Source: Podarcis bocagei (lineage: Eukaryota). Taken from it: DNA of 64,000 nucleotides. The notes below the pieces were generated by a model. The model was not told the DNA's origin. It did no database searches and saw only the letters and a program-made list of their open reading frames with translations. This document shows positions 1 to 64,000 of the stretch, piece after piece. The stretch is from NCBI GenBank assembly GCA_964188305.1, contig OZ076890.1. One strand, written 5' to 3'. Numbering within the stretch: position 1 is the first letter of the stretch; each line of letters opens with the position of its first letter. The translations under genes and the position numbers were made by a program.

Positions 1-1290
1 GCTTGTCCTCACCTGCTCACCATGTGTTTAGGAGGCCCCTGACCACTCCATCCCACCATGACTGGACAGCCTTAGATGTGATGAGACCTTCAGGGCCCAA
101 AGGTAGCCCCTAGCCCTGGTCAGCTGTGAGAGTTTGGTTGGATAACCATCCCTTTATCACTAAGGTGCATCAGGGTGCTCACCACAAGAGTATCTGTTTA
201 ACTCTCTCACTGAAGCGGACAGCTGTGCCAAGTTCATTAGTTTGCTGAATCAGGCAAATTGCTGCAGTTTCTCCCAAGAAACACTGTAAGCAGAGGGAAA
301 GGCACTCCCAGTTGTCAATTGTGAAATATAACCCCCAAAACTCCTACTGTGACTCTATATAGGCAGCAGGCTAATCCCAATTAGGCACATTCTAGGGGTG
401 GGAGTGAATGAGGCTACCCACAATCAATCTCCCATTGGCTGCTGTGTCTCACCAAGTGTGGCCACAGATGTACAAGTACAGACTCATTTAGACATTATTT
501 AGAGTTCCTGGAGTTTGGCACTTGTGATTGTACCATAAACACCCTTACTTATTGGGTATAGAGCCAGTACTATTAGTTTACAAATAAGGTTCTATTTCCA
601 GGGATATTAAGGCTTCCCATGCATCTCCTTAAGAGATTTGCTAATTCTTATTACAGTTGGTTATTTATAATCTCTCCACAGAACTTTAAAATACTGATGG
701 CATACCTCTGGTGTTTTTTTTAAAATAAATCCTGTCAAGAATGGTTGTGTACAGGAGACCCATGTCAGTTTACATTTGTCACAATGCCCTGAGTCTCCTG
801 GATAATGCTAACATTTTTTTGTTTAAGATACCAAGGAAACTCAGAGCAATTTGATTATTTATGTGCACAATATCATGACCACCGGCTAGTGGTAAGTGGT
901 GGAGGATTGTGGACAAAGAGAGAATGTGACAACCACATCAGAGCATAGCAAAGGAAGCATGCAGGAAGGACAGTAGCTGATTGCACTGCTGGGGACATTT
1001 TTCTTGACCGCTCCTTGGGAAGCCAAGGTAGCTCTGCCCAGTTTGGAGATGATTATTCACTTCCTTTTTATCTCTTGAGATTCATTTCCTCCCATACTCT
1101 TGCATGGAGATAGATGGACCTGATCTCTCTACTCCTCTCTGGTATGGATTCAGCAGGATTTTATTTCTGTTTTTGAAAAAGACATTAATGGTAACTTTGT
1201 GAGCAGGTGTAGCATAGAAACTAAGAACTGAGAACCAAAAAGTCATATGACATCAAATGCGGCTTTGCATTAAAATGTAAATGGCATCAG

Positions 1291-1294
<4 letters not shown>

Positions 1295-1357
<63 letters not shown>
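1295..1357. repeat. Compound microsatellite (CT)n(GT)n
   Basis: Directly visible dinucleotide runs. Confidence 0.97.
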
Positions 1358-1361
<4 letters not shown>

Positions 1362-1468
1362 AATGGGATCAGAGCAGGCATGGAGGGGGTGTTTAACCCT
1401 TTACCTGCCTGCTGTGGTCCTAAGGAAAATAAGTTCCTCTTCTGATGGTGCTATTTACTTTAGGAAGA

Positions 1469-1648
1469 AGGGCTATAACTCATTGGTAGAGTGGTAGAGC
1501 ATCTGCCTTGCATACAGGTGGTCCCATAGTCAGTCCTTGGCATCTTCAGGTAACTGGGAAAGACACCTAGTCTGAAATTGTGGAGAACTACAGGCAGTCA
1601 GTGTAGTCAATAGCGAGCTCTTGTCTGACTCACTATAAGGCAGTTTCC
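1469..1648 (+). mobile_element. Degraded tRNA-derived SINE with CR1-like tail (same family as 48702-48884 and 15313-15511)
   Basis: A-box-like head GGGCTATAACTCA..GTGGTAGAGCATCTGCCTTGCAT and tail TCTGACTCACTATAAGGCAGTTTCC are shared with the other copies in the window. Confidence 0.75.
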
Positions 1649-1833
1649 AGTGCCCTGATTTAACTAACAAAATGAAATTCAGCAAACAAATGTAAATGTC
1701 TGCATTCAGGCAATTATTCAGGTTGTTGTTGTTGTTGTTATTTCTATATCACTCTTCATCCAAGGTTCAAAGGGTGGAAAAGGATGAAAGGTTGAAGAAA
1801 CTATGCATGTTTAGAATAAAGGAAAGGCATAAT

Positions 1834-2330
1834 TTGTTGTTGTTGTTTGGTTGTTTAGTCGTGTCCGACTCTTCGTGACCCTATAGACCAGAGCACGCCA
1901 GGCACTCCTGTCTTCCACTGCCTCCCGCAGTTTGGTCAAACTCATGCTGGTAGCTTCAAGAACACTATCCAACCATCTCGGCCTCTGTCGTCCCCTTCTC
2001 CTTGTGCCCTCCATCTTTCCCAACATCATGGTCTTTTCCAGGGAGTCTTCTCTTCTCATGAGGTGGCCAAAGTATTGGAGCCTCAACTTCACGATCTGTC
2101 CTTCCAGTGAGCACTCAGGGCTGATTTCCTTAAGAATGGATACGTTTGATCTTCTTGCAGTCCATGGGACTCTCAAGAGTCTCCTCCAGCACCATAATTC
2201 AAAAGCATCAATTCTTCGGCGATCAGCCTTCTTGATGGTCCAGCTCTCACTTCCATACATCACTACTGGGAAAACCATGGCTTTAACTATACGGACCTTT
2301 GTTGGCAAGGTGATGTCTCTGCTTTTTAAG
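1834..2330 (-). mobile_element. BovB (RTE-clade) LINE, 5'-truncated, encoding the C-terminus of the ORF
   Basis: The translation LKSRDITLPTKVRIVKAMVFPVVMYGSESWTIKKADRRRIDAFELWCWRRLLRVPWTARRSN...GRQR..WLD...VTKSRTRL is the characteristic BovB C-terminus. It has a (CAA)n tail and a target-site duplication AAGGCATAAT at 1824-1833 and 2328-2337. Confidence 0.97.
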
Positions 2331-3579
2331 GCATAATAGTGCTCTTCAATAGTGCTCTTCAAATGCATGAAGGGCAATACAGTTATGTATGTATGTATGT
2401 AAGTTTAAAGCATGTTGTACCCCTCTCTTCAGTGTAAAGGGATCCCAGAGTGCCTTAAATGCGATCAATAAAAACAAGGCAGTCCCTGCCCGCAGGCTTA
2501 CCATCTGAAAAAAACACAATACGCAACGGAAAAGGGACAGGGAGAGAAGAGGGGACAGTTCTTAAGCAGTTGTTCTTATAAGGTGGCATAGTTCAGAGGT
2601 AGGAGGTGCCTGATAGCACTGGTCTTTTGGCAAAGTTGATTGAATGAACTCTGCTTCCCTATCTTTCCCACTGAAACAGTCTGTGGGAATGACTTACCAG
2701 GGGGTCTCCTGTTTCCTTCCGATCTCAGTGCTTTTAAGGAAGACCATGGAAGGATCAGAACTGGATATCTACTTTTTCTGTTTGGCGGCAGCAGCAGCAT
2801 CCAGGTTCAAGAGTGATTTGGGAACCATGGCTAGCTGGGAGATGGTTCCTGAATCAAGCACTTGTTCACTGCTGCCCCTGAGCTCAGAACTAGAAGGGTA
2901 GTTTTCAGCTGAACACTTGGAGAACCCTCTTAATGTCAAGAGCAGTTTGACCATGGAACCAATGACCTGGAGAGTTGGGGCCTTTTCTTGGCTCAAGGTC
3001 TTGAAGCCTTAGCTTTGGATTTCCTGCAAAGAGGAGGGGGATGAACTCCCTACATAGTTTACAAGACCCCCTCCATAACTTTATGATTACACAGTCCTTT
3101 GATTCTATCCTTTACATGAGAGCTAAAATGGACTCTCACTTTTTCTTTTCTAAAAACACACAGATAGTGATAATAAATAATCGAATGACAGCAGGAACTG
3201 AGGCTTTAAGCAAATTACTACCAGAATCACAAAATGTGCTAAACCTCTGTAAGAAATCAATGGGATTTATTTCTAGATAATATGTTTCGAATCAGGGGGC
3301 CAGAGCCGCACAGTATTCTTCAGGGCTTTTATTATGGTATATCTTCAACCACATTTACAAGTGCGGCTTTCTCATTTGCTATTTCCCCTAGTGCAATGAC
3401 TTCTAAGATGACTCCAATAGCTGTTTCTGTAATAACTATGCTATTCTATTCCATCTGTATATTGTATTTTCTGTTCCTTGTTAGAGGACCATGGACTGGA
3501 AAGGGAACCAACTGATCACCCACACCAACCTGAGACATAGTCCTATGCCTAAAGCATTCCTGTCAAATCCCTCTATGGC

Positions 3580-3710
3580 ACGGATAGGGAATCTGTGGCC
3601 CTTCAAACACTGTTGGATTACAATTCCCACTGCCCCCATTGGCCATGGTGGCTGAAGCTGATGGGAGTTAGAGGTTAAGAACATCTGATGAACCACAGGT
3701 TTACTACTGC
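3580..3710. mobile_element. Short hAT-type MITE (common lizard family)
   Basis: GGATAGGGAATCTGTGGCCC...TACAATTCCCA...TGATGGGAGTT...ACATCTG...CCACAGGTT. Related copies lie at about 27043-27150, 31128-31200, 51693-51824 and 52690-52815. Confidence 0.6.
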
Positions 3711-3784
3711 AGGCCTGTGACCTTCATCTGATATCTTCATTACTTGGTGACTTTCCACACTATTGAAACATGTTCTTTTAATGC

Positions 3785-3927
3785 ATGGAGGGGAAGGCCA
3801 GAATTATAGCAGCTGGCTTGTCCTTGATCTCCAAATGGTTGCCATAGGCCTCTGGATGGCCACCATAAGAACTGAATGCTGACCTAAATTGGTTTGATCC
3901 ACCAGGTCTTTTCTTCTGTTCTTCTGT
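3785..3927 (+). mobile_element. CR1 LINE 3' tail fragment
   Basis: CTGGATGGCCACCATAAGAACTGAATGCTG...TTTGATCCACCAGGTCTTTTCTTCTGTTCTT resembles the CR1 3' end with its TTCTTATG-type repeat. Confidence 0.55.
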
Positions 3928-4033
3928 CCCATGAATAGTGTGCATGGAGCTGTATGCATGCATCATTATAGACAAACATGCTATCATTAGAGAAATGTAT
4001 GTGTAGTCAGGAACCATTCATGATCAGGAGCCC

Positions 4034-4037
<4 letters not shown>

Positions 4038-4110
<73 letters not shown>
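4038..4110. repeat. Compound microsatellite (CT)n(CA)n
   Basis: Directly visible. Confidence 0.97.
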
Positions 4111-4111
<1 letters not shown>

Positions 4112-4480
4112 GTATGTTGCTAAATATATGGAGGTCAGAGGCAGGTTGAGCATGCACAATCCTATCTCCCTCCCACTTTACATTTGGTGAATGTGTTTTG
4201 AAGATGCGTGAAAGGAGCAAGTGATGATTTTAATGTGTGACTGGACCCTCTGAGCTATAGCTTTCACTTCACCCAAAACAAATGCCTTTCAATGCCAACT
4301 GTTCACACATTAAGCTGGCAGCCATCAAGTGTACCTCAAAACATCAAGGATAGAGAAGCCAAGAGAAGTGCATATATGTGTGAATCAGTCCCATTTTTTG
4401 AAAACCTCATGGAATGAGACTATATAGTCACCTTGAATAGCTTACTCCATAGATCAATTGTTCTTAAATTGTTTCATCTA

Positions 4481-4838
4481 CAGGCATACCTCAGAAATAT
4501 TGTGGGTTCAGTTCTAGACCACCGCAATAGAGCAAATATTGCAATAAAACGAGTCACACAACTTTTGTTTTGGTTTCCTAGTGCATATAAAAATTATGCT
4601 CACACAATACTGTATTTTATTATATTATACCAGGCCTCCCTGCCTGCAGGGGTGGGAGAAGAAAAACCTGGCTCCAAACCTAGCTAACTCCACTTATGTG
4701 GCCAGAAGAGGGCCAGCAGTGGTGAGGGCCTTCCTTTCCCTGGAAGTGGCCTACCTGCCTGCCGCTGCAACTGCCCTTGTAAGGAGCAATATCTGTGAAG
4801 TGAAATAAAGTGAAGCACAATAAAATAAGGTGTTTTCT
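4481..4838 (-). mobile_element. Tigger1-like (pogo/Tc1-mariner) non-autonomous element with an unrelated internal filler
   Basis: TA|CAGGCATACCTCAGAAATATTGTGGGTTCAGTTCTAGACCACCGCAATA...GAGTCACAC...TTTGGTTTCCTAGTGCATATAAAA matches one Tigger1 end as I recall it. GCAATATCTGTGAAGTGAAATAAAGTGAAGCACAATAAAATAAGGT matches the other end with CpG decay. Confidence 0.8.
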
Positions 4839-7621
4839 AATACTTCTTGCTTCTTGCCCTCAGAGGATTCAGTGAACAATCATCTTTCAAGTTTCTACCT
4901 TATCAAATATCAGAAGGGTATCAGCAAACACTAGATTCCTTTATTTCCTGGTGTGGAATTAATCCACACTTACTTCAAGCACAGAGGGATATAGAGAACA
5001 ATGTTTTTGAAAGGGGCATTCTAGTCAGCTATGATTTATATAGCTTTCTGTTGCTACTTGCAAGTGAGTCTGATTCTCTAGAGTTTTCTCTGTCCTTTGC
5101 TTAAGCTCGGACCATCTCATTGTGTCCATTTACAGTACAATGGCCAAGAGTCAGGGAAAACTGAGTCTCAACACATTATTTAAATGTGGGGTATGCTGCC
5201 ACCACTCCTCTGTTTGTTTCTGAGGTGATAGTCAAACAATCAAGGCACAAGTGATCCTTAACAATAACACTTTACAAAGGAAAACAGAATTAAGGGGAAA
5301 TATGTGCTAAAAAATTCAGATTTTTTCTCTCATAATAAATTAATTATCATATAACACTCAAATAGTAAATCTTTAATAAGTAGAAACCCTGACACTACAT
5401 TTCAATATGAGCTCAATGTGTTTCAACACAAAGTCTTCATCAGTGGCCTAATAAAAGCACCAGAAACCCCTAAACATAGTGAATCAATAGGCTTTGACTC
5501 ATGGATATAAAACTTTAGAGGAGGAAGGCAAAATAATTACTTCCACTCTCCATTGCAAACAGCTATCTCAGTACAAGCTTTCTAGCCTACAATATAACCC
5601 ACAACCTCCATATAAATTTATCTTCTTTACTCGAAGGCTCCGATGAGTATATGTGAAACCCTGGTATATTTATTTTTTACACATTTGTCTTACACACGCC
5701 CTGCTTATTTTTCAGGTGGAACACTAAGCAATGTAGATATGACACCTAATCCAGAATATTTTGTACTTCAGAAGATATTCCAGGGTATAAAATACATGTA
5801 AACAGTGAAGGCTATGAATGCAGCACACATGTATAAATTCACATACAAGTACACAAACACAAACCTTACCAGGCCACACAACTTGTGTCATCAGAAATTT
5901 TATTAAGTGTTTGACCATAACCAAATAAAATAATATTTACAATTTCCTTTACATAAAGGAAATAAACTCATTCTATAACTGAAAAAACCAGAGAAAAAGA
6001 AATACACTAAACTATAATCTAAGAAAAAGTGAATAAATCTCTAAATAAAACCTGGCTATCTTTCCAGCACATGAACCATAAATGTCACTGCGATTTAGAG
6101 AAAGAATGAAGAATGGAAAAATAAGGAAAAGGGGGGAAAAGAATAATAGCATCACAGATCGAACTCTGAAACATTCTGAACCAAAGAATACCTTTACTGA
6201 TACGTCACATTTATAACAACAGAAACTGATTACAAACTACTTCTCTTGTGTATTTTGCTGTGAAAACATGCAATTTATTCACATGCATTCAATTCATAAA
6301 TTGTGCTGCTCAAGTGCAGTTTGTTCTCAGGAATGGGTGCTTGCATACAAAAAGTGATGTATGTAGTCCACACCCTAATTAGTTTCTCTTTCACACACAA
6401 ATACAGCTTGGTTATCCCTCATGAGGGCTGCCTGGCATACAAATTTGTGCTTAGCTTAGTTTTCACTGTAGCTTTGCAATCCACCCTTATAAAATTAAAC
6501 TCTCCTACATGAAATGTTTCCAATCAGGAAAAAGAACAGAACAAACCAACCAGCAAACAAAACCCCCAGCTGTGTCAGCAATCTCCAGCCGTAGAAATGG
6601 CAAATGTGGTATATGTGTAAATAAATGGTCACCCTCCCAAAATGGTTGCACTGGCCATTTGCTGGTTCAGCCTGCTCACTCGGCACTCCCCTGTTTATCC
6701 GATCTAATGCAATAAAATGCGTAATTAATTTCTAAATGCTTCTGTTGAGCAGTGCAATTTGTCAAGTCGAGTTGTAATAGAATTAAGCTTTTTATCAGCG
6801 ATTAGCAAAAGAAGGTAAAAAAATTAATTACAGAATTGTATGCCTCCCTGCTTCAAAGCCAGGTTTGGGATTAAATGTTTGATAAAGGTTCCTTGGCACA
6901 TTATAAAACATTTAGCAAAATCCGCTCTCCCCCCCACACAACCCCAGCAATTTCTCAAAACTATCTTTGTACACATGCACAATGGGTGTAGCATAAGTAA
7001 TTGAACATTTGTACAAGTTGGTTCAAATTGGACCCAGCCTTCTTCCACATAACTAGAACATAGCAGTTTCCCTGTATTTAAAATGCATGGACTATCTTCC
7101 TAGTAGAGTATGTATATTTCAGCCATTTTGAAAACAGCTGTGCCACCAGTTGTATATTGCTTTTCTGTGAGGAAAGATCCACACCTAAAATGGAAGATAA
7201 ATGTAAGCTAACATGCTAGTTAGATGCTGAAAATGCAACTCCTAGTCTGCGTAAGATGAAACAGCTTTCATGCGAAAGAGAAATAACTTCAGATGTCACA
7301 CTTAAGGGTCATACTGGTTCACTGGAAAATTACCAAAACTTTGGACAAAATTGATAGTATATTTGTGCTTATGAAATGGGGCAAGAAGGAAAAAAAACAA
7401 GCCAAGACAAAGGCATTGGTGTCAGAGACAAGACTGAACATCAACAGACTGGAAAAACTTACACCTAGAGGGGAAATTAGCAATGATTATATACTGCTTA
7501 CTGAAACTAAGCATCTACAGGTGTTTACAAAAGACTTCACAAAAATGAACTGGTGAAATGAAATGAACTAAGCTCACAAAATTAGTTTGGGTTATTTAGC
7601 TAAACACCTTATTCCATAATA

Positions 7622-8012
7622 AGGAAGGCTGTGGAAGAAATTCAGTTTTGTTCACATTTTAATCTAACTCACTACTTCCAAAAACAATGTGTGCAGCTAT
7701 CCTTGGAAATTTGCACTTTCCTGAATATTGCAATGCAATTCTACACATCCACACCAAATACGTTTATTGCAAGAAAATGTGCATTGAAATCCATATATTG
7801 TGGGAAATGACATACAAAAATGCACATTGCTTGCAAAAATATGTATATACACAAACCTGCATGTAAAAACATGTATGTTAGAAGAAAAACACACTAAAGT
7901 GCTGATAAAATTTTGTTAGTGCTTTAAAAAATAATCACAAACTGATGCAGATATGTGGTGAACTGAATTTAAGGTTAGACAAATGAGAAACTGGCAGATT
8001 TGTCCATCCCTG
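7622..8012 (-). mobile_element. Old AT-rich non-autonomous DNA element (AGGGATGG...AATCTGTC family)
   Basis: The terminus GAGAAACTGGCAGATTTGTCCATCCCT is the reverse complement of the start of the 51014 copy. Internal TGCA/ATGCA-rich motifs are shared. Confidence 0.6.
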
Positions 8013-9569
8013 TTATTAGGTGAATTCCATTTTCCAACCTGGTTCCCAGATTTGTTTGAGGACATCAGACCCAGGCAACATGTCCACTTAGTCCATTTCC
8101 CCCCAGTTCTGCTACACTACCACTGAATGCTCTTGCTCAATACCTAACACCCTCACTAACCAGAGAAGAAATGGCAATCCCAACAGTCTGCTCCATCACT
8201 CCACAGTGTTACCATAACATCGTTGGCGAGCCTCCATTTGGATTCACATGTGTGTTGGCCAAACGAATGAGACGCAATGTGGGTAAATTCCTCTCTTTTC
8301 CTCTGACCATTGCCTTACCCATTTGATGAGTGTGACACTGTAACATGAGCCTATACTTCACAGATACCAGCCATGACAGTTTTGCGATCTCCTCTCTTAG
8401 TTATAGTTTTGAACTTCAAAGAGAATGGAAGTTAGTATGACTGAGAACTGTGAGCTGCTCGCTCACACACATCATGCTGCTTATGCATGGCGACCACTCA
8501 CCTAAATGAAAAAAGTGGCTCAAAGTAATTTGTGGACTTGCTCCAAGAATTTCCAGAATATTGATTGTACCCCCGCATCTGTTGTTAATGACTATCCTAC
8601 AAGCAGGGAAAGAAAGGATGAAAGTACAGCACTCCTTAATCAAAGACTGCTTATCCTATTAGCAAGATGAAACTACATAGGTTATCATACATTTATTAGC
8701 AGGATACCTGGAGGAAGTTGCTCTAGATCATTGTTCTTTATGGGAGGAAGAAACACTAATGAGAATTGCTCATGGGAATCGATTGCTTAATAGAGGCTCT
8801 CTCCTGAAGCTTCATCTCCACTCTACTGCACTGCCATGCTAAGGAGGATAGCAGAACAGATCTAGCAGGGCAATCAGTGGTATATTTAGTTCTGAAGATT
8901 ACACTAGCAATATTAACTGCAGCAGCCTAATACTAGGTAAGACCTAGTATTTTAGTGCTAACAACAGTAAGAATAATATTTAATAATTACACTTCGAATA
9001 GGTACCAACATCTTTTAAAGTCTAATTATTTGTTCATGACCCAGCAACAGCAAAGCACAGCTTGTTGCATTTAAACACATACTTTAAGCCTTTCTCAGTG
9101 AAATCAGTGGGATGCATAAAGGAGTTTGGTCCTTGGATTTTGTCCATTTGAAACACAATCCTGTGCATGCTACTCTGAAGAAGAAATTAGCATGAAGGTA
9201 TTCATGCTGATGTAGTAATAACAGTAATAATAATAACAGCAGCAGCAGCAGCAGCAAAATGTTATGTTCAGATCAGCCCATCCCAGAATACCGCTTACCT
9301 TAGCAGTGGGCAGCTTTGCAGGACAGAGCTAGCCCACAGCCACAACAGCCGGGGAATTGCAACCACAGGGAGATGCTCCTGGGTCTCCCTCTGGTTAGAT
9401 AGTTTTGAATTCAGCCTGCCTGCCAGATTGGACCAATGACTCACTCTGGGCTCACTCTGGAGGGTGGGCCTGACTGGGTCCACAGAGGACTCTACCCAAG
9501 TCCACCCCCAGGGGATAAAAACAGGCCCTGCCTCACACCTGGCACCGCAGTACCTTTTGGATGATGATG

Positions 9570-9790
9570 ATATCTATACCACACACATCTGGCTGGGTTT
9601 CCCCAGCCACTCTTGGTGGCTTCCAACAAATAGAACAACATAATAAAATGTCAAACATTAAAAACTTCCTGATACAGCCTTCATGTTGTTGTGCTTGGCC
9701 AAATTATAATTATTTTATTATTTATATGCCTCTCATTTGACTGGGTCGCCTCAGCCACTCAGGGTGGCTTCCAACAAAATATTAAAACAC
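9570..9790 (-). mobile_element. Two adjacent L2-type/SINE 3' tail fragments
   Basis: The motif CTGGG....CAGCCACTC..GGTGGCTTCCAACAAA occurs twice (about 9590-9630 and 9740-9780). Confidence 0.55.
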
Positions 9791-10634
9791 AAAAAAGCCT
9801 CATAATCACTTCTGCTTTCCTCCTAAGGCTCAGCAACCTGACTGTTCCCATCCCTTTCATACAACTGTTGCCCCTTGGTGTGGCTTCTTCTTACCCTTCA
9901 GCTAATGCTATCTGCAGTGATAGCTCCATCTCTGCAGGTTTTCTGATTGTGGACACTTCCCTGTCATCCCTGTTTTCTTCAGCGCAGATCAACAACATGT
10001 CTGAGCTAAAGCAATACCAAATTTAATGCCCAAAGGTCTGTTTCCGCTGCCCAAGTCTACTGCCCATTCTGAAGAAGGCAACGGCATTGAAGAACTCCAA
10101 TCACTAAAACATCCAGATGGAAACCAAATCAAATCCTAAAAACTGTATCAGCAGTTGCTTAACTGTAACCATTGTACAGTTGTGCACCCAAAGCACATTG
10201 CTGCAAGATGTTCAGACTATTCAGGCATTCTGCTCATGAGTAAAATCTACATGCAAAGAGGAAGAACTTTCCTAACATTCCAAAACTTGTGAGCATGTTC
10301 AGTCCTCATTGGTAAATTCTGTGCATTTGGTTTTCCCCAGGGATGCTGCTATCTCTCTGTTGTTTCACAGTGATCCTAGTTTTGGCTCTAGTTTTTGTCA
10401 GCACTTGCCATGCGAGTTCAGATACAAAGTTGGACCTGCTTGTAACTCTGAATATACAAATGATCACATATTTTGCCTAAGCATAACTAATATGTACAGG
10501 TATTAAAATATAGTCAACAAAATTGCATAGAGTTTTTTCCATCACACTTTTGTCTAATGCTCAGGCTAAATGCTTCCCTGAGATGCTATGTCTTCTCCTT
10601 TGAACCACCCTGGAAAATCTCTCTTTCCTTGCTG

Positions 10635-10870
10635 ATTACATCCTTCAAACACATCTAGGTAGTTATAATTCATGTCCCATCTTAAGTTACCATTTAGCCA
10701 ACCTAGACATATTTAGTTCCTTTAATCTTCTTCCCTAATAAGTCAATCCCCTGAGCCCTTTAATCATCCTTGTTGCTGTTCTCTGAATTCCCTCCAATTC
10801 ATCTACATCTGTCCACTGTGAAGGTACCCAGAAGGAAAAACAGTATTATAACTCTAGTTTTGCTAAAGCT
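10635..10870 (-). mobile_element. Ancient CR1 ORF2 fragment
   Basis: TTCCTTTAATCTTC...CCTTTAATCATCCTTGTTGCTGTTCTCTGAATTCCCTCCAATT reads on the minus strand as LEGIQRTATRMIKG-like CR1 sequence. Confidence 0.65.
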
Positions 10871-11129
10871 GCCTAGTGATATATGCTTCTCCTCTGACAT
10901 GAGCTTTTGCTGAGTCTCCACCTGACAACCTTGCTACTGGAATCCACTGGTGAACCTGTGTGATTCTCACATTACAACAGTTTTATCATACAGCAAACGT
11001 GCTATGCTCAGGGGAATTGCTCTTCAGGTGGGCAGTTGTAAAGAAACTCTTGGGCACTTGCAACTAAATGCTGGGACAGCCATTTAAAGCATCCAGTCAG
11101 TAAATCTGATAATGCTCCCTCAGAAATTT

Positions 11130-11390
11130 GGGATGGAGGTGGCCTGGGAAAGGGCATTCTCTGTGACAGCCCCCAAGTTGTAAAACTTCCTCCCCACAGA
11201 GGTGCACCTTCACATTTCAGTTTGCAGCAAATGCTAAAGACACACCTCTATGCCCTGGCCTTTGCCACCTGAGATGCATATTTTTAAGGCTCACCCTATT
11301 TATGTGACTATTATTTGTTTAAAAGTGTTTCTAATGTTAAGTTTTAAATTGTTGTTGCCTGCCATTTGGGAGAAGGATGGGTAATAAATC
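11130..11390 (+). mobile_element. L2 LINE 3' end fragment
   Basis: AGGGCATTCTCTGTGACAGCCCCCAAGTTG...CTCCCCACAGAG (RAFSV.AP.LWN.LP motif), followed by CTAAAGACACACCTCTA and an AT-rich tail. Confidence 0.65.
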
Positions 11391-11610
11391 AATGGCATGG
11401 AGAAGGAAGGTTGTGTCTAAATATCCCCAGTCAGTCACTACAGTGACCAGTGACCAGTTGTGCTTCCCACATAGTTGTGTATATTTCACCATGAATTTAT
11501 ATGTAGTTAACAGTCATCTGACTTACACATGTGCATGACCTAGCTTTCTTTTCTGCCTCCTTTTCTGTTCAGGCTGAAATACCTGTGCAAAGTGTACAAT
11601 GGAAAAGTTA

Positions 11611-11841
11611 CAGTGGTACCTCAGGTTACAGACGCTTCAGGTTACAGATGCTTCAGGTTACAGACCCCGCTAACCCAGAAATAGTACCTTGGGTTAAGAA
11701 CTTTGCTTCAGGATGAGAACAGAAATTGTGCGGCGGCAGCGGGAGGCCCCATTAGCTAAAGTGGTACCTCAGGTTAAGTACAGTTTCAGGTTAAGAACGG
11801 ACCTCCAGAATGAATTAAGTTCTTAACCCGAGGTACCACTG
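11611..11841 (+). mobile_element. Tc1/mariner-Tigger-type MITE, family CAGTGGTACCTC
   Basis: TIRs CAGTGGTACCTCAGGTTA / TAACCCGAGGTACCACTG with TA on both sides (11609-10, 11842-43). An inverted sister copy lies at 62750-62965. Confidence 0.92.
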
Positions 11842-11919
11842 TACTTTATAAAAACGAATGTAGGACAGTATTACCAGGTCACTTTAGGCTTCTTCAGAAA
11901 ATGTGAAACCTCTGTAATA

Positions 11920-12060
11920 GGATAGCTCAGTTGGTAGAGCATGTGGCTCTTAATCTCAGGGTCATGGGCTGAAGCCCCACAAAGGGAAAAACAAAAACAA
12001 ATCCTGCATTGCAGGGGGGTTGGACTAGATGACCCTCAGGGTCCCTTCTGACTCTATGAT
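11920..12060 (+). mobile_element. tRNA-Lys-derived SINE with CR1 tail (Squam2-like)
   Basis: The head GGATAGCTCAGTTGGTAGAGCATGTGGCTCTTAATCTCAGGGTC follows tRNA-Lys(CTT). The tail is CCTGCATTGCAGGGGGGTTGGACTAGATGACCCTCAGGGTCCCTTC. Confidence 0.85.
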
Positions 12061-12498
12061 AGGTGTCACACAAAGCAAGGACAAGGAGTGTTTGGAAGGC
12101 CCTTCTGGTTTTATTTGTGTTTCCCGTAATAGAAAACTAGCTTTTGTGTTTTCTGTAATTACGAAATCTCCTTCACAATTTCTATATTGTGGCTGTGTCC
12201 CTGAAGAATCAGTGAAACGCTCTCTTGAGTTCTGATTCACAAAGGATCATTTGGGACAAGTTATAGCATATGCTCTTGAAAGTCTGAAAGCAAAGTAATC
12301 ACAGGTTTATCCCCCCCCCAGCCCCCAAATGCTAATCTCTGAGTGAACTGCAAGCTGTTGTAGTGCGTAAGAACAGAAGGAACTGTATAAACAACTTGGG
12401 CCATGGTGGTGATATGTATTTTTGGGTTGAAGATGAAACAAATTTTGTAAGACATATACACATCAGTAGGCAAAAGTAAGCACAGAGGAGCAGAAATT

Positions 12499-12749
12499 AA
12501 GAAGAAGAAGAGTTTGGATTTGATATCCCGCCTTTCACTCCCTTTAAGGAGTCTCAAAGCGGCTAACATTCTCCTTTCCCTTCCTCCCCCACAACAAACA
12601 CTCTGTGAGGTGAGTGGGGCTGAGAGACTTCAAAGAAGTGTGACTGGCCCAAGGTCACCCAGCAGCTGCATGTGGAGGAGCGGGGACGCGAACCCGGTTC
12701 CCCAGATTACGAGACTACCGCTCTTAACCACTACACCACACTGGCTCTC
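12499..12749 (-). mobile_element. Squam3-like tRNA/CORE SINE, full length and young
   Basis: The minus strand starts GAGAGCCAGTGTGGTGTAGTGGTTAAGAGCGGTAG (A box), has B box GGTTCGCGTCC and a (CTT)n tail, and retains its CpGs. Confidence 0.9.
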
Positions 12750-13624
12750 GTCACATGTTTGTAGGAATGGAGTTACAACTGTAGTCTGGGCAATGCCATT
12801 TCATGAACCTCTGAATTACCAAACGACCAGAAGACTGATAAGCACATGCTGCCAATTACCTTTATGATGCTTTCACATGCAATTACCCAATGATTATCAT
12901 CCCTTGAAACTCTTGGCATTCAGAGTTCAATTAAGAGACTTTTTACCTCAATCTGGATTTTGACAATTTTCACCCAAGAATTAATTTTGATGTAAATATA
13001 TGCCACCAGCATTCAAATGTCATCGCATTCAAAACTTGCGCAGGTTTTTATTTCAGTCCTAATGCTCTTTCTTTGCTGACAGAACATCATCCCCGGGACC
13101 AGTGCACTGAAAGCCCAGGTAACCTTTTATTCCTACACCTTTGTAGTTGGTCATGTATGTCAATGCAGAGTTCAACATTTCATGGATCATGCATAACATT
13201 TACTGAGCCTGTTTGCATAGTAAGTAGATTCTCCAGCAAGGGAGCTGACAGTGTATTTCTGTCATTAGGATTTATTAAATTGGTTATACAGGGGAGCAGT
13301 TCCACCATGAAATGGATATTCATATATGCAGTGTATGCAGCCTTTTTGAAACTACTATTATTTCTAATTGAAATGAGAATATAATATAATATTGATGGGA
13401 TAAACTGATTAATTTTTTGACCACTCCTATTATTTTAAGAGTTCTAGGTTGTGAGAAGCAGTCACCTGGGTTGCCTGCTTTCAGATCTTGGTGTGCTCTT
13501 TAGCTATATATATGCTTTTGCAGTACTGCTTGTACCAGTCACTAAAACTGGGAATACAGTGAGGAAAGGTAACAGGATAGCAGAGTAGTTTTCCTCCCTG
13601 CTGTAGTTTCATGAATATGGAGCC

Positions 13625-13825
13625 ACCCAGAGTTGTATGGTGGTTAGAGCGTTGGATTAAGACTAGGGAGACCCAGATTAAAATCCCTTCTGAGACTTTG
13701 AGGTGGGTCAGTCACTGTCTGTTGTCTAAGCTCCCTGGCAGGATGCATGTGAAGATGAAATGGTGGTGGTGAAGACCCATTCCACCTTGTGCCTCGTGGA
13801 GGAAGGGGTTGATGGGAATCGTAAT
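13625..13825 (+). mobile_element. Old MIR/CORE-like SINE
   Basis: GTGGTTAGAGCGTTGGATTAAGACTAGGGAGACCCAG...AAATCCC...GGGTCAGTCACTGTCT. Confidence 0.6.
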
Positions 13826-15312
13826 CACGATACTCTGGAGAGCACCAGGTTGAGGACTTGAGGGTAAAACTCTTTCTTTGGTAGTATTAAAGGGTTTGGA
13901 GTTTTGTTGAGTGCTTCCAGGCTTGAGGTAGAGTAGAATCACCAGTATCTCTTTCTCTTCTCTTTTCACATCCTTCGTTTCTTGAATCTACTGGCTAATC
14001 TGATCTGTTTCCATGATTTTGTGTTGAATAAAACTTTGACCACTGACACCCCTAACCGAAACAAGTACAGGCTGTCAGTACCTAACATAAAACTGTTTAC
14101 ACTTGTCATGGGCACACCTGCTTAGAAAAACAAGGATGGTGGTGGGAAATGTGTTGTAGACTCAACTTAATTTTGAGGTCAGAATAATTAGCACAGCTCA
14201 GTGCATCATGGAATTCATCCATTAATTATTCTCTCTATTTCTCTATCCATTATGAAACTTACAAAGGTAGGAAAGCTTAGAAAATCTGATGTTGACATGA
14301 AAGAATGAAATGGGCCAGATTTGTTTGAGGCACACATTTAATGATTTATAGAAATCCTTGGCAAATGGACAATTTCCCCCTGGGCTTTAAGGTGCTTTCT
14401 GAAAGGAGTCTCCCAGGGCTGCCATCTGTGTCTTCATATCCAAAACAGAGCATTTGCCCACAGCATTTTAAGGCTCCTCTTGGCTTGATTTCCTGATCAG
14501 TAATTGGGGAGCTATTAAATGGAAACAGTTTTGAACAGATTTAAGGGAAGTGGTGGTTGCCGAGTTCATTAGGAAATTGCATTTGATTTTATATCCTAAC
14601 AAACTTGCATCTGCCTCTTCCACCATATTGTAACTCTTCAAATCCACACATGTGCCAAGGATGTGCAGGGCTGACAGAATCACCATCTGTTTCCCAGTCT
14701 CAATGATCTGCACACTGTAGAGCCATAACACAGTAATTTGATAGCAGGTTTACACTGTGTGACCACCACTGCCTTGCTTGGAATGCTTTCACCTTTTCAC
14801 CTTTTGTGGGTGGCCTCCCTAGGTGCTGCAACAGGCCAAGAGATGTTGCACAGGGAGTGGTTTTTAATGTGGAGAAATTTTCAAATATGCAAGTCCTGGT
14901 CTGCATTTTGAAGCACAACAGTCCACCATGCTTTTAGTTTATTTATATTTATTTTTGCAATAGCTTTTCACCTAGTTGAATTGATAAACTGGTTTTGATT
15001 AGGGTATAAATATAGGAAAAAATAACAGAGAGCTTGCAACTGAAAATGTAGGGGTAGAGGAAATTGGCTGTAATTATCTCTTTTGTTTAATGCATTGCAT
15101 TATACCTGGTTTTATCTCTTTTAATTGTAACCAACTTTGGAATTGCGTTTAGAATGAAAATCAGGCAAGAAATGCTTTAAATAAATGAAACTGTCCATGG
15201 AACATAACATTTACTGAACATCTGGCTAGGTTATTGGCCTGTGTTCTACTTTGCCAGCTTATTCTTCTTTTAGGGGTCAAGTTGCAGGACAAATGCAGGT
15301 TGCACCATCTGG

Positions 15313-15511
15313 AACACAGAAACATAGGAAGCTACCTTATTCTGAGTGAGACCATTGGTCCATCTATAGCTCAGTATTGCCTACCCTGACTGGCAACAAC
15401 TCTTCAAGGTTTCAGACAGAATTTCTCTCCCTGATGTAGCTGGAGATGCCAGGGATTGAATCTGGAACCTTATGTATGCAAAGCAAATGCTCCACTACTA
15501 AGCCATGACCC
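15313..15511 (-). mobile_element. tRNA-derived SINE with CR1-like tail
   Basis: On the plus strand: AACATAGGAAGCTACCTTATTCTGAGTGAGACCATTGGTCCATCTA (tail) and GCCAGGGATTGAATCTGGAACC...TGCTCCACTACTAAGCCATGACCC (tRNA head). Confidence 0.8.
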
Positions 15512-15512
15512 T

Positions 15513-15663
15513 TAGAATCATAGAATTGCAGAGTTGGGAGGGACTCTGAGGATCATTTAGTCCAACCGCCCGCAATACAAGAATATGCAGCTGTCTCATA
15601 CGGGGATCGAACCAGTGACCATAGTGTTTTCAGCACCACAATCTAACCAACTGAGCTATCCAG
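15513..15663 (-). mobile_element. tRNA-Ile-derived SINE with CR1 tail
   Basis: The minus-strand head GGATAGCTCAGTTGGTTAGATTGTGGTGCTGAAAACAC...GGTTCGATCCCCGTA follows tRNA-Ile. The tail ends (ATTCTATG)n. Confidence 0.85.
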
Positions 15664-18292
15664 AAGAGCAATCCATGGTTTCATCTAGTGAAAGTAATGC
15701 ATGCCTTTGGTGGGAAAGTACCTTCCTTTCTCTAAGACATCTTCTGCACTCATTGCCTGCTCTTGAGTTCTGAAGGGTCCTTGGATAAGACACTCTCCAG
15801 AGGCCCCCTCCTCCTTGCTTCCATTGTCACCAGGTGCTGCCATTGCTTCTCCTCCTCACTGCTGTTGCCTGCTCACTTCCTGGTGAGTGAGCAAGCAGGA
15901 AGCAACTACTGCTGCTTCTCCTTCTTGTCACCATTCTCCACCTTCCCTGGGCCAGAGAGAAAGGATGGCTGAATAAGCAAGTGGCAAATGAGCAGGGAAC
16001 AGCAGTGGGGAGAATTAAGGGCCAGGAGACTCTTGACAGTCGACCCCCTGCAGAGGACTCAAGGCCAGCCCAAGATGCTTTGATGCTTGACATAAGAGAC
16101 AAAATGTCCTCCCCAATTCCACATACAGAAAACTTTACTTCACTTTCACTAATGGCAGGGCAAGCTTTAAGAGGTCTGGTTCTTAGAAGGTGTCCCGCAA
16201 TTCCTATCGCTAATGCTGGCTCTGTCTATACTCCTGTCAGTACATCTCCAGCCTCTTGTGCTTTCTCACCATTCTTCAGCCTTTTCCTCACTTCTATCCT
16301 ATTCCAGTCAGCTGTCAATCTAGGCAAAGTTCAACCTCACCCGCGGCCCACCAGGATTTAAGAATGTGTATGCATTCCATTTCAGAGGAGGCTTCTGTTG
16401 CCCTTTGAGAATTTGCAAAGGGGAGGGAGTAAATCTGAAATACATGCTGGTGGGGGGGAAAGTGCCTAACAAAAACGCTCTCCTCCCTTCCCTTAGAGAG
16501 TTTAAATTTTGCTTGCTGGTTCTCTCCAGGGTCACAATTACTTAGAATGTTAAAACAACTTCTACCATCCCTCCCGGAACAACTCCCACCCCTCCTCTCA
16601 GCAACAAGAGGAAAATTGTAGAGAAACACTACTTAATTATCACACCACGTAACTAATTAAAAGCAGAACACTAGTGTGTGGTATGCTAATGGGGCATTAG
16701 AGACCCAGCATACTCTGGTAAGGAGACACAGGCCCCCTCTTCTCCCCTTCACCTCACTGCAGGGGCTTCAAGCTGACAGGCAACCATGATGAGATGGGAA
16801 TTTATTATGCTGCATTTCCGCTCAGAACTTTTACAAGAGGCCATGGAGGTCAAGCAACTTCATTGACGCAGGGGGAGAAGAAAACACCTGGGCAGGAACC
16901 AAGAGGACGGATGCGTTACTGGAGAATGTTACGAGCAGCAGCTATTTCCTAGTGCTCTATAAAGGAAGGTTAGTTCTTTTCTTCCTTAAATATCTGATGG
17001 GAAATATATAACTCTCTGGATAAAGGTCAGCTATTCATTTCTAGATTGAGAATTGCTAGGTCTCAGAACTGCCTGCTCACCATGCCCTCCGACTTGGACT
17101 CCCCCCCCCCACCTTTCTAATTCCAGATGTGTATAGAATCGTCATTGAAACAACAGAAGGGGAGCAGAATGAAGGTCAAATATTGTAGTTTAGAACAAAT
17201 CCTGCTTCAAATATTCTTACATTCATTCATGCAGATCATTGCAGTGCTTTGATGCACCAGCTGTAGTCATCCTGATCAGGAAATGTTCATTGTTGCCATA
17301 TGTATCTGCTAAGCTTTCCCACAGTGTTTTAACTGTTTTTCATAAAACCATTTCAATGGCTGAGATACGTCTAAAACTGTCTGCAACCAACTCTTTCCCA
17401 AATCCTGCAATATGGCCTTCTGTGGTATTACCAAATATCAGTACATGAGAATGGCTTAGTGGTTGCAAATGTTTAACATCTTAAGGCAGAGCAGTATGTG
17501 TGAGCGGGATCAAACTGTCTATGCCATTTAAGACTACAAAAATCCATGATCTTCTCCAACCATGATTGGTAGAATGCCTACTTCGTGTACACAAGGTTCA
17601 AGCTTCCATCTCCAGAAACTCCAGGGAGGGCTGGGAAATGCTCCATCTTTAACCCGGGAGAGTTGTGTCAGACGGTACCAAGCTACATGGAACAATGATC
17701 CAAGACAGCTTCCTGTCTTTCTTTGTGAGACATTTTGGATCTAGATTACATCAAACAATTGAGAAAGCTATGAAGTGTGGTGGTACATATGAGAGTGGTT
17801 GAATCAGGAATGGTTCTCTGTAGTTCATTAATTGGACTTGGGAAGATAAAATTGGTATCAGAACTTCTAATGTAAATTTGCCACATGACTAGATACGACC
17901 AGATAGCAGCATTAACAACAATACTCTCATGTGTACCTGGCACTTTAAAAACACTGTGCGCACATTTAAAAGCATTTCTGCATTGCTAATTAATATTCAT
18001 GGCCTAGGCACTGAGGGTTGTATCCCAAGCTACTCTTTCTCTTAGGCAGTAGATATCCACCTGCATCATGGAATGTCCCCATCCTCTCTTCTTCTCTACA
18101 GCCTTCCGTACATCCTCAAATTTGTTCAAGAGGGTTGGGAGGACACTGGATGAGATTTTGGGGGGTGATGAGAGAGAGGGCAGTGCTGCTGCACAAGTGC
18201 AATTCCATGTGTTCAGCATTGGGTAGAACCCTGAAGCCTTGGTGAGCCTGTAATGTGGCATAAATATGTTTGTTGGTGTGTTCCAGATGGCA

Positions 18293-18621
18293 ATGGATGA
18301 ATCTATTTCTAGTTTCTGTCAGTTTCATATGTGTTCAATCCCATTTCTGCATAAACTTTTTTCTTTTTTAAAAGTATGTCCAAAAATTGTATTTTAAATA
18401 CAATTCAATCGCAATGTACACGTTTCTAAATGTACTTTACCCTAAAATATGTATTCTTTTATGCATTTTAGTACATTTTTAAGCCAAGAACTATATTGCA
18501 AGATTTAAGGGAAGTGCAAAATCTGAGTGATAATTTTATTCCTATTCGTGTAAGTTGGTTTGGGAGGTGTGAATTAGGTCGATTTGCTAAAAAATGCAGA
18601 TCAAACAATATCCATCCTTAG
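18293..18621 (+). mobile_element. Old AT-rich non-autonomous DNA element (family of 7622 and 51014)
   Basis: Ends GGATGAATCTATTTCTAGTTTCT and ATCCATCCTTA, plus shared internal motifs. Confidence 0.5.
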
Positions 18622-19807
18622 TTCCACTTACAATCTTTTGTACATTTTTCTAGATTATTATGCACTGTTTGGTGACTGAAACAAAATACAGTGACTTACT
18701 ATCTCTCTTGCTTTCTCCTATTTATGTTATACCTGCATTACTTCTAATACCACACATGGTATAGTAGAAGTGTACACACTTTAGGTGTACCATCCACACA
18801 ATTTAGTCAGAACAAAATATGTATGTGTGCATATTTGTGCACACACAAACACACCTATTCGTCTATCAAGCTCCTTAATGTGTTTTTGGAAAAATGTAGG
18901 TCATTACCCCATAGTCTTGCAACTGTGAAAGTATGCCCAGGGGACTGATGGAAGACTGTAGAATCAGCAGCATGTGGTATAAAGCCACACCTAGGCTGGT
19001 GTTTTCTGACAAACAAGTGATGTGAAGGCATGCTTTCCACCCAGTCAAAGAAAGTCAAATATATAAAATAAGCTGCAACAGAGAAAACATTATTAACAGT
19101 GGCAGCTATTAAGTGCTTACTTTATTGGTGTAAACCAGGGATGGGGAGTAGGGAACCTGATCTGACTGCTAGGCCAGATCCTTTTCCCCTAGTCCTCATA
19201 GGCAAATTTGTCAAGAGGGCAAAAGCTGTCTAGCTTTCAATCACCTGATGTCACACTGAAAAAGTGATGATCCTTGGAACTTCAAAGGACCACAGAGGGC
19301 TTGCAATGAGCCCTGCATGGTGCTCTGAAGTGTTGCAGATCACCAGGCTTGAGGCCAGCTGATGGACAGAGACTTCAAGCCTGCTTTCTGCAGCAGTTGG
19401 CTACGCAACCCAGTTTCCCATGGGGTAACTGTTGCGCAGCTGGTCCATAAGCCTTGAAATCACTACCCATTCACAGGTGGATATGCTATTAATCGACTGG
19501 TCCCACTCTCTTTACCTGTCCCACATCTGACATAGACGTCACCAGGTGTAGGACGGATGGATGTAACAGCCTGGCAAAACAGCCTTGCGCATCAAATGCT
19601 AGGCTTGATTAGGACTGCAGGCAGGAAGTTTCCCACTGCTGCCTTGTTAGCACTTAGCTAATAGTTGGCAGTATAAGTGACTTAATATTTAGACATAGTG
19701 CAAAATAGCCTCATTGAATCCAGCGCCTTGGGAGACGTTTTAAACTTAATCAGACACCAGAATAAACAGCAATAATATTTACTCATAGATACAAAGGGGA
19801 AGCAATT

Positions 19808-19857
19808 TGGATTCAGATAACAAGGTCTTTAACGCTGTGGATTCAGATAACAGGTCT
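19808..19857. repeat. Short tandem duplication, 30-bp period
   Basis: TGGATTCAGATAACA(A)GGTCT at 19808 and 19838. Confidence 0.85.
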
Positions 19858-21428
19858 GTACAATATTTCTTAGGGGGAAACAGAATTTAAAAAATGCAGA
19901 AACAAGCACATGTGAGGATTGCAAGCAATGAACATTACCTTGAGCCCTTCTCTTTTCAGTTTAGAGTACTGTGTGAGAATATTCTGGATGCTCCCTTACT
20001 TGTGAGAGGCCACAAAGTTTTAGAGAGGGTTATGTTGGTCTTCGCTTTTATACCAGGACACTACCCCAACATCCATGCATTTGGAAACTAAGAAACAAAA
20101 GGGGGTTCACCAATAGTATGTGAGTAGGTAAAGCTTTCTTCTTCTTCCATGTTTCCATGCTAGAGAAGACTAACTTGTTGAACGTCTGTCTTGTACACAG
20201 CTGTTAAATGCAAGGGTGTCTTGCTCTTTTCCATTGCCAATCCTATATCCTGCAAAGAGCTCAGGAATTATCAGTTGTAAACTAATTAGACTTTCACTAA
20301 TTGCTCTTAGGAAGCAATACAACATTCTGTACAAAACAAGGCAAAGTGTTTCAGAAGGTTGTGTGTGTTAAAAGAGATTTAATATTTACAGCAACCACGG
20401 TTCAGGTGCCCATGCTTGGATAAATTCAAGACTGAATTTTTAAACAGCAAGCCATGCATTCTAAAAGCATTTCTTGTGGACATTTATTTATACTTCGTAA
20501 TAATTATAGCAATGTTATCAGCACAGGTCAAGAAGTCACCCTTTGGGGATGGAGCAGCTTTAGCAAAAGAGGGAGATTTGAGTCTTTGACATGAATATAT
20601 ACCCTTTTAAGTGTTTATATCAGCAGCAACAACTCTCAATAATCTGCCTATTTCACACCATGGGTGAGGAAAAAATGAATCACCACTCCCCCCATGTTGC
20701 TCCTAATATCAGCTTAATAGCCTTTCCTGCATTTTCCATAAAGAACCCTAAGATGCCAAGAGAATGGTTGAAGTCAGTGGGCATGACTATGCCCAACTGG
20801 TGTACTCTGAGTAGGATTTCAGAATAAGACCCATATTGATGAGGATCTTCATTTGAATTTGCATTGTTAAAGGTGTGTTTACACACAGGGATGGGGCATT
20901 CAATTAAACCTGAACTAGAAAGAGCATGAAATCCTGTCTCTGTGGCTATCTTTTGTTTTGGGGTAGACATGCTTCTTTTCCAGTCACAGCTACGCTAAAA
21001 TCCTGAATTTCTCAATTTTCTCAAACGGAACCAAGATCTTTCTTCTTCTTTGCTTTAATCTAGAGAAAAACATCCAGAGGCACACACCTACACACTGAGG
21101 AAGAGCTAAAAACAGCTTCAAAATGAATCAGGAAGTCCTCCATTATCTGGGAAAGAGACTTCCTGAAGACTTTATGAAGCCAGTTTTGCATTCTTCCTTG
21201 GGTGCCTGTATGACTAATATTTTTCTATAGCACTCGTCAATCACAGCTCTGACTTCACCCATTAGCTAAGAACATTGAAAGGTATAGACAAGCTCATTTC
21301 TCACCAAGCAATTGCTTACTGCCTGCATATTTTGTTTTGACTCCTCATTTTGCTTCAGACCCCACTTTTTGAAAGAGCTGGATACAGACTTTTTAATAAA
21401 GCGTGTTCTCACTAAAGGAGAGCACATG

Positions 21429-22216
21429 TTGCGGATGGGGCCTAGCAAGACACCCCATAGTTGCCAGGCAGGATAAGATAGAGGGGCCTGGCAAGGATTG
21501 GCTGTTTGTGTTGCTGGGGTAAAATTGATGTTGCCAATTTGGGGGTGGGAACAGAGGTGATTTAAACAAGGTTCACAGCAAGCTGCTTTCTCTTTCGATA
21601 TGGGAACCGGATCACCCGCCCGCCCTCCCTTTTGGGCTTGTGCTTTGACCTTGCTATGCCTGTCATGGGGTCGTCCGCCTTGGTGCGGGGGCCTGGTAGG
21701 AATTTTTCCATTTGGCTGATTAGTGTGTGCCATTTGGTTTTTGCCTACTGCGTAGCAAATCGTCACAACTTGTAAGGTTGGCGGTTAGGCATTGGTTTAA
21801 ATTGGTTGGTGGAGGGGTATGGATTGGCTGTGCCTGCCCCTCCAATGCTGCTGCTGCATGGGAATTCCGTTAAAGGAATTCTGGGGCTTACCATCCTCTT
21901 GTCCAAACCCCTGGAATCGGGTGCGGGCCGCGTAAGACCCCAAGGAGCAAGCGGGGAGGAACTGAAGGGTCTGTGTCGCAGCCCCAGTTGCCCTGATCTT
22001 GTTCCTCCACACTGACTCTCGCTGGAATCCGGGAGTCAGTGCTGTCCCCCAAGGCGGGGGGGGACAGCTAGTCATAACCAATGCCTAAGCAACCACTCAC
22101 AATTTGTATGTTTAATAAAGTTGTGGCCAAAATTATGCCAAAAACCTTAAACAAAAATTTATGAGTGATGTGTGAGTTATTGGGGTAGGGGTGTTTTGGG
22201 GGACCTCAGCACGCAA
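21429..22216 (+). mobile_element. Non-coding LTR-like or DIRS/Ngaro-like interspersed element, copy A; structured, with an ENE-like motif
   Basis: GC/CpG-rich island bounded by TTGCG...CGCAA, with TATA-like TTTAAA at 21561-21566 and AATAAAGTTGTGGCC at 22114. Ordered motifs are shared with 33485-33855 and 56365-57000. No TSD found, so the class is unresolved. Confidence 0.7.
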
Positions 22217-25149
22217 AAACAAAACAAATGAATCCCTGTTTCTGCTTCTTGGTAGGTTTGTTTCTGAATCAGTAAGTAAATCACAGATCCAAACCCTGCC
22301 AGTCCCCTCTTCCCCACTCTGAAAATGAGGACTTTCAGGTAAAGTGGAAATGGCTTAGAAAGCCATCCGATATATGTGTTTGAAAATGGCTTATACAAAC
22401 ACACCAGTAAAAATGATTTCTGCCGGGATAATAGCCTAAGTTGTTGTAATGACTGAACTAGCCTGCATGCATACTCAGTGCAAATTTGTATCAGAGCACG
22501 TGAAGGGAAATATAACACTGGAAGTGTATCTAACAACCATTAGCTAATCCAAGTCTGCCTGTGTGCTCACGTAGCAGTGGTCTTAATTCTCTACATGCTG
22601 ATCCTTATTCAGGCACAATGTTACCACAAACAAACACAACAGGAAGATTTCCTGTTTGGAGGATCATTTGGGTTGGGTGGGGGACAACAAATGATGAAAA
22701 AAAGTCTTCCAAAATTGTTGCAGAGAATGAAAAACAGGGTGTTGGTGTGGCTGAAACCTTGAGCAGAAGCAGACATTTGCAACATTTTGTTACAGATCTG
22801 CTTGTATATAAATATAAATTTTAAAAGAAACCAAACAGCGCTGCAAACTATTTATAAGGGCCACATCCTTCCAAATCAGGCTGATGTTTGCTTAGAACCC
22901 TCTGGGTGAGAGTAACTCTGTTTAATTCAGTGAACAATTATCAACATGACAAGCTACGGTACCGCTGGCATGACAGGCGGACACAGAAGGGGAAGGACTG
23001 GCACTATTGGGATTTTCTCAGGTGCGAGTGGGAGCCCGGCAGGATCAGATACAGTTTGGGGGTCTTTCTTTTCAGCCTGCCATAGCACAGCCACACAGAG
23101 CTGATAGCGTGGGGCTGCTATAAAAGAAACCTATCATCACCCTCCCATCCCTGCTTCTGCTGAGGCCATCTCCAGACTGTTGGTATTTTGCAGGAGGCAT
23201 TCAAGCACGTACCAGGAAATGTAGGTTTGCATAATTAAAGTTGATTAAATTGCTCTGTCACTGTGGTGCACCAGATCCACTTTTTCAAATTAAAAAAGGG
23301 ACTATTTGCAGTTAGGTAGGTGCTGGGGAAATGCACTGAAAAGTGAAGGATGAATGACTGATTACTGGGAAGATCTGCAAACACCATGCAAGCAAATCCA
23401 GATGGATGCTCATTGTTGTATAACCTCTTTGCAAACATCAGAACCAATGTTCAGTAACGACCTGATATAGACTAACCTGCACATATGCTTTGTGTAAGCA
23501 AATCAGGATGCTCAATAAATAGGACATCTGGAGGAGCCCTGAATTACTCTTAGTAATGGGACAGTCTTTTGTAACTGGCATACATTAATTGCACGCAGCC
23601 AGTTGCTAAACTGATTTCTCATCAGCGGGTAATGCACCAGGGTCTGCAGCTGCCCTGCTGTGCCTCATGCCCCTATGGAACCACAGGCAAACCAAACAGC
23701 TTTGCTCATTGGCCCAATCTTTTTTTACTCCCATGTATCACTCTATGTCAACTCCTCTTTTGTTACTCTTCCTGCTGCATTATTTAAGTGAATATATATC
23801 TTCATTATTGCTTTCTATCAGCCTTTCCCTTCAAGGTGGGGTTGCAGGGATAGAATGTAAGGGACATCTATTCAAAATAATCCACTGTACATGTGGGCTT
23901 GAGCATACTGCAGTCATTAAAGAGAAGGCTGAACACCTTAGGGCACCCTGAAATAAGGTAGCTGATTTACTATTGTATTTTGCTCTGGGCAAGGATATTG
24001 CCAGATACTGTACAAGAAACAGAACTTCAGTTTCAAGCTTTCCAAGGAGAAAACACACTACCTATTGCATGAAGAGGTACACTCTGAGCACCCATGTTTC
24101 TGTCTTTCTAAACCCAATCCTTTAAACATTATGGAGAGGCTTAACACACACTTTGGAGTTTCTGCAAGACTCTAGTGATAATTTAGGCAGCAACTAAGGT
24201 GGCATAGCTAGCACCCACCTGACATGGGTAGCTAGCTACACAATTAAGGAAGGTAAATGAATATTCCAACCTTGCTGCACAGTTATTAATTAAACAGGAT
24301 TTCACCCCAGAGGTGGAGGCATTTGTGTAATTAATGTAACCATCTGTGTACGTGGAGGTAGTTTTGCAAAGCACTTAGAAACCCTCTGAGATACAAATGT
24401 GAGATGGTGATGAAGATGGTGATGGCAGCAGTGGAAGTTTTCTCTCTCTCTAAGTGTGGGTTTTGTCTCTGAATACAGTGTCAAATGCTACCCCACTTGC
24501 ACAAGAAAAGACAGTGACATACTGGCAACCTTCACAATGTTTAGGCTGTACATATAAAGTCTTATTAATTATCTGAATAAGGAGTACATAAAGAATGTGG
24601 CCTTTCAGTTCCATTCATATCACCATGCTTGCAGTGAGGATGAGGGTAATGATACAAAGTGTGATGTCAGTTAGCGAGGTCTGCATACAGAAACACATGA
24701 AGGCTGGTGAGTATAATGTAGCATTTGTGCCATACAATATTGTGGAAACTAAGAACAAAAGGTAGACACAATTCCTCAGTCTTCAACTCGTCTTAGCACC
24801 CATCTCAAACACCCAACCTGCAACATGGGACCCACTTTTATTTTGCCACCTTGCCTGAAATCGAATGTGCAGAAAATAAATCTGGGGAACAGTCATTTCC
24901 CTTAGAACATAGTACAGGCAGCACTTTTCTTTGTTAGATGCTGTAGTTTGTGGGATTTATGGCCAGCAGCTTCTCTTACTCTGAAGCAATACCAAAAGTA
25001 TTTTTTCCCTTTTATTTTGCAATGCCTTGCCATTTTATTTATTTCATCAATTTACTTAGGTAAAAAGTGACTAATTTTCACTTTCACCCCAATTCCTGCC
25101 CCCTGCATTTCTGCCACCCCATTGCCCAAGACAACTTGCAAGGTTCCCT

Positions 25150-25385
25150 GTGTGCAAAAGAGGCTCCTCTAAACAAGGGCAGAGCATATTCCTCACTGGC
25201 AGATTCTGGTAGGCTTATATGCGTAGAAGCAGTATTGCCGTCCGGAGCCATTTAAGGCTTTATAGGTCAAATCCAGTGCTTTGAATTTGGCCTGAGAACT
25301 AACTGGTAGCCAGTGTAGTCAGGCCAGGATCGGTGTAATATGCTCAAACCATCTTGCCCCAGTGAGTAACCTGGCTGCCGAATCT
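25150..25385 (-). mobile_element. L2 LINE ORF2 C-terminal fragment
   Basis: The minus strand reads LHWLPVSSQAKFKALDLTYKALNGSG, the typical L2 motif. Confidence 0.8.
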
Positions 25386-27151
25386 TCCCTGAGATGATAC
25401 ACATTGGTAAGAAGAGGTATGACAAGGCTGGAATTAGGAGGATTCATAGCTATGAACATCATCTGCCTGTATTCCTCAACTTTGGTTTCCTGCTTCCTAA
25501 ATGTTGGGACTGGACTTCTTATTCAATCCATATCTAAGACTTTATTAAAGTGCTGTGCCAGCGCCCCAATAATCTTTGGGAATGGAGCTTGTCATAGTCG
25601 TATCTTTTGTCGCTCTGTGCTGGCTTTTTCCAGTCAGTTTCCAGAGATGGGTAGCCAATTGAGAACTTCAACAGCATCCCGTAATAACATCCATACCAAC
25701 AGTATTGTTACACATGGATGCTGGACATTCATGTTCAGTTTTGCTCACTTAAGGACATGACTGTTTATAGAACAGCCTTTTCTCCTCCCTCCCTCTGCAG
25801 TCTATTCCATCCCCAAACCATCAGACCTACTTTGCAGGTCTTCCCAGAGCTGCCGACTGTCAGAACAACTTCAGCTGCAGCAGCGATGGGCCCCATGCCA
25901 CCAGCAGCATCCATGGCCTTCCAGCGGCTGACAAGGACTAATTAGGAAATGAAACATTAGTTAAGTCGCTCTCAATTAGGGCCGGGATAACGTTTTCCTG
26001 GCAGCGCTGGGGCGCTTTAACTGCTGGTCCCACGATGACGGTGAGCACATCAGACTTGCTGAAGGAGCTTTAATGTTTAACATATGTTGGAGGATTACAG
26101 AAAACCTTTCAGCTGTGACATTTTCTGTGTGCTCCCTGCTTTTTCTATCCCCTGCAGCAAACACTGAATGGTGAGAGCTACAGCAAAAGAAAGACGCTCA
26201 AAGCAATTGCCAACGAGGAAAGAAAAAAAACCCCACCACACATTTTAATGCATGCTTGTGATGAACAGTCATCTCTCCTCCTTGCAAAAACCAAACCAAC
26301 AAGTCTCTAACCAAGACCAAGCTCTGATACGTTTCCTATTACCAAAGCATTAAAAAATGGGGAGGCCAAGAGAGAGGTGAGGTTTGAATTTCAACAAAAA
26401 ACAGATGTAAAGGACCTCAGAGAACAGAAAGCAATAAGCAAAAACTGAATCCCCACGAATAACACATTTTTTAAAAAAAGCTTGTTACCATAGAGGAAAA
26501 TTTTATTTGGGGTGGGGTATAATAGAAAACTAAAATCTCTATGTACAAACACACAGGCTTTTCATGCAGTGGAACAGCTTGTATGAGATGTGACAGCAGA
26601 AATTAAACATAATTGGAAGTGAAGATTCAGATTCCAGGCTCCCTTGGAAAAATGCACCAATCATAGCTTCAAGGGTAATATTGTTAAATATTTATTATTA
26701 GTAGTATTTTTTACATTTATAAGTCACTTTAGACAAAGGGGAAAGTCTCAAAGTGACCTGAAAAGACAAGGCAAGATAAAACATGAAGAGCACATGTTCT
26801 GCAGGCAGAGGGTCTCAAGTTCAATCACTATCATCTCCGGTAGGAAGGATCAAGTAGTAGTATGAAAGAGCTCCCTCTGCCTGAGACCCTACAAAGCTGG
26901 ACAAATAGTCCAATAAAAACAACTTAGCTATGGGGCTGGGGCACTGAAGATCACACCTGCATTCAAATGTAGCCCTCTCCTTTGATTTTGGCCCATTCCA
27001 TAGATTGCAGGATGGACTTGGCTGTGAAATGGCAACTGTAGAACAGGGGTTGGGAGTCTGTGCTTCCCCAGATTTTGTAGGACCACCCCAGCATAGTCAA
27101 GGATGATGGGAGTCCAGCAAGAGAGCTACAGCTTCCTCACCTCCACTATAG

Positions 27152-27309
27152 CAGAGGTGGATTTAGGGGAACGTCACCTGTTCACCTACACTGGGCACCA
27201 AGAGGCAACAATGACGAACAACAAAAAGTGAGAGGTGGGGGTGAGGAGTGCCAAATGTTGGTGTCGCACAAGGCACTGTTGAAATTCTAAAGCCCAAAAT
27301 CTGCCACTG
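27152..27309. mobile_element. hAT-type MITE
   Basis: TIRs CAGAGGTGGATTT / AAATCTGCCACTG. No clean TSD. Confidence 0.55.
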
Positions 27310-27639
27310 GATGTAGACTGGCTCTCATAAACGAACTATATGAGAAGATGGTAGAATAGTTTGGTTGTTGGGCTTGGCTTGGTCATGAAGTTCAAACTGG
27401 ATGGGTTTAATGTATCTCTCAGCCTAACACATCTCACACGGCTACCTATCTGTAACATCTCACAGGGTTCTGGTGAGAGTTTGCGAGAAGGACACACTGC
27501 AAAGTGTGCCTTGTGTAGTTTGACTATGAATAAGGGAAACTGAAGTCAGTTGGAGCTTTTCTACTAACAGCAAACCTAGATGTGATGTTAACTATGTCTC
27601 CAAGAAATTTACTTCTCTGGGTGGACATGCAAGGGATTG

Positions 27640-27707
27640 TGCTATTACTGCATCTGATTGTGAAGGTGATTAGTGCTATTGTTGCATCTGATTGTGAAGG
27701 TGATTAG
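27640..27707. repeat. 34-bp tandem duplication
   Basis: TGCTATT(AC/GT)TGCATCTGATTGTGAAGGTGATTAG x2. Confidence 0.92.
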
Positions 27708-28640
27708 TATCTGCTGTTTTTTATTCTTTTTTTCAAAATTATGTTATGTTGATTTCATAGGGTGCTCTCTATCTCTTGAATTATGCAATATAACAAACGT
27801 TCCATATTTCAACATTTTGTAAATGTCTCCAGAGTTCCCAACTCGATGCCTCCTCCCAAGACCTCTCCACATACAGGGAGACTAGATGCCTGGGAAATTC
27901 GTGCCTGCTGTCCCTAATCCAATTTCTGAGTACTGTATTCACCTACTTTTTCTGTACAGTGTTGTGTTTACAAGCTGTACGTGCATAGGCTTTGTATGCA
28001 GAATCTGTTCGCTGCAGCGTACAAATCATGCAGGCAGATCCTATATGTGTTCAGCTTCTGCACAGACAATGAGATTAATTTTCAGTGGTTTGGGTGGGGT
28101 CAACAGGTATGAGCTTTACACATACACCAGTGTTCATTCTCTCTGGTAAGTCAGTAGGGCTCCACTAGATTCTGATTGAAAGGGGGAAGATAGTTCCTCC
28201 CCTTTGTCCCTTTCCCAAGGTCCTGCTTCTAAAATCCCCCCAAAGGCCATTGATTTCATCAAGTGTTTTCTACACAAATGTCTTCAGAATTTTCCAAGTG
28301 AAACATCATTCATTGATATTGTTCTGGATTCCTTTAAGTTCAATTGAAGCTTTTCATTAGATTGTGATGATCTCATAGGATTACAGAACTTGCTTCAGAT
28401 GCAAAAGGTCAAAAATTCACAGCAGTGCCACAGCTTTACGAAGTTCATACACTATTGTTTCCAGAACAGGATCCTGATTTGACAATTATCTTTTCTTTTT
28501 CTGTAAATAAAATGTATGTCTACGTGACTACTTGGCTAACTATGAACTTTAATATTCCTAAACAGGCAAACCTTTCTTCAGAATCAATTGTAGAAGGCCC
28601 TGAGACAGGTTAGTGTGTGTAAATATTTAACAAAATTTAA

Positions 28641-28778
28641 GAAGTGGCTTAGTCATGCTGGCCACATGACCCAGAAGCTGGACGCCGGCTCCCTCGGCCA
28701 ATAAAGCAAGATGAGCACCGCAACCCCAGAGTTGGTCACGACTGGACCTAATGGTCAGGGGTCCCTTTACCTTTACCT
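28641..28778 (+). mobile_element. Sauria SINE, 5'-truncated
   Basis: GCTTAGTCATGCTGGCCACATGACCC...GCAACCCCAGAGTTGGTCACGACTGGAC...(CCTTTA)n tail. It aligns to the full copy at 63628. Confidence 0.92.
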
Positions 28779-29106
28779 AACTTAAATTTGCACCTTCTTA
28801 CGATTTCTAGCGGATGATTATCCTACTGTAAATGCATTATCTGTTAGTGTCAGAAAAGTTAGCTGATAAAAAAATAAATTAATAGAGGAAAAGGGTTTTT
28901 CCACAACTTCCATTTCTCCCATGAATGAAACTTCATTGAGAATGACTGAATGGCTCCCTTTGTGGGCAGGATAAATTTACCTGCATTAGCAAATACACTT
29001 TTCTTTCAGTAAGCATGAATACATTTCCATTGGCAAGAGACTCAAAAGTCAACAAGTTACTTTTACTACTGAAAATTTCTAAATGATTCTGTAAAATTTT
29101 AATTTG

Positions 29107-29508
29107 GCTGCATTCACATGCATACTAAGCTTGGTTTATGAAACCATACAGTTTGTGAATTGTTTGATAGTACAGCTACCCTGGATACTCGCACTTTTTC
29201 ATTTTGCACGAGTGTGTAAACAAACCACAATGGGACTAGTTTAATGTTATGCCCAAATCTAGGATTGTGATTTATTTCTACCCCAACAAACCACAGCAAA
29301 CTAATAGTGATTATCATTTTGGCAAAACAATCCACAATCCCAGGTTTGGATATAATGCATAGCTAGTCCCTTTGTGGTTGCTTACCCACTTGTACAAAGG
29401 AAGGAATGAAGTGGCAGTGCTTGAGCTGCATGGACTAGCACTCTGCTTGTGCACAGTATGGATCAATAAACAAGGGTTTGTGACTTAGCATTATGTGCAT
29501 ACATGGCC
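29107..29508. mobile_element. Old foldback (palindromic) MITE, possibly PIF/Harbinger-type
   Basis: About 29206-29273 (GCACGAGTGTGTAAACAAACCACAATGGGACTAG...CCAAATCTAGGATTGTG) is the imperfect reverse complement of about 29329-29395. GGC.../...GCC termini. Confidence 0.65.
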
Positions 29509-31819
29509 ATCATCTACGGTTACCTATTTCTGCAAAGATCATCTGTTCCAGAGGTATAAGGAAAAGACACATCCAGGCAATTATGTTTCACACCTTAAGG
29601 AGACATCCCTCTCCATTTCCTCACTTGCTTTCGGATACTTGAGGAATTCCATCAAATTCTGATATGAATTTATCTGATCCATGCTAATGGGCAAATCAGA
29701 ATATCTCTGCCTATCAAATTTTGCATTTATCTGAATGTTATTATGCACCTCCTGCCTCTATATAGCAAGATGTCTTTTAAAATGAGTATTTTGACGTTAA
29801 ATGCATTTAGAAAACGTGTGTTTTGAAAGAAAAACATGTTTATAAATACATATTGAGAAAATGGATTCAAAATTTCTTATTTAAATACATATTTAGATGT
29901 AAATTTTCATGCAGGTTTTTTTTTTTAAAAAAGTCAGCCGATTAATGTGGAAATGAGAGAAAAATGTAAGAGTGACACAGAATGGAAACAAACTGATCTT
30001 AATATACTGTTTAAAGGTTTAGGTGTAAGGGATGGTTCGAGAGGGATGTAAGAGACTAGTTAGTTACAACCTGTCATTGAAAAAGGAAGTGGAACATTGT
30101 GTTTTAATCTAATTATTCAACTTAAAACAAAATTTCTACACTACGTTGCCCTGAGCCATCCAAATATAAAGCATAAATATATAACATGTCACCCAAAGGT
30201 TAACTATTTTTATTTCCCAAGATGACTAGATACCAATCCATCACCGGAGGCACTTTTAAACCACAGCCATTTATTCAAACAAATGAATTGGTTTTAGCTG
30301 AAGCATGGCTAATGGGAACTGTAAATTAGCTCGCTCAAGAATAGCCACAAAGCCTGCCAGATGGGACACTGAAAGAGAAATGAACATGTGTGTCATCATG
30401 TACGGAAATCACATCAGGAGATCGGCTGCAGTTGCAAAGAGAGGAAGCATGTCTATAATTGTCCAAAAGCACTTTATTCCTTTAATGCTGCTTCCATGAT
30501 TTGAGCACACTTGAGGAGACAAAAGAGGGTGGGGAAAGCAGTTGAATTATTAATTCTGTGCAGACCCTGATAGTTTAGGAATATCAAGGACTTCAAAGAA
30601 CTCATGGAAAGAAGGCAGCCAGACAACTTCATCAGGGTCCAGTAACACATGAAATATGAGCCCAGGAGTGAAGACTCCCTGGCACAGGTGGAAGATAGGG
30701 CAGTTTGAAGGAAAAACAGAAGGGAAGGCAGGGGTCTTAAGAGGTCACTAGTAAAAAGGCAGAAGGGGGGAAATTAGCAATGGTAATAACTGCTACTCCT
30801 GAGGGGAAGAAGAGACTTCTGATACATTTCTGCATTCCATCTGTTACCTTTTACACATGAAAAGAAAACTATTTACAAATACATATAATGTCATCTTCAC
30901 AGTAGACAGGTAGCCTCATAGTGTAGTGATGGAATGAGGAGCTATCAGCACTGTTCTGCTTTATGGAAATGGGTGTTCTGTTTTAGATGTCAGGGGCTGC
31001 AATGGAACCTTCCATGTTGACAGGTGTCAGAAAGTGCATATCGCTTATGATCTAACCCACCAGGCGATGCCAACACAGCATTGGATTCCTTCCCTATGGA
31101 AGCAAAATTAAACTAAGATCCATATGTGACAGGGGTAGGGAAACTGTGGCTCTTCAGATGCTGTTGGACTCCAGGTCCCATCAGCCTCAGCAAGCATGGG
31201 GCAAATGTTAGGGGTGATGGGAGGTATAGTCTTTGCTGCGAGACCTGCTCCCTGCTTGGCTGGCCTTTTCCTATCTGGCCTGGTACACTCTGGCTGCAAA
31301 ACTTCTGCTTCTGCCAAAGGAACCAGAGACCACCCTTGCTTTGAGTCCTGCAAGACCTGCTGCTCAAGCTGTCTAGAGACCGTTGGGGTGGGGTATTGTT
31401 TGGGAGTTTTTGCTGGGATCAAGATTTAATTTTGGAAATATTTAAATTTTGGTGTTATTGGTTTTTGTGCGTTTATACCTTTCTTTATAGACCTTATTAT
31501 GTGAGGATTGTTTAGTTTCATTGCATACTTATTGTCATGTTTTTATTTACTGTTTATGACTACTTAAATGTTATTTTTGTAATTCTGTAAATCTTTCGAT
31601 ATTGTAAGCTAACAAGCATGGTTTAACTTTGGAAAGGTGGCAAGCAAATAAACAATGATGAAGATAGTCCAGCAACATCTGGAGGACCTGAGTTTTTCTA
31701 TATGACAAAAGTGACCAGGGCAATAATTGTCCGATCACAGATATCCCCTTACTGAGTGCTCCAGCTGGAATTTGCCATTCAGCATCATATGCTTTTGGAT
31801 AAGACTGATGATCTATAAA

Positions 31820-31968
31820 CAATCTGCTTTGAAATCTGGTTCAGCACTGAAACCACTTTGGTTGCCCTGATGCTGGGATAAAGACAGGGAGAGTATGATC
31901 TTGTTAATCCTTCTAGCTCTCTTAGGTGCTTTTGACACCATTAAGCTTGGCATCTTTCTGGGTTGAGG
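31820..31968 (+). mobile_element. L2 reverse-transcriptase fragment (frameshifted)
   Basis: Encodes STETTLVAL...DRESMILLILL.L..AFDTI, the L2/CR1 RT motif LLDLSAAFDTI. Confidence 0.75.
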
Positions 31969-32659
31969 ATTGGGTGCTCCTATCATCATTGAGCTCCTCT
32001 GCATGTTTTATTTTCTCAGGTAAGCACTCCTTGTTCCACTCCCACAGCCTTCCTTTTGCATAGATTCCCTGCCTTATGGAATTTCTTCTCCACTCCCTGC
32101 AACCCACTATTGGGGGTTTCTTGGCCCTGTGACCTTCCTTTCCAACTCCTGCTACTTCTGTTCCTTCCCTTCTGAGGCAAAGCTTCTCTCCTGCTCATCC
32201 CTCTGTCCCTGTGCTCCTCCAGGCTCTTTCTCTTGCAAAATCTCCTTTCTCTACCCTCCACCTTTCTGACTCTGGCCTCTCCAGAGCTATCACCCTACCT
32301 GCTTTGTCTCTCACAGTTTGGGACTCTCCTGGGAAGTGCAGCCAGCTGCTTTTTTATTCTTCAGCCATGTGCACATTCCTCAGTTCTGACTGTGGTGCCG
32401 GGAGGATGCCTCCCTTCCGGAAGGCTCATCAATCCTGCTGGCAGCTGCGGAGCTGGCTCCTGACATGGATTATCACCCAATAACAATCTGATTTAATAAC
32501 ATGTCCATTGGTTAAGACTTCCTCTGTACCTTGGGCATTTTGTGCCTGGCTTATGCCAACTTTAGTACTCGTACCTATTTTCATCTCACCCGGTGTACCA
32601 GTGGATATATCACTGTCTAAATAAATCTCCAATCCTGTTTGAATCTCATTAATCACTTA

Positions 32660-32965
32660 GCCTCAATTACATCTCTTGACAGTGAGTTCCACCGATGCAC
32701 CTTTACGCACTGTGTACAAGTACACTTCCTTTACAAAGCTGCATTTTTAATATTTAAATTTAATTGATGTTCCTCTTTTGTGTTCTGCTCGAAAAGTAAA
32801 TAGAAGCTGTTGATTGACCTTCACGATTCTGTTCATTATTTTCACACCTCTATCACGTCTCCTCTTATTTGTCTCTGCTGAAGTAAATACGACTAATCTT
32901 CTTAATCTCTCTTTATAAGGAAGCCTGTTAAAGACTCTAATCATCCCCATTGCCCTTCTCTTAGT
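32660..32965 (-). mobile_element. Ancient CR1 ORF2 C-terminal fragment
   Basis: The minus-strand translation MIRVFNRLPYKERLRRL...KRR matches the CR1 motif LPYEERL..LGLFSLE.RRLRGD. Confidence 0.7.
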
Positions 32966-33484
32966 TCTTTCTATTTTTACTGTCTATCCTTTTGGAGAAA
33001 GGGTGTGTGTAGCATCTTTGAGCATAGTATACAAAACACATTTCTTATTCATTTTATAACAGTTGCTTATCTCACCCTCCCAATACCCTTCTTTCCCCCT
33101 TTTAAAAGACATGCATTATGCAGGGTAGTAAATGACTGGAAAAGGAGGTGCAGAAAAAACTATAAATTGTAGATGACAAACCTGAAACATGGGTGCCACA
33201 AGTGGAATAGGCAGCAACGTGGTAACAGGATCAGTACTGTTTGTGGATTAGATATGAAATTGAACCAGGCATGCACTGGTGCTTTTTTTTTTTTTTTTAC
33301 TTGCTCAGTTGCCAGGGGGGCACCTATGCATTGTAGCACACACTGCAGTGGTGCTATATCATACTTTGGACAAATTGTAGCAATGCCATTGGAGTTTTAA
33401 TTATCTGATTTGAAATATGAATTTGTTGAGTTGCTAATAGCCAGATACCTCTATGCTTGTGGGCTACCCAATGGCATGTGCCTT

Positions 33485-33855
33485 CAGACAGATTGGGCCT
33501 TTCTGGGGGTTTCGCCTACCTCACGGCAAGTGTCACAACTTTATGGTGAATCCATTGGGCTGGATCTTTAATTGAACCAGACAGGGGGTGCCCCTTGCTC
33601 CTTGGGATCAAGGTATCCCTTTAATGGGATCCTGGGGGAAGTGGTTTTATCCTGATGCCCAGATGGGAGCTGACAGGCTATAGGACACCAAGTGGTGACC
33701 TTGAGGGGGTTGCCCTGATTTGATGTTCTCCATAGGGCAACTCTTAACCATGTCTAGCATCCACCAGCGATCAAGCTGGTTGATGTCAGGATATGCATCC
33801 AATGCTGATGCCAAAACCTGCTAACTTCTATAATCAATAAAAGTTGTGGTCTGTA
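33485..33855 (+). mobile_element. Non-coding element copy B (5'-truncated relative of 21429-22216)
   Basis: GGTTTCGCCTACCTCACGGCAA.TGTCACAACTT (33508-33541), ATCCCTTTAATGGGAT hairpin, GTTGCCCTGAT, CCAATGC..GCCAAAACC and AATAAAAGTTGTGG (33836-33849), in the same order as copy A. Confidence 0.7.
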
Positions 33856-35794
33856 TGAAATCCCGATATGGTTGTCTTTAGTTACAACTAACATCATGAC
33901 TGCCCCATCCTATCCACAGATCCATTGTGCCTGGGCCCATAAGTAAGCTTCATTGAGTCAATAGGACTTACTTCCAGCTAAGTGTGCAAGACTTAGTTGT
34001 GATGCATGTGTGAAACATGGATCCTTATAGGATTGGTCCATCTAATTTGCTATTGGCCTCACTGACTGGCAGTGACTCCAGAATTTGAGGCAGGAACTTT
34101 CCCTACCCAAAGACACCAGATACTAAATGTTGGACCTTCTGAATTCAAAGCATTTGCTCCACCACTGCAAAAGGAGAAGCTTTGAAAATAACAACAGACA
34201 AAACAAAACTACTATGACTGAGATGAATCAGTGATAACACTTGGGTCAATTCCATTTTTTCCCCTGCAAACACAAGGATGCTGTTTTCCTCTAAGGCACT
34301 GAAACCCTCTTGTGTTTCTGAGAGAGGCCTCAGTGGTGGTTGGATTTCCAAGCAGCTTGCCAACATCACTGGTTCTAAAACTAAAATTCCAGGGGCAGGG
34401 TAGTGGTAAAATGAAAAGCATATGAGTGTGCGTGCTTCAACATTACAAGCTGGTAGATAATCCTTAGTAAACAAATACGCTTTGTTCAAACACATGCCTA
34501 GAAATTCATAAATATCAAACTGATTCCATAGAGCTGAAGGGAGTTCCCCCTTCAATTTTGAACTATAGTACAGTTGCTAAGAAAGTACCCTACCAATCTC
34601 CCACTTTAATACTCTTGCTGTATTGACATTGACTCTTTCCCCTATCTTTTGCTTTGAAAAAACAGGGATCAATCAGCTAAACTAAACAGTTTCAACTGGA
34701 GAAATTTCAGTATAGCCTACTCCTCCTCTTCTAATGTCAGGATTGTAACCAAATTGTTTTGTGGATACAATCATTTTCCATGGTTGCAAAGAACCTTTGG
34801 GGAAGCAGTTCAGTTCTACCATGCACCCAGCTTCCTTTCATGTTTACTGTGTATTTCGTGTGTATCACATGTGCTCTCTCTGTATGCTTTTCCTGGGGCT
34901 ATGATCATAAGAAGTTTCCTTCCCTGTCACATGTACTATATGTTGAAATCTGTGATCTACTATTAATAAAAACAGGTAGTGTGTGAACTGAAAATGAGAG
35001 TGGGTTTTGAAAGCACATTTTTAGAAACACAATAAATGTTTTCCTTTCATTTCCTTTCAAATGTGCCTGCATTCTCAATGTTTCATTTTTCTTCTTTTTA
35101 ATGGTTAAGAAAAACTGATAACCAAAATTTTTAGATTCCCAATAGAAATAGATATACACACACCGCTACCAACAAGCCCTGGTTTCATTCATCAAAACTT
35201 GCTTTCCTTTTTTTTAGAAAATAGAAAGAATTTTATCAGGGTGGAAAATCTTTCATAATTTTTTATTTGGAGGAATGATTGTTTGAAAAAAGAAAACTGT
35301 TTCCATTAGAAAACTTTTGATGGACTCATGGTAGATGTGACTCTGTAGGTAGCAATATACTTAGAATGAAGCAATACATTTAGAGGAGAGCCAGGGAGGA
35401 TAATCAATCTAGAGGCTGGCTTATCAGATGAGAGTGTTGGTCTTCTGTGCATTTATGAGGGATAGACCTGCTTAGTATTTTGCTCATGATGTGTTCTCCT
35501 ACCTCTGTGAACCAAAATGACTCTCCTCTGATTCTAGAGTATGCATCTTAATTTAGTTTGCTCATAAATACCTTGTTAAGCAATAGTCCAGCCTCTAGAG
35601 ATCACACCAAGAGTTCAGTTTCACACCCCTGTCAATTCTCTGTACTGTACCCAAGCGAAAGTAAGGAGGTCCAGCTTACACTGGCCATAAAGTCTATTAA
35701 TCTCTGAATGAATGTGTATTTTTGCAACATATTCAGCTCCATCAGCAGTGTAGCATTTCCATTATTTTCCTTAAGGCAAGCCATGTCAAGAGTA

Positions 35795-36567
35795 CAGTGG
35801 TGCCTCGCAAGACAAAATTAATTCGTTCCGCAAGTTTTTTCTTCTTGTGAGTTTTTCGTCTTGAGAAGCACGGTTTCCCATAGGAATGCATTGAAAATCA
35901 ATTAATGCGTTCCTATGGAAACCGCTTGCCAGGCTGGCGGTGTGGAGAAGGGCTTTTCTCCCCACCGCAAGCCTTCAGGACAGGTACGGGAACAGAGGGG
36001 AAGGGGCGCAGCGCTTCTCCTCTGTTCCCGGGGCTTGCGGTGGGAGGAGGGTTTTTCCTCCCCACCGCCAACATTCAGAACAGCATTCTGAATGTTGGCG
36101 GTGGGAAGGAAAACCCTCCTCCCACTGCAAGTCTTCAGGACAGCCTTCCGAAGCCTGGCGGCGGGAGGAGGTCTCTCCGCCCCACCGCCAGGCTTCGGAG
36201 CAGCCCTCCGAAGGCTGGCGGTGGGGTGGAGAGACCTCCTCCCGCCGCCAGGCTTTGGAGCAGCCTTCCGAAGGCTGGCTGCGGGAGGAGGTCTCTCCGC
36301 CCCACCGCCAGGCTTCGGAGCAGCCTTCCGAAGGCTGGCGGCGGGAGGAGGTCTCTCCGCCCCACCGCCAGCCTTCGGAGGAGGTCTGAGGACAGTGGGG
36401 AAGACGCGCTGCGCTTCCCCGCTGTCCCGGAGATTTCCCTATGGGCTTTTGTCTTGCGAAGGAAGCCCATAGGGAAATTCGTTTTGCGAAGCGCCTCCAA
36501 AATGGAAAACCCTTTCGTCTAGCGGGTTTTCCGTCTTGCGAGGCGTTCGTCTTGCGGGGCACCACTG
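35795..36567 (+). mobile_element. Young Tc1/mariner-type MITE (CAGTGGTGCCTCGCAAGAC family) with a GC-rich internal hairpin array
   Basis: TIRs CAGTGGTGCCTCGCAAGAC / GTCTTGCGGGGCACCACTG, TA TSD (35793-94, 36568-69) and repeated subterminal TTCGTCTTGCGA motifs. Confidence 0.93.
36141..36380. repeat. Four 60-bp tandem hairpin units; unit 2 has an inverted core
   Basis: Units start at 36141, 36201, 36261 and 36321: CAGCC-TCCGAAG(C/G)CTGGCGG-core-CCGCCAG(G/C)CTTCGGAG. Confidence 0.95.
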
Positions 36568-39077
36568 TATACATAAGGCTGCCAGTACTATAAACAATCA
36601 GAGCACAACCAAGCCTCTGAAAGTCCAATGGCAATTTATTAAGACAGGATGTAAACTTCACAAAATTATCTTCTCCCACAATGAATGTGAACACAGTGAA
36701 CTATTTACCATGTAGGAGTACTATAGTATGCACATGACCACTTAGTAAGCAAGATTTCTACAGCATCTTTCCGAGAATGAAGAATTATATACATAACAGG
36801 TGCAGCAATCTTTTAGTGTGAGGGGGAAAAATCAAATAAAGAATAAATCATAGTTTGACAAGCACATAAAAATAAACAAAAAGAAAGTCCATACACATTA
36901 TCTCATTGATTCTTAGGCCTTCACCAAACTTCTCACTTTATAAACAGATGTGTATTCTATAGCTTCAGGTTTTAGGTCATATAGCAAGCAGCTTTCTATA
37001 TCAAGCATTAGGTTGTTGTTGGCATTTGTCTGTCTTGGGAGAAAATGGAGTGCCCCTCCAGGGGTGCACTGCTGTGTTAGCAGCACCGACGTGACCTGCC
37101 TGGGGCACAAGTTTGGGCAGTGTATATGGAGGTCCTGTGCTGCCCAGATGATAGGACCCCCCCTTCCTTGCCTCACTGATATGGTCCAAAGAAAAGAAGA
37201 GCAATATGTTTGGCACCAGCTTGCCTGCAGGAGTTGCTCTCATCTTAAAGGGGGGGGGAACCATTCTGTGTTTCAACAGAGAAAGCTAAGAAAACAAATC
37301 AAAAAATTACAGTTGAAAGAGCAACAACACCAAACTTACACTGGCACCCTCTGTGACAGCACAGGTTGCAGACTGCACTGTGGGAAGAAGGGGAGACAAG
37401 TGAAGTAGCTAACCCAGCTTCTCCTTTGATATTCCTCACTACTACTAAGTGGATATTTTTATTCCCTGGATGCCTCCACTGAAGGACCCTTTAACCTCTG
37501 GAATTTGGCCCAGATGACTCTCTGTGCTGGGCAAGGTGGTCAGATAATTAAGCATGGGGTGAAGAACAAGGCCTTAAAGATTTTTTCCCCTCCAAAAAAC
37601 AACTTTAGCTTTTACTAAAGGCATTTGAAAGGCAGCCACTTAAAGTTATTACAAAGATTTTTTTATTTTAGTTTTAGAAAATTCTTGAACAGTCAACCAT
37701 TAAGAACCAAATGGAAGTAACATAGGGCAAAAAATCATCCTGCTAAAATAAACTGGACTGTTTCCCTACCCAAGCCAATCCTTGGCAGTTCTTCATTTCT
37801 TGGGCTGAACTTTTTACCCTTCTGTAAACTTTTGAATGTTCTGATCAGAACAAGTCTGCAAAGTAGAAAGCGACCATATAACAAAAAGTGCAAAATAAAA
37901 TGCTGGAATAATTACACTCCTTCTCACCCTCCTTTCTTCTAGGTTTTCCTCATCAAAGTCACCAAAAGATGGTGCATCTTTGAAAGAGGCAACCTTACAC
38001 CCTGTGCATCTGCCTGAACCATAGTGAACCTTCTTCACACTGTCTAATTTCATCAGGAACAGAAATGCTGGTAAACAGCATCCAACATCTCCAAAAAGTC
38101 TAACCAGGTAACAAATGGACAAACCATCAAGATAAAAGGGAGACTGATAGTTCACTACAAGTACCTCTGCTGCCCCTGCAAAAGGGGTAGTGGAGTTTTG
38201 CTTTTATTTGGACCAAATTTTCATTTACATTTGACAAATCCCTCCCAAACATGTGATTGTTCACACAATCCAAGCAAGGTTTTTAAAAATGGCTGCAGTT
38301 TTGTTCAAAATTAGGACTAACCTGCTGTACATAGCAGTGATGTCACCACATGGGGTTATTCTCCACTTCAAGTAATTGGCTGCCACATGAGGAGGAGGCC
38401 AAAGAAATCACATGGGTAAGTGGCCTTAAGAATTTGCTGTGGGTAGGAGAACCAGATATGGGCCTTCCATTTTCTGTAGCAGTCCCAGTTCTAGAGTAAT
38501 GTCTATTTACACGCTCTGAGAATTGGGATCATTTTTTGTTTGAACTGACTGATATAAATGAAGATAATGTCTCCTTGTGTGTCCTCTGAAGAGAACAAGT
38601 GCTTGGGATCATCTTGGTTCCCTTTAGAATAAAGCTGTGAAATTATAGCAAATTTCGTACAGCATTAACTCTTTGACATGGCTTCTGTGGATGTTATTAT
38701 GTGCCAATCCTTCCTAAAGAAGAGCTGGGGTTTCCATACAACATGAAGTCCAAAACTTTAATGCCTATACTTGATGATTAGGAGTGTTCCTTATTAAATC
38801 CTCTTGCCTGGAATGGTACATAGTGACTGTGGATATGGAGCCAAGGTAAGCACATTAAGAGTTTTTGTTAAGCACACTCTCTCCCCAAATGAGGAATCTT
38901 CTCCCTAAGCCAGGCACACTGGAATAGGGTAAACAAATGGAAATAAGATTTATAAATTAGAAAGAATGAGTGGTGGAAATTAAGAGGGATGTATATACAT
39001 TAGTAGACAGTCAGCCTTTGTAGTCAGCATAGGTATCAGCTAGCCTAGTCCTTGTTGGTATTGTCATCATCATGATC

Positions 39078-39272
39078 TATTTATATTCAATTTCATCCAA
39101 GGAGTTCAAGGCAGCATACCGAGGTCTTTCCCCCATTTTATCTTCACCACAACTCTATCAAGTAGGTTATGTTGGGAGATGGTGACCAGCCCAAACGAGC
39201 TTCATATCTAACTTAGGATCTGAACCCGGGTCTTTCTGGTCCTAAGCTGACACTCTAACCACTAAATCACAT
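39078..39272 (-). mobile_element. Old MIR/CORE-like SINE
   Basis: CCCCATTTTATCTTCACCACAACTCT...TGAACCCGGGTCT...ACTCTAACCACTA. Confidence 0.7.
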
Positions 39273-41364
39273 TGTCGTTAGCCATCACCATTTCTGCCTG
39301 GTCAGGCCACTCCTACTGTAGACTGCTGTGATTGGATGTGATTTGAAATTACAAAGTCGGCATCTGTTTTTCTAGGATACTCACTTAGTCCTGCTACTGT
39401 GCACCAAGTATAGTTTACAATGCAACATTTATGGGTCAGTATATTTGCACACAGGTATCTTATAGACAGCCTCCTGTGTAGCCACCACTGAAATTAATAA
39501 GAGCTGATTTTCCCACCACTTGTTCTACTGGTGGTCTTGTGTGCATGCCAAGTCTATCAATGTGGTTTTAAAAGGAGATTGTCTGTTGGAGTGAATTTTA
39601 AGATAACATTTGCATCAAAGGGCCTTTGGAAGCTGAAAAGCACAAGCATTTAGGTATGGCTCAAAGAAATGTCCAATTGGGCAACATGCAGTGAAAGAAA
39701 AATTGCTATGGGATTTATGTGTTCACTCTGCCCACAAGGTTGAATCTGAACTGCTGCACTTTTCAGCAATCGGAGGAGCAAGTAGTAGATACCAAAATCA
39801 TACAGTGAATCATTTGAGTCTAAAAGGAGAGAGAGAGAATTAATGTAAGAAATGTACTACTACCGTAATTATTATCTGTGGTGGAAATAGAAAACCACTA
39901 GAAACTCTATAGAATGGAAGGGAAATTGGGTATAGTAAACATTTGTAATATGGACAGACTATCTTTAGAAACTGTAAATTTAGGTGGGCAAAAGGTAGAG
40001 CATTATCTACTTGTAGATATTTGGGTAATTTAAAGAAGGTCAGCGAGGATTTTTAACTCCCAACTGTTTAACCATGGCAACAAAGAGAGCTTCCAGATTA
40101 CCTGTTTATTGAACATTCATCCTGATTTGTTTGCAAGTTTAGACAACGTCTATCAGCTATTTAGTGAGCATTCACTCTGAATGTAGTAATCTCCTTACTT
40201 ATCATGGATGCATATATTGTCTGTAACATCAGGTTCCTATTATGCAATGTCATTAAAACCCCGGTTCAGGATATTTGTGGTGGCACATCCTGCTTCAATT
40301 TGAATTGTTGGTGGAATTTTTACATGGCCACTTTTTGGACCCAATGAATCCATGCTGAAAATCATAGACAACACATTGCCAACAAAGCAGTAGTTCTGAT
40401 AAGATCAGGGGTTCTGTAAGGGAGCTCCCCTAAGGTTAGCTGACTCTCGAGTCAAACTTTACTTGTGCCTTAAGGAGTCCTAAAAGCTGCAGACAAACAT
40501 ATCAATGAGAGTGGTAGTCCAGCAGCCATTTAGCTGTTGTTCTCTTGGGGACAGCACTATCTATTGATCTCAGGGTTAAAAAAGACAAAAAGCTATATGG
40601 ATGTTCCAAGGGCTTCGGTCCACTCCTAATAATAGCTCAAAGTGCTGGGTTACTTCTCAAACATCTTGAAAAAAGAGCAGCAAGCACACCACTAAATCAA
40701 ACCAGAGAAGGCTTAAAATGGGTTTTGAAACAAGTCTTGTGTGGGAAACAAATGCAATGAGGTCAAGATGCCAAGAGGTACAAAGGCCAAAGGCCCACGG
40801 GGCTATAAAACTAACTGAATTATCCAGAAATTAACACATTGGGGTCACTCGGAAGACATGGGACTTAATGATGGAAGGTTATTAGGTAAAACCCAGGTGG
40901 TTTCTCAAAGCTGCTGTTTTGCAGTGAGCAATGGCACAGTTATATGGAGCAGCTGTGTCTGTGGGAACTGCATGTTTCAGAAAGAAACAGACTTGTTTAA
41001 TGGCTAGTGGAAATGAAAGGTCATTGACAAAAGATTTAAGGTCAAATTAGATGTGATGTCACATGCTTAGCATGTAACAGCCTTATTTTTTTTTTTAACC
41101 CCATTAAAGGGAGGGTACTCATAACTATTTGGGATCCCAGCAGGCAGGGAGAGAGATTTAACTCTTTTCTCCATTTCTCCATTTCTAACATGCTGACAAA
41201 TGTCTGAATCAGGTTGCTGCCTTGGAAGAAAACCCCTCACTGGTACCAATGCAAATTGCACCTTCAAGTGTGCAAATTTTATCAGCACAACATATGGACC
41301 TGGCTAAGTTTGACATCTTCAAGGAAGGTGTTCTCTCAGTCCTTTACCTTCAAAGGCACACTTG

Positions 41365-41711
41365 GTGGGGACATGAGGAGAGGGCCTTCTCAGTGGCTGT
41401 TTTCAAACTCCTGGAGAAGCCAGACTGGCTCCCTACTTATTGTTCTTCCTCTGATAGGATAAGGCTTGTTCCAACAGGCTTTTGAGAATTGACTGCTTTT
41501 AATGAAAGGGCTAGTGCTATACTGTTTTATTGCAATTATTTGTAGGTTTTAAACATATTTTATATACATATAAGATTTTAATTCCATTAATGTTTATTTG
41601 TTTTTAACGATTTAAATTTTTTTCTGTTTTAAGCAATTCTTGTTTTTATACAAAAGCAACCTTAATAAAGGCGGGCTATAAATAAAAATATGATGATGAT
41701 GATGATGATGA
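41365..41711 (+). mobile_element. L2 LINE 3' end with (GAT)n tail
   Basis: GAGAGGGCCTTCTCAGTGGCTG (ERAFSVA), an AT-rich 3' UTR, and GGCGGGCTATAAATAAAAAT followed by (GAT)n. Confidence 0.6.
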
Positions 41712-43277
41712 CCTCTCTTTGGGAACCTGCGCACTCATTTGTTCATGTTAAGCCATAGTTCTGCTTAGTGTTCTATGTGAACTGACCCATTTTCTTGTAT
41801 CATGCTGGCCAGAGCAGTTGGGAACCACTGTGTGACTTGGCAGCCACCTCTTACATGATTGTGCTGTTCTTCATATACTGTTTTGTAAATTCAGCATTTG
41901 TATACACTATCATCTTTCCAACTTTTGTCAGAATTTCCTTGCAACCCTTCGCTGTGACTTAAGCAGTGAAAATACTCTGTGGATTTTCACCCACGAATCA
42001 ACACAATAAAAAGAAGTGACAGCTTTATTAAGCATATTACATATTGAACAGCCTTAAACTGAATCGGACCACTGGACCATGTACTCCTATACTATCTAGT
42101 TCAGCAAGCAGCAGCTCTCCAAAGTCTCAGGCAAAAGTCTTTTTCAGCTCTCTTACATGAAAATGTTTTAAATGGAGGTGCCTAGCACCAAGTTTTGAAC
42201 TGTTGCTTACGAGACAACAGCAAATGAGTCTGTGCAGTCTTTTATAAGCATATACGAGTCTCCAAATTTTAACTTCCTTGCGAACTGGCTCTTTATCCTT
42301 TTACAAATCACATGGGTTTACAGAATATTGATAGGTATGTCAGTGCCCAGCCTTCTGCTCAAGATTTTGGATGCAACCGCACACACTTCCATTGATCTTC
42401 ACAGACAGTACAAGGATGTGCAACTCCAGGGCACCTAACAAAAGAACACAGCTGCTTGGCACACACGTCTCTCTGCAGGTTGGACTTCAGATACTGTATT
42501 AATCCCCAGGCCTTCTTTGGGAAATGAAAGTCCTTGACTCAGGCACGAATGTTACTGGCAAAGTTCCCATTACTGTAAAACAGCCTACCAGTAACCACCC
42601 CATGCTCTCATGTATGCATGTCTTAGCTCACTCTCTGCATCCTCCTAAGGTCATTACACCATAATTCAATACCTCATTTCCTTTTCAGGGTATGCACAGG
42701 TCCAAAAATAGTGCTAAAGTTTCACTTTGAGACACATCTGGACAATGCAGAACCTGAATGAGAAATACCAAGTAGAAACCTTTGATGATATGCTTGTGTT
42801 CCAGGTCTGTAACAGCAACAGGGCTGTTGTCAGCCCCTGGCACCCTTGGGCAGTTGCCAGGGCCCATGCTGATACCTGGCTGTACCCCCTCTAACTTTTT
42901 CCAGCCTGGCACTCACAGCAACTTGAGGCAGCTGAATCCGGCGTCTTTTTACTTCCCTATAAAGCCCCCATCTTGTGTCACTCAGAGGTCACATTGCCTA
43001 GGACTCCCTCAAGCCTGGATTCGTCCCTAAACAGCAGGCTAGCATGCCGATCTTGTCTTCAGATGCTTCACCTACCACTGAGCAGATCAAATAATAGGTG
43101 AGCACTGTAACATGCATTTACAAGTGGCAGTCTTTCTGGTAGTAATGGTTTTAGGATGTTGTGTGTACATGAAAAGTAAAGAAGATATAGCCTTCTCTGC
43201 CATCAAACATGAAAGTAGAAGACTAATAAGTGACATTGCCTTGAACTGGATGTCCAGACTCTTCCAGCTGCTCCCAT

Positions 43278-43785
43278 TAGGGGTGAAGGAAGGCGTCATG
43301 ACAGCCAGGGCAGGCGTCACTACGTAGGGCGCATGTGTGGCATTGCTACGTATGACACATGCTCCATACGTAGCGACACCACACATGCGCTGTATAGCAG
43401 TTTGCCACCGGCACTGCTCCAGCGCCATATGGACGGTGCCGGGATCCCGCCGGTGCCGCTACAGCCACAAACGAAGGATCCCAGCACTGTCCATATGGCG
43501 TTGGACTGGCACTGGCAGCAAACCGCTATACAGAGCATGTGCAGTGTCGCTGCGTACAGCACATGCATGTGACGCCTCACATGTACCATACTTAGCGGTT
43601 TGCTGCTGGCGCCAGGATCCTCTGTTTGCAGCTGCAGCCGCGAACGGAGGATCCTCCGAAGGTGGCTGTGGCAGTGCGATGGCTGTTCAGGCCCCCGCGA
43701 GCCCCCATGGGGTGACTTCTTGTCACTCCTGCAGACATGGAACCCGGGGCGTACCGCCCCCCACACCCCTGTTGTGACGCCACTG
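43278..43785. mobile_element. hAT-superfamily MITE with nested internal palindromes
   Basis: Perfect 8-bp TSD GCTCCCAT at 43270-43277 and 43786-43793. Termini TAGGGGTG / CGCCACTG (CAGTGGCG-type TIR). CpG-rich. Confidence 0.85.
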
Positions 43786-44723
43786 GCTCCCATGACTCAT
43801 CTTGGGGTAGCCAGTGGGTATGCATCCCTGGTGCAGTGCGTGAAGGCCCCTGACAATCCTTAGTAGTCTCCCTCCCAAGTGAAACAGATTGTGCAAAACC
43901 GAATGAAGTCTCTAAATGTGATTTTCATCAATTGGCTGCTTGGCTTTAAAACCACAAGCGGGCTGCTACCAGTGACCACAATCTGCTTAACGGCTCTTTC
44001 GGGATGGGGGAGAAGGTTGAATTCATTTCCATCAGTTTTGCAGTACAGACAGATAATGGCACACAATCTTCCACGAGGTTTATATTATGTCACTTTGCTG
44101 GCTGCTCTGAAGTAAAGATTGGCGTTCAGGGTACTCGCCTCTATCTCTAATGCTAGATCTCATAAACTGAGTAGTGGATTGAGGCTGTCTTGCAGGACCC
44201 TCTGGTAGGATTTGAGAAACACTATTTTTTAAAAAATATACAGTAGGACATGACTAGTATTTTAATGAATAACTGGTTATGAGACATTATTAGCAATAAT
44301 TAGGGGGTGTGGTTAAATTTGAGAGAAATATGAGGCAACACAGATACTAAAAGAAAATGAAGCCCTGGGTCTAGATGTTCCAACTCTTGAATGCTGTAAA
44401 GTATTTGTAAAATAGAAGGCATTGCATAACTGATTGTGTTCTAATATGAAACACACAGAGTTAATTTTAACTACCTTCTTTCATTTATTACATTTCAGAT
44501 TTGAACATTATGGCGTTGCTTTTATTTAAAAAATCAATGGAGAAACTCAACAAATTTTTAAATGAAAGTTGAATTAACCTGCTTTCTTTCACTATAACTA
44601 TTTGAAACACCAATGAGTAAATGCTGGCTGCACCTTTCTTCTATGGTTTTAGCTTGCATCAGTAGCCACAAGTTAAATGTGCTGAAAATTCTTTCAGTGC
44701 CACAATTTCAAACATTGGTTGTA

Positions 44724-44977
44724 CAGTGGTGCCTCGCAAGACGAAAATAATTCGTTCCGCGAGTCTTTTCGTCTTGCGATGTTTTTCGTCTTGCGAAGCA
44801 CGGTCCGTCGCAACTGCGCCTCTTCAAGCGGCTTTAAAAAAAAAACGCAAGACGTTTTCGTCTTGCGAAGCAAGCCCATAGGGAAATTTGTCTAGCGAAG
44901 CAACGCAAAACAGAAAAAACCCTTTCGTCTAGCGAGTTTTTCGTCTTGCGAGGCATTCTTCTTGCGGTGCACCACTG
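44724..44977 (+). mobile_element. Short member of the CAGTGGTGCCTCGCAAGAC MITE family (254 bp, no hairpin array)
   Basis: Same TIRs and subterminal TCGTCTTGCGA repeats as 35795-36567. TA TSD at 44722-23 and 44978-79. Confidence 0.93.
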
Positions 44978-47248
44978 TATTCTATACTATATTAAAACCA
45001 TAGACAAGAAGAAGCTAACCACTGTGGGACTGTATTATTAATACTCTGTATAACTCAGTCTTCTGTAAGCTACCTATGCTAGTCAGAGAAAGGTCACAGT
45101 TAATGCTCCTAGAATTCATGGTTCTGTAGACAAGAGCTTTTACCTTGAGACACCAACCCTAACATTGTCTCTGAATCTAGATTACATGTCAGACAGACAG
45201 CAGTTTTAGGTGAGCCCTCTTTAGCCATTTTAAATTCTTCACTTCTATGCAAACAGTGCAAACTGAACAGAGGAAGCCATCTTTAGCAGCCAGTGGCCCC
45301 TGCATAACCCCTTCTGAGTTTGGGTGCTGATGGGGGATGTATGTTCATGGTGCAACAAAGATCAGGTGGAGGCTGAGTTTATCTGAGCCAGAACTTCAAT
45401 ACAAAACTTCAATATGAGGCTGCAAATGGTTAGTGCCATTTGCAATATGGCAGCGGGTGTGCGTAAAAGGCCTGAGACATTTATGCAAATTGCAGCAGCT
45501 GTGTTTACAGTATCCACACAATTCTGTAGTGCCCATGCACACTCTCAGAAGCAGACACATGGGATGTTTCTGGCCCAGGGCATGCGTGCAGGAATCCTTT
45601 TTACAGAACTGGCCAGTGGCCACAAATCCTAAATGGGTATAGAGTAGGCTGGGAGGCAGACCTATCCTTTGCAGAATTGCTTCATTTAAGTCCTTTCCCT
45701 GTTATGATGTGTCCTAAATTCTTTTGGGGTCTAATTTCCTACTGAAAGAAATGCACTAGCATCTTGCGTTTGTTGCAGCCACATCTCAAGTGAATGTTAA
45801 GGCCTGACAGTCCAACAAAATGACCCACTTCTTGCAGACTCAGACAGAAAGGCTCCGCTTAGGCCCTAGGAAAGTGTCTCTAATAAGGCAATTCGTTAGT
45901 TGTGTCGGCTGCTCCCCTCTCAGCTATCCTTCATTCCTTCTCTCCCTCCCTCAAGCTAGTCATTAATGCAGCAGGAACAGAGGAAAATGAAGCCGTTGGG
46001 TTCGGTATATATTACTGAGCTCTGTGTAGTGTGTATAAGACCATTATTTAGACACCCAAGTCCCCAGTGTGTTTTGATCACACCAGTCCAGCAGGAAGAG
46101 CTGTCTAATGGCTTGGTAGCTGGAATACATGTGTGTGCACGCTCTCGCTTCAGGAGTGCCTTTTACCAGCTTCATCAGTTGCTCCATCTGCACCCCTTCT
46201 TGGAAAATAAGGACACAACTACTGTTTGCTGGCTCTGGTAACTTCTCAGTTTGACTATTGCATGTGCCACTGCATATACCCTCCAACAGGTCAAGGAGAA
46301 AACGGGGCGGATACCTTTTCCAGGATACACTCCCATGTGAGTCCCGTTATCCGTGCAAGAGCACGGCTCCCCAAAATGGGATGTCGTGACAGGACAGTTG
46401 AGGGATATGCAATTATCTTTGAAGGTGCTCTGTCCAAAATGTAACTGTATGATTTTTAGCTAAAACAACTTCAATAAAATTTGTTTTGGGGCTCAAAGTT
46501 CTATTTTAACCGTTAAAGACCTATGTTGTCATGGTAGGGGCTTCTTTCATATGTAACTCCCTGGGTTCTGAGATCAAGAAACTAGGACTTCTGGCAGATG
46601 CTTCCACCGTGTCAAGAACTGCTGGCCTCTGTCTAATGATATGAGCCTTGCCGTTGCAGCTTCTCAGTAAAGTGTTAAGGACTGGGGGCCATTGTCCCAT
46701 GTGGTGAGCAGTGTCACTGAAAAAACTCAGGGAACTTCCTCCTTCTTGAGCAGTAAAGAGCATTAGGGGGATTCCTGTCTCGGCGGTGCTTTGATTAGAC
46801 AGCAAAACCTACCTGACCACTTGTGTTGTCATTTCTGGCTCCTGGCTTGTTTGACTGGCCTGCCTTCTGGATTTCCCTTCTGTGCTCTGGGCCCACAGCC
46901 CAGCTCTGACACACAGCCTGACCAAAGATTGGTTTTCAACAAAAATAGGGCTGCTTCTCTGTGGTGCTCCTTTGAATTCCCTCTGTATAGATACTTACTC
47001 GTTTTGCATGGCTGGTCCTTTCAGAAAGGCTTTCTTATTTAGGTAATATTTTGTCATGTTTTGTTGTTAATTATCTTGCAGTATTTAAATGTTTTGTTTG
47101 TACTGTGTTATTGTCCTCTTATTGATTTCAGAGCCTGTTTAAAAAAGGGGATTTTTTTTTTAATAAAGTAAAAGAGAGAGAGAGAGAGAGTGGGGAATAA
47201 ACAAGATGGAAGAAAGCTTTATGCCCATGCTAGAGAAGCAGGACATAT

Positions 47249-48082
47249 TTAAAACGGTAATGATACAATGGGCAAGAGATTTTGGATATAATATACAATT
47301 TGATGACTGGGAAAAATTATGGAAGGAAAACTTAAGATTTACTGCATGTACGGTGTTAAAAGAAAATATCATGAAAATGTTTTATAGATGGTATATTACA
47401 CCGGTAAAATTAGCAAAAATGTATAAAACCTGTAATAAATGTTGGAAATGTAAAGAAAAAGAAGGAATGTTTTATCATATGTGGTGGGAATGTAAGAAAG
47501 TGAAGAGCTTCTGGGAGATGATATATAATGAGATGAAAAAAATGTTGAAGTATACATTTGTTAAGAAACCAGAAGCCCTACTTTTAGGCATTACAGGAAA
47601 GGAAATAAGAAGGAAGGATTATAAACTTTTTCAATACGCAGTTACACCAGCAAGAATTCTACTGACCCAGAAGTAGAAGCAAGAGGAAATACCGACGAAA
47701 GAGGAATGGAGGATGAAATTAACAGACTATGCAGAACTGGACAAGTTAACAGGGAAAGTTAGATATCTTCGAGACCAAAAGTTCATCGAGGACTGGGGGA
47801 AATTTGTGGAATATCTGAAAAGTACATGTGAAGTACAAACAACGCTAGTGGGGTTTAAAGAAGCACTGTAAAAACTGAGGTATATTGTTAAATGAAAATG
47901 GATGATTGGAGGGGGGACTTATGGCAATAGAGAACAGAAGAAATGCGTAAGCAAAAGTTAAATATGGATGATTGTCAGAGAAGTTGAAGGAAGTCCAAAA
48001 GTATGGAATTTGTGAAAATTTGGATCAAAATTGTATATTTATGTTAAAAATTAATAAAAAGCATTTTTTAAAAAATAAAGAG
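47249..48082 (+). mobile_element. L1 LINE, 5'-truncated (ORF2 C-terminus plus 3' UTR)
   Basis: The translation has KMFYRWYITP and the CWKC-x7-H-x4-C knuckle followed by FW. There is one premature TAG (47674-76), the natural stop at 47869-71, AATAAA at 48053 and an A-rich tail. The 17-bp TSD AGAGAAGCAGGACATAT is at 47232-47248 and 48083-48099. Confidence 0.95.
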
Positions 48083-48701
48083 AGAGAAGCAGGACATATG
48101 TTATTTAGATAAGCCTTCTCAGTGCTCTCTATATGCTTTGGACTACATCTATCATCCCTGGCCCCCCACCATGTAAGCTGGGCTGCTAAAACAGCTGGAG
48201 GGTAGAAAACTGTAGAAGGCTGGGGGAACCCCGCTTTTTCATATTAGGAACTGGGGAGAGGTTGGGTGAAGCCAACTCTTTCTCTTAGAGCTCAATTCTA
48301 CCCTAAGGTCCATCAGGTAAGGTCAGGGGGAGGATGTCCTCCTTCTCTTCCTTTGCTCCTGCTGATACTGGAGCACCCTGGCTTTCAGGTCTACAATTCA
48401 CAAGGCCTGTTTTTGTTCATATCTCCCAGAACAAGAAGAGAAAACCCTTGCGTGAAGCAGTTCCATATGACTAAAGGGACGCAGGACTGTGCTGCTGTGG
48501 CCCACCATCACAACCATCTTCCTGGTTCCAGCCCCCAAGGCTCCCTGGAGAGAGCATTTCACAACCAGTACACCACCACTGAGTAGACCCACCATACCTC
48601 AGATGATGAGTCCACCTAGAACAAGTATTCTGATAAAGATATCAAAAGAATTAGGGCAGGAAGGACTGGTCTCAGTCTCATTTAGCTTCAGGCATAAAGA
48701 A

Positions 48702-48884
48702 AGGGACTGTAGCTCAGTGGAAGAGCATCCGCTTTGCATGCAGTTCAACCTCTGGCATTTCCAGGTGGGACAGTGTAAGAACCCGCCAGAAACCCTGTGG
48801 AGAGCTGCATGTCAATTCAGGCAATACTGAACTACATGGACCAATGATCTGAGTAAGTATAAGGCAGCTTCCTCTATTCCTATG
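48702..48884 (+). mobile_element. tRNA-derived SINE with CR1-like tail
   Basis: Head AGGGACTGTAGCTCAGTGGAAGAGCATCCGCTTTGCATGCAG; tail ATGGACCAATGATCTGAG...GTATAAGGCAGCTTCCT. Confidence 0.8.
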
Positions 48885-51013
48885 TCTGATTTAGCTTCAG
48901 GTGTTACATGCCAAGTTCATGTAAGCAAGTCAATCTGATGCTTCCTGTCTTCACTCTGGCTTTGTCTTGATATATTTTGGGCAAAACAAACAAAAAATAT
49001 GGCACCCACGAGCAAGCAGAAGCACAATTAGTTCATGCTGTTTGCATCCTTGCCCCCAAGTGCTGTAATTCTTCTCCAGCTTTGTAGCCTAACAGCAGCA
49101 TGATGAGTGGAAGGGCAGAGTTTCAGCTATTTTAGAGGCTGCCCTAGAGATCAACCTAGCATGCACAAACTCACCTTAAAATGTACTATCCAATATTGTC
49201 TTTGCTTTAAGGCATACAATTGGCAGCAATGTAAGTTTTTCTTTTAAAGTCTTGCTACATTAAAGAGGGGCAGGCAGGTGTGTTAAGAGTTTGCAATGTG
49301 TGAGGAGAGGAGGCTTAACCCTTACCTTCCCAATAGCAATTCCTCCAATCAAAAATGACCCTCTGTGCTGCAATTAGGCTTTCTAACAACAACAACAACA
49401 ACAACTTGATACAATGGTACTGCTTTTTAAGCCAAATTTCTGTGTGACTGTGATTTTCATGGTAAGCACAGTGTGCAGGAAGCTGCAACACCCCCTCCCC
49501 AAATCATCCCTGTGCCACAATTAGACTTGAAAACATGCTTCCCTTAGTACCAGTGAAATATATTTACAGTATATATTAAAAGCCTAATTTCTGAGCAGTG
49601 TATAAGAACGGGGGGGGGGGGGAGCTGTGGGCTGAATGAGGAAGTCCCACATCCAACCTGAGGGCCAGATGTTCTCCACCCTGCTTTTAAGTCTCATTAC
49701 TCCACACTTTCTTTCTCATAACCATTTTATTTGTTTCCTCTTTGCTTTTGGCTGTGACTGGAAATTAATTTATTCACTTTCCAACTCTAACTGAATTATA
49801 CACTTAGTGTATAAGCATTTGAGAGACATTTTCCAAGATTATAAGTCAAATAAAGTTGTGTGGCGCAATGCTCCAGGGAAGCATTGAACCAGTGCTCATG
49901 AAGGATGGGGAAAAATTTACCTCACATATCAACGTGAGCTAAGCTGAGGAAAGTGCAGACTGATAAATCCCTTTTATCGGCTGCACTAGCGTGTGGAGGT
50001 GGAGGATTTTTAAAGTCTGGCCATTCTCCTCAGTGTCAAACCCAAGGGCGACATTTGAAATTCTCTGGTGACAGGGAAAGACAGAGACGGAGAACTGTGG
50101 CCATGTGTTATCAACCCAGAGGACATGACTGAAGTAGGAAAGACAAAAGATCAAAATGCCGGTGGAGCTTCCTAAATAATTCAAAAAGAAACAAATGCCT
50201 TACAAAACTGGTCGAAAACAATGCTAGGCAGAAATGCATGAAATGGAACTCTGAGACTATCACAGCTTACTGTTTCAAACAGCCCCTGGCACTTTCACCA
50301 CCATCCTTCCACAGTGTGCAATCTCCATCTGGGTGCTGGTACCCAAAAGCTGTTTCAATATTTCTGTGTTGCCCCTTGCACCCAGGCAGCTGTTCTGCAG
50401 GGTTTGGTTTTTTTGCCTCACAAACAGCAGAATTCAGCTTGATTTCCCTCTCTAGATAACAGAATGATGGAAGCCGACAGCTTTGCAGTGCAGTTTTATT
50501 ACAAACTGTTGAAGTGTGTATGCGTACAATGTTTTTCCCCTCCATCCAATCTGTCCCCACTGTGTACACCAGTTATAGCTGGCTCATTTTTCCAGCTAAA
50601 TTTGGTTTTCATAATCCTTTGTTCTTGTTAGCCCTGAAAAAAAATATATCAGCAGTTCTCTAGAAAGGGATTTGGAGCTGTACTGCCTGATTAATTAACT
50701 ACAGAATTGTTAATTAAATTCTAGTTATTGATCAAGAAGTAGGAAGGAACCCAGCTTGACTCTTAGGGCCAAGCCATACATAATGCAAGAGATCTGTTCT
50801 TGTATCTCCCACTGTTTTGGAATCTCTCTCTCTTTGTCTTTTACTTTGAAACAAGGCAGGGGACTCAAAATATGACCGAGGCAATGATAGTAGGGTAGAG
50901 AGGAGTGCTTAGCCATCACTTGAAGCTTATAGTAGCTCTTTATGAAGCTGAAGTTGATGCACCTTTGCACGTGTGCCCAGCCTGGCGAAACAACAGTTTG
51001 GGAGTTTGGGAGT

Positions 51014-51423
51014 AGGGATGGGTGAATCTGTCAATTACAGTTTCTCATTTTCCTACTCTTCCATCAGTTCTCCACATTTCCCAATCATTTGTGATTAAGA
51101 TAATAATAATAATTCATGAAAATTCAGCAGGATTTTAGTGTGACTTTCTCCTAATATGCATATATTTGTATGCAACTTTGCCTATGTGAAATTGCCTATG
51201 CATATGTGCAGAGTAATTTCTTCTTATGCAATGCACCTTTGAATGTTACTTTTGTGTACACCTTATCTAAGCATGTGCATTTTTCTGCATACATGGCAGG
51301 AGAACTTCATTGCAAAATTCAGTGTGAATTTTAATGTGGTTTGGTTTGGTTATTCTTTTCGAAAGTGCAGATCAGGTAGGTTCACCTTTAATTGCAAAGT
51401 GAACCAAATATCTCCATATTCCT
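51014..51423 (+). mobile_element. Old AT-rich non-autonomous DNA element (family of 7622 and 18293)
   Basis: Starts AGGGATGGGTGAATCTGTCAATTACAGTTTCTCATTT and ends GTGAACCAAATATCTCCATATTCCT. Confidence 0.6.
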
Positions 51424-51831
51424 ATTTGGTAGTGAAATTTGTATTAGCAAAATCCACGAGTAAAAGTTATCCAGTGCCCCACATAACAGTCTCACTGTTC
51501 AAATCAAGTTTAGAACTCTCTGTGCCTGTTAGGAATGATGTGTATTTACAAAAGGAGAATCCAATTACATATCCCATGTTTGGTTTCAGTAACCATGGTA
51601 AGTTTAAAACTTTATCTGCTGTATCTTCTTGCAAATTGATCCAGTAATGTTGGAGTCAAAATATGATGAAAAATATGGATCAGACTCAACAGCAGGGGTC
51701 ACCAGAATGATGCATCCTCAGAGAGTGTTCCACTACAACTCTCATGACCATTGGCCATGCCAGCTAAGGCTGATAGAAATTGAAATCCAGCAACATCTGG
51801 AGGGCACTACATTGGCTCCCCTTGCTCTAGA

Positions 51832-51969
51832 TAGCTGTTCTCAACCTGTGGGTCCCCAGATGTGGTTGAACTACAACTCCCATCATCCCTGAGCTCTGGC
51901 CTTGCTAGCTAGGGATGATGGGAGTTGTAGTCCAACCACATCTGGGGACCCACAGGTTGAGAACCGCTG
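51832..51969. mobile_element. Palindromic hAT (Charlie-type) MITE
   Basis: Near-perfect inverted arms of about 60 bp (TAGCTGTTCTCAACCTGTGGGTCCCCAGATGTGGTTG...CATCATCCCT / AGGGATGATG...CAGGTTGAGAACCGCTG), flanked by CTCTAGA(G). Confidence 0.9.
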
Positions 51970-51977
51970 CTCTAGAG

Positions 51978-52210
51978 CATGGGTAGGCAAACTAAGGCCC
52001 GTGGGCCAGATCCGGACCAATCGCCTTCTAGATTCAGCCCATGGACGGTCTGGGAATCAGCGTGTTTTTACATGAGTAGAATGTGTCCTTTTATTTAAAA
52101 TGCATCTCTGGGTTATTTGTGGGGCATAGGAATCTGTTCATCCCCCTCACCCCCACAAGGTCTGAGGGACAGTGGACCGGCCCCCTGCTGAAAAAGTTTG
52201 CTGACCCCTG
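51978..52210. mobile_element. hAT-Charlie MITE, OposCharlie1/OC1-like
   Basis: TIRs CATGGGTAGGCAAAC / GTTTGCTGACCCCTG with a perfect 8-bp TSD CTCTAGAG (51970-77, 52211-18). The internal AAAATGCATCTCTGGGTTATTTGTGGGGCATAGGAAT and GGTCTGAGGGACAGTG match OC1 derivatives as I recall them. Confidence 0.85.
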
Positions 52211-55200
52211 CTCTAGAGGTAAAACTAAGAAACTAGTCAGTTTTTGTGTTTCTTATTTCTTTTGCTATTACCCAGAGTCTCTGTGCCCTGACTTAGAAAC
52301 TCACCAGGCAGCTCTGATATGTGCCTCCATATTTAAACATTATATAGGGATATGTCACCTGAGTGGGAAAATGCCTTTACTGAAAAACAAAGGAAGGAGT
52401 AGCAGAAGTAGGAATGAAATATATGGCTTGGGTCCCAAGATCAGTGAACACCCCCCCCCCCAGTAAATGTGTGGGCTGGGCAACCACACACAGCACACAG
52501 ATATCAGGGGTGGCTGTGCATTCACATCTACACTGAAGAAAGAATGAGTAAGCACACGGTCATCTATTCTGTGTGTGAGTGCCTGGGGCAACATTGCATA
52601 GGCTGCGCTGACATACCACTGGCCATACAGCCTAGTAAATCTTCTTTCCTAACTATGTAGGATCCACTTGGTTTGTCCACACCAGCTAACCCAGGGGGAT
52701 CACCCAGATATTGTTGTTCTTGAGCTCCTATCAGACCCAGCCAGTATTATGAATAATAGCATTGATGGGAGTTGAAGTCCAGTAACAACTGAAGGACAGT
52801 ATGTTGGCTGTCCCTGAGATAATTTATGGACAAGGAAGTCAAATCTGTAGCTTTTACCCAGAATGCAATGTAATCCACGCTCCCCTGCCCAGCCCCTATT
52901 TACCCTGCAACATGGCTGGACCAGGGCAATTACAATGCAATTTGGACATTAAAGCAATGGAGGTCACTCAGACCCTATCCTGCTCCCCAATCTATTTCCC
53001 TCCCCGTCAGGTGCAGCCCTCTATTATGTGACGGCATGCATTGGAGGAGAGAATGCTTGGTCTCTGCAGGCTTCCCTATTGCGCAATCTGATAGGAAAAA
53101 AAATATTTCTTCCTTTTATCAGCAATGAGGCTGAGGAAAAAAAGGCAGCAGGAAAATAGCATTTATTTTAACCCTTCTGATAAGAAAAAGAAAACCTCAG
53201 CCCATCTGGAAGTTTCTGCTTCTCTTTCTTTCAGATGCACAGCCAAGAACATCTTAAGGTCAGGCTGTAAATCATGTAAAACATCTTTATCTACTCAAAA
53301 CTGTTCTGCTCCTTTATTCCTACACACACCACACATGCACACACACACACACACACACCAAGGACTTTTTGAGATCATCAAATTCCAACACTCACGGAAG
53401 GTGAGGAGGCGGGTATTTTTATAGTCACATCACAACACATTCAGATTAGGTGATCTACAAGCAAGACGGCCAAAGGACCGACATGTTGCAAAACTGGAAA
53501 CTGTGCCAAAACTCATACCTCTGGATCTCTTGCTGTTCTTGATATGCACATCTCATATTCATTAAAAGGTTGGGGCACAGGCCCCAAAGAAGAACCATGT
53601 GTGCTAGTGGCATGTGACCTTCATTTTCCTACTTCTATTGATTTGTATCCATCATTGCCTGTAAGCATATTTTGATATTCCATTTTGCTGACTTGCTGTC
53701 ACCTCTGCCAAAACAGCAGGCAAACGAAGTAAAAACAAGAACACAGGTGGTTTGACTCAGATTTGAGGTTCACTGGCTGGTTAAGCTTGATAACAGCCAC
53801 ATTACAGATGGGAGAATTAGACAATAGCTGTCCATGGAAGTGAGGGTGAGTTTGTGTGTATAATTCAGAGTGCCGAGCTGCCCAATCCAAGCCAATTGTT
53901 GTTGCAGCTATTCTCCCACCGCTCATCTGAGGCATAAGAACATTGCTATGTTCCTTGTTATAACACCACTAGGCTGCTGTTCAACAATTCCTTGCCATGG
54001 GGTCGGTTACATGTCTAACTTTCCTATAATTCACTGATTACATGGAGCATGGTCACATGATGTGTGGTTTTTTTATACTGTAATTTTATGATGTGAACTG
54101 CCCTGAGAGCTATGTGTATAGGGCAGTATACAAATTTTAAAAATAAAAAATAAAAAGTATAAAGGGTCTATTCTGCATTCAGTTCCCCACTCAAAATGCA
54201 CACGAGTTGTTTTCCCAAGGCTTGTTTAAAGCATGGTAGCTGCCCACCCAAAGCCCTTTCCAAGACCCTATTTCACCTCAAACTACCAAATGTTGAAAAA
54301 GGAAGTAGGGAAATGTCTTCACGAGAATCAGAAAATTAGTTGTGTGGCTTTTACTTAAGCTGCAGCCTCTTTGTGTCCAGCCACATATGGAAAGATATTG
54401 TAGCAGTGATAATACACAGTGATAGATCTTCACATCTGCTGAAGCAGCTTGAGACCAACAACTTTTTAAAAAGGTTTCATGGTATGACTGTAAAAGTGCC
54501 AGAGCTTTGCTTTATATTTTATATCATCATATCCTGTTCAGCTGCAACTTTTAGCAAGATAGCTTTATAATAATGAAATGATCACAGGATCATTTTGCTC
54601 TGTCACTTGACATGTGCTAATGACACATCTGGATGTGCTCAATTTGGCTTTATGATGCATGTCCATATTTTGTCAAGCCACACACATTCCATTGCAACGT
54701 CATGCACATATATGGCCACCAAGGCTGTGCAATGGATTATGCTAAGCATATCACCTCCATCCCATTCAGCTTCTAAAGCACCCTTAACTGCTGGCAATGT
54801 TTCTTTGCTGTGTTGGTTGTGGTTGGTTCAGTGGTCAAACTGTTCAAAGGCAAATAGAGAGTATTTCTTAGTTGGGCTTATGTGTTCTCAGCATCTTGGA
54901 AACCATAAAGGGCTGCAAGTCTTCATTTACTGCACCTATAAAGTCATGCATGGGTTGTGACACATATTCACAAATGTGTGCATTTCAAGGAGATAAATAA
55001 GCCTTCCAAGAACATCTGTGTCACTGAAGGACAACACAGCCCAGGACTCTCGTTGAACTGACCTACTTTTACATTCTGTCCTTGGCTCAGATGAGGAGGC
55101 AGAAGGACAGGAGGGATGTCAATAGACTCTGTCAATAAACCAAAGCAAGAATCCCGGCTGCTCTCATCTAACACAGTTTAATTTTTAATCCTGCAAAGCA

Positions 55201-56364
55201 GCAACAAGGACATGGGCGGCAGCAATCCGACAGCAGAGCAAATTGGTCAGGACAGAGTGGATTGATCTATCTGGGAGAAATGAAGACACAGCAGAAACTC
55301 TGTTTTATGAGTGGGGATGGCTTTTGGCCTCTCTTACACTTGGCCAAGAAAGACAGGAGTATAACAGCAGCAAGGACATATTGTGAATCAAGCCAAGCAT
55401 CCTAGTGCCAGATCCCTACCTACAGATTAGTTGTCTGAAATGACTGTCTGTGCAGACAAGCACAGTCACCCAGCATATCTTAAGAGTATACTACTAGAAC
55501 TGCGTTCATAAGGCAAAAAGCCACCACATGACTGCTCTTGGTTGTTGCTTTTTTCCTAGGCTTTCCCCCTTCAATGTCTTCTGCTTCCTTTTTTCCATAG
55601 TACTAGCCGGACTGATGACTCTGTCCTCCATATATGCAAATCCAAGGCACATCTTGGTTTCATTTCAAACACTCATATTTAACAGCAGGAATAAAAATAA
55701 CAGAATGTCCTACCTTGCGTTTGCATTTGTGCAAAAGCATTTACCCAGGACCTATCTTGTACAAAGTGCTGAACAGAGCACAGAAGTAGCTTAAGTGCAA
55801 TCACATGTAGAATAAGGGGAAGGGCTTACAGGTCACTGACATGACTCTCAGACACACCTGATAGTCTTCATTTTAGAAATAATAAATCCAGGTAACTTAT
55901 TAAGTGTGCATATAAACCTGCTGCCACTGTCATCACTGGCTCTCTTTAATGAGGTTCTCATTAAGTCGTTTCAGCTTTGGAACACAGCATCCCACCTCCA
56001 TTGGGATGCAATGATTTGTTCCTTCCTGTAATGCAAAATTAGAAGCTAAAGAAAAAGTTTCCATGTCTTGGAAAATGGAATGTTGGGAGTCACATACAGG
56101 ACCCTCAAAGGTATTGGTTAAACAAATCCTGGCTACACTTTCACTCACTTTCATTCACTAAAACACTCACTTATCAAAATAATACAAGGATTTTCCTGCA
56201 GATTTCTGAAAGATATTTCATTTCACAAGCATAGCGACATGAATTTTTGGTTCATAATCATTTAGAACATCATGCAGGTGATTCCTTGCCACCTCAGGCA
56301 TGAAGTCTGCAGCTGATGTGGGTAAGACTGAGGAAATGAACACAAGAATCGGTACTGGGTTGAA

Positions 56365-57000
56365 TTAGGCCACACCTTTATTGATTACAGGTAAGAGTAG
56401 GTTTGGCTAAGTCATTGGCCAAATTGTATCTGGCATCAGAACGCCTACATGCTGGCTGATAGGAACCCAGTGGATCAACTGTGTGCTGGGGAGTCACCCA
56501 AAAAATGGATTAGCTGCCACGACCCCGTATGGACCTGCCATTCGGAGCTGTTTTGGCCCATTGGTCTGCAAGTGTGGACTCCCAGACCGATTCACGCCTC
56601 TTGGATTCCTTTAACTGGGTACCTGCATGATGAATATCCATCAAAGTTGTGACAGTTGCTATGAGGTAGGTAAAAACCTTTACACTGGTCAATTTGCTTG
56701 CAGGAGAAAATTCCTCTCTAGCCCCAAATACAGCAACCGATTAAGCACAGCAAGGTTCTTACATCAACTTGCCCACTCCCCCATTGAGGGGGCCCCTAAC
56801 AGTCTGGGTGAGTGGGAGGTAAATTCTGCATTGGTCCCCAAGGGTGGGCAGGGCACAGCCCCCATGCCCATGCCCCGATAGGCTTGCAGGCAAGGCCCAC
56901 CCAAACAATGGGTTCAGCATGGCCAGGGGAGGCCAACATCAAATGGCCATCCCCTCCCCCATCTATCCAGGACAAGGAGTTTATCCCTGGATCCAGCCAC
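56365..57000 (-). mobile_element. Non-coding element copy C (relative of 21429-22216)
   Basis: The minus strand reads AGGAATTTTCTCC...AGGTTTTTACCTACCTCATAGCAACTGTCACAACTTT...GTTAAAGGAATCC...CCAATGACTTAGCCAAACC...AATAAAGGTGTGGCC. The 5' boundary is approximate. Confidence 0.7.
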
Positions 57001-58847
57001 ATTCTCACTGTGTGGCAAACACTGGACCCCCTCCTGTTGAGACATTAATTGAACACATTGGTTAGGCAATTGTGCCCACTGTTCCCACTTCAGACTTCCA
57101 TGCATTTATAGGCCTCTTTTATAGGTTCCCCAATCCTGTTGGCTGTGAAGGAGCTCAGAATAGGATATATTCCTTAACTATGCCCTGATTATGGAATTCC
57201 TTGTCTCAGAGGACTAGCATGTCATCGTCCTTTATGACATTTTATGTCAGGTTGAAAACATTCTTCTGACATGCTTTCTAGAAAGATAATTATGAGCCAA
57301 AATGTGTCAACTAACTTAGCAATAAGAGGGTGATTGTTTTACCAATAATTGGTGCTATTATGAATGGTCATTGGACTTCTTTTACATGCACACATTTAGG
57401 TTTGCAATCTCAAGGGGTGGAGAGTGGACTAAAGACAAACAATGAAAGGGAAATTAGAGGGAGAATCTTAGATTGCCTTCTGAGCTAGTCAAAATCTCCC
57501 CCCAGTTTTGGAGCATGTCAGGTGGCTGAGATGGCTTTGTATACTTCAGATCCAAGCTGTTTCCGGATCCTCCATTGACAGATCCCCAGTAACACCCCTC
57601 CCCCTAATCTTGACCTCACTACTGTTGCAGAACTGACATCACTAGGGCCAGGGTGTTCCCATAGGGGCAGGAAGGAGCTTACTCCCTGACATCACAACCC
57701 TCTCTCCAGTGATGTACAGGGAATGTCAATGTTTCCTATGACCCCTGAGACACCCTCCCATGGGCCATAGGTTTTCAGATCCAGATTTAATTGAATTTTC
57801 ACAGTCTGTGCATTTGCATTTCATTGCCACTCGACTCCTTTCTCCTTAGTTTTTCTTTACAACTGTATATTCCTGTCAACTGAGGAAAACACATGCATCT
57901 AATGGTTTAAGGTCCTCCAAACTGCAAGAGTTAGACTAACACCTTTATCCCACCTTACTTTAAATCATAACTGGTACAGGTTCATTTTCAACATGGCTAT
58001 AAAGGTAGAGTTTGAATACTATAGCTTTTGTCCTCCACTGCCCAACTTTTAAATAATGATTCCTGTAGTTCCAGTTATTCTTTTCTTCTGTGTTTTAAGT
58101 CCTTTATACAACTCCTTAATGAGCACAAAAGACAACATCATAACTTCCTAAGTATACTGCCCTTGACTGAGAGACCCAAATGGTATACACTATTTCTAAA
58201 GCATTTGATTCATTAATATACTCAAATGCTGTTCACGGTCTTTCCTCCTCTAAACTGACTTCCAGTATTGAACCAGATACTCTATTGACTTGTATTTTCT
58301 TATGATCCTTTATACGTATCTGCTGACTGACTGATCTTTCTCAGCAGCTATGCTCCTCTGCTATATATTTGTAAATTTGGCTTTCCTGTACTATATGCAG
58401 CACACTCCATTTGTCTCTGGTGAAAATTTACCCCACTTAGCTACAACTTATCAAGATATTTATGAATTCCAGTCTTCCCCCTTCTGAAATGTCAATATTC
58501 TTTCCCAGCCTTCTGGCATTTGAAAACCTGAGATCCAAGTAGTTTTTATCCAAATTACAGATGAAAGTCACGAACATTATGAATACAGCGACAATCATTA
58601 CAGACAAAGTTCAATTTGTTGCCTCATGCAAGTATGGAAACAAACTACTAACTGGTATTTCTTGCTACGAGGTTACATTAGACATTCAAATTAGCCACCA
58701 ATTCTTTTGCTTCCATGTTACATGTTCTATCTCTTACCATAAGCTCTCTCATCCACTTAGTGAAGTTACACAATTTTTTAAATTAAAAATCCTGCCTTAA
58801 TTAAGAACTCTTTTTAGAAAATGTTTGCAACACTGACGTGTTATACT

Positions 58848-58849
<2 letters not shown>

Positions 58850-58878
<29 letters not shown>
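58850..58878. repeat. (GT)n microsatellite
   Basis: Directly visible. Confidence 0.95.
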
Positions 58879-58880
<2 letters not shown>

Positions 58881-60007
58881 GTCATACATGTCACATTCTA
58901 CACTAATTTCTACCCATATCAACCTTACATGAATGGTAATTCTTCCAATAGCATTAGCAGAAATAAATGTTAATTACATCCAAATATTTGGATTGGCTAC
59001 CATTAAGGATTATTATCCCATGACTGTCAGAACACTCTCATTGTCCTTAGAATTGGCACTTGTGAAGCAATTTCAAGAGTTGTGCCTCTCCCAGTTACCT
59101 TTATGGAGAGTGGAATGAAAAATTGTGGATGACTAACAGCGCCAAACCTCAAGTTCTGTCACTTTAATAATGAAATTAATCTACAGGATTCTTAAGAACA
59201 TGCATTACAGAAATCTACATGGGGCCATTTTTAACAGTTTTTGGATACTGCCTCTCTTATCTAGCTCCCTAGAACCCCTCTGGATCTGTAATAGTTTAGA
59301 GATGACATGAAATATTTCAATTATACAGTTTCTTTACCTCTACCTTAGCTGTAGAAAATTGGTAGAAATTAATTTATCACCTCACAGATGGAAACAAATT
59401 AGCAGAAACTGCAGCGAAAGACAAGGATCGCCAACAGAATTTGAATTCATTGTGCTTACTGATTAGGGCACACACGCTTCACCCATTAGACTATGCAATC
59501 TTTGCTTCCTGTCTAGGATAAATTACAGGTGTTAAATTAGTCACAGGAGGGTTCCCCCATTGTTCCATCATTGCAAGAGAAACACTAAAAATTGCAGGAC
59601 TGAATAAAAAATCCTTAAGATGGAGCGTAAAAGGTATAATTCTTCTTTTATTTACCCAATAAACCCTTTCATTACTGGGTTATTCCTCCATTCATGCCCA
59701 CTTTGCAACAGAATAGAATATTCCATAGAGTCCTTAGAATGCTTAAGAAACATGCTTACCCATTTATACCTAACTGTATATTAATCCTTCCTTAATACAG
59801 TGGCATTAACTTGTAGAAACAAATAGATGTATAGGCTTTTGACTGCTGGGAGTCCCATATTTTTCATCCTAGAATGAGAGTAAGTTGATGAAGTTCCATG
59901 AATGTGCATTGCTGTGATGTGAAGGTTCGAACACACAACCAACCTCAGATAAAATGCCCTCACCTATTTGACTTTATGCTATTTAAGGCCAACTAACAGC
60001 ACTATCT

Positions 60008-60335
60008 TAAGAACATAGAAAGACCTCTGCTAAATCAGAACAAAGGCCCATCTGGTCCACCATTCTGTTATCACAGTGGCCAATTAGTCACTTATGGGAA
60101 GTCCACAAGCAAGACATGAGGTCAGCAGCACTGTCAATCTCATGTTTCCCCAGCAGCTGCTGCACAGGGATACATCTTAATGTAGCAAATTGTGAGGAAG
60201 CTGCTCTTTTTGTCTGTTCTGAATCACTTACCATTCAGCTATTTTGAGAGGGGGTGAAAACCATTTTTCTGTACACTTTCTTCACACGATGCATAATTCT
60301 ATACACCTCTATCATGCCCCCAAATGAAAAAGTCC
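60008..60335 (-). mobile_element. CR1 LINE 3' end, internally deleted
   Basis: TAAGAACATAGAAAGACCTCTGCTAAATCAGAACAAAGGCCCATCTGGTCCA...CACAGTGGCCAA and TGCATAATTCTATACACCTCTATCATG (DMIEVY.IMH on the minus strand). Confidence 0.8.
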
Positions 60336-62749
60336 TATACTTTTAATTAACTTATTTAAAATATGTAGAGCCTCCTCCTCATAACCGGAGTGGTTTGCAA
60401 TCATAAAAAAATAAAATAAATACTAGAACTCCAAATATAGGTTGGTTTATAAAATCCCATAAATGAATAAATAAAATAAACAGGCGCATAATAAACTCTG
60501 GGGTGGGGAGGGGGATAAAACAGTAAATACACATTAAAACAGGTTGATAAACAGGAACCATACAAACGCTTGGATAAATAAGTGGGTCTTGAGAACCAGG
60601 TTATTCCACTTTAGTTGGGGCATTGAGCAAAGTTGGTAAATGGAGCTCCTCACTGAGGAAGCTACTTGTGCCTCCAATGATAATGCTTAGCTCTAGGAGC
60701 ATGCCCAGACTACATGTGCATTCTTTTAGAGCAAGGTTTTTGATGGGAGTTGTAGTTCAGCAATATGTGAAGTGCCAAAGGTTACACAGGGATAAAGGTT
60801 CACTTCATCTGTACAAAAGGGAACAGATTCTCACGCAAATCTGATCTTCCTCCAGGGGACTTAACAGGGAGGCTCATTTGATGCCTTTGTTTCATACAGT
60901 ATCTTTAGGTGCCAGGCGATAAATATTTTCACATCTGGATCTGGAAGGGAGAAGGATTCTCTGGTCACACTCTGGCTTCTCTTCCCTTTTCAGCCAGCCT
61001 ACAGTTGCAGAAAATACTATGGGAAATAGAGGTTGTAGTGCTGACTGTCAGTGTCCAAGTCCAGCACTGCAACATAGCTAGGATATCCTGAACCTTACCA
61101 CTGGGATGCTGGTGGTTTTAAGCTGCCTTGCATCTGACTGGGAGTGCAGGGCACTCAGCTCTTGACAGGATTGCCTCCTCTTATTATGGCTTTGCCTTGA
61201 ACAATGAGAGTTATTTAACTATTTTCATTAAAGACAGTGCATTTTTTTTTTGGAAGATAAAGATAATTAAGTGCTGAAAGTGTGGCGATCCATTTGACAC
61301 AGTGAATAAAAGATATGAAGTATTTCTAATAAAAGCAGAACCCCCACTGGGACTTGAACTCACTGCCTATCTTTGCAGTCTAAGCAAAGCATTCTGTTCA
61401 CCAGGCAAATACTTTGCATTCACTCTCCATTGCTGGAATTTATAACTGCGATATTGGCTGCACACACTGGGTCTCCCAGTTGTTGTTCTCTAAAAGCAAA
61501 AGAAATATATTGTTTCTTGGATGCTCTGTGAAAAAATAAATAATTTTTATAAAAATGAATGTACGTGTTATAACGTTCCAAAACCTGTTCTCTTATTTGT
61601 GCCAAGATCTACAGTGCATGCTTAATTCCATTGCCCACACTCTTATTTCTTCTGTGTGATATCCTCCCCCCACTCCTTTTCATCAATAAAAAATGTGCAA
61701 ATAGAATGGCCAAGGGAGGCTTCCGGCTTCCCAGACAGCCACTTCTTCATGAGCAATGCTGGAATAATCTGAATGCCGGATATGGTTAAACTGAGTAGGT
61801 CTGTACAAGCACACTCCAAATAATGTCTCCAGTGCTCCATATGGTCAGTGTGCTCAGCTATTGCCTTGGGTCCCCATGAAGCTAGCCCTGCGGAGAAGGA
61901 GACAATGCCACTTATGTCATACATGGAAGGACTTGTTTCTGCAACTCCCCAAAATGCCACTGTGAATCAAATCACACAGACTTCCAGAAATGCATTTGTC
62001 CAACATAAATTATGCCTCTTTTCAAATCCACCTCCCTTATCAGGTTAACCAAGAATGTGCACAAATACCTGAGTTATATGCCCTAGATTTTGGGGAAGAG
62101 GGATCAACAAAGTAAATCCTTTCAACAAGTTTTCTTCACTGTTTGTATTCAGTGGTGGACTCCAATAAACCTCAAAGAACTATGGAATTCACTGATTATT
62201 TTGTCCCTGAGCTGGTGCAGATTTTCTTCCACCTGCACTGCCCACACATGCCACCCACTAACACCAACTTCTTCCTTCCCCCTCCTGTTTTTACTGCTGT
62301 GGCATGGGTGTACCAAGGTTCCCAAGGGCAATGCCACACTCTGGCAAAGGACTCTAGGGAATGTAGGGTCGTTCTTCAGAGTGAGGCATTGTGAGATGGT
62401 CCCAAACAGCAGCTGCAGTAAAGCAGTAGCATTGCAGGGGTTCTCCAGTGCCACCCAGCTCTGAATGCCTGACACCACTGTGGGAATGCTGCTGACCACT
62501 TTACTGCAGTGGCAGCACTACTAGCAGGCAAGGGAAACATGGAAATTCACCACCTTTCCTGATTTGCCATCTGATTGAAAGGTCTCAGTGTAGCTAACTG
62601 GCAGGTTGGCCCTGCACATCCAAACTTGTATGTAAACTTAAGAGAATAAAATTTTGCTGAAGTAAAACTGGTGTGGAGGTTTCAAATGCAAACACACAGA
62701 ATCTATTTCAAGATCCATTATCTAGAACAGGGGGTGGGGGCTTAGATTA

Positions 62750-62965
62750 CAGTGGTACCTTGGGTTAAGAACTTAATTTGTTCCAGAGGTCCGTTCTTAA
62801 CCTGAAACTGTTCTTAACCTGAAGCACCACTTTAGCTAATGGGGCCTCCCGCTGCTGCCACACCACCATCTGTTCTCATCCTGAAGCAAAATTCTTAACC
62901 CGAGGTACTATTACTGGGTTAGTGGAGTCTGTAACCTGAAGCGTCTGTAACCCGAGGTACCACTG
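62750..62965 (-). mobile_element. Tc1/mariner-Tigger-type MITE, inverted sister of 11611-11841
   Basis: TIRs CAGTGGTACCTTGGGTTA / TAACCCGAGGTACCACTG with TA TSD. Confidence 0.92.
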
Positions 62966-63627
62966 TACTGCACTTGCATATTTGTTGCAGGAACCTATTT
63001 CACACATTGTCCGTCTCACTTCAGTGTGGGATGTTGTGTTTCAAAATTCAGAAAGCGTCAGATCATTGATATCTGTGTCTACCTGCTGCACATGAGGATT
63101 TGACCAAGGCTGCACTAAAGGCTATACAATGTTTACAAAGTGAAACTGCTGTATTGCCAGGATTCAGACATACGTTTAAGTAGAGTGCAATAATAGGAAA
63201 TAACCACTGAGGTAGTAGGAACCCACTGAAAACTTCCTGGATGAGTGTCCTATAAAACTTTTGGAGTGGGCATGGTATAGTAAAAAGTAGCAAACAAGAG
63301 CACCATACAGGCTAGGGCATACAGGATTTATGGGGAGAGTGTGCCTTTCTTAGATACATAGATTTCGATGTCTTTGCACGTCAAAACAAAACAGCTTGAA
63401 TTATATCATGAAGGTTATGAAAAGCGAGCACATATGTGAAATTTCTACAAATAAGTCTACCCCACATATTTGGAAATATCCACCATATGGGCACTGCCCT
63501 AGGCTGGTTACTGGTCATTTCTGGCTACCATATAATATAAAAAATGCTATGGACAGAATTGATGGACATTATATTCAAAGCACTTGAGGTCTTTCAAAAT
63601 GTTTAGCCAGTTCTAAGAACACTTGAA

Positions 63628-63947
63628 GGGACGCAGGTGGTGCTGTGGTCTAAACCACAGAGCCTAGGGCTTGCCGATCAGAAGGTTGGCAGTTCAAATC
63701 CCCTTGACAGGGTGAGCTCCTGCTCACCTAGTAGTTTGAAAGCACGTCAAAGTGCAGGTAGATAAATAGGTACCCCTCCGGCAGGAAGGTAAACGGCGTT
63801 TCCGTGCACTGCTCTGGTTCTCCAGAAGCAGCTTAGTCATGCTGGCCACATGACCCGGAAGTTGTACACTGGCTCCCTTGGCCAGTAAAGCAAGATGAGC
63901 GCTGCAACCCCAGAGTCGTCCACGACTGGACCTTTTATCTTTTCCTT
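63628..63947 (+). mobile_element. Sauria SINE (Squam1), near full length
   Basis: GGGACGCAGGTGGTGCTGTGG head, B box GTTCAAATCC, GATAAATAGGTACC core and BovB-like tail. The TSD TAAGAACACTTGAA is at 63614-63627 and 63948-63961. Confidence 0.95.
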
Positions 63948-64000
63948 TAAGAACACTTGAAGGGTGGGATATTTTTTTTTGTCCTACGCATACGTTCTTC

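Follow-up and report, generated by a model that had tools for sequence, protein, structure and literature searches.

The window analysed here, a stretch of 64,000 nucleotides from contig OZ076890.1 of the lizard Podarcis bocagei, contains on its plus strand, at 21398–22216, an element copy (copy A) that is, judging by its sequence, a solo A-X-B remnant of an Ngaro split-direct-repeat retrotransposon. The copy is repetitive, with 45 matches among 40 scored of 4048 candidates, and the solo A-X-B form, to which copy A belongs, accounts for 25 of the 30 best matches. The order in an Ngaro element is A1-ORFs-B1-A2-X-B2, and five loci 99% identical to copy A (L031–L035) retain A1, the internal part, B1, A2, X and B2; the split direct repeats (A1 ... 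B1-A2-B2) were confirmed in these loci and in L166–L170. Repeat A (21398–21615) is 100% identical between A1 and A2 in L031–L035, and repeat B (21779–22216) is 99–100% identical between B1 and B2 in the same loci and in 16 of the 40 hydrolase loci fetched. The spacer X, placed between A2 and B2 (21616–21778, 163 nt), is unique and occurs once per element. The CCAAT (about 21534–21538), GC and TATA-like (about 21560–21567) motifs of A are located some 50 nt upstream of its end, with the CCAAT and TATA-like promoter motifs found in A2 of 16 complete ends; repeat A would be a Pol II promoter, with transcription starting near its 3' end.

The related intact elements supplied the coding evidence. 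A reverse transcriptase (RVT_1) scored above the Pfam cut-off in L170 and L168 (E 4e-12 and 6e-14), and integrase families matched the tyrosine recombinase of these elements just under the cut-off (E 5e-6). The SGNH hydrolase ORF gave Lipase_GDSL_2 at E 2e-4, below the cut-off, in L168 and no hit in L170; the DGVHL motif is present in all four hydrolase ORF ends displayed. The ORF fragments of L031 itself gave no Pfam hit. Ngaro-like elements of the order DIRS, such as Xenopus DIRS-53_XT, are described in the available part of the source as A1 / B1-A2-B2 with gag-like, RT/RH, YR and SGNH hydrolase ORFs (PMC9210276), the same split direct repeats and ORF set as in the element presented here. 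The Ngaro assignment is made because the layout and the RT, integrase-like and GDSL/SGNH frames of the related intact elements match that description, and the element would be Ngaro rather than PAT by its hydrolase ORF only.

In this genome strict patterns count 7396 B ends and 2142 X ends of the family. Outside it, no relatives were found in metagenome scans using the hydrolase and an RT alignment or in one viral scan. Among the 40 hydrolase loci, 16 carry both B1 and B2, and 19 of the 24 without B2 stop at the B-end motif. The A-internal-B and A-X-B forms may have arisen by recombination at either B|A junction, both of them possibly recombinase sites. In one locus (L167, oriented positions 6738–8499) A1 and B1 are separated by only about 400 nt, with complete repeats 99% identical; this miniature element is possibly a non-autonomous form. 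Elsewhere in the window, positions 35880–36520 hold tandem and inverted repeats, rich in GC, in which both strands have long open frames; similar sequence was found in L281. A weak tRNA match (29.8 bits) at 15441–15510 on the minus strand is probably a SINE head. Two further open frames (1811–2404 on the minus strand and 47167–47676 on the plus strand) resemble what we take to be C-terminal fragments of LINE reverse transcriptases. By its repeats the host resembles a squamate.

Spacer X begins with four C3 runs at the A/X boundary (21615–21629), a short-loop G-quadruplex motif on the minus strand and the sole one of its kind in the window. It was found in 17/17 complete 3' ends and in none of the 24 clusters from older searches of the copy B and C type (described below), and in five elements with a mapped A1 the runs start at most 2 nt from the A end. 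A minus-strand G-quadruplex placed there could halt the synthesis of the second strand and thereby set where A ends; presumably the runs could also be read as Sp1/KLF or poly(C)-binding sites. A 3' splice-site-like motif (pyrimidine tract plus YAG) at the start of X, present in 33 of 59 clusters, was discarded: it is absent in the lineage of the window and overlaps a hairpin arm. It looks strong in L213 and L273.

Further along X, an ENE-like motif (21695–21749) is formed by a lower stem (21695–21700 with 21744–21749), two facing U5 runs (21703–21707 and 21738–21742) and an upper stem starting from 21708/21737. This motif and the other helices were followed in 81 clusters, extracted with up to two mismatches allowed in the P0 anchors (see below), which biases them towards conservation, and in an alignment of 30 chosen rows of these clusters (A4), enriched for P0 variants. 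Both ENE stems are paired in 82–99% and show changes on both sides, the G-C pairs closing the loop are retained in 27–30 of 30 rows, and the upper arms pair better with their cognate than with swapped partners in 23/29 (permutation p=0.0001, relatedness uncorrected). U-runs occupy both strands of the loop, U5/U5 in copy A and with the shorter run at least 4 long in 40 of the 48 clusters that could be parsed (33 of 81 were not). The shorter run is 3 in 6/17 complete ends and 2–3 in the L213/L273 lineage. The whole domain is closed by a basal helix PX (21651–21658 with 21751–21758, 21651–21758 overall, with a hairpin at 21667–21693 inside), paired in 86.8% of cells without any both-side change. 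Its duplex energy is lower than −5 kcal/mol in 51 of the 60 clusters (of 81) that could be parsed. Chance hits aside, Rfam gave no relevant match, whether at the gathering score or with E values as high as 10. A double-domain ENE (dENE) was rejected, the motif having a single U-rich loop and an upper stem that holds just a 2x2 pyrimidine mismatch. A blunt triplex of the MALAT1 type was also set aside: Rfam found no tRNA-like element downstream and the A-rich stretch after P0 is lineage-specific. A poly(A) signal and read joints from X to B, which bear on whether the putative ENE lies upstream of the tail of its own RNA, are both present.

Downstream of this motif the first-pass annotation had proposed two nested long-range helices, and its motif positions proved exact with the single exception of the inner 3' arm, which lies at 22076–22088 and not at 22077–22089. 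This inner helix (P1, 5' arm 21785–21797) comprises 13 bp without a mismatch in copy A, as had been claimed, and a perfect long-range helix of 13 bp appeared in 0/400 dinucleotide shuffles of 21740–22140. Its outer pairs show both-side changes in 14 and 4 of 30 rows, and the cognate arms are better than swapped ones in 68/81 clusters (permutation p=0.0001, relatedness uncorrected). A short helix of lineage-specific pairs, P0.5, spans the X/B boundary (21776–21780 with 22090–22094), with mean energies of −9.0 kcal/mol for cognate and −7.9 kcal/mol for swapped arms and the cognate better in 52/81 (p=0.0001, relatedness uncorrected). In A4 90.3% of cells are paired, against 26.6–52.8% with slid partners (30 rows). 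The looped-out parts had been said to differ greatly between copies; they are in fact homologous between lineages and hold conserved, partly covarying hairpins, such as that with a GUUAAA loop at 21860–21882, two of whose pairs have changed on both sides, in 12 and 9 rows of 30. The interior of B (21798–22075) is a multi-hairpin domain without an Rfam match, possibly serving in packaging or RT binding. In the hydrolase region of the parent lineage of copy A (L031, 7341–7625 and 7864–7916), pieces of a diverged B bounded by P1 arms were observed besides a 340-nt duplication, which suggests template switches at this structure.

The closing helix P0, the centre of the earlier proposal, pairs 21762–21771 with 22118–22127. 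The complementarity was confirmed as 10 bp in copy A, one U.G pair included, with a conserved 8-bp core that begins directly after the AATAAA hexamer (22114–22119), and it is kept, as the proposal demanded, among lineages whose B repeats score about 43–50% against each other. In A4 P0 is 94.7% paired with the U.G pair in 30/30 rows; the U.G is kept in 50/52 clusters and in 22/24 rows (one of them mis-anchored) from 30 loci picked on other motifs. On the minus strand it would be a C.A mismatch. The outer U-A pair with the hexamer is found in 43/52 clusters and is the least conserved end of the helix. The arms are 83–100% conserved per column, a sampling-enriched column excepted (0.67), and the flanks 33–60%. 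Covariation is almost absent, with one cell showing a both-side change in 30 rows. The swap test gave p=0.31 over all 81 clusters and p=0.0006 in the 52 unselected ones, a value not taken as covariation, the columns having one double change. A C in the 3' arm occurs in scattered copies (163/7396 B ends); of the 30 copies examined, 19 bear X, and 18 of these lack a compensating partner. The 20 copies with a G in the 5' arm comprise 14 G.U, 3 G-C and 3 unscorable pairs. Copies with a G at position 7 carry the matching C in 3/17 scored cases, as against 163/7396 B ends overall (with slightly different patterns), an excess that speaks for the fold preferred below. No lineage with a compensated P0 was found among the 20 5'-G copies, the 163 3'-C copies (30 examined) and 9 double variants. 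Dinucleotide shuffles of 21740–22140 in the single copy gave a long-range helix of at least 10 bp and at most one G.U in 37/400, and a partner for the fixed arm 22118–22127 arose in 8/5000 shuffles of the upstream sequence. P0 in a single copy is therefore unremarkable, and what stands out is that it is conserved across lineages.

Two other copies in the window had been cited as evidence that the device is conserved in three diverged versions. Copy B (approximately 33473–33941, plus strand) and copy C (approximately 56284–56972, minus strand) turned out to be decayed relics of related lineages and not independently maintained devices. Copy B is devoid of the ENE 5' strand and of part of a P1 arm; copy C is devoid of the P1 5' arm and has an A.G mismatch in place of one inner pair. 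The predicted P0 probability is about 0.001 in both.

Folding models placed P0 in a defined context. The region 21590–22150 has a folding z of −4.45, and with 120 nt before B and 30 nt past the hexamer start P0 reaches a probability of 0.87–1.00 in 17/17 complete ends. When X is complete and the RNA stops at the predicted mature end, it is 0.69–1.00 in 7/7 other lineages; in copy A with all of X it drops to 0.05, a local hairpin in B capturing the 3' arm. When the fold is extended to the end of B, as in uncleaved RNA, P0 is at most 0.04 in 4/7 lineages. Because its probability is high at the mature end and falls in uncleaved RNA, P0 looks like a post-cleavage state in these models, sensitive to the boundaries chosen. 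RNAalifold on A4, the check that had been suggested, did not predict P0 and paired an upstream GGCC with a 3' GGCC, which we read as an arm of a local hairpin, in an alignment enriched for P0 variants. The plus strand folds 12–29 kcal/mol lower than the minus strand, with more G.U pairs, in 6/6 cases, and the z-scores overlap (14 shuffles each).

The 3' end signals are themselves well conserved. UGUA (22105–22108 in copy A) occurs within 14 nt of the hexamer in 69/81 clusters, and the first CC[A/G] lies 20–22 nt past the hexamer, again in 69/81. The rules that generally hold for 3' processing in vertebrates predict cleavage at a CA (22139–22140), followed by a GU-rich element (22162–22178), inside the interval of about 22135–22150 that had been expected. 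B1 and B2 have identical poly(A) signals, whereas X holds the ENE-like loop and the 5' arm of P0, both of which therefore precede only B2. The shared 3' strand of B (22090–22113) can pair with X at B2 (P0.5) or with the end of the hydrolase ORF at B1. In this last pairing (P0') the ORF end, including its stop codon 27–30 nt before B1, pairs with the strand following P1 and encloses a small, conserved and covarying hairpin that ends 1–4 nt before B1. Over 20 B1 clusters (3 of 23 excluded as truncated or mis-anchored) the mean P0' energy is −26.3 kcal/mol for own arms, −21.3 for swapped and −12.9 for shuffled ones (permutation p=0.0001, relatedness uncorrected), with own arms better than swapped in only 10/20 rows. 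In 7/20 clusters P0' reaches −28 to −37 kcal/mol and extends over the UGUA position and the first bases of the hexamer. The 12 nt upstream of the hexamer are less open at B1 in 11/17. Mean predicted access of the hexamer is 0.58 at B1 and 0.51 at B2, without a clear difference, so that occlusion is unsupported as a general selector of sites. The earlier claim that P0 partly occludes AATAAA stands insofar as the last two A's do pair; this is the least conserved end of the helix and P0 hardly forms in 4/7 lineages when uncleaved RNA is modelled, so occlusion of AAUAAA by P0 is weakly supported.

Raw reads of four RNA runs from one organism matched the element (87–135 reads each), mostly at 85–95%, which indicates a related species. 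The reads cover X and the conserved parts of B, with X-to-B joints in all four runs; the element is present in RNA, perhaps passively. No pile-up of read starts or ends was seen across the four runs, and none of the rows listed for this related species ends in poly(A). In one run 25 reads extend past the expected cleavage site, and both strands are represented in three of the four. Two P1 pairs seem to be compensated in one lineage, as suggested by unaligned ends of separate reads. Among indexed sequencing runs no RNA run is on record with the element.

In the reading that we prefer, to which we give an even chance, B is looped out by P1 and P0.5, cleavage lets P0 close, and this holds the tail about 25 nt from the ENE, which would protect only RNA that ends at B2 and carries the B|A junction. 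Transcription would begin near the end of A and cleavage would follow about 21 nt after AAUAAA in B. An RNA reading through B1 to B2 would be the sole carrier of the B|A junction needed for replication, and in it P1 and P0.5 would fold away about 300 nt before P0 closes upon cleavage. The tail would begin some 13 nt after P0, itself 12 nt after the ENE, reducing a distance of about 390 nt to about 25, and the poly(A) could dock into the U-rich loop as U.A-U triples and resist deadenylation. RNAs ended at B1 would be devoid of X and hence of such protection. At B1 the pairing of the ORF end with the 3' strand of B may weaken that site, and in some lineages it would also extend over UGUA and into the first hexamer bases. 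The fold first proposed, which would act in RNA and carry the 3' end to the ENE-like loop, is favoured by the lineage-wide complementarity and by a U.G pair kept on the plus strand in all 30 rows of A4. The element architecture, the high P0 probabilities at the mature end of other lineages, the better pairing of P1, P0.5, P0' and the ENE upper stem with their own partners and the precedent of the Evade ENE (PMC12501189) likewise speak for the preferred reading. This reading is weakened because P0 shows almost no covariation and its 3'-arm C variants are uncompensated in 18/19, P0 has a low probability in copy A, the U-runs are short in some ends and P0' beats swapped arms in only half of the rows; likewise because no poly(A) ends are among the read rows listed, 25 reads of one run extend past the expected site, hexamer access is similar at both sites and z-scores are similar on both strands.

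[quoted passage not shown] The primer of reverse transcription in the DIRS group is stated as unknown in the available part of one source (PMC7192593), and this explanation finds support in the covarying hairpin 1–4 nt before B1, in C3 runs at most 2 nt from the A end in the five mapped elements and in 17/17 complete ends, and in a B interior structured far more than looping-out requires. Self-priming from P0 or from the B boundary was however rejected, as the X nucleotides beside B are inherited per lineage (in one frequent lineage they differ from its own B1 context) and the U.G is never corrected; paired U-runs closed by G-C pairs would also be left unexplained. The explanation is compatible with protection of the tail, and a combined one may be offered more tentatively, as a two-state RNA switch in which the 3' strand of B is captured either by the ORF end (B1, weak) or by X (B2, clamped), with X and the pre-B1 hairpin acting as signals for the start and stop of reverse transcription.

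That P0 is a by-product of arms conserved separately, for instance as protein-binding sites, with a 3' arm that mostly pairs locally, appears unlikely. The missing covariation, the uncompensated variants (18/19), the frequency of helices of this size in shuffles (37/400) and the local hairpin that wins in copy A would all suit it, but the arms are far more conserved per column (83–100%) than the flanks (33–60%) and are complementary over 8–10 positions, in register outside two covarying nested helices. An action of P0 in DNA, as an internal complementary region (ICR) of DIRS type or as inverted recombinase sites, is very improbable, even though the element encodes a tyrosine recombinase and DIRS cDNA is single-stranded and requires an ICR, according to the portion of the source at hand (PMC7192593). 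The split repeats are direct and not inverted, the recombination junction joins the B end to the A start about 90 nt beyond P0, and an ICR complements the termini exactly (over 88 bp in DIRS-1, in the same portion of PMC7192593), whereas P0 has 10 bp with a fixed plus-strand U.G. The first-pass annotation had itself raised an ICR as a possible DNA-level role for the complementarity; only direct repeats and this short helix were found. A DIRS-1-type element was rejected on the same grounds, inverted termini and an exact internal complement being absent.

The module is a real, lineage-conserved RNA module, in a setting where ENEs in retrotransposon 3' regions are already known. If the preferred reading, protection of the tail at B2, is true, poly(A)-binding ENEs would extend to a vertebrate tyrosine-recombinase element, here with the tail delivered over a long distance. 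Such protection could account for the preference of the element for the RNA that its own copying requires. The module also bears on how split-direct-repeat elements pass one poly(A) signal for an identical second, and on the priming of reverse transcription in the DIRS group, stated as unknown in the accessible part of PMC7192593. The family is large, with its thousands of B and X ends, so that any 3'-end activity could touch host transcripts; were the two-state switch true, each of thousands of solo A-X-B copies would be a unit for a PAN-like structured RNA of about 550 nt in a vertebrate genome. Searches at the level of literature listings for Ngaro or DIRS with ENE, triple helix or polyadenylation, with the tables of Tycowski 2016 (which may list DIRS-group ENEs) and most subscription papers lying outside their range, found no report, and those for Ngaro with lizard, solo or priming found, also at listing level, nothing on this module.

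The comparisons that follow are limited to the available portions of the sources cited. The description of Ngaro in PMC9210276 does not, in that portion, mention RNA structure, an ENE or a choice of poly(A) site at the terminal region. SIRE, the short A2-spacer-B2 remnant of the split-direct-repeat element VIPER of Trypanosoma cruzi (PMC6681497), has a unique part of about 30 bp, whereas X has 163 nt and is structured. ENEs have been reviewed for plant, fungal and slime-mould elements and stickleback retroviruses (PMC7583470, PMC13541005). The closest in placement is the ENE of Evade (Copia93) of Arabidopsis, located in a unique spacer before the 3' LTR, where it raises RNA stability and transposition (PMC12501189); in both, a unique spacer that precedes the 3' terminal repeat contains a U-rich internal loop. 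Evade, however, is an LTR element with four U-tracts and a demonstrated function, while here a single loop is known from sequence, and, unlike Evade, it occurs together with long-range helices that reach the poly(A) site and with two such sites in competition. The ENE of KSHV PAN RNA forms five U.A-U triples (PMC7583470, PMC13541005); here 3–5 would be possible depending on the lineage. In the present loop AA is added on the 5' side and (C)G on the 3' side, and some 390 nt separate it from the tail. The HTLV-1 Rex response element and the HIV-1 polyA hairpin direct retroviral poly(A) site choice by RNA folding (PMC3694450, PMC2645353), and, as in the module proposed here, the fold spans a distance or hides a signal and thereby selects one of two terminal repeats. 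The duplicate retroviral sites lie at both ends while those of Ngaro are both at the 3' end, and the Ngaro fold would join the tail to a stability motif, whereas the retroviral fold joins the hexamer to its downstream element.

Follow-up and report, generated by a model that had tools for sequence, protein, structure and literature searches.

An ENE-like hairpin in an abundant LTR-like repeat of a lizard genome is probably a fortuitous look-alike

A hairpin in the genome of the lizard Podarcis bocagei raises a direct question: does an abundant mobile element of this animal carry a working ENE, or does its sequence merely fold into the shape of one? An ENE is a stem-loop whose U-rich internal loop adjoins G-C pairs engaged in A-minor contacts; in PAN, five U-A-U triples and three A-minor triples are formed (PMC7583470). 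These contacts depend on G-C pairs lying right beside the U-rich loop, and such pairs are reported to be indispensable (PMC7583470; PMC12501189), and in the Evade retrotransposon U-to-C changes or changes of the adjacent G-C pairs abolish the triplex (PMC12501189). A first-pass annotation of the 64-kb stretch of DNA analyzed here (the window) had placed an ENE-like motif at 21695-21749, inside a non-coding mobile element. We call the element unit A, or copy A where it is compared with its relatives; it and its surroundings comprise the following features.

21401-21425 and 22213-22230, plus strand: outer flanks of unit A, GCGTGTTCTC-ACTAAAG-GAGAGCAC on one side and GC-AAAAACAAAACAAATG on the other
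21421-21425 and 22208-22212, plus strand: AGCAC direct repeat, candidate target-site duplication (direct reading)
21426-22207, plus strand: repeat unit A, about 780 bp, LTR-like, without ORFs (direct reading and depth profile)
21483-21505, plus strand: GGGGCCTGGCAAGGATT(GGCTGT), paralogue of the hairpin's 5' arm; GGGGCCTGGCAAGGATT (21483-99) is a direct repeat of GGGGCCTGGTAGGAATT at 21688-21704
21736-21771, plus strand: conserved block of about 36 nt, GGTTTTTgCCTACnnnnnGCAAnTnGTCACAACTT, kept in copies A, B and C and opening at the 3' U tract
22114-22128, plus strand: AATAAAGTTGTGGCC, poly(A)-signal-like (or TATA-like), kept in copies A, B and C, on the same strand as the T tracts

The element that hosts the motif has a high copy number and no credible ORF. 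When contigs of a related lizard DNA run were compared with 21000-22600 at 80% likeness, the summed depth rose in sharp steps from 29 (single-copy) outside to between 7e3 and 3.8e5 from 21401 to 22230, up to about 10^4 times the single-copy depth. Two very deep cores, 21648-21917 and 22026-22187, have depths of 2-3.8e5, and positions 21742-21752, at 3.8-5.8e5, are among the deepest part of the family profile. Because 719 of the DNA contigs over the unit A region are at least 99% alike, the family must be large and at least partly young.

The ends of the unit resemble those of an LTR. It opens (A)TG and closes CTC(A), with TG at 21427-28 and CA at 22207-08. The flanking AGCAC repeat matches in all five bases, though it is shifted by one base relative to these termini; in an alternative reading, GCACA at 21422-26 and GCACG at 22209-13 (4/5) are in register with TG...CA. 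When unit A and one copy of the repeat are removed, the flanks read GCGTGTTCTC-ACTAAAG-GAGAGCACGC-AAAAACAAAACAAATG, a 10-bp stem-loop followed by an A-rich tail, probably the 3' end of an older retroposon that received unit A. In one contig of the related run, 21400 is followed by 22231 across a stretch of unknown letters, which suggests a site without the insert.

Unit A is most likely a solo LTR, the alternative being a solo terminal unit of a tyrosine-recombinase element. Like a solo LTR (U3-R-U5), it has about 780 bp without an ORF, TG...CA ends, short flanking repeats, CCAAT modules, AATAAA near the 3' end, many copies and what appears to be an empty site in the related run; unlike the textbook case, it comes with no paired LTRs, PBS or PPT, none of which was seen in the 64-kb window, and its target-site duplication is ambiguous. 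It shares with Ngaro/DIRS terminal repeats the lack of ORFs in the repeat unit and the structured RNA-like segments, but its flanking 5-bp direct repeat argues for an integrase-type insertion. Ngaro elements have split direct repeats in the order A1...B1-A2-B2 (PMC9210276). Around copies A, B and C we found neither this arrangement nor remnants of YR, RT or SGNH; the test is a weak one, because a solo unit would show neither split repeats nor YR/RT ORFs. A Pfam search with ten ORFs of at least 120 aa gave no hit, and so no transposon protein by which related loci could be reached; no autonomous partner was found in the window.

Several other structures in and around unit A deserve mention. At 22011-22068 on the plus strand, two perfect hairpins stand side by side, with stems of 11 bp and 10 bp (-39.5 kcal/mol, z = -3.4), in the lower-copy middle of the unit (21918-22025 and beyond), a part that many family members do not have: RNA-type contigs show the joints 21904>22076 and 21910>22058. 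A perfect 13-nt inverted repeat, TTAGGCATTGGTT at 21785-21797 and AACCAATGCCTAA at 22076-22088, has arms 278 nt apart, each with a CCAAT box, and represents either a long-range pairing or one binding site in both orientations. Upstream of the unit, 21231-21281 on the plus strand looks like an exon, with AG at 21229-30 and GT at 21282-83. It is covered by stranded RNA reads from a related organism, with six consistent differences, and at either border the loose ends of the reads look spliced (...CCTAAACAACT in front of it, CAGCAGCAGCAGCC... after it). This places unit A about 145 nt downstream of an exon, in sense orientation and with its own AATAAA. Elsewhere in the window, 15441-15510 on the minus strand gives a borderline Rfam tRNA match, at 29.8 bits where the gathering score is 29; it probably represents the head of a SINE derived from a tRNA.

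Direct reading confirmed the claimed layout of the motif itself, GGTAGG-AA-TTTTT-CCA-TT-TGGC-12 nt loop-GCCA-TT-TGG-TTTTT-G-CCTACT, which divides as follows.

21695-21749, plus strand: ENE-like hairpin (copy A; sequence and folding)
21695-21700 with 21744-21749, plus strand: lower stem
21701-02, plus strand: 5' spacer, AA
21703-07, plus strand: 5' U5 strand
21708-10 with 21735-37, and 21713-16 with 21729-32, plus strand: upper stem
21717-28, plus strand: terminal loop, 12 nt
21738-42, plus strand: 3' U5 strand
21743, plus strand: 3' spacer, G

Folding of copy A with RNAfold reproduced the claimed lower stem, two U5 strands and upper stem as both the MFE and the centroid structure. When 21427-22140 was folded whole, all 13 pairs of the hairpin had probabilities of 0.84-1.0 within this 714 nt context, and both U tracts were unpaired at 0.84-1.0. 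Compared with dinucleotide shuffles, the hairpin is only modestly more stable (trimmed 66 nt, z = -2.4; 76 nt, z = -1.06). On the upper side of the U-rich loop, C21708-G21737 and C21709-G21736 are flush with the U tracts, while on the lower side G21700-C21744 is set off from them by AA (5') and G (3'). By these predictions, the hairpin in copy A is real and thermodynamically robust.

To gauge how often the shape arises by chance, we used a descriptor requiring two T5 tracts separated by 15-75 nt, a flush inner stem (3 bp or more) and an outer stem (5 bp or more, offset by 0-2 nt). It matched once in the 64-kb window, at the 21695-21749 motif, and gave a mean of 0.21 matches in dinucleotide-shuffled 64-kb windows, with at least one match in 20/100 shuffles. 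At this rate the ENE-like shape alone is not beyond chance at genome scale, and many chance shapes are therefore expected in a genome this large and in its set of repeats. A 96 nt query of Rfam 15, with E up to 10, returned no ENE-like or other credible match, Rfam's ENE model content being uncertain. The similar motif that the first-pass annotation places in vertebrate CR1 3' UTRs, as part of a putative module shared across retroelement classes, is absent from the 64-kb window by pattern search.

Within the young family, conservation of the U tracts did not hold up: variants with U4C in either tract are abundant, and the tracts of copies B and C are altered as well. The 3' tract is T5 at 92% of the DNA depth at 21742, where T>C makes up 8% of the DNA depth versus 40-73% of the depth in the RNA runs. 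On the 5' side the commonest tract variant in the DNA run is AGGAATTTTTCCC; tracts of T3, T4, T5 and T6 are all present, T6 at 11% of the depth. DNA contigs show the 5' arm itself as AGGAATTTTTCCCAC and 35 single-cell reads show it as GGAATTTTCCCCAC; CAGGAATTTCCCCAC is a further form. In a triple-helix model, U4C changes in the 5' and 3' tracts would each cost a different layer of the triple helix. In the family, the terminal loop is TGATTGGCTGT, an inverted CCAAT box (seen in loose ends at 21727/21728), and the window copy has TGATTAGTGTGT; judged by sequence, the loop of the window copy is decayed, with ATTAGTGTGT against the family's ATTGGCTGT. Among the best-supported positions listed, the variable positions of the hairpin are mostly in loops. 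Not all of the dominant variants, as approximately reconstructed, fold into the ENE-like shape.

Two diverged copies of the unit lie in the window.

33300-33860 (approximate), plus strand: copy B, diverged; conserved block with GGGGGTTTCG, without the 5' U tract; AATAAAAGTTGTGGTC at about 33836
56345-57045 (approximate), minus strand: copy C, diverged; AGGAATTTTC at 56706-56715, GGTTTTTACCTACC at 56665-56678, AATAAAGGTGTGGCC at 56368-82

Both were missed in the window by blastn and nhmmer with unit A as query, and were found by motif patterns only. Copies A, B and C have in common, in the same order, the islands GTTGCCA, the block of about 36 nt, TTAAAGG/TTAATGG, CCAATG and AATAAAGkTGTGGyC; the consensus of the block is GG(T)TTTnnCCTACnnnnnGCAAnT(n)GTCACAACTT. 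No target-site duplication is recognizable for copy B or C. In copy B (33466-33520), the claim that the 3' half of the motif is kept stands only in outline: the 3' side is present as GGGGGTTTCGCCTACC, with UUUC replacing U5, and there is no 5' half. The block is nevertheless carried as GGGGGTTTCGCC, although copy B has neither the 5' U tract nor the 5' arm.

Copy C (56665-56718, minus strand) had been said to keep both U tracts with a different upper stem. It does keep two U-rich tracts, but as TTTTC and TTTTT rather than two T5, and it retains AGGAATTTTC and GGTTTTTACC. The different upper stem can be drawn, yet the ENE-like fold has only -3.6 kcal/mol compared with -15.6 kcal/mol for the MFE structure, in which the two U-rich arms are paired with each other; at 12 kcal/mol above the MFE, its ensemble probability is about 1e-9. 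The best such drawing has a lower stem of AGG/CCU and GAG/CUC and an upper stem of CC/GG and UGCA/UGUA. We counted the pairs shared by A and C by hand, because MAFFT set the 5' arm one base out of register. At positions homologous to the pairs of A, copy C could form 4/6 of the lower-stem and 3/7 of the upper-stem pairs, and its sole two-sided change is isolated between mismatches, so that no meaningful covariation is found among the three diverged copies. The AGGAATTTT and GGTTTTT islands are identical in A and C, while the sequence between them and upstream has diverged. The proposed resemblance to a single-domain ENE survives as the gross architecture of copy A; it departs from an ENE at the spacers of the lower junction, and neither covariation nor the folds of B and C back it.

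Searches for further copies beyond the window added nothing. Exact-pattern scans of viral contigs and of metagenome contigs gave no further copies. Three metagenome loci (L001, L002 and L003) matched a degenerate 19-base pattern of the block; their sequences are unrelated, and we therefore regard them as chance matches. The antisense 166-aa ORF across the motif, used as bait for ORFs on other copies, found no match. Two further observations concern the copies themselves. At the TTAAAGG/TTAATGG island there is a small hairpin in A (21861-21882, plus strand; stem GGAAUUCC/GGAAUUCU) and in B (33613-33633, plus strand; stem AUCCC/GGGAU), weak in C; it could reflect a stem kept by compensatory change or a palindromic site. 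In the region upstream of copy B, and preceding a T16 run there, 33244-33271 resembles 33556-33583 (75% over 28 nt), the segment after B's conserved block, of which it is a second partial copy; this duplicate may reflect a tandem or nested arrangement.

RNA reads were examined over the same region. The bulk RNA run is stranded, as calibrated on the exon-like 21231-21281, whose AG/GT and nearly all of whose first mates are on the plus strand. Reads over the hairpin come from both strands (20.8 vs 17.5), and the opposite strand dominates over the 3' part. RNA depth over unit A largely follows DNA copy number, and no read-end pile-ups or defined molecule starts or ends were found in about 150 reads per run. 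With reads on both strands and no such ends, these samples, at this depth, show no sign of abundant sense polyadenylated RNA of the family.

How, then, did an ENE-like shape come to lie in this repeat? The internal structure of unit A points to an answer. The 5' arm, GGGGCCTGGTAGGAATT, belongs to a module that is present three times in the unit, GGyAwGGATTGGCTGT; besides the paralogue at 21483-21505, an internal repeat search found a third module, in which GGCAAGGATTGGCTGT recurs as GGTATGGATTGGCTGT at 21816-31. Judging by these direct repeats, the 5' arm is apparently one of three paralogous modules with a CCAAT box. The 3' arm, for its part, is the start of the block of about 36 nt, kept as primary sequence with or without a 5' partner. 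Compared in this way, the two arms of the hairpin have separate histories. The module of the 5' arm, like the family loop TGATTGGCTGT, appears to carry an inverted CCAAT box, so the segment most likely acts, if at all, as DNA: it would be part of the unit's U3-like enhancer/promoter array, and RNA from it would be mostly passive read-through. The enhancer reading draws weak support, because CCAAT enrichment is modest in A (8 versus 3.5 expected, P = 0.02) and absent as a significant signal from B and C. Unit A also has what we take to be likenesses to NF-kappaB, YY1 and NFI sites, and its U5-like end presumably resembles the MLV U5 end; we give these no weight.

We therefore favor, with a probability of roughly 0.55, the interpretation that the hairpin is a fortuitous ENE look-alike in an abundant LTR-like repeat, its arms being a conserved block and a duplicated promoter-like module. 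Several observations count against it: the identical U-rich islands in A and C are also predicted by a functional U-rich loop, the hairpin of copy A is very well defined, the variable positions listed for the hairpin are mostly in loops, the CCAAT enrichment is weak, and the old single copies B and C may have lost a fold through decay of their own. A rival reading is a functional single-domain ENE, in which the U5 strands would clamp poly(A) in U-A-U triples, slow deadenylation and raise the level of retroelement RNA, acting in sense transcripts including the U3-R of a 3' LTR. The architecture of copy A is robust, with unpaired U tracts and C-G pairs flush above them; A and C retain the two U-rich islands; and the hairpin is on the strand of the conserved AATAAA. 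By DNA depth, U5 is dominant on both sides in a young family of thousands of copies, and there is precedent in the ENEs predicted in stickleback retroviruses (PMC7583470). We nevertheless consider this reading unlikely. No meaningful covariation accompanies the fold, which has a probability of about 1e-9 in C and lacks its 5' strand in B; U4C variants are abundant, especially in the RNA runs; spacers (AA and G) stand between the U tracts and the G-C pairs of the lower stem; and the hairpin lies about 365 nt upstream of AATAAA. The RNA reads have no sense-strand bias or defined 3' ends, the shape is expected about 0.2 times per 64 kb by chance, and the Rfam search gave no match. A MALAT1-like arrangement was also considered, since GTTTTTGC (21737-44) is the perfect complement of GCAAAAAC (22213-20); we rejected this pairing as probably coincidental, because the A-rich tail is found beyond the flanking direct repeat and, with 21401-21425, probably makes up the stem-loop and tail of the host retroposon.

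The hairpin might instead serve RNA in another way, in recognition, packaging or dimerization for the proteins of an autonomous partner, with the 36-nt block as the real signal and the hairpin presenting it. No part of the unit is better conserved or deeper than the block, GGTTTTTnCCTAC...GCAA...GTCACAACTT, further strong hairpins occur in the unit (for example 22011-22068, z = -3.4), and non-autonomous units without ORFs need signals in cis. This possibility is equally doubtful, for the block is conserved as sequence with no conserved pairing partner, the window contains no autonomous partner, and the RNA reads lie on both strands. At the other extreme, the hairpin may be functionless, a neutral by-product of internal duplications, the similarity of the copies reflecting common descent only. 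The chance expectation of the shape, the internal paralogy of the 5' arm and the decayed loop of the window copy (ATTAGTGTGT vs ATTGGCTGT) all fit such an origin. We consider it just as improbable as the two RNA-based readings. Against it, the 36-nt block and the AGGAATTTT island stand out from the sequence around them by much stronger conservation between A and C, a sign of some constraint.

It is instructive to compare the lizard hairpin with ENEs that are already known. The KSHV PAN ENE shares with it two facing U5 strands between helices, UUUUUCC...GGUUUUU above them, and a G-C-rich lower stem. Unlike PAN, the lizard motif has the AA/G spacers at the lower stem, lies about 365 nt from the nearest AATAAA, which is downstream on the same strand, is accompanied by neither covariation nor abundant RNA, and is known from sequence and a predicted fold. 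The ENEs of LTR retrotransposons (plant, fungal, Arabidopsis Evade/Copia93, and those predicted in stickleback retroviruses) resemble it in their position, in a 3' non-coding LTR-like part on the sense strand. The plant ENEs mostly have two domains and are backed by covariation or by reporter/melting assays (PMC7583470, PMC12501189), whereas the lizard motif is single-domain, its U tracts vary (U3-U6, U4C), and its fold is lost in diverged copies.

Because ENEs in LTR retroelements are already known, the lizard hairpin is at best one more. Its main value at present is cautionary: this high-copy family will turn up in many parts of the genome, its ENE-like shape recurs there by descent, and this recurrence is not independent support. 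Should the hairpin prove functional after all, which we think improbable, a working ENE in a lizard retroelement with thousands of copies would be the first transposable-element ENE in an amniote, and RNA of the element would escape deadenylation more readily. If it binds poly(A), ENE-type protection, described for LTR elements of plants and fungi and predicted for fish retroviruses, would extend to a highly successful reptile repeat, and would offer a testable reason for the abundance of the family.

Follow-up and report, generated by a model that had tools for sequence, protein, structure and literature searches.

Layout of the locus

The DNA analysed here is a single window of 64 kb, free of N, within which both the searches for copies and the background estimates were carried out. 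Its GC content is 42% and its CpG observed/expected ratio (o/e) is 0.21. The window contains a 0.8-kb repeat, called copy A below, whose features are collected in Table 1 together with those of its relatives. An earlier note on this DNA had described the stretch as ORF-less and the description stands, as the longest ORFs of copy A were assigned to no Pfam family. No Pfam family was found among the window ORFs tested either. Comparison of 21200-22400 with Rfam by cmscan, at E values up to 10, returned no family and no hammerhead or other ribozyme. Over the whole window, the Rfam scan at gathering score gave only one tRNA-like match, located away from copy A. Besides, no Alu was found in the 64 kb, which excludes a human source, and a scan for bacterial promoters and terminators was uninformative.

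Three occurrences of a GGGGCC motif are found in the 5' part of copy A, together with Y-boxes and a palindrome of kappaB-like type. The ATTGG and TTTAAA (21561) boxes that had been proposed as promoter elements were confirmed at their positions, with promoter-like and poly(A)-like signals in place, and all six helices named at the outset were recovered where they had been located. At the 5' border, a short hairpin (21403-21425) encloses the 9-nt purine run AAAGGAGAG; folded as DNA, it reaches -4.2 kcal/mol, with a z-score of -2.0. Towards the 3' end, the blocks flanking the core signal are able to pair with each other, enclosing AAUAAA.

Table 1. Coordinates of the features of copy A and of the related copies in the 64-kb window.
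Feature	Position	Strand	Remarks
Copy A as indel unit	21401-22214 (814 bp)	+	GCGTG...CACGC ends, AAA on both sides
Copy A under the LTR model	21427-22208 (782 bp)	+	TG...CA; flanks GCACA / GCACG
Hairpin, 8 bp, 7-nt loop	21403-21425	+	between the two candidate 5' ends; contains the purine run
TTGCG / CGCAA	21429-21433 / 22212-22216	+	5-nt inverted repeat
U3-like motifs, GGGGCCTRGCAAG twice	21437-21505	+	third copy at 21688
Y-box/inverted CCAAT GATTGGCTG	within 21437-21505	+	again at 21821
ATTGG (inverted CCAAT)	21497-21501	+	copy A sequence
TTTAAA (candidate TATA box)	21561-21566	+	not conserved in B, C, D
Conserved block 1, ending in GTCACAACTT	21736-21771	+	GTCACAACTT identical in A, B, C
Hairpin TGGAGGGG/CCCCTCCA	21810-21844	+	segment absent from copy B
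Palindrome GAATTCC-GTTAAA-GGAATTC	21862-21881	+	loop block TTAAAGGAAT also in B and D
Longer-range helices CTGGGGCT/AGCCCCAG and GGAGGAAC/GTTCCTCC	21881-22018	+	both in the minimum-free-energy fold
Twin adjacent hairpins, stems of 12 bp and 10 bp	22010-22068	+	private to copy A; strongest local structure signal
Core-signal block: CCAAT 22078, about 35 nt, AATAAAG.TGTGGCC 22114-22128	22078-22128	+	conserved
AATAAA	22114-22119	+	copy A sequence
GT-rich stretch, like a poly(A) downstream element	22163-22199	+	GT/T-rich analogue in B, C, D
Copy B	56273-56935 (663 bp)	-	TG...CA; perfect 6-bp duplication TGATGT at 56936-56941 and 56267-56272
Copy C	33432-33952 (521 bp)	+	TG...CA; perfect 6-bp duplication TTGAGT at 33426-33431 and 33953-33958
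Copy D, degenerate	30187-30641 (about 455 bp)	-	TG...CA; flanks TGTTAC/TGTTAT, 5/6 matching

A family of diverged copies

At least four very diverged, colinear copies of the repeat are present in the window. Besides copy A, copies B, C and D were found, which bears out the proposal that copy A belongs to a repeat family. Pairwise similarity reached an E value of 1.4e-7 between B and C and of 0.005 between A and B, and copy D was detected with a profile built from the three other copies. Three blocks are common to the family: the block ending in GTCACAACTT, TTAAAGGAAT, and CCAAT plus AATAAAG.TGTGG followed by a GT-rich stretch. The distance from CCAAT to AATAAA is conserved at 34-38 nt in A-D, and a GT/T-rich stretch is found 25-50 nt after AATAAA in every copy. 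What appear to be U3-R-U5 signals (CCAAT, about 35 nt, AATAAAG, GT-rich) follow one another in the same order and with the same spacing in all four copies. Because the GT-rich stretch lies past AATAAA in every one of them, these sites resemble poly(A) sites of genomic type, which favours LTR-like units over retroposed mRNA ends. Outside the shared blocks, the copies do not align. The 5' parts of A, B and C vary in length, as is typical of U3, and their similarity does not exceed that of shuffles; nor does that of the supposed U5 (the final 60 nt). What seemed to be an A-B alignment ahead of the start of copy B was discarded as noise.

The CpG o/e is 0.43 in copy A, 0.21 in B and 0.13 in C, for a background of 0.17-0.21. 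Together with the haplotype lacking copy A described below, this fits copy A being the youngest copy and a comparatively recent arrival.

Relatives were also sought in external collections. Neither the 94-aa ORF in the hairpin core nor the 60-aa ORF over the conserved blocks of copy B had a match in protein collections, no close relative of copy A was reached through spurious ORFs in two protein collections, and patterns of block 1 and of the poly(A) block gave 0 matches against viral contigs. The contig Ga0268261_10102745 (L001 716-760, arthropod-like), from a single metagenome scan, matches copy B block 1 over 33/36 nt and nothing else; with only about 36-40 nt in common, it was rejected as a relative. 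The literature on squamate solo LTRs and on a MITE motif provided nothing useful. As a side observation, block 1 in B and C contains CTACCTCA, a let-7 seed match, which may be due to chance or may be a short functional motif.

Ends and target-site duplications

The ends of the copies were located by scanning for TG...CA pairs with matching flanks, which delimited the B, C and D units given in Table 1. Searches placed at random gave a perfect 6-bp pair in 17-19% of the cases with wide ranges and in 6% once the 3' end had to fall 85-120 nt past AATAAA, a restriction picked after B and C had been seen. The joint chance of finding perfect 6-bp pairs in 2/4 copies is about 0.02-0.03. The 3' ends are located 94 (A), 109 (B), 116 (C) and 88 nt (D) after AATAAA. 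The only TG...CA candidate for copy A has flanks that match at 4/5 positions, with one CpG-type transition, and is at chance level when taken alone. No terminal inverted repeats beyond TG/CA were found, nor any of at least 10 nt. Copies B, C and D have no A-tail, and the A-run flanking copy A is also present in the empty allele. Taken together, the TG...CA ends, the 6-bp duplications and the common 3'-end geometry point to solo-LTR anatomy. No partner LTR, PBS or gag/pol remnant was found in the 64 kb. TTGCG/CGCAA, which had been suggested as the ends of the element, is an inverted repeat at chance level, and no other line of evidence places the ends there.

The borders of copy A could also be deduced from an allele without it. 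A spurious 166-aa ORF on the - strand, lying across the 5' end of copy A, had P0001 as its sole match in searches that included 1.84 billion representatives. P0001, itself the 94-aa product of a spurious ORF, was derived from a Logan contig of 1,392 bp. Identity to 21400-21269 extends over its residues 51-94, and its residues 1-29 match 22317-22231, with only 21 residues between; the flank match covers 72 residues with one difference. Since P0001 joins both flanks of copy A, it stands for a near-identical haplotype without 21401-22214. The empty-site junction, back-translated from P0001 under guidance of the (TTTTG)n run, reads AAT-AAAAA-C, where the window has AATAAA, the 814-bp block and AAAAAC. 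The block has GCGTG...CACGC ends and 3 nt (AAA) duplicated, i.e., 0-3 nt within the A-run. An integrase would be expected to leave a duplication of 4-6 bp around a unit ending in TG...CA, and GCGTG...CACGC with AAA are not integrase ends. Relative to the block that the empty allele lacks, the TG and CA of copy A are set inwards by 26 nt and 6 nt, respectively. With one GCACG copy counted, the 26 nt left of TG and the 6 nt right of CA would form a 27-nt near-perfect palindrome. The proposal of ends without target-site duplication is in line with the empty site of copy A, which shows no integrase-type duplication, and is at odds with B and C (perfect 6 bp) and with D (5/6).

Just right of the insertion site, near 22216-22231, the haplotype without copy A is longer by about 37 nt and carries four (AAAAC) units where the window carries two. 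Such extra nucleotides and a longer (AAAAC)n beside the copy A site indicate an indel-rich region. As a separate observation, the 10-mer TTTAATAAAG is found both at 21392-21401 (left junction), where it includes the first base of the 814-bp block, and at 22111-22120 (poly(A) signal). About 0.35 pairs of such 10-mers are expected by chance, and the coincidence may mean nothing.

Folding of copy A and conservation of structure

The description of copy A as rich in hairpins was upheld against shuffles, both for 21590-22140 (z -5.1) and for the whole element (z -3.6). Folded as RNA, 21590-22140 reaches -231 kcal/mol on the + strand (z -5.06), and its - strand gives a z-score of -3.83. A rerun yielded z -5.3 for copy A, whereas 14 genomic tiles of the same size had a mean of -0.30 (sd 0.98) and a minimum of -1.6. 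Perfect inverted repeats with arms of at least 8 nt number 6 in copy A vs. 1.6 in shuffles (p 0.005), and their summed arm length is 52 vs. 13.6. Among genomic 815-nt tiles, this inverted-repeat count reaches only the 95th percentile. Folded as DNA, the twin hairpin 22011-22068 has a z-score of -4.7 and the GTTAAA hairpin of -5.1. In 150-nt windows, the fold signal peaks at 21925-22149 with both strands about equal. Because of this near equality, the helices of copy A are to be regarded as DNA palindromes first; G-U pairs give the + strand a slight folding edge. The earlier note had set its proposal against ordinary solo LTRs with target-site duplications and a folding no better than that of shuffles. 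Such duplications occur at B and C and, with 5/6 matching, at D, but copy A outfolds its shuffles.

The structure was also compared across the copies. By fold z against shuffles, neither B nor C is structured to a degree comparable with copy A: B does not stand out from its shuffles (z -0.48), C does so weakly (z -2.1), and no excess of inverted repeats was found in either. The GTTAAA hairpin, the one that lies at a homologous place, forms in A and C, where one pair has changed in a compensatory way, and its stem is broken in B and D. Covariation of this hairpin across the copies was not beyond that of shuffles (262/500), with 69% of the cells pairing. With these values, the idea of a family that conserves structure over sequence has to be given up, as it is blocks of sequence that are kept.

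In 4/4 copies, AAUAAA lies between a GCCAAACC-like and a GGTGTGGC-like block that are able to pair with each other. In this register, 81% of the cells pair vs. 22-50% in slid registers. The changes in the stem are only one-sided, from G-C to G-U, and are compatible with the + strand only, and no pair changing on both sides was found among the four copies. The individual folds of this stem are weak, with z-scores of -0.6 to -2.1 per copy. A predicted poly(A)-signal hairpin around AAUAAA, common to the four copies, may be considered as a lead.

A solo LTR as the best explanation

The 0.8-kb stretch most likely belongs among the ordinary repeats and does not represent a novel class of parasitic structured RNA. 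With chances that we consider about even, copy A would be an LTR, in the most likely case a solo one, derived from an integrase-type retroelement, either an endogenous retrovirus or an LTR retrotransposon. Copies B, C and D are best explained as older copies of diverged sister families. Among the solo LTRs of ERVs and LTR retrotransposons, the nearest are those of a class II (beta-like) ERV with 6-bp duplications, or the high-copy, ORF-less families of the mammalian MaLR kind. As in solo LTRs, A-D are 0.45-0.8 kb long, with a variable U3-like 5' part carrying repeated factor-site motifs. They share the CCAAT plus TATA/AATAAA block, the GT-rich element and the distance of about 100 nt to the end, and they are dispersed in both orientations and differ in age. 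B and C add TG...CA ends and 6-bp duplications, and D a 5/6 match. Unlike solo LTRs, the presence/absence block of copy A is devoid of TG/CA ends, the terminal inverted repeats are only 2 nt long, the 64 kb hold no full-length element, PBS or PPT, and the supposed U5 is unconserved. The failure of this U5 to align and the lack of a partner LTR, PBS or gag/pol count against a solo LTR, as does the mismatch in duplication length, i.e., 5 bp for copy A vs. 6 bp in B, C and D.

By analogy with known LTRs, the variable 5' part would correspond to a U3 enhancer with repeated motifs (Y-box/CCAAT, kappaB-like palindrome, three GGGGCC). CCAAT, the 35-nt spacer and (TATAAT-like)AATAAAG would act as core promoter and/or poly(A) signal, and the GT-rich stretch together with the last 90-115 nt or so as downstream poly(A) element and U5. 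Dimeric factors could bind the palindromes on the DNA, or the palindromes could form stem-loops in R/U3 of the element RNA; transcription and any role of the hairpins are, like the LTR identity itself, what we infer from known LTRs. With TTTAAA at 21561 as TATA box, all the hairpins would fall within an R of about 550 nt. If instead the TATAAT-like/AATAAAG block is the promoter, the hairpins would lie in U3, i.e., in the 3' untranslated end of the element RNAs, where the export or stability elements of some retroviruses are located. Parallels for LTR stem-loops are TAR, the poly(A) hairpin and the Rec/Rem/Rex-responsive elements; known cases include the TAR and poly(A) hairpins of HIV-1, the Rex-responsive element of HTLV-1 (in R) and the Rec-responsive element of HERV-K (in U3-R). 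Copy A resembles these RNA elements in its stable stem-loops over several hundred nucleotides upstream of and around the poly(A) signal, and the family in the stem enclosing AAUAAA in 4/4 copies. Unlike them, it has no sequence or model match and no covariation, and its big hairpins are private to A and strand-symmetric.

As the 814-bp block has neither TG/CA ends nor a 4-6-bp duplication, a solo LTR requires a second event to account for the odd empty allele. The LTR may have integrated into the small 27-nt palindrome in the lineage of the window, with this palindrome lost by slippage in the other lineage. Alternatively, a fragment containing the LTR may have been captured without integrase.

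Alternative explanations

The junction of the empty allele favours reading the 814-bp block itself as a mobile unit independent of integrase. According to this allele, the ends lack TG/CA and any repeat in the A-run is limited to 3 nt; these features, with a terminal inverted repeat of 5-7 nt and the 8-bp hairpin at the 5' end, would suit such a unit, for example a DIRS/Ngaro-like solo terminal repeat or a non-autonomous derivative, inserted from a circular intermediate without real target duplication. The promoter and poly(A) signals fit such terminal repeats equally well and, as in DIRS/Ngaro elements, copy A would be an ORF-less LTR-like repeat with its own signals and with a junction that fits insertion without canonical duplication. 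However, these elements are characterised by ITRs with an internal complementary region or by split direct repeats. Neither these nor long ITRs were found here: the terminal inverted repeat is limited to 5-7 nt, and the direct repeats are of 19 nt at most and not in A1...B1A2B2 order. The perfect 6-bp duplications and TG...CA ends of B and C, and the lack of any reverse transcriptase or recombinase remnant in the window, also speak against it. We therefore consider this reading unlikely, and the view that a DIRS/Ngaro element fits better than an integrase LTR is not retained, as the repeat architecture is absent and B and C have target-site duplications. In its boldest form, at similarly long odds, the 814-bp block would be a recently active ORF-less unit, ending in a hairpin and duplicating 0-3 nt, that moves without integrase through a tyrosine recombinase or borrowed LINE machinery. 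Equipped with a Pol II promoter and a terminator of its own, and with an RNA that is densely folded, it would be an LTR-derived structured-RNA hitch-hiker instead of a passive solo LTR. Retrozymes and Penelope-like pseudo-LTRs are likewise non-coding, structured, repeated and transcribed units, but copy A has no ribozyme match (E up to 10) and no tandem arrangement.

The same block could be a secondary copy, made of the LTR with 26 nt and 6 nt of neighbouring sequence and inserted by other machinery. A read-through RNA could have been reverse-transcribed by target priming after cleavage by a LINE endonuclease, or a fragment of cDNA or DNA could have been captured during break repair. The empty junction is AAT|AAAAAC, whose bottom strand TTTTT|A is the classic LINE nick site, the 3' end of the element abuts five A's, and 3 nt are duplicated. 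The internal TG...CA unit would have kept its own old duplication with one mismatch, and the purine run AAAGGAGAG is found 4 nt before TG, at the position of a polypurine tract. This scenario appears improbable to us, as no poly(A) tail is present beyond the A's supplied by the target, no poly(A) signal lies less than 90 nt from the 3' end, and nothing explains why an RNA would start 26 nt before the LTR and stop 6 nt after it. Besides, the 6 nt after CA do not resemble a primer-binding site, and a 3-nt duplication is short for L1. As for LINE-dependent retroposons in general, the copies differ from them by the lack of a 3' tail in B, C and D and by the GT-rich element past the poly(A) site in all copies.

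Far less credit can be given to a cut-and-paste DNA transposon or to a host gene. For a non-autonomous transposon with very short TIRs and a 3-bp target duplication, the block can be written AAA|GCGTGTT...AGCACGC|AAA, i.e., a 7-nt inverted repeat (6/7) with a 3-nt duplication. Such an inverted repeat is no longer than chance allows, AAA differs from the TWA target of PIF/Harbinger, the ends do not resemble CACTA and are missing in B, C and D, and the LTR-like internal signals would be left unexplained, all of which makes this origin very unlikely. In the same way, MITEs differ from the present family, since the true MITEs of the window have TIRs of 22-25 nt, for 7 nt (6/7) in A and none in B and C. 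Helitron-type ends (5' TC, 3' CTRR, A|T insertion, Helitron2 asymmetric TIRs) were looked for by eye on both strands and were absent. A host gene for a structured ncRNA of about 550 nt, running from TTTAAA at 21561 to AATAAA at 22114 with its shape under selection, could account for the z-score of -5 on the + strand, better than on the - strand, and for the AAUAAA-stem changes, which are all G-C to G-U and compatible with the + strand. Such a gene is highly doubtful, given that the block is missing from a close haplotype, that helices and TTTAAA are not kept in B, C and D, that palindromes score on both strands, that Rfam gives no match, and that the copies are dispersed in both orientations like repeats. 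Nor do the helices have support from compensatory changes across A-D, unlike those of conserved structured ncRNA families.

If copy A is a solo LTR, it belongs to ordinary genome furniture, and the value of the result lies in the annotation of at least four copies in 64 kb. Being young and variable between haplotypes, copy A could be used as an insertion marker, and it could donate promoter or poly(A) signals to neighbouring genes. Its hairpins and the AAUAAA stem could form an RNA element carried by the LTR and acting in export or in the control of polyadenylation. If the non-integrase breakpoints were general to the family, they would indicate a non-canonical movement of LTR-like units.

Other repeats in the window

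Several unrelated repeats were recorded along with the family. Two copies of a MITE of about 235 bp and of Tc1/mariner type, which we take to be of a kind present in lizard genomes, are located at 11609-11843 and 62743-62955, in opposite orientation and 90-92% alike. Such MITEs suggest a vertebrate source, probably a squamate. Their TIRs start with TACAGTGGTACC, and an internal 16-nt tandem repeat is found at 11621-11665. Another MITE family, whose inverted ends TACAGTGGTGCCTCGCAAGAC are 22 nt long, is represented at 44721-44980 (260 bp) and 35792-36570 (779 bp), the longer copy containing a 60-nt palindromic tandem array of about 5 units (36037-36387). Nowhere else in the window is CpG as abundant as in the TACAGTGGTGCCTCGCAAGAC-ended MITEs (o/e 0.7-0.98) and, from this high ratio, they are probably young. 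A long, imperfect and CpG-rich palindrome of foldback-like appearance covers 43300-43700 (GC 0.55, CpG o/e about 0.6), and the 815-nt tile starting at 43201 has 9 perfect inverted repeats of at least 8 nt. On the - strand, 15441-15510 matches the Rfam tRNA model at gathering score (29.8 vs. 29 bits), whereas ARAGORN finds no tRNA there; it is probably the tRNA-derived head of a SINE or a decayed pseudogene. Finally, an unclassified interspersed repeat occurs as a 110-nt direct repeat at 28640-28749 and 63824-63933, the two copies being 87% identical and 35 kb apart.
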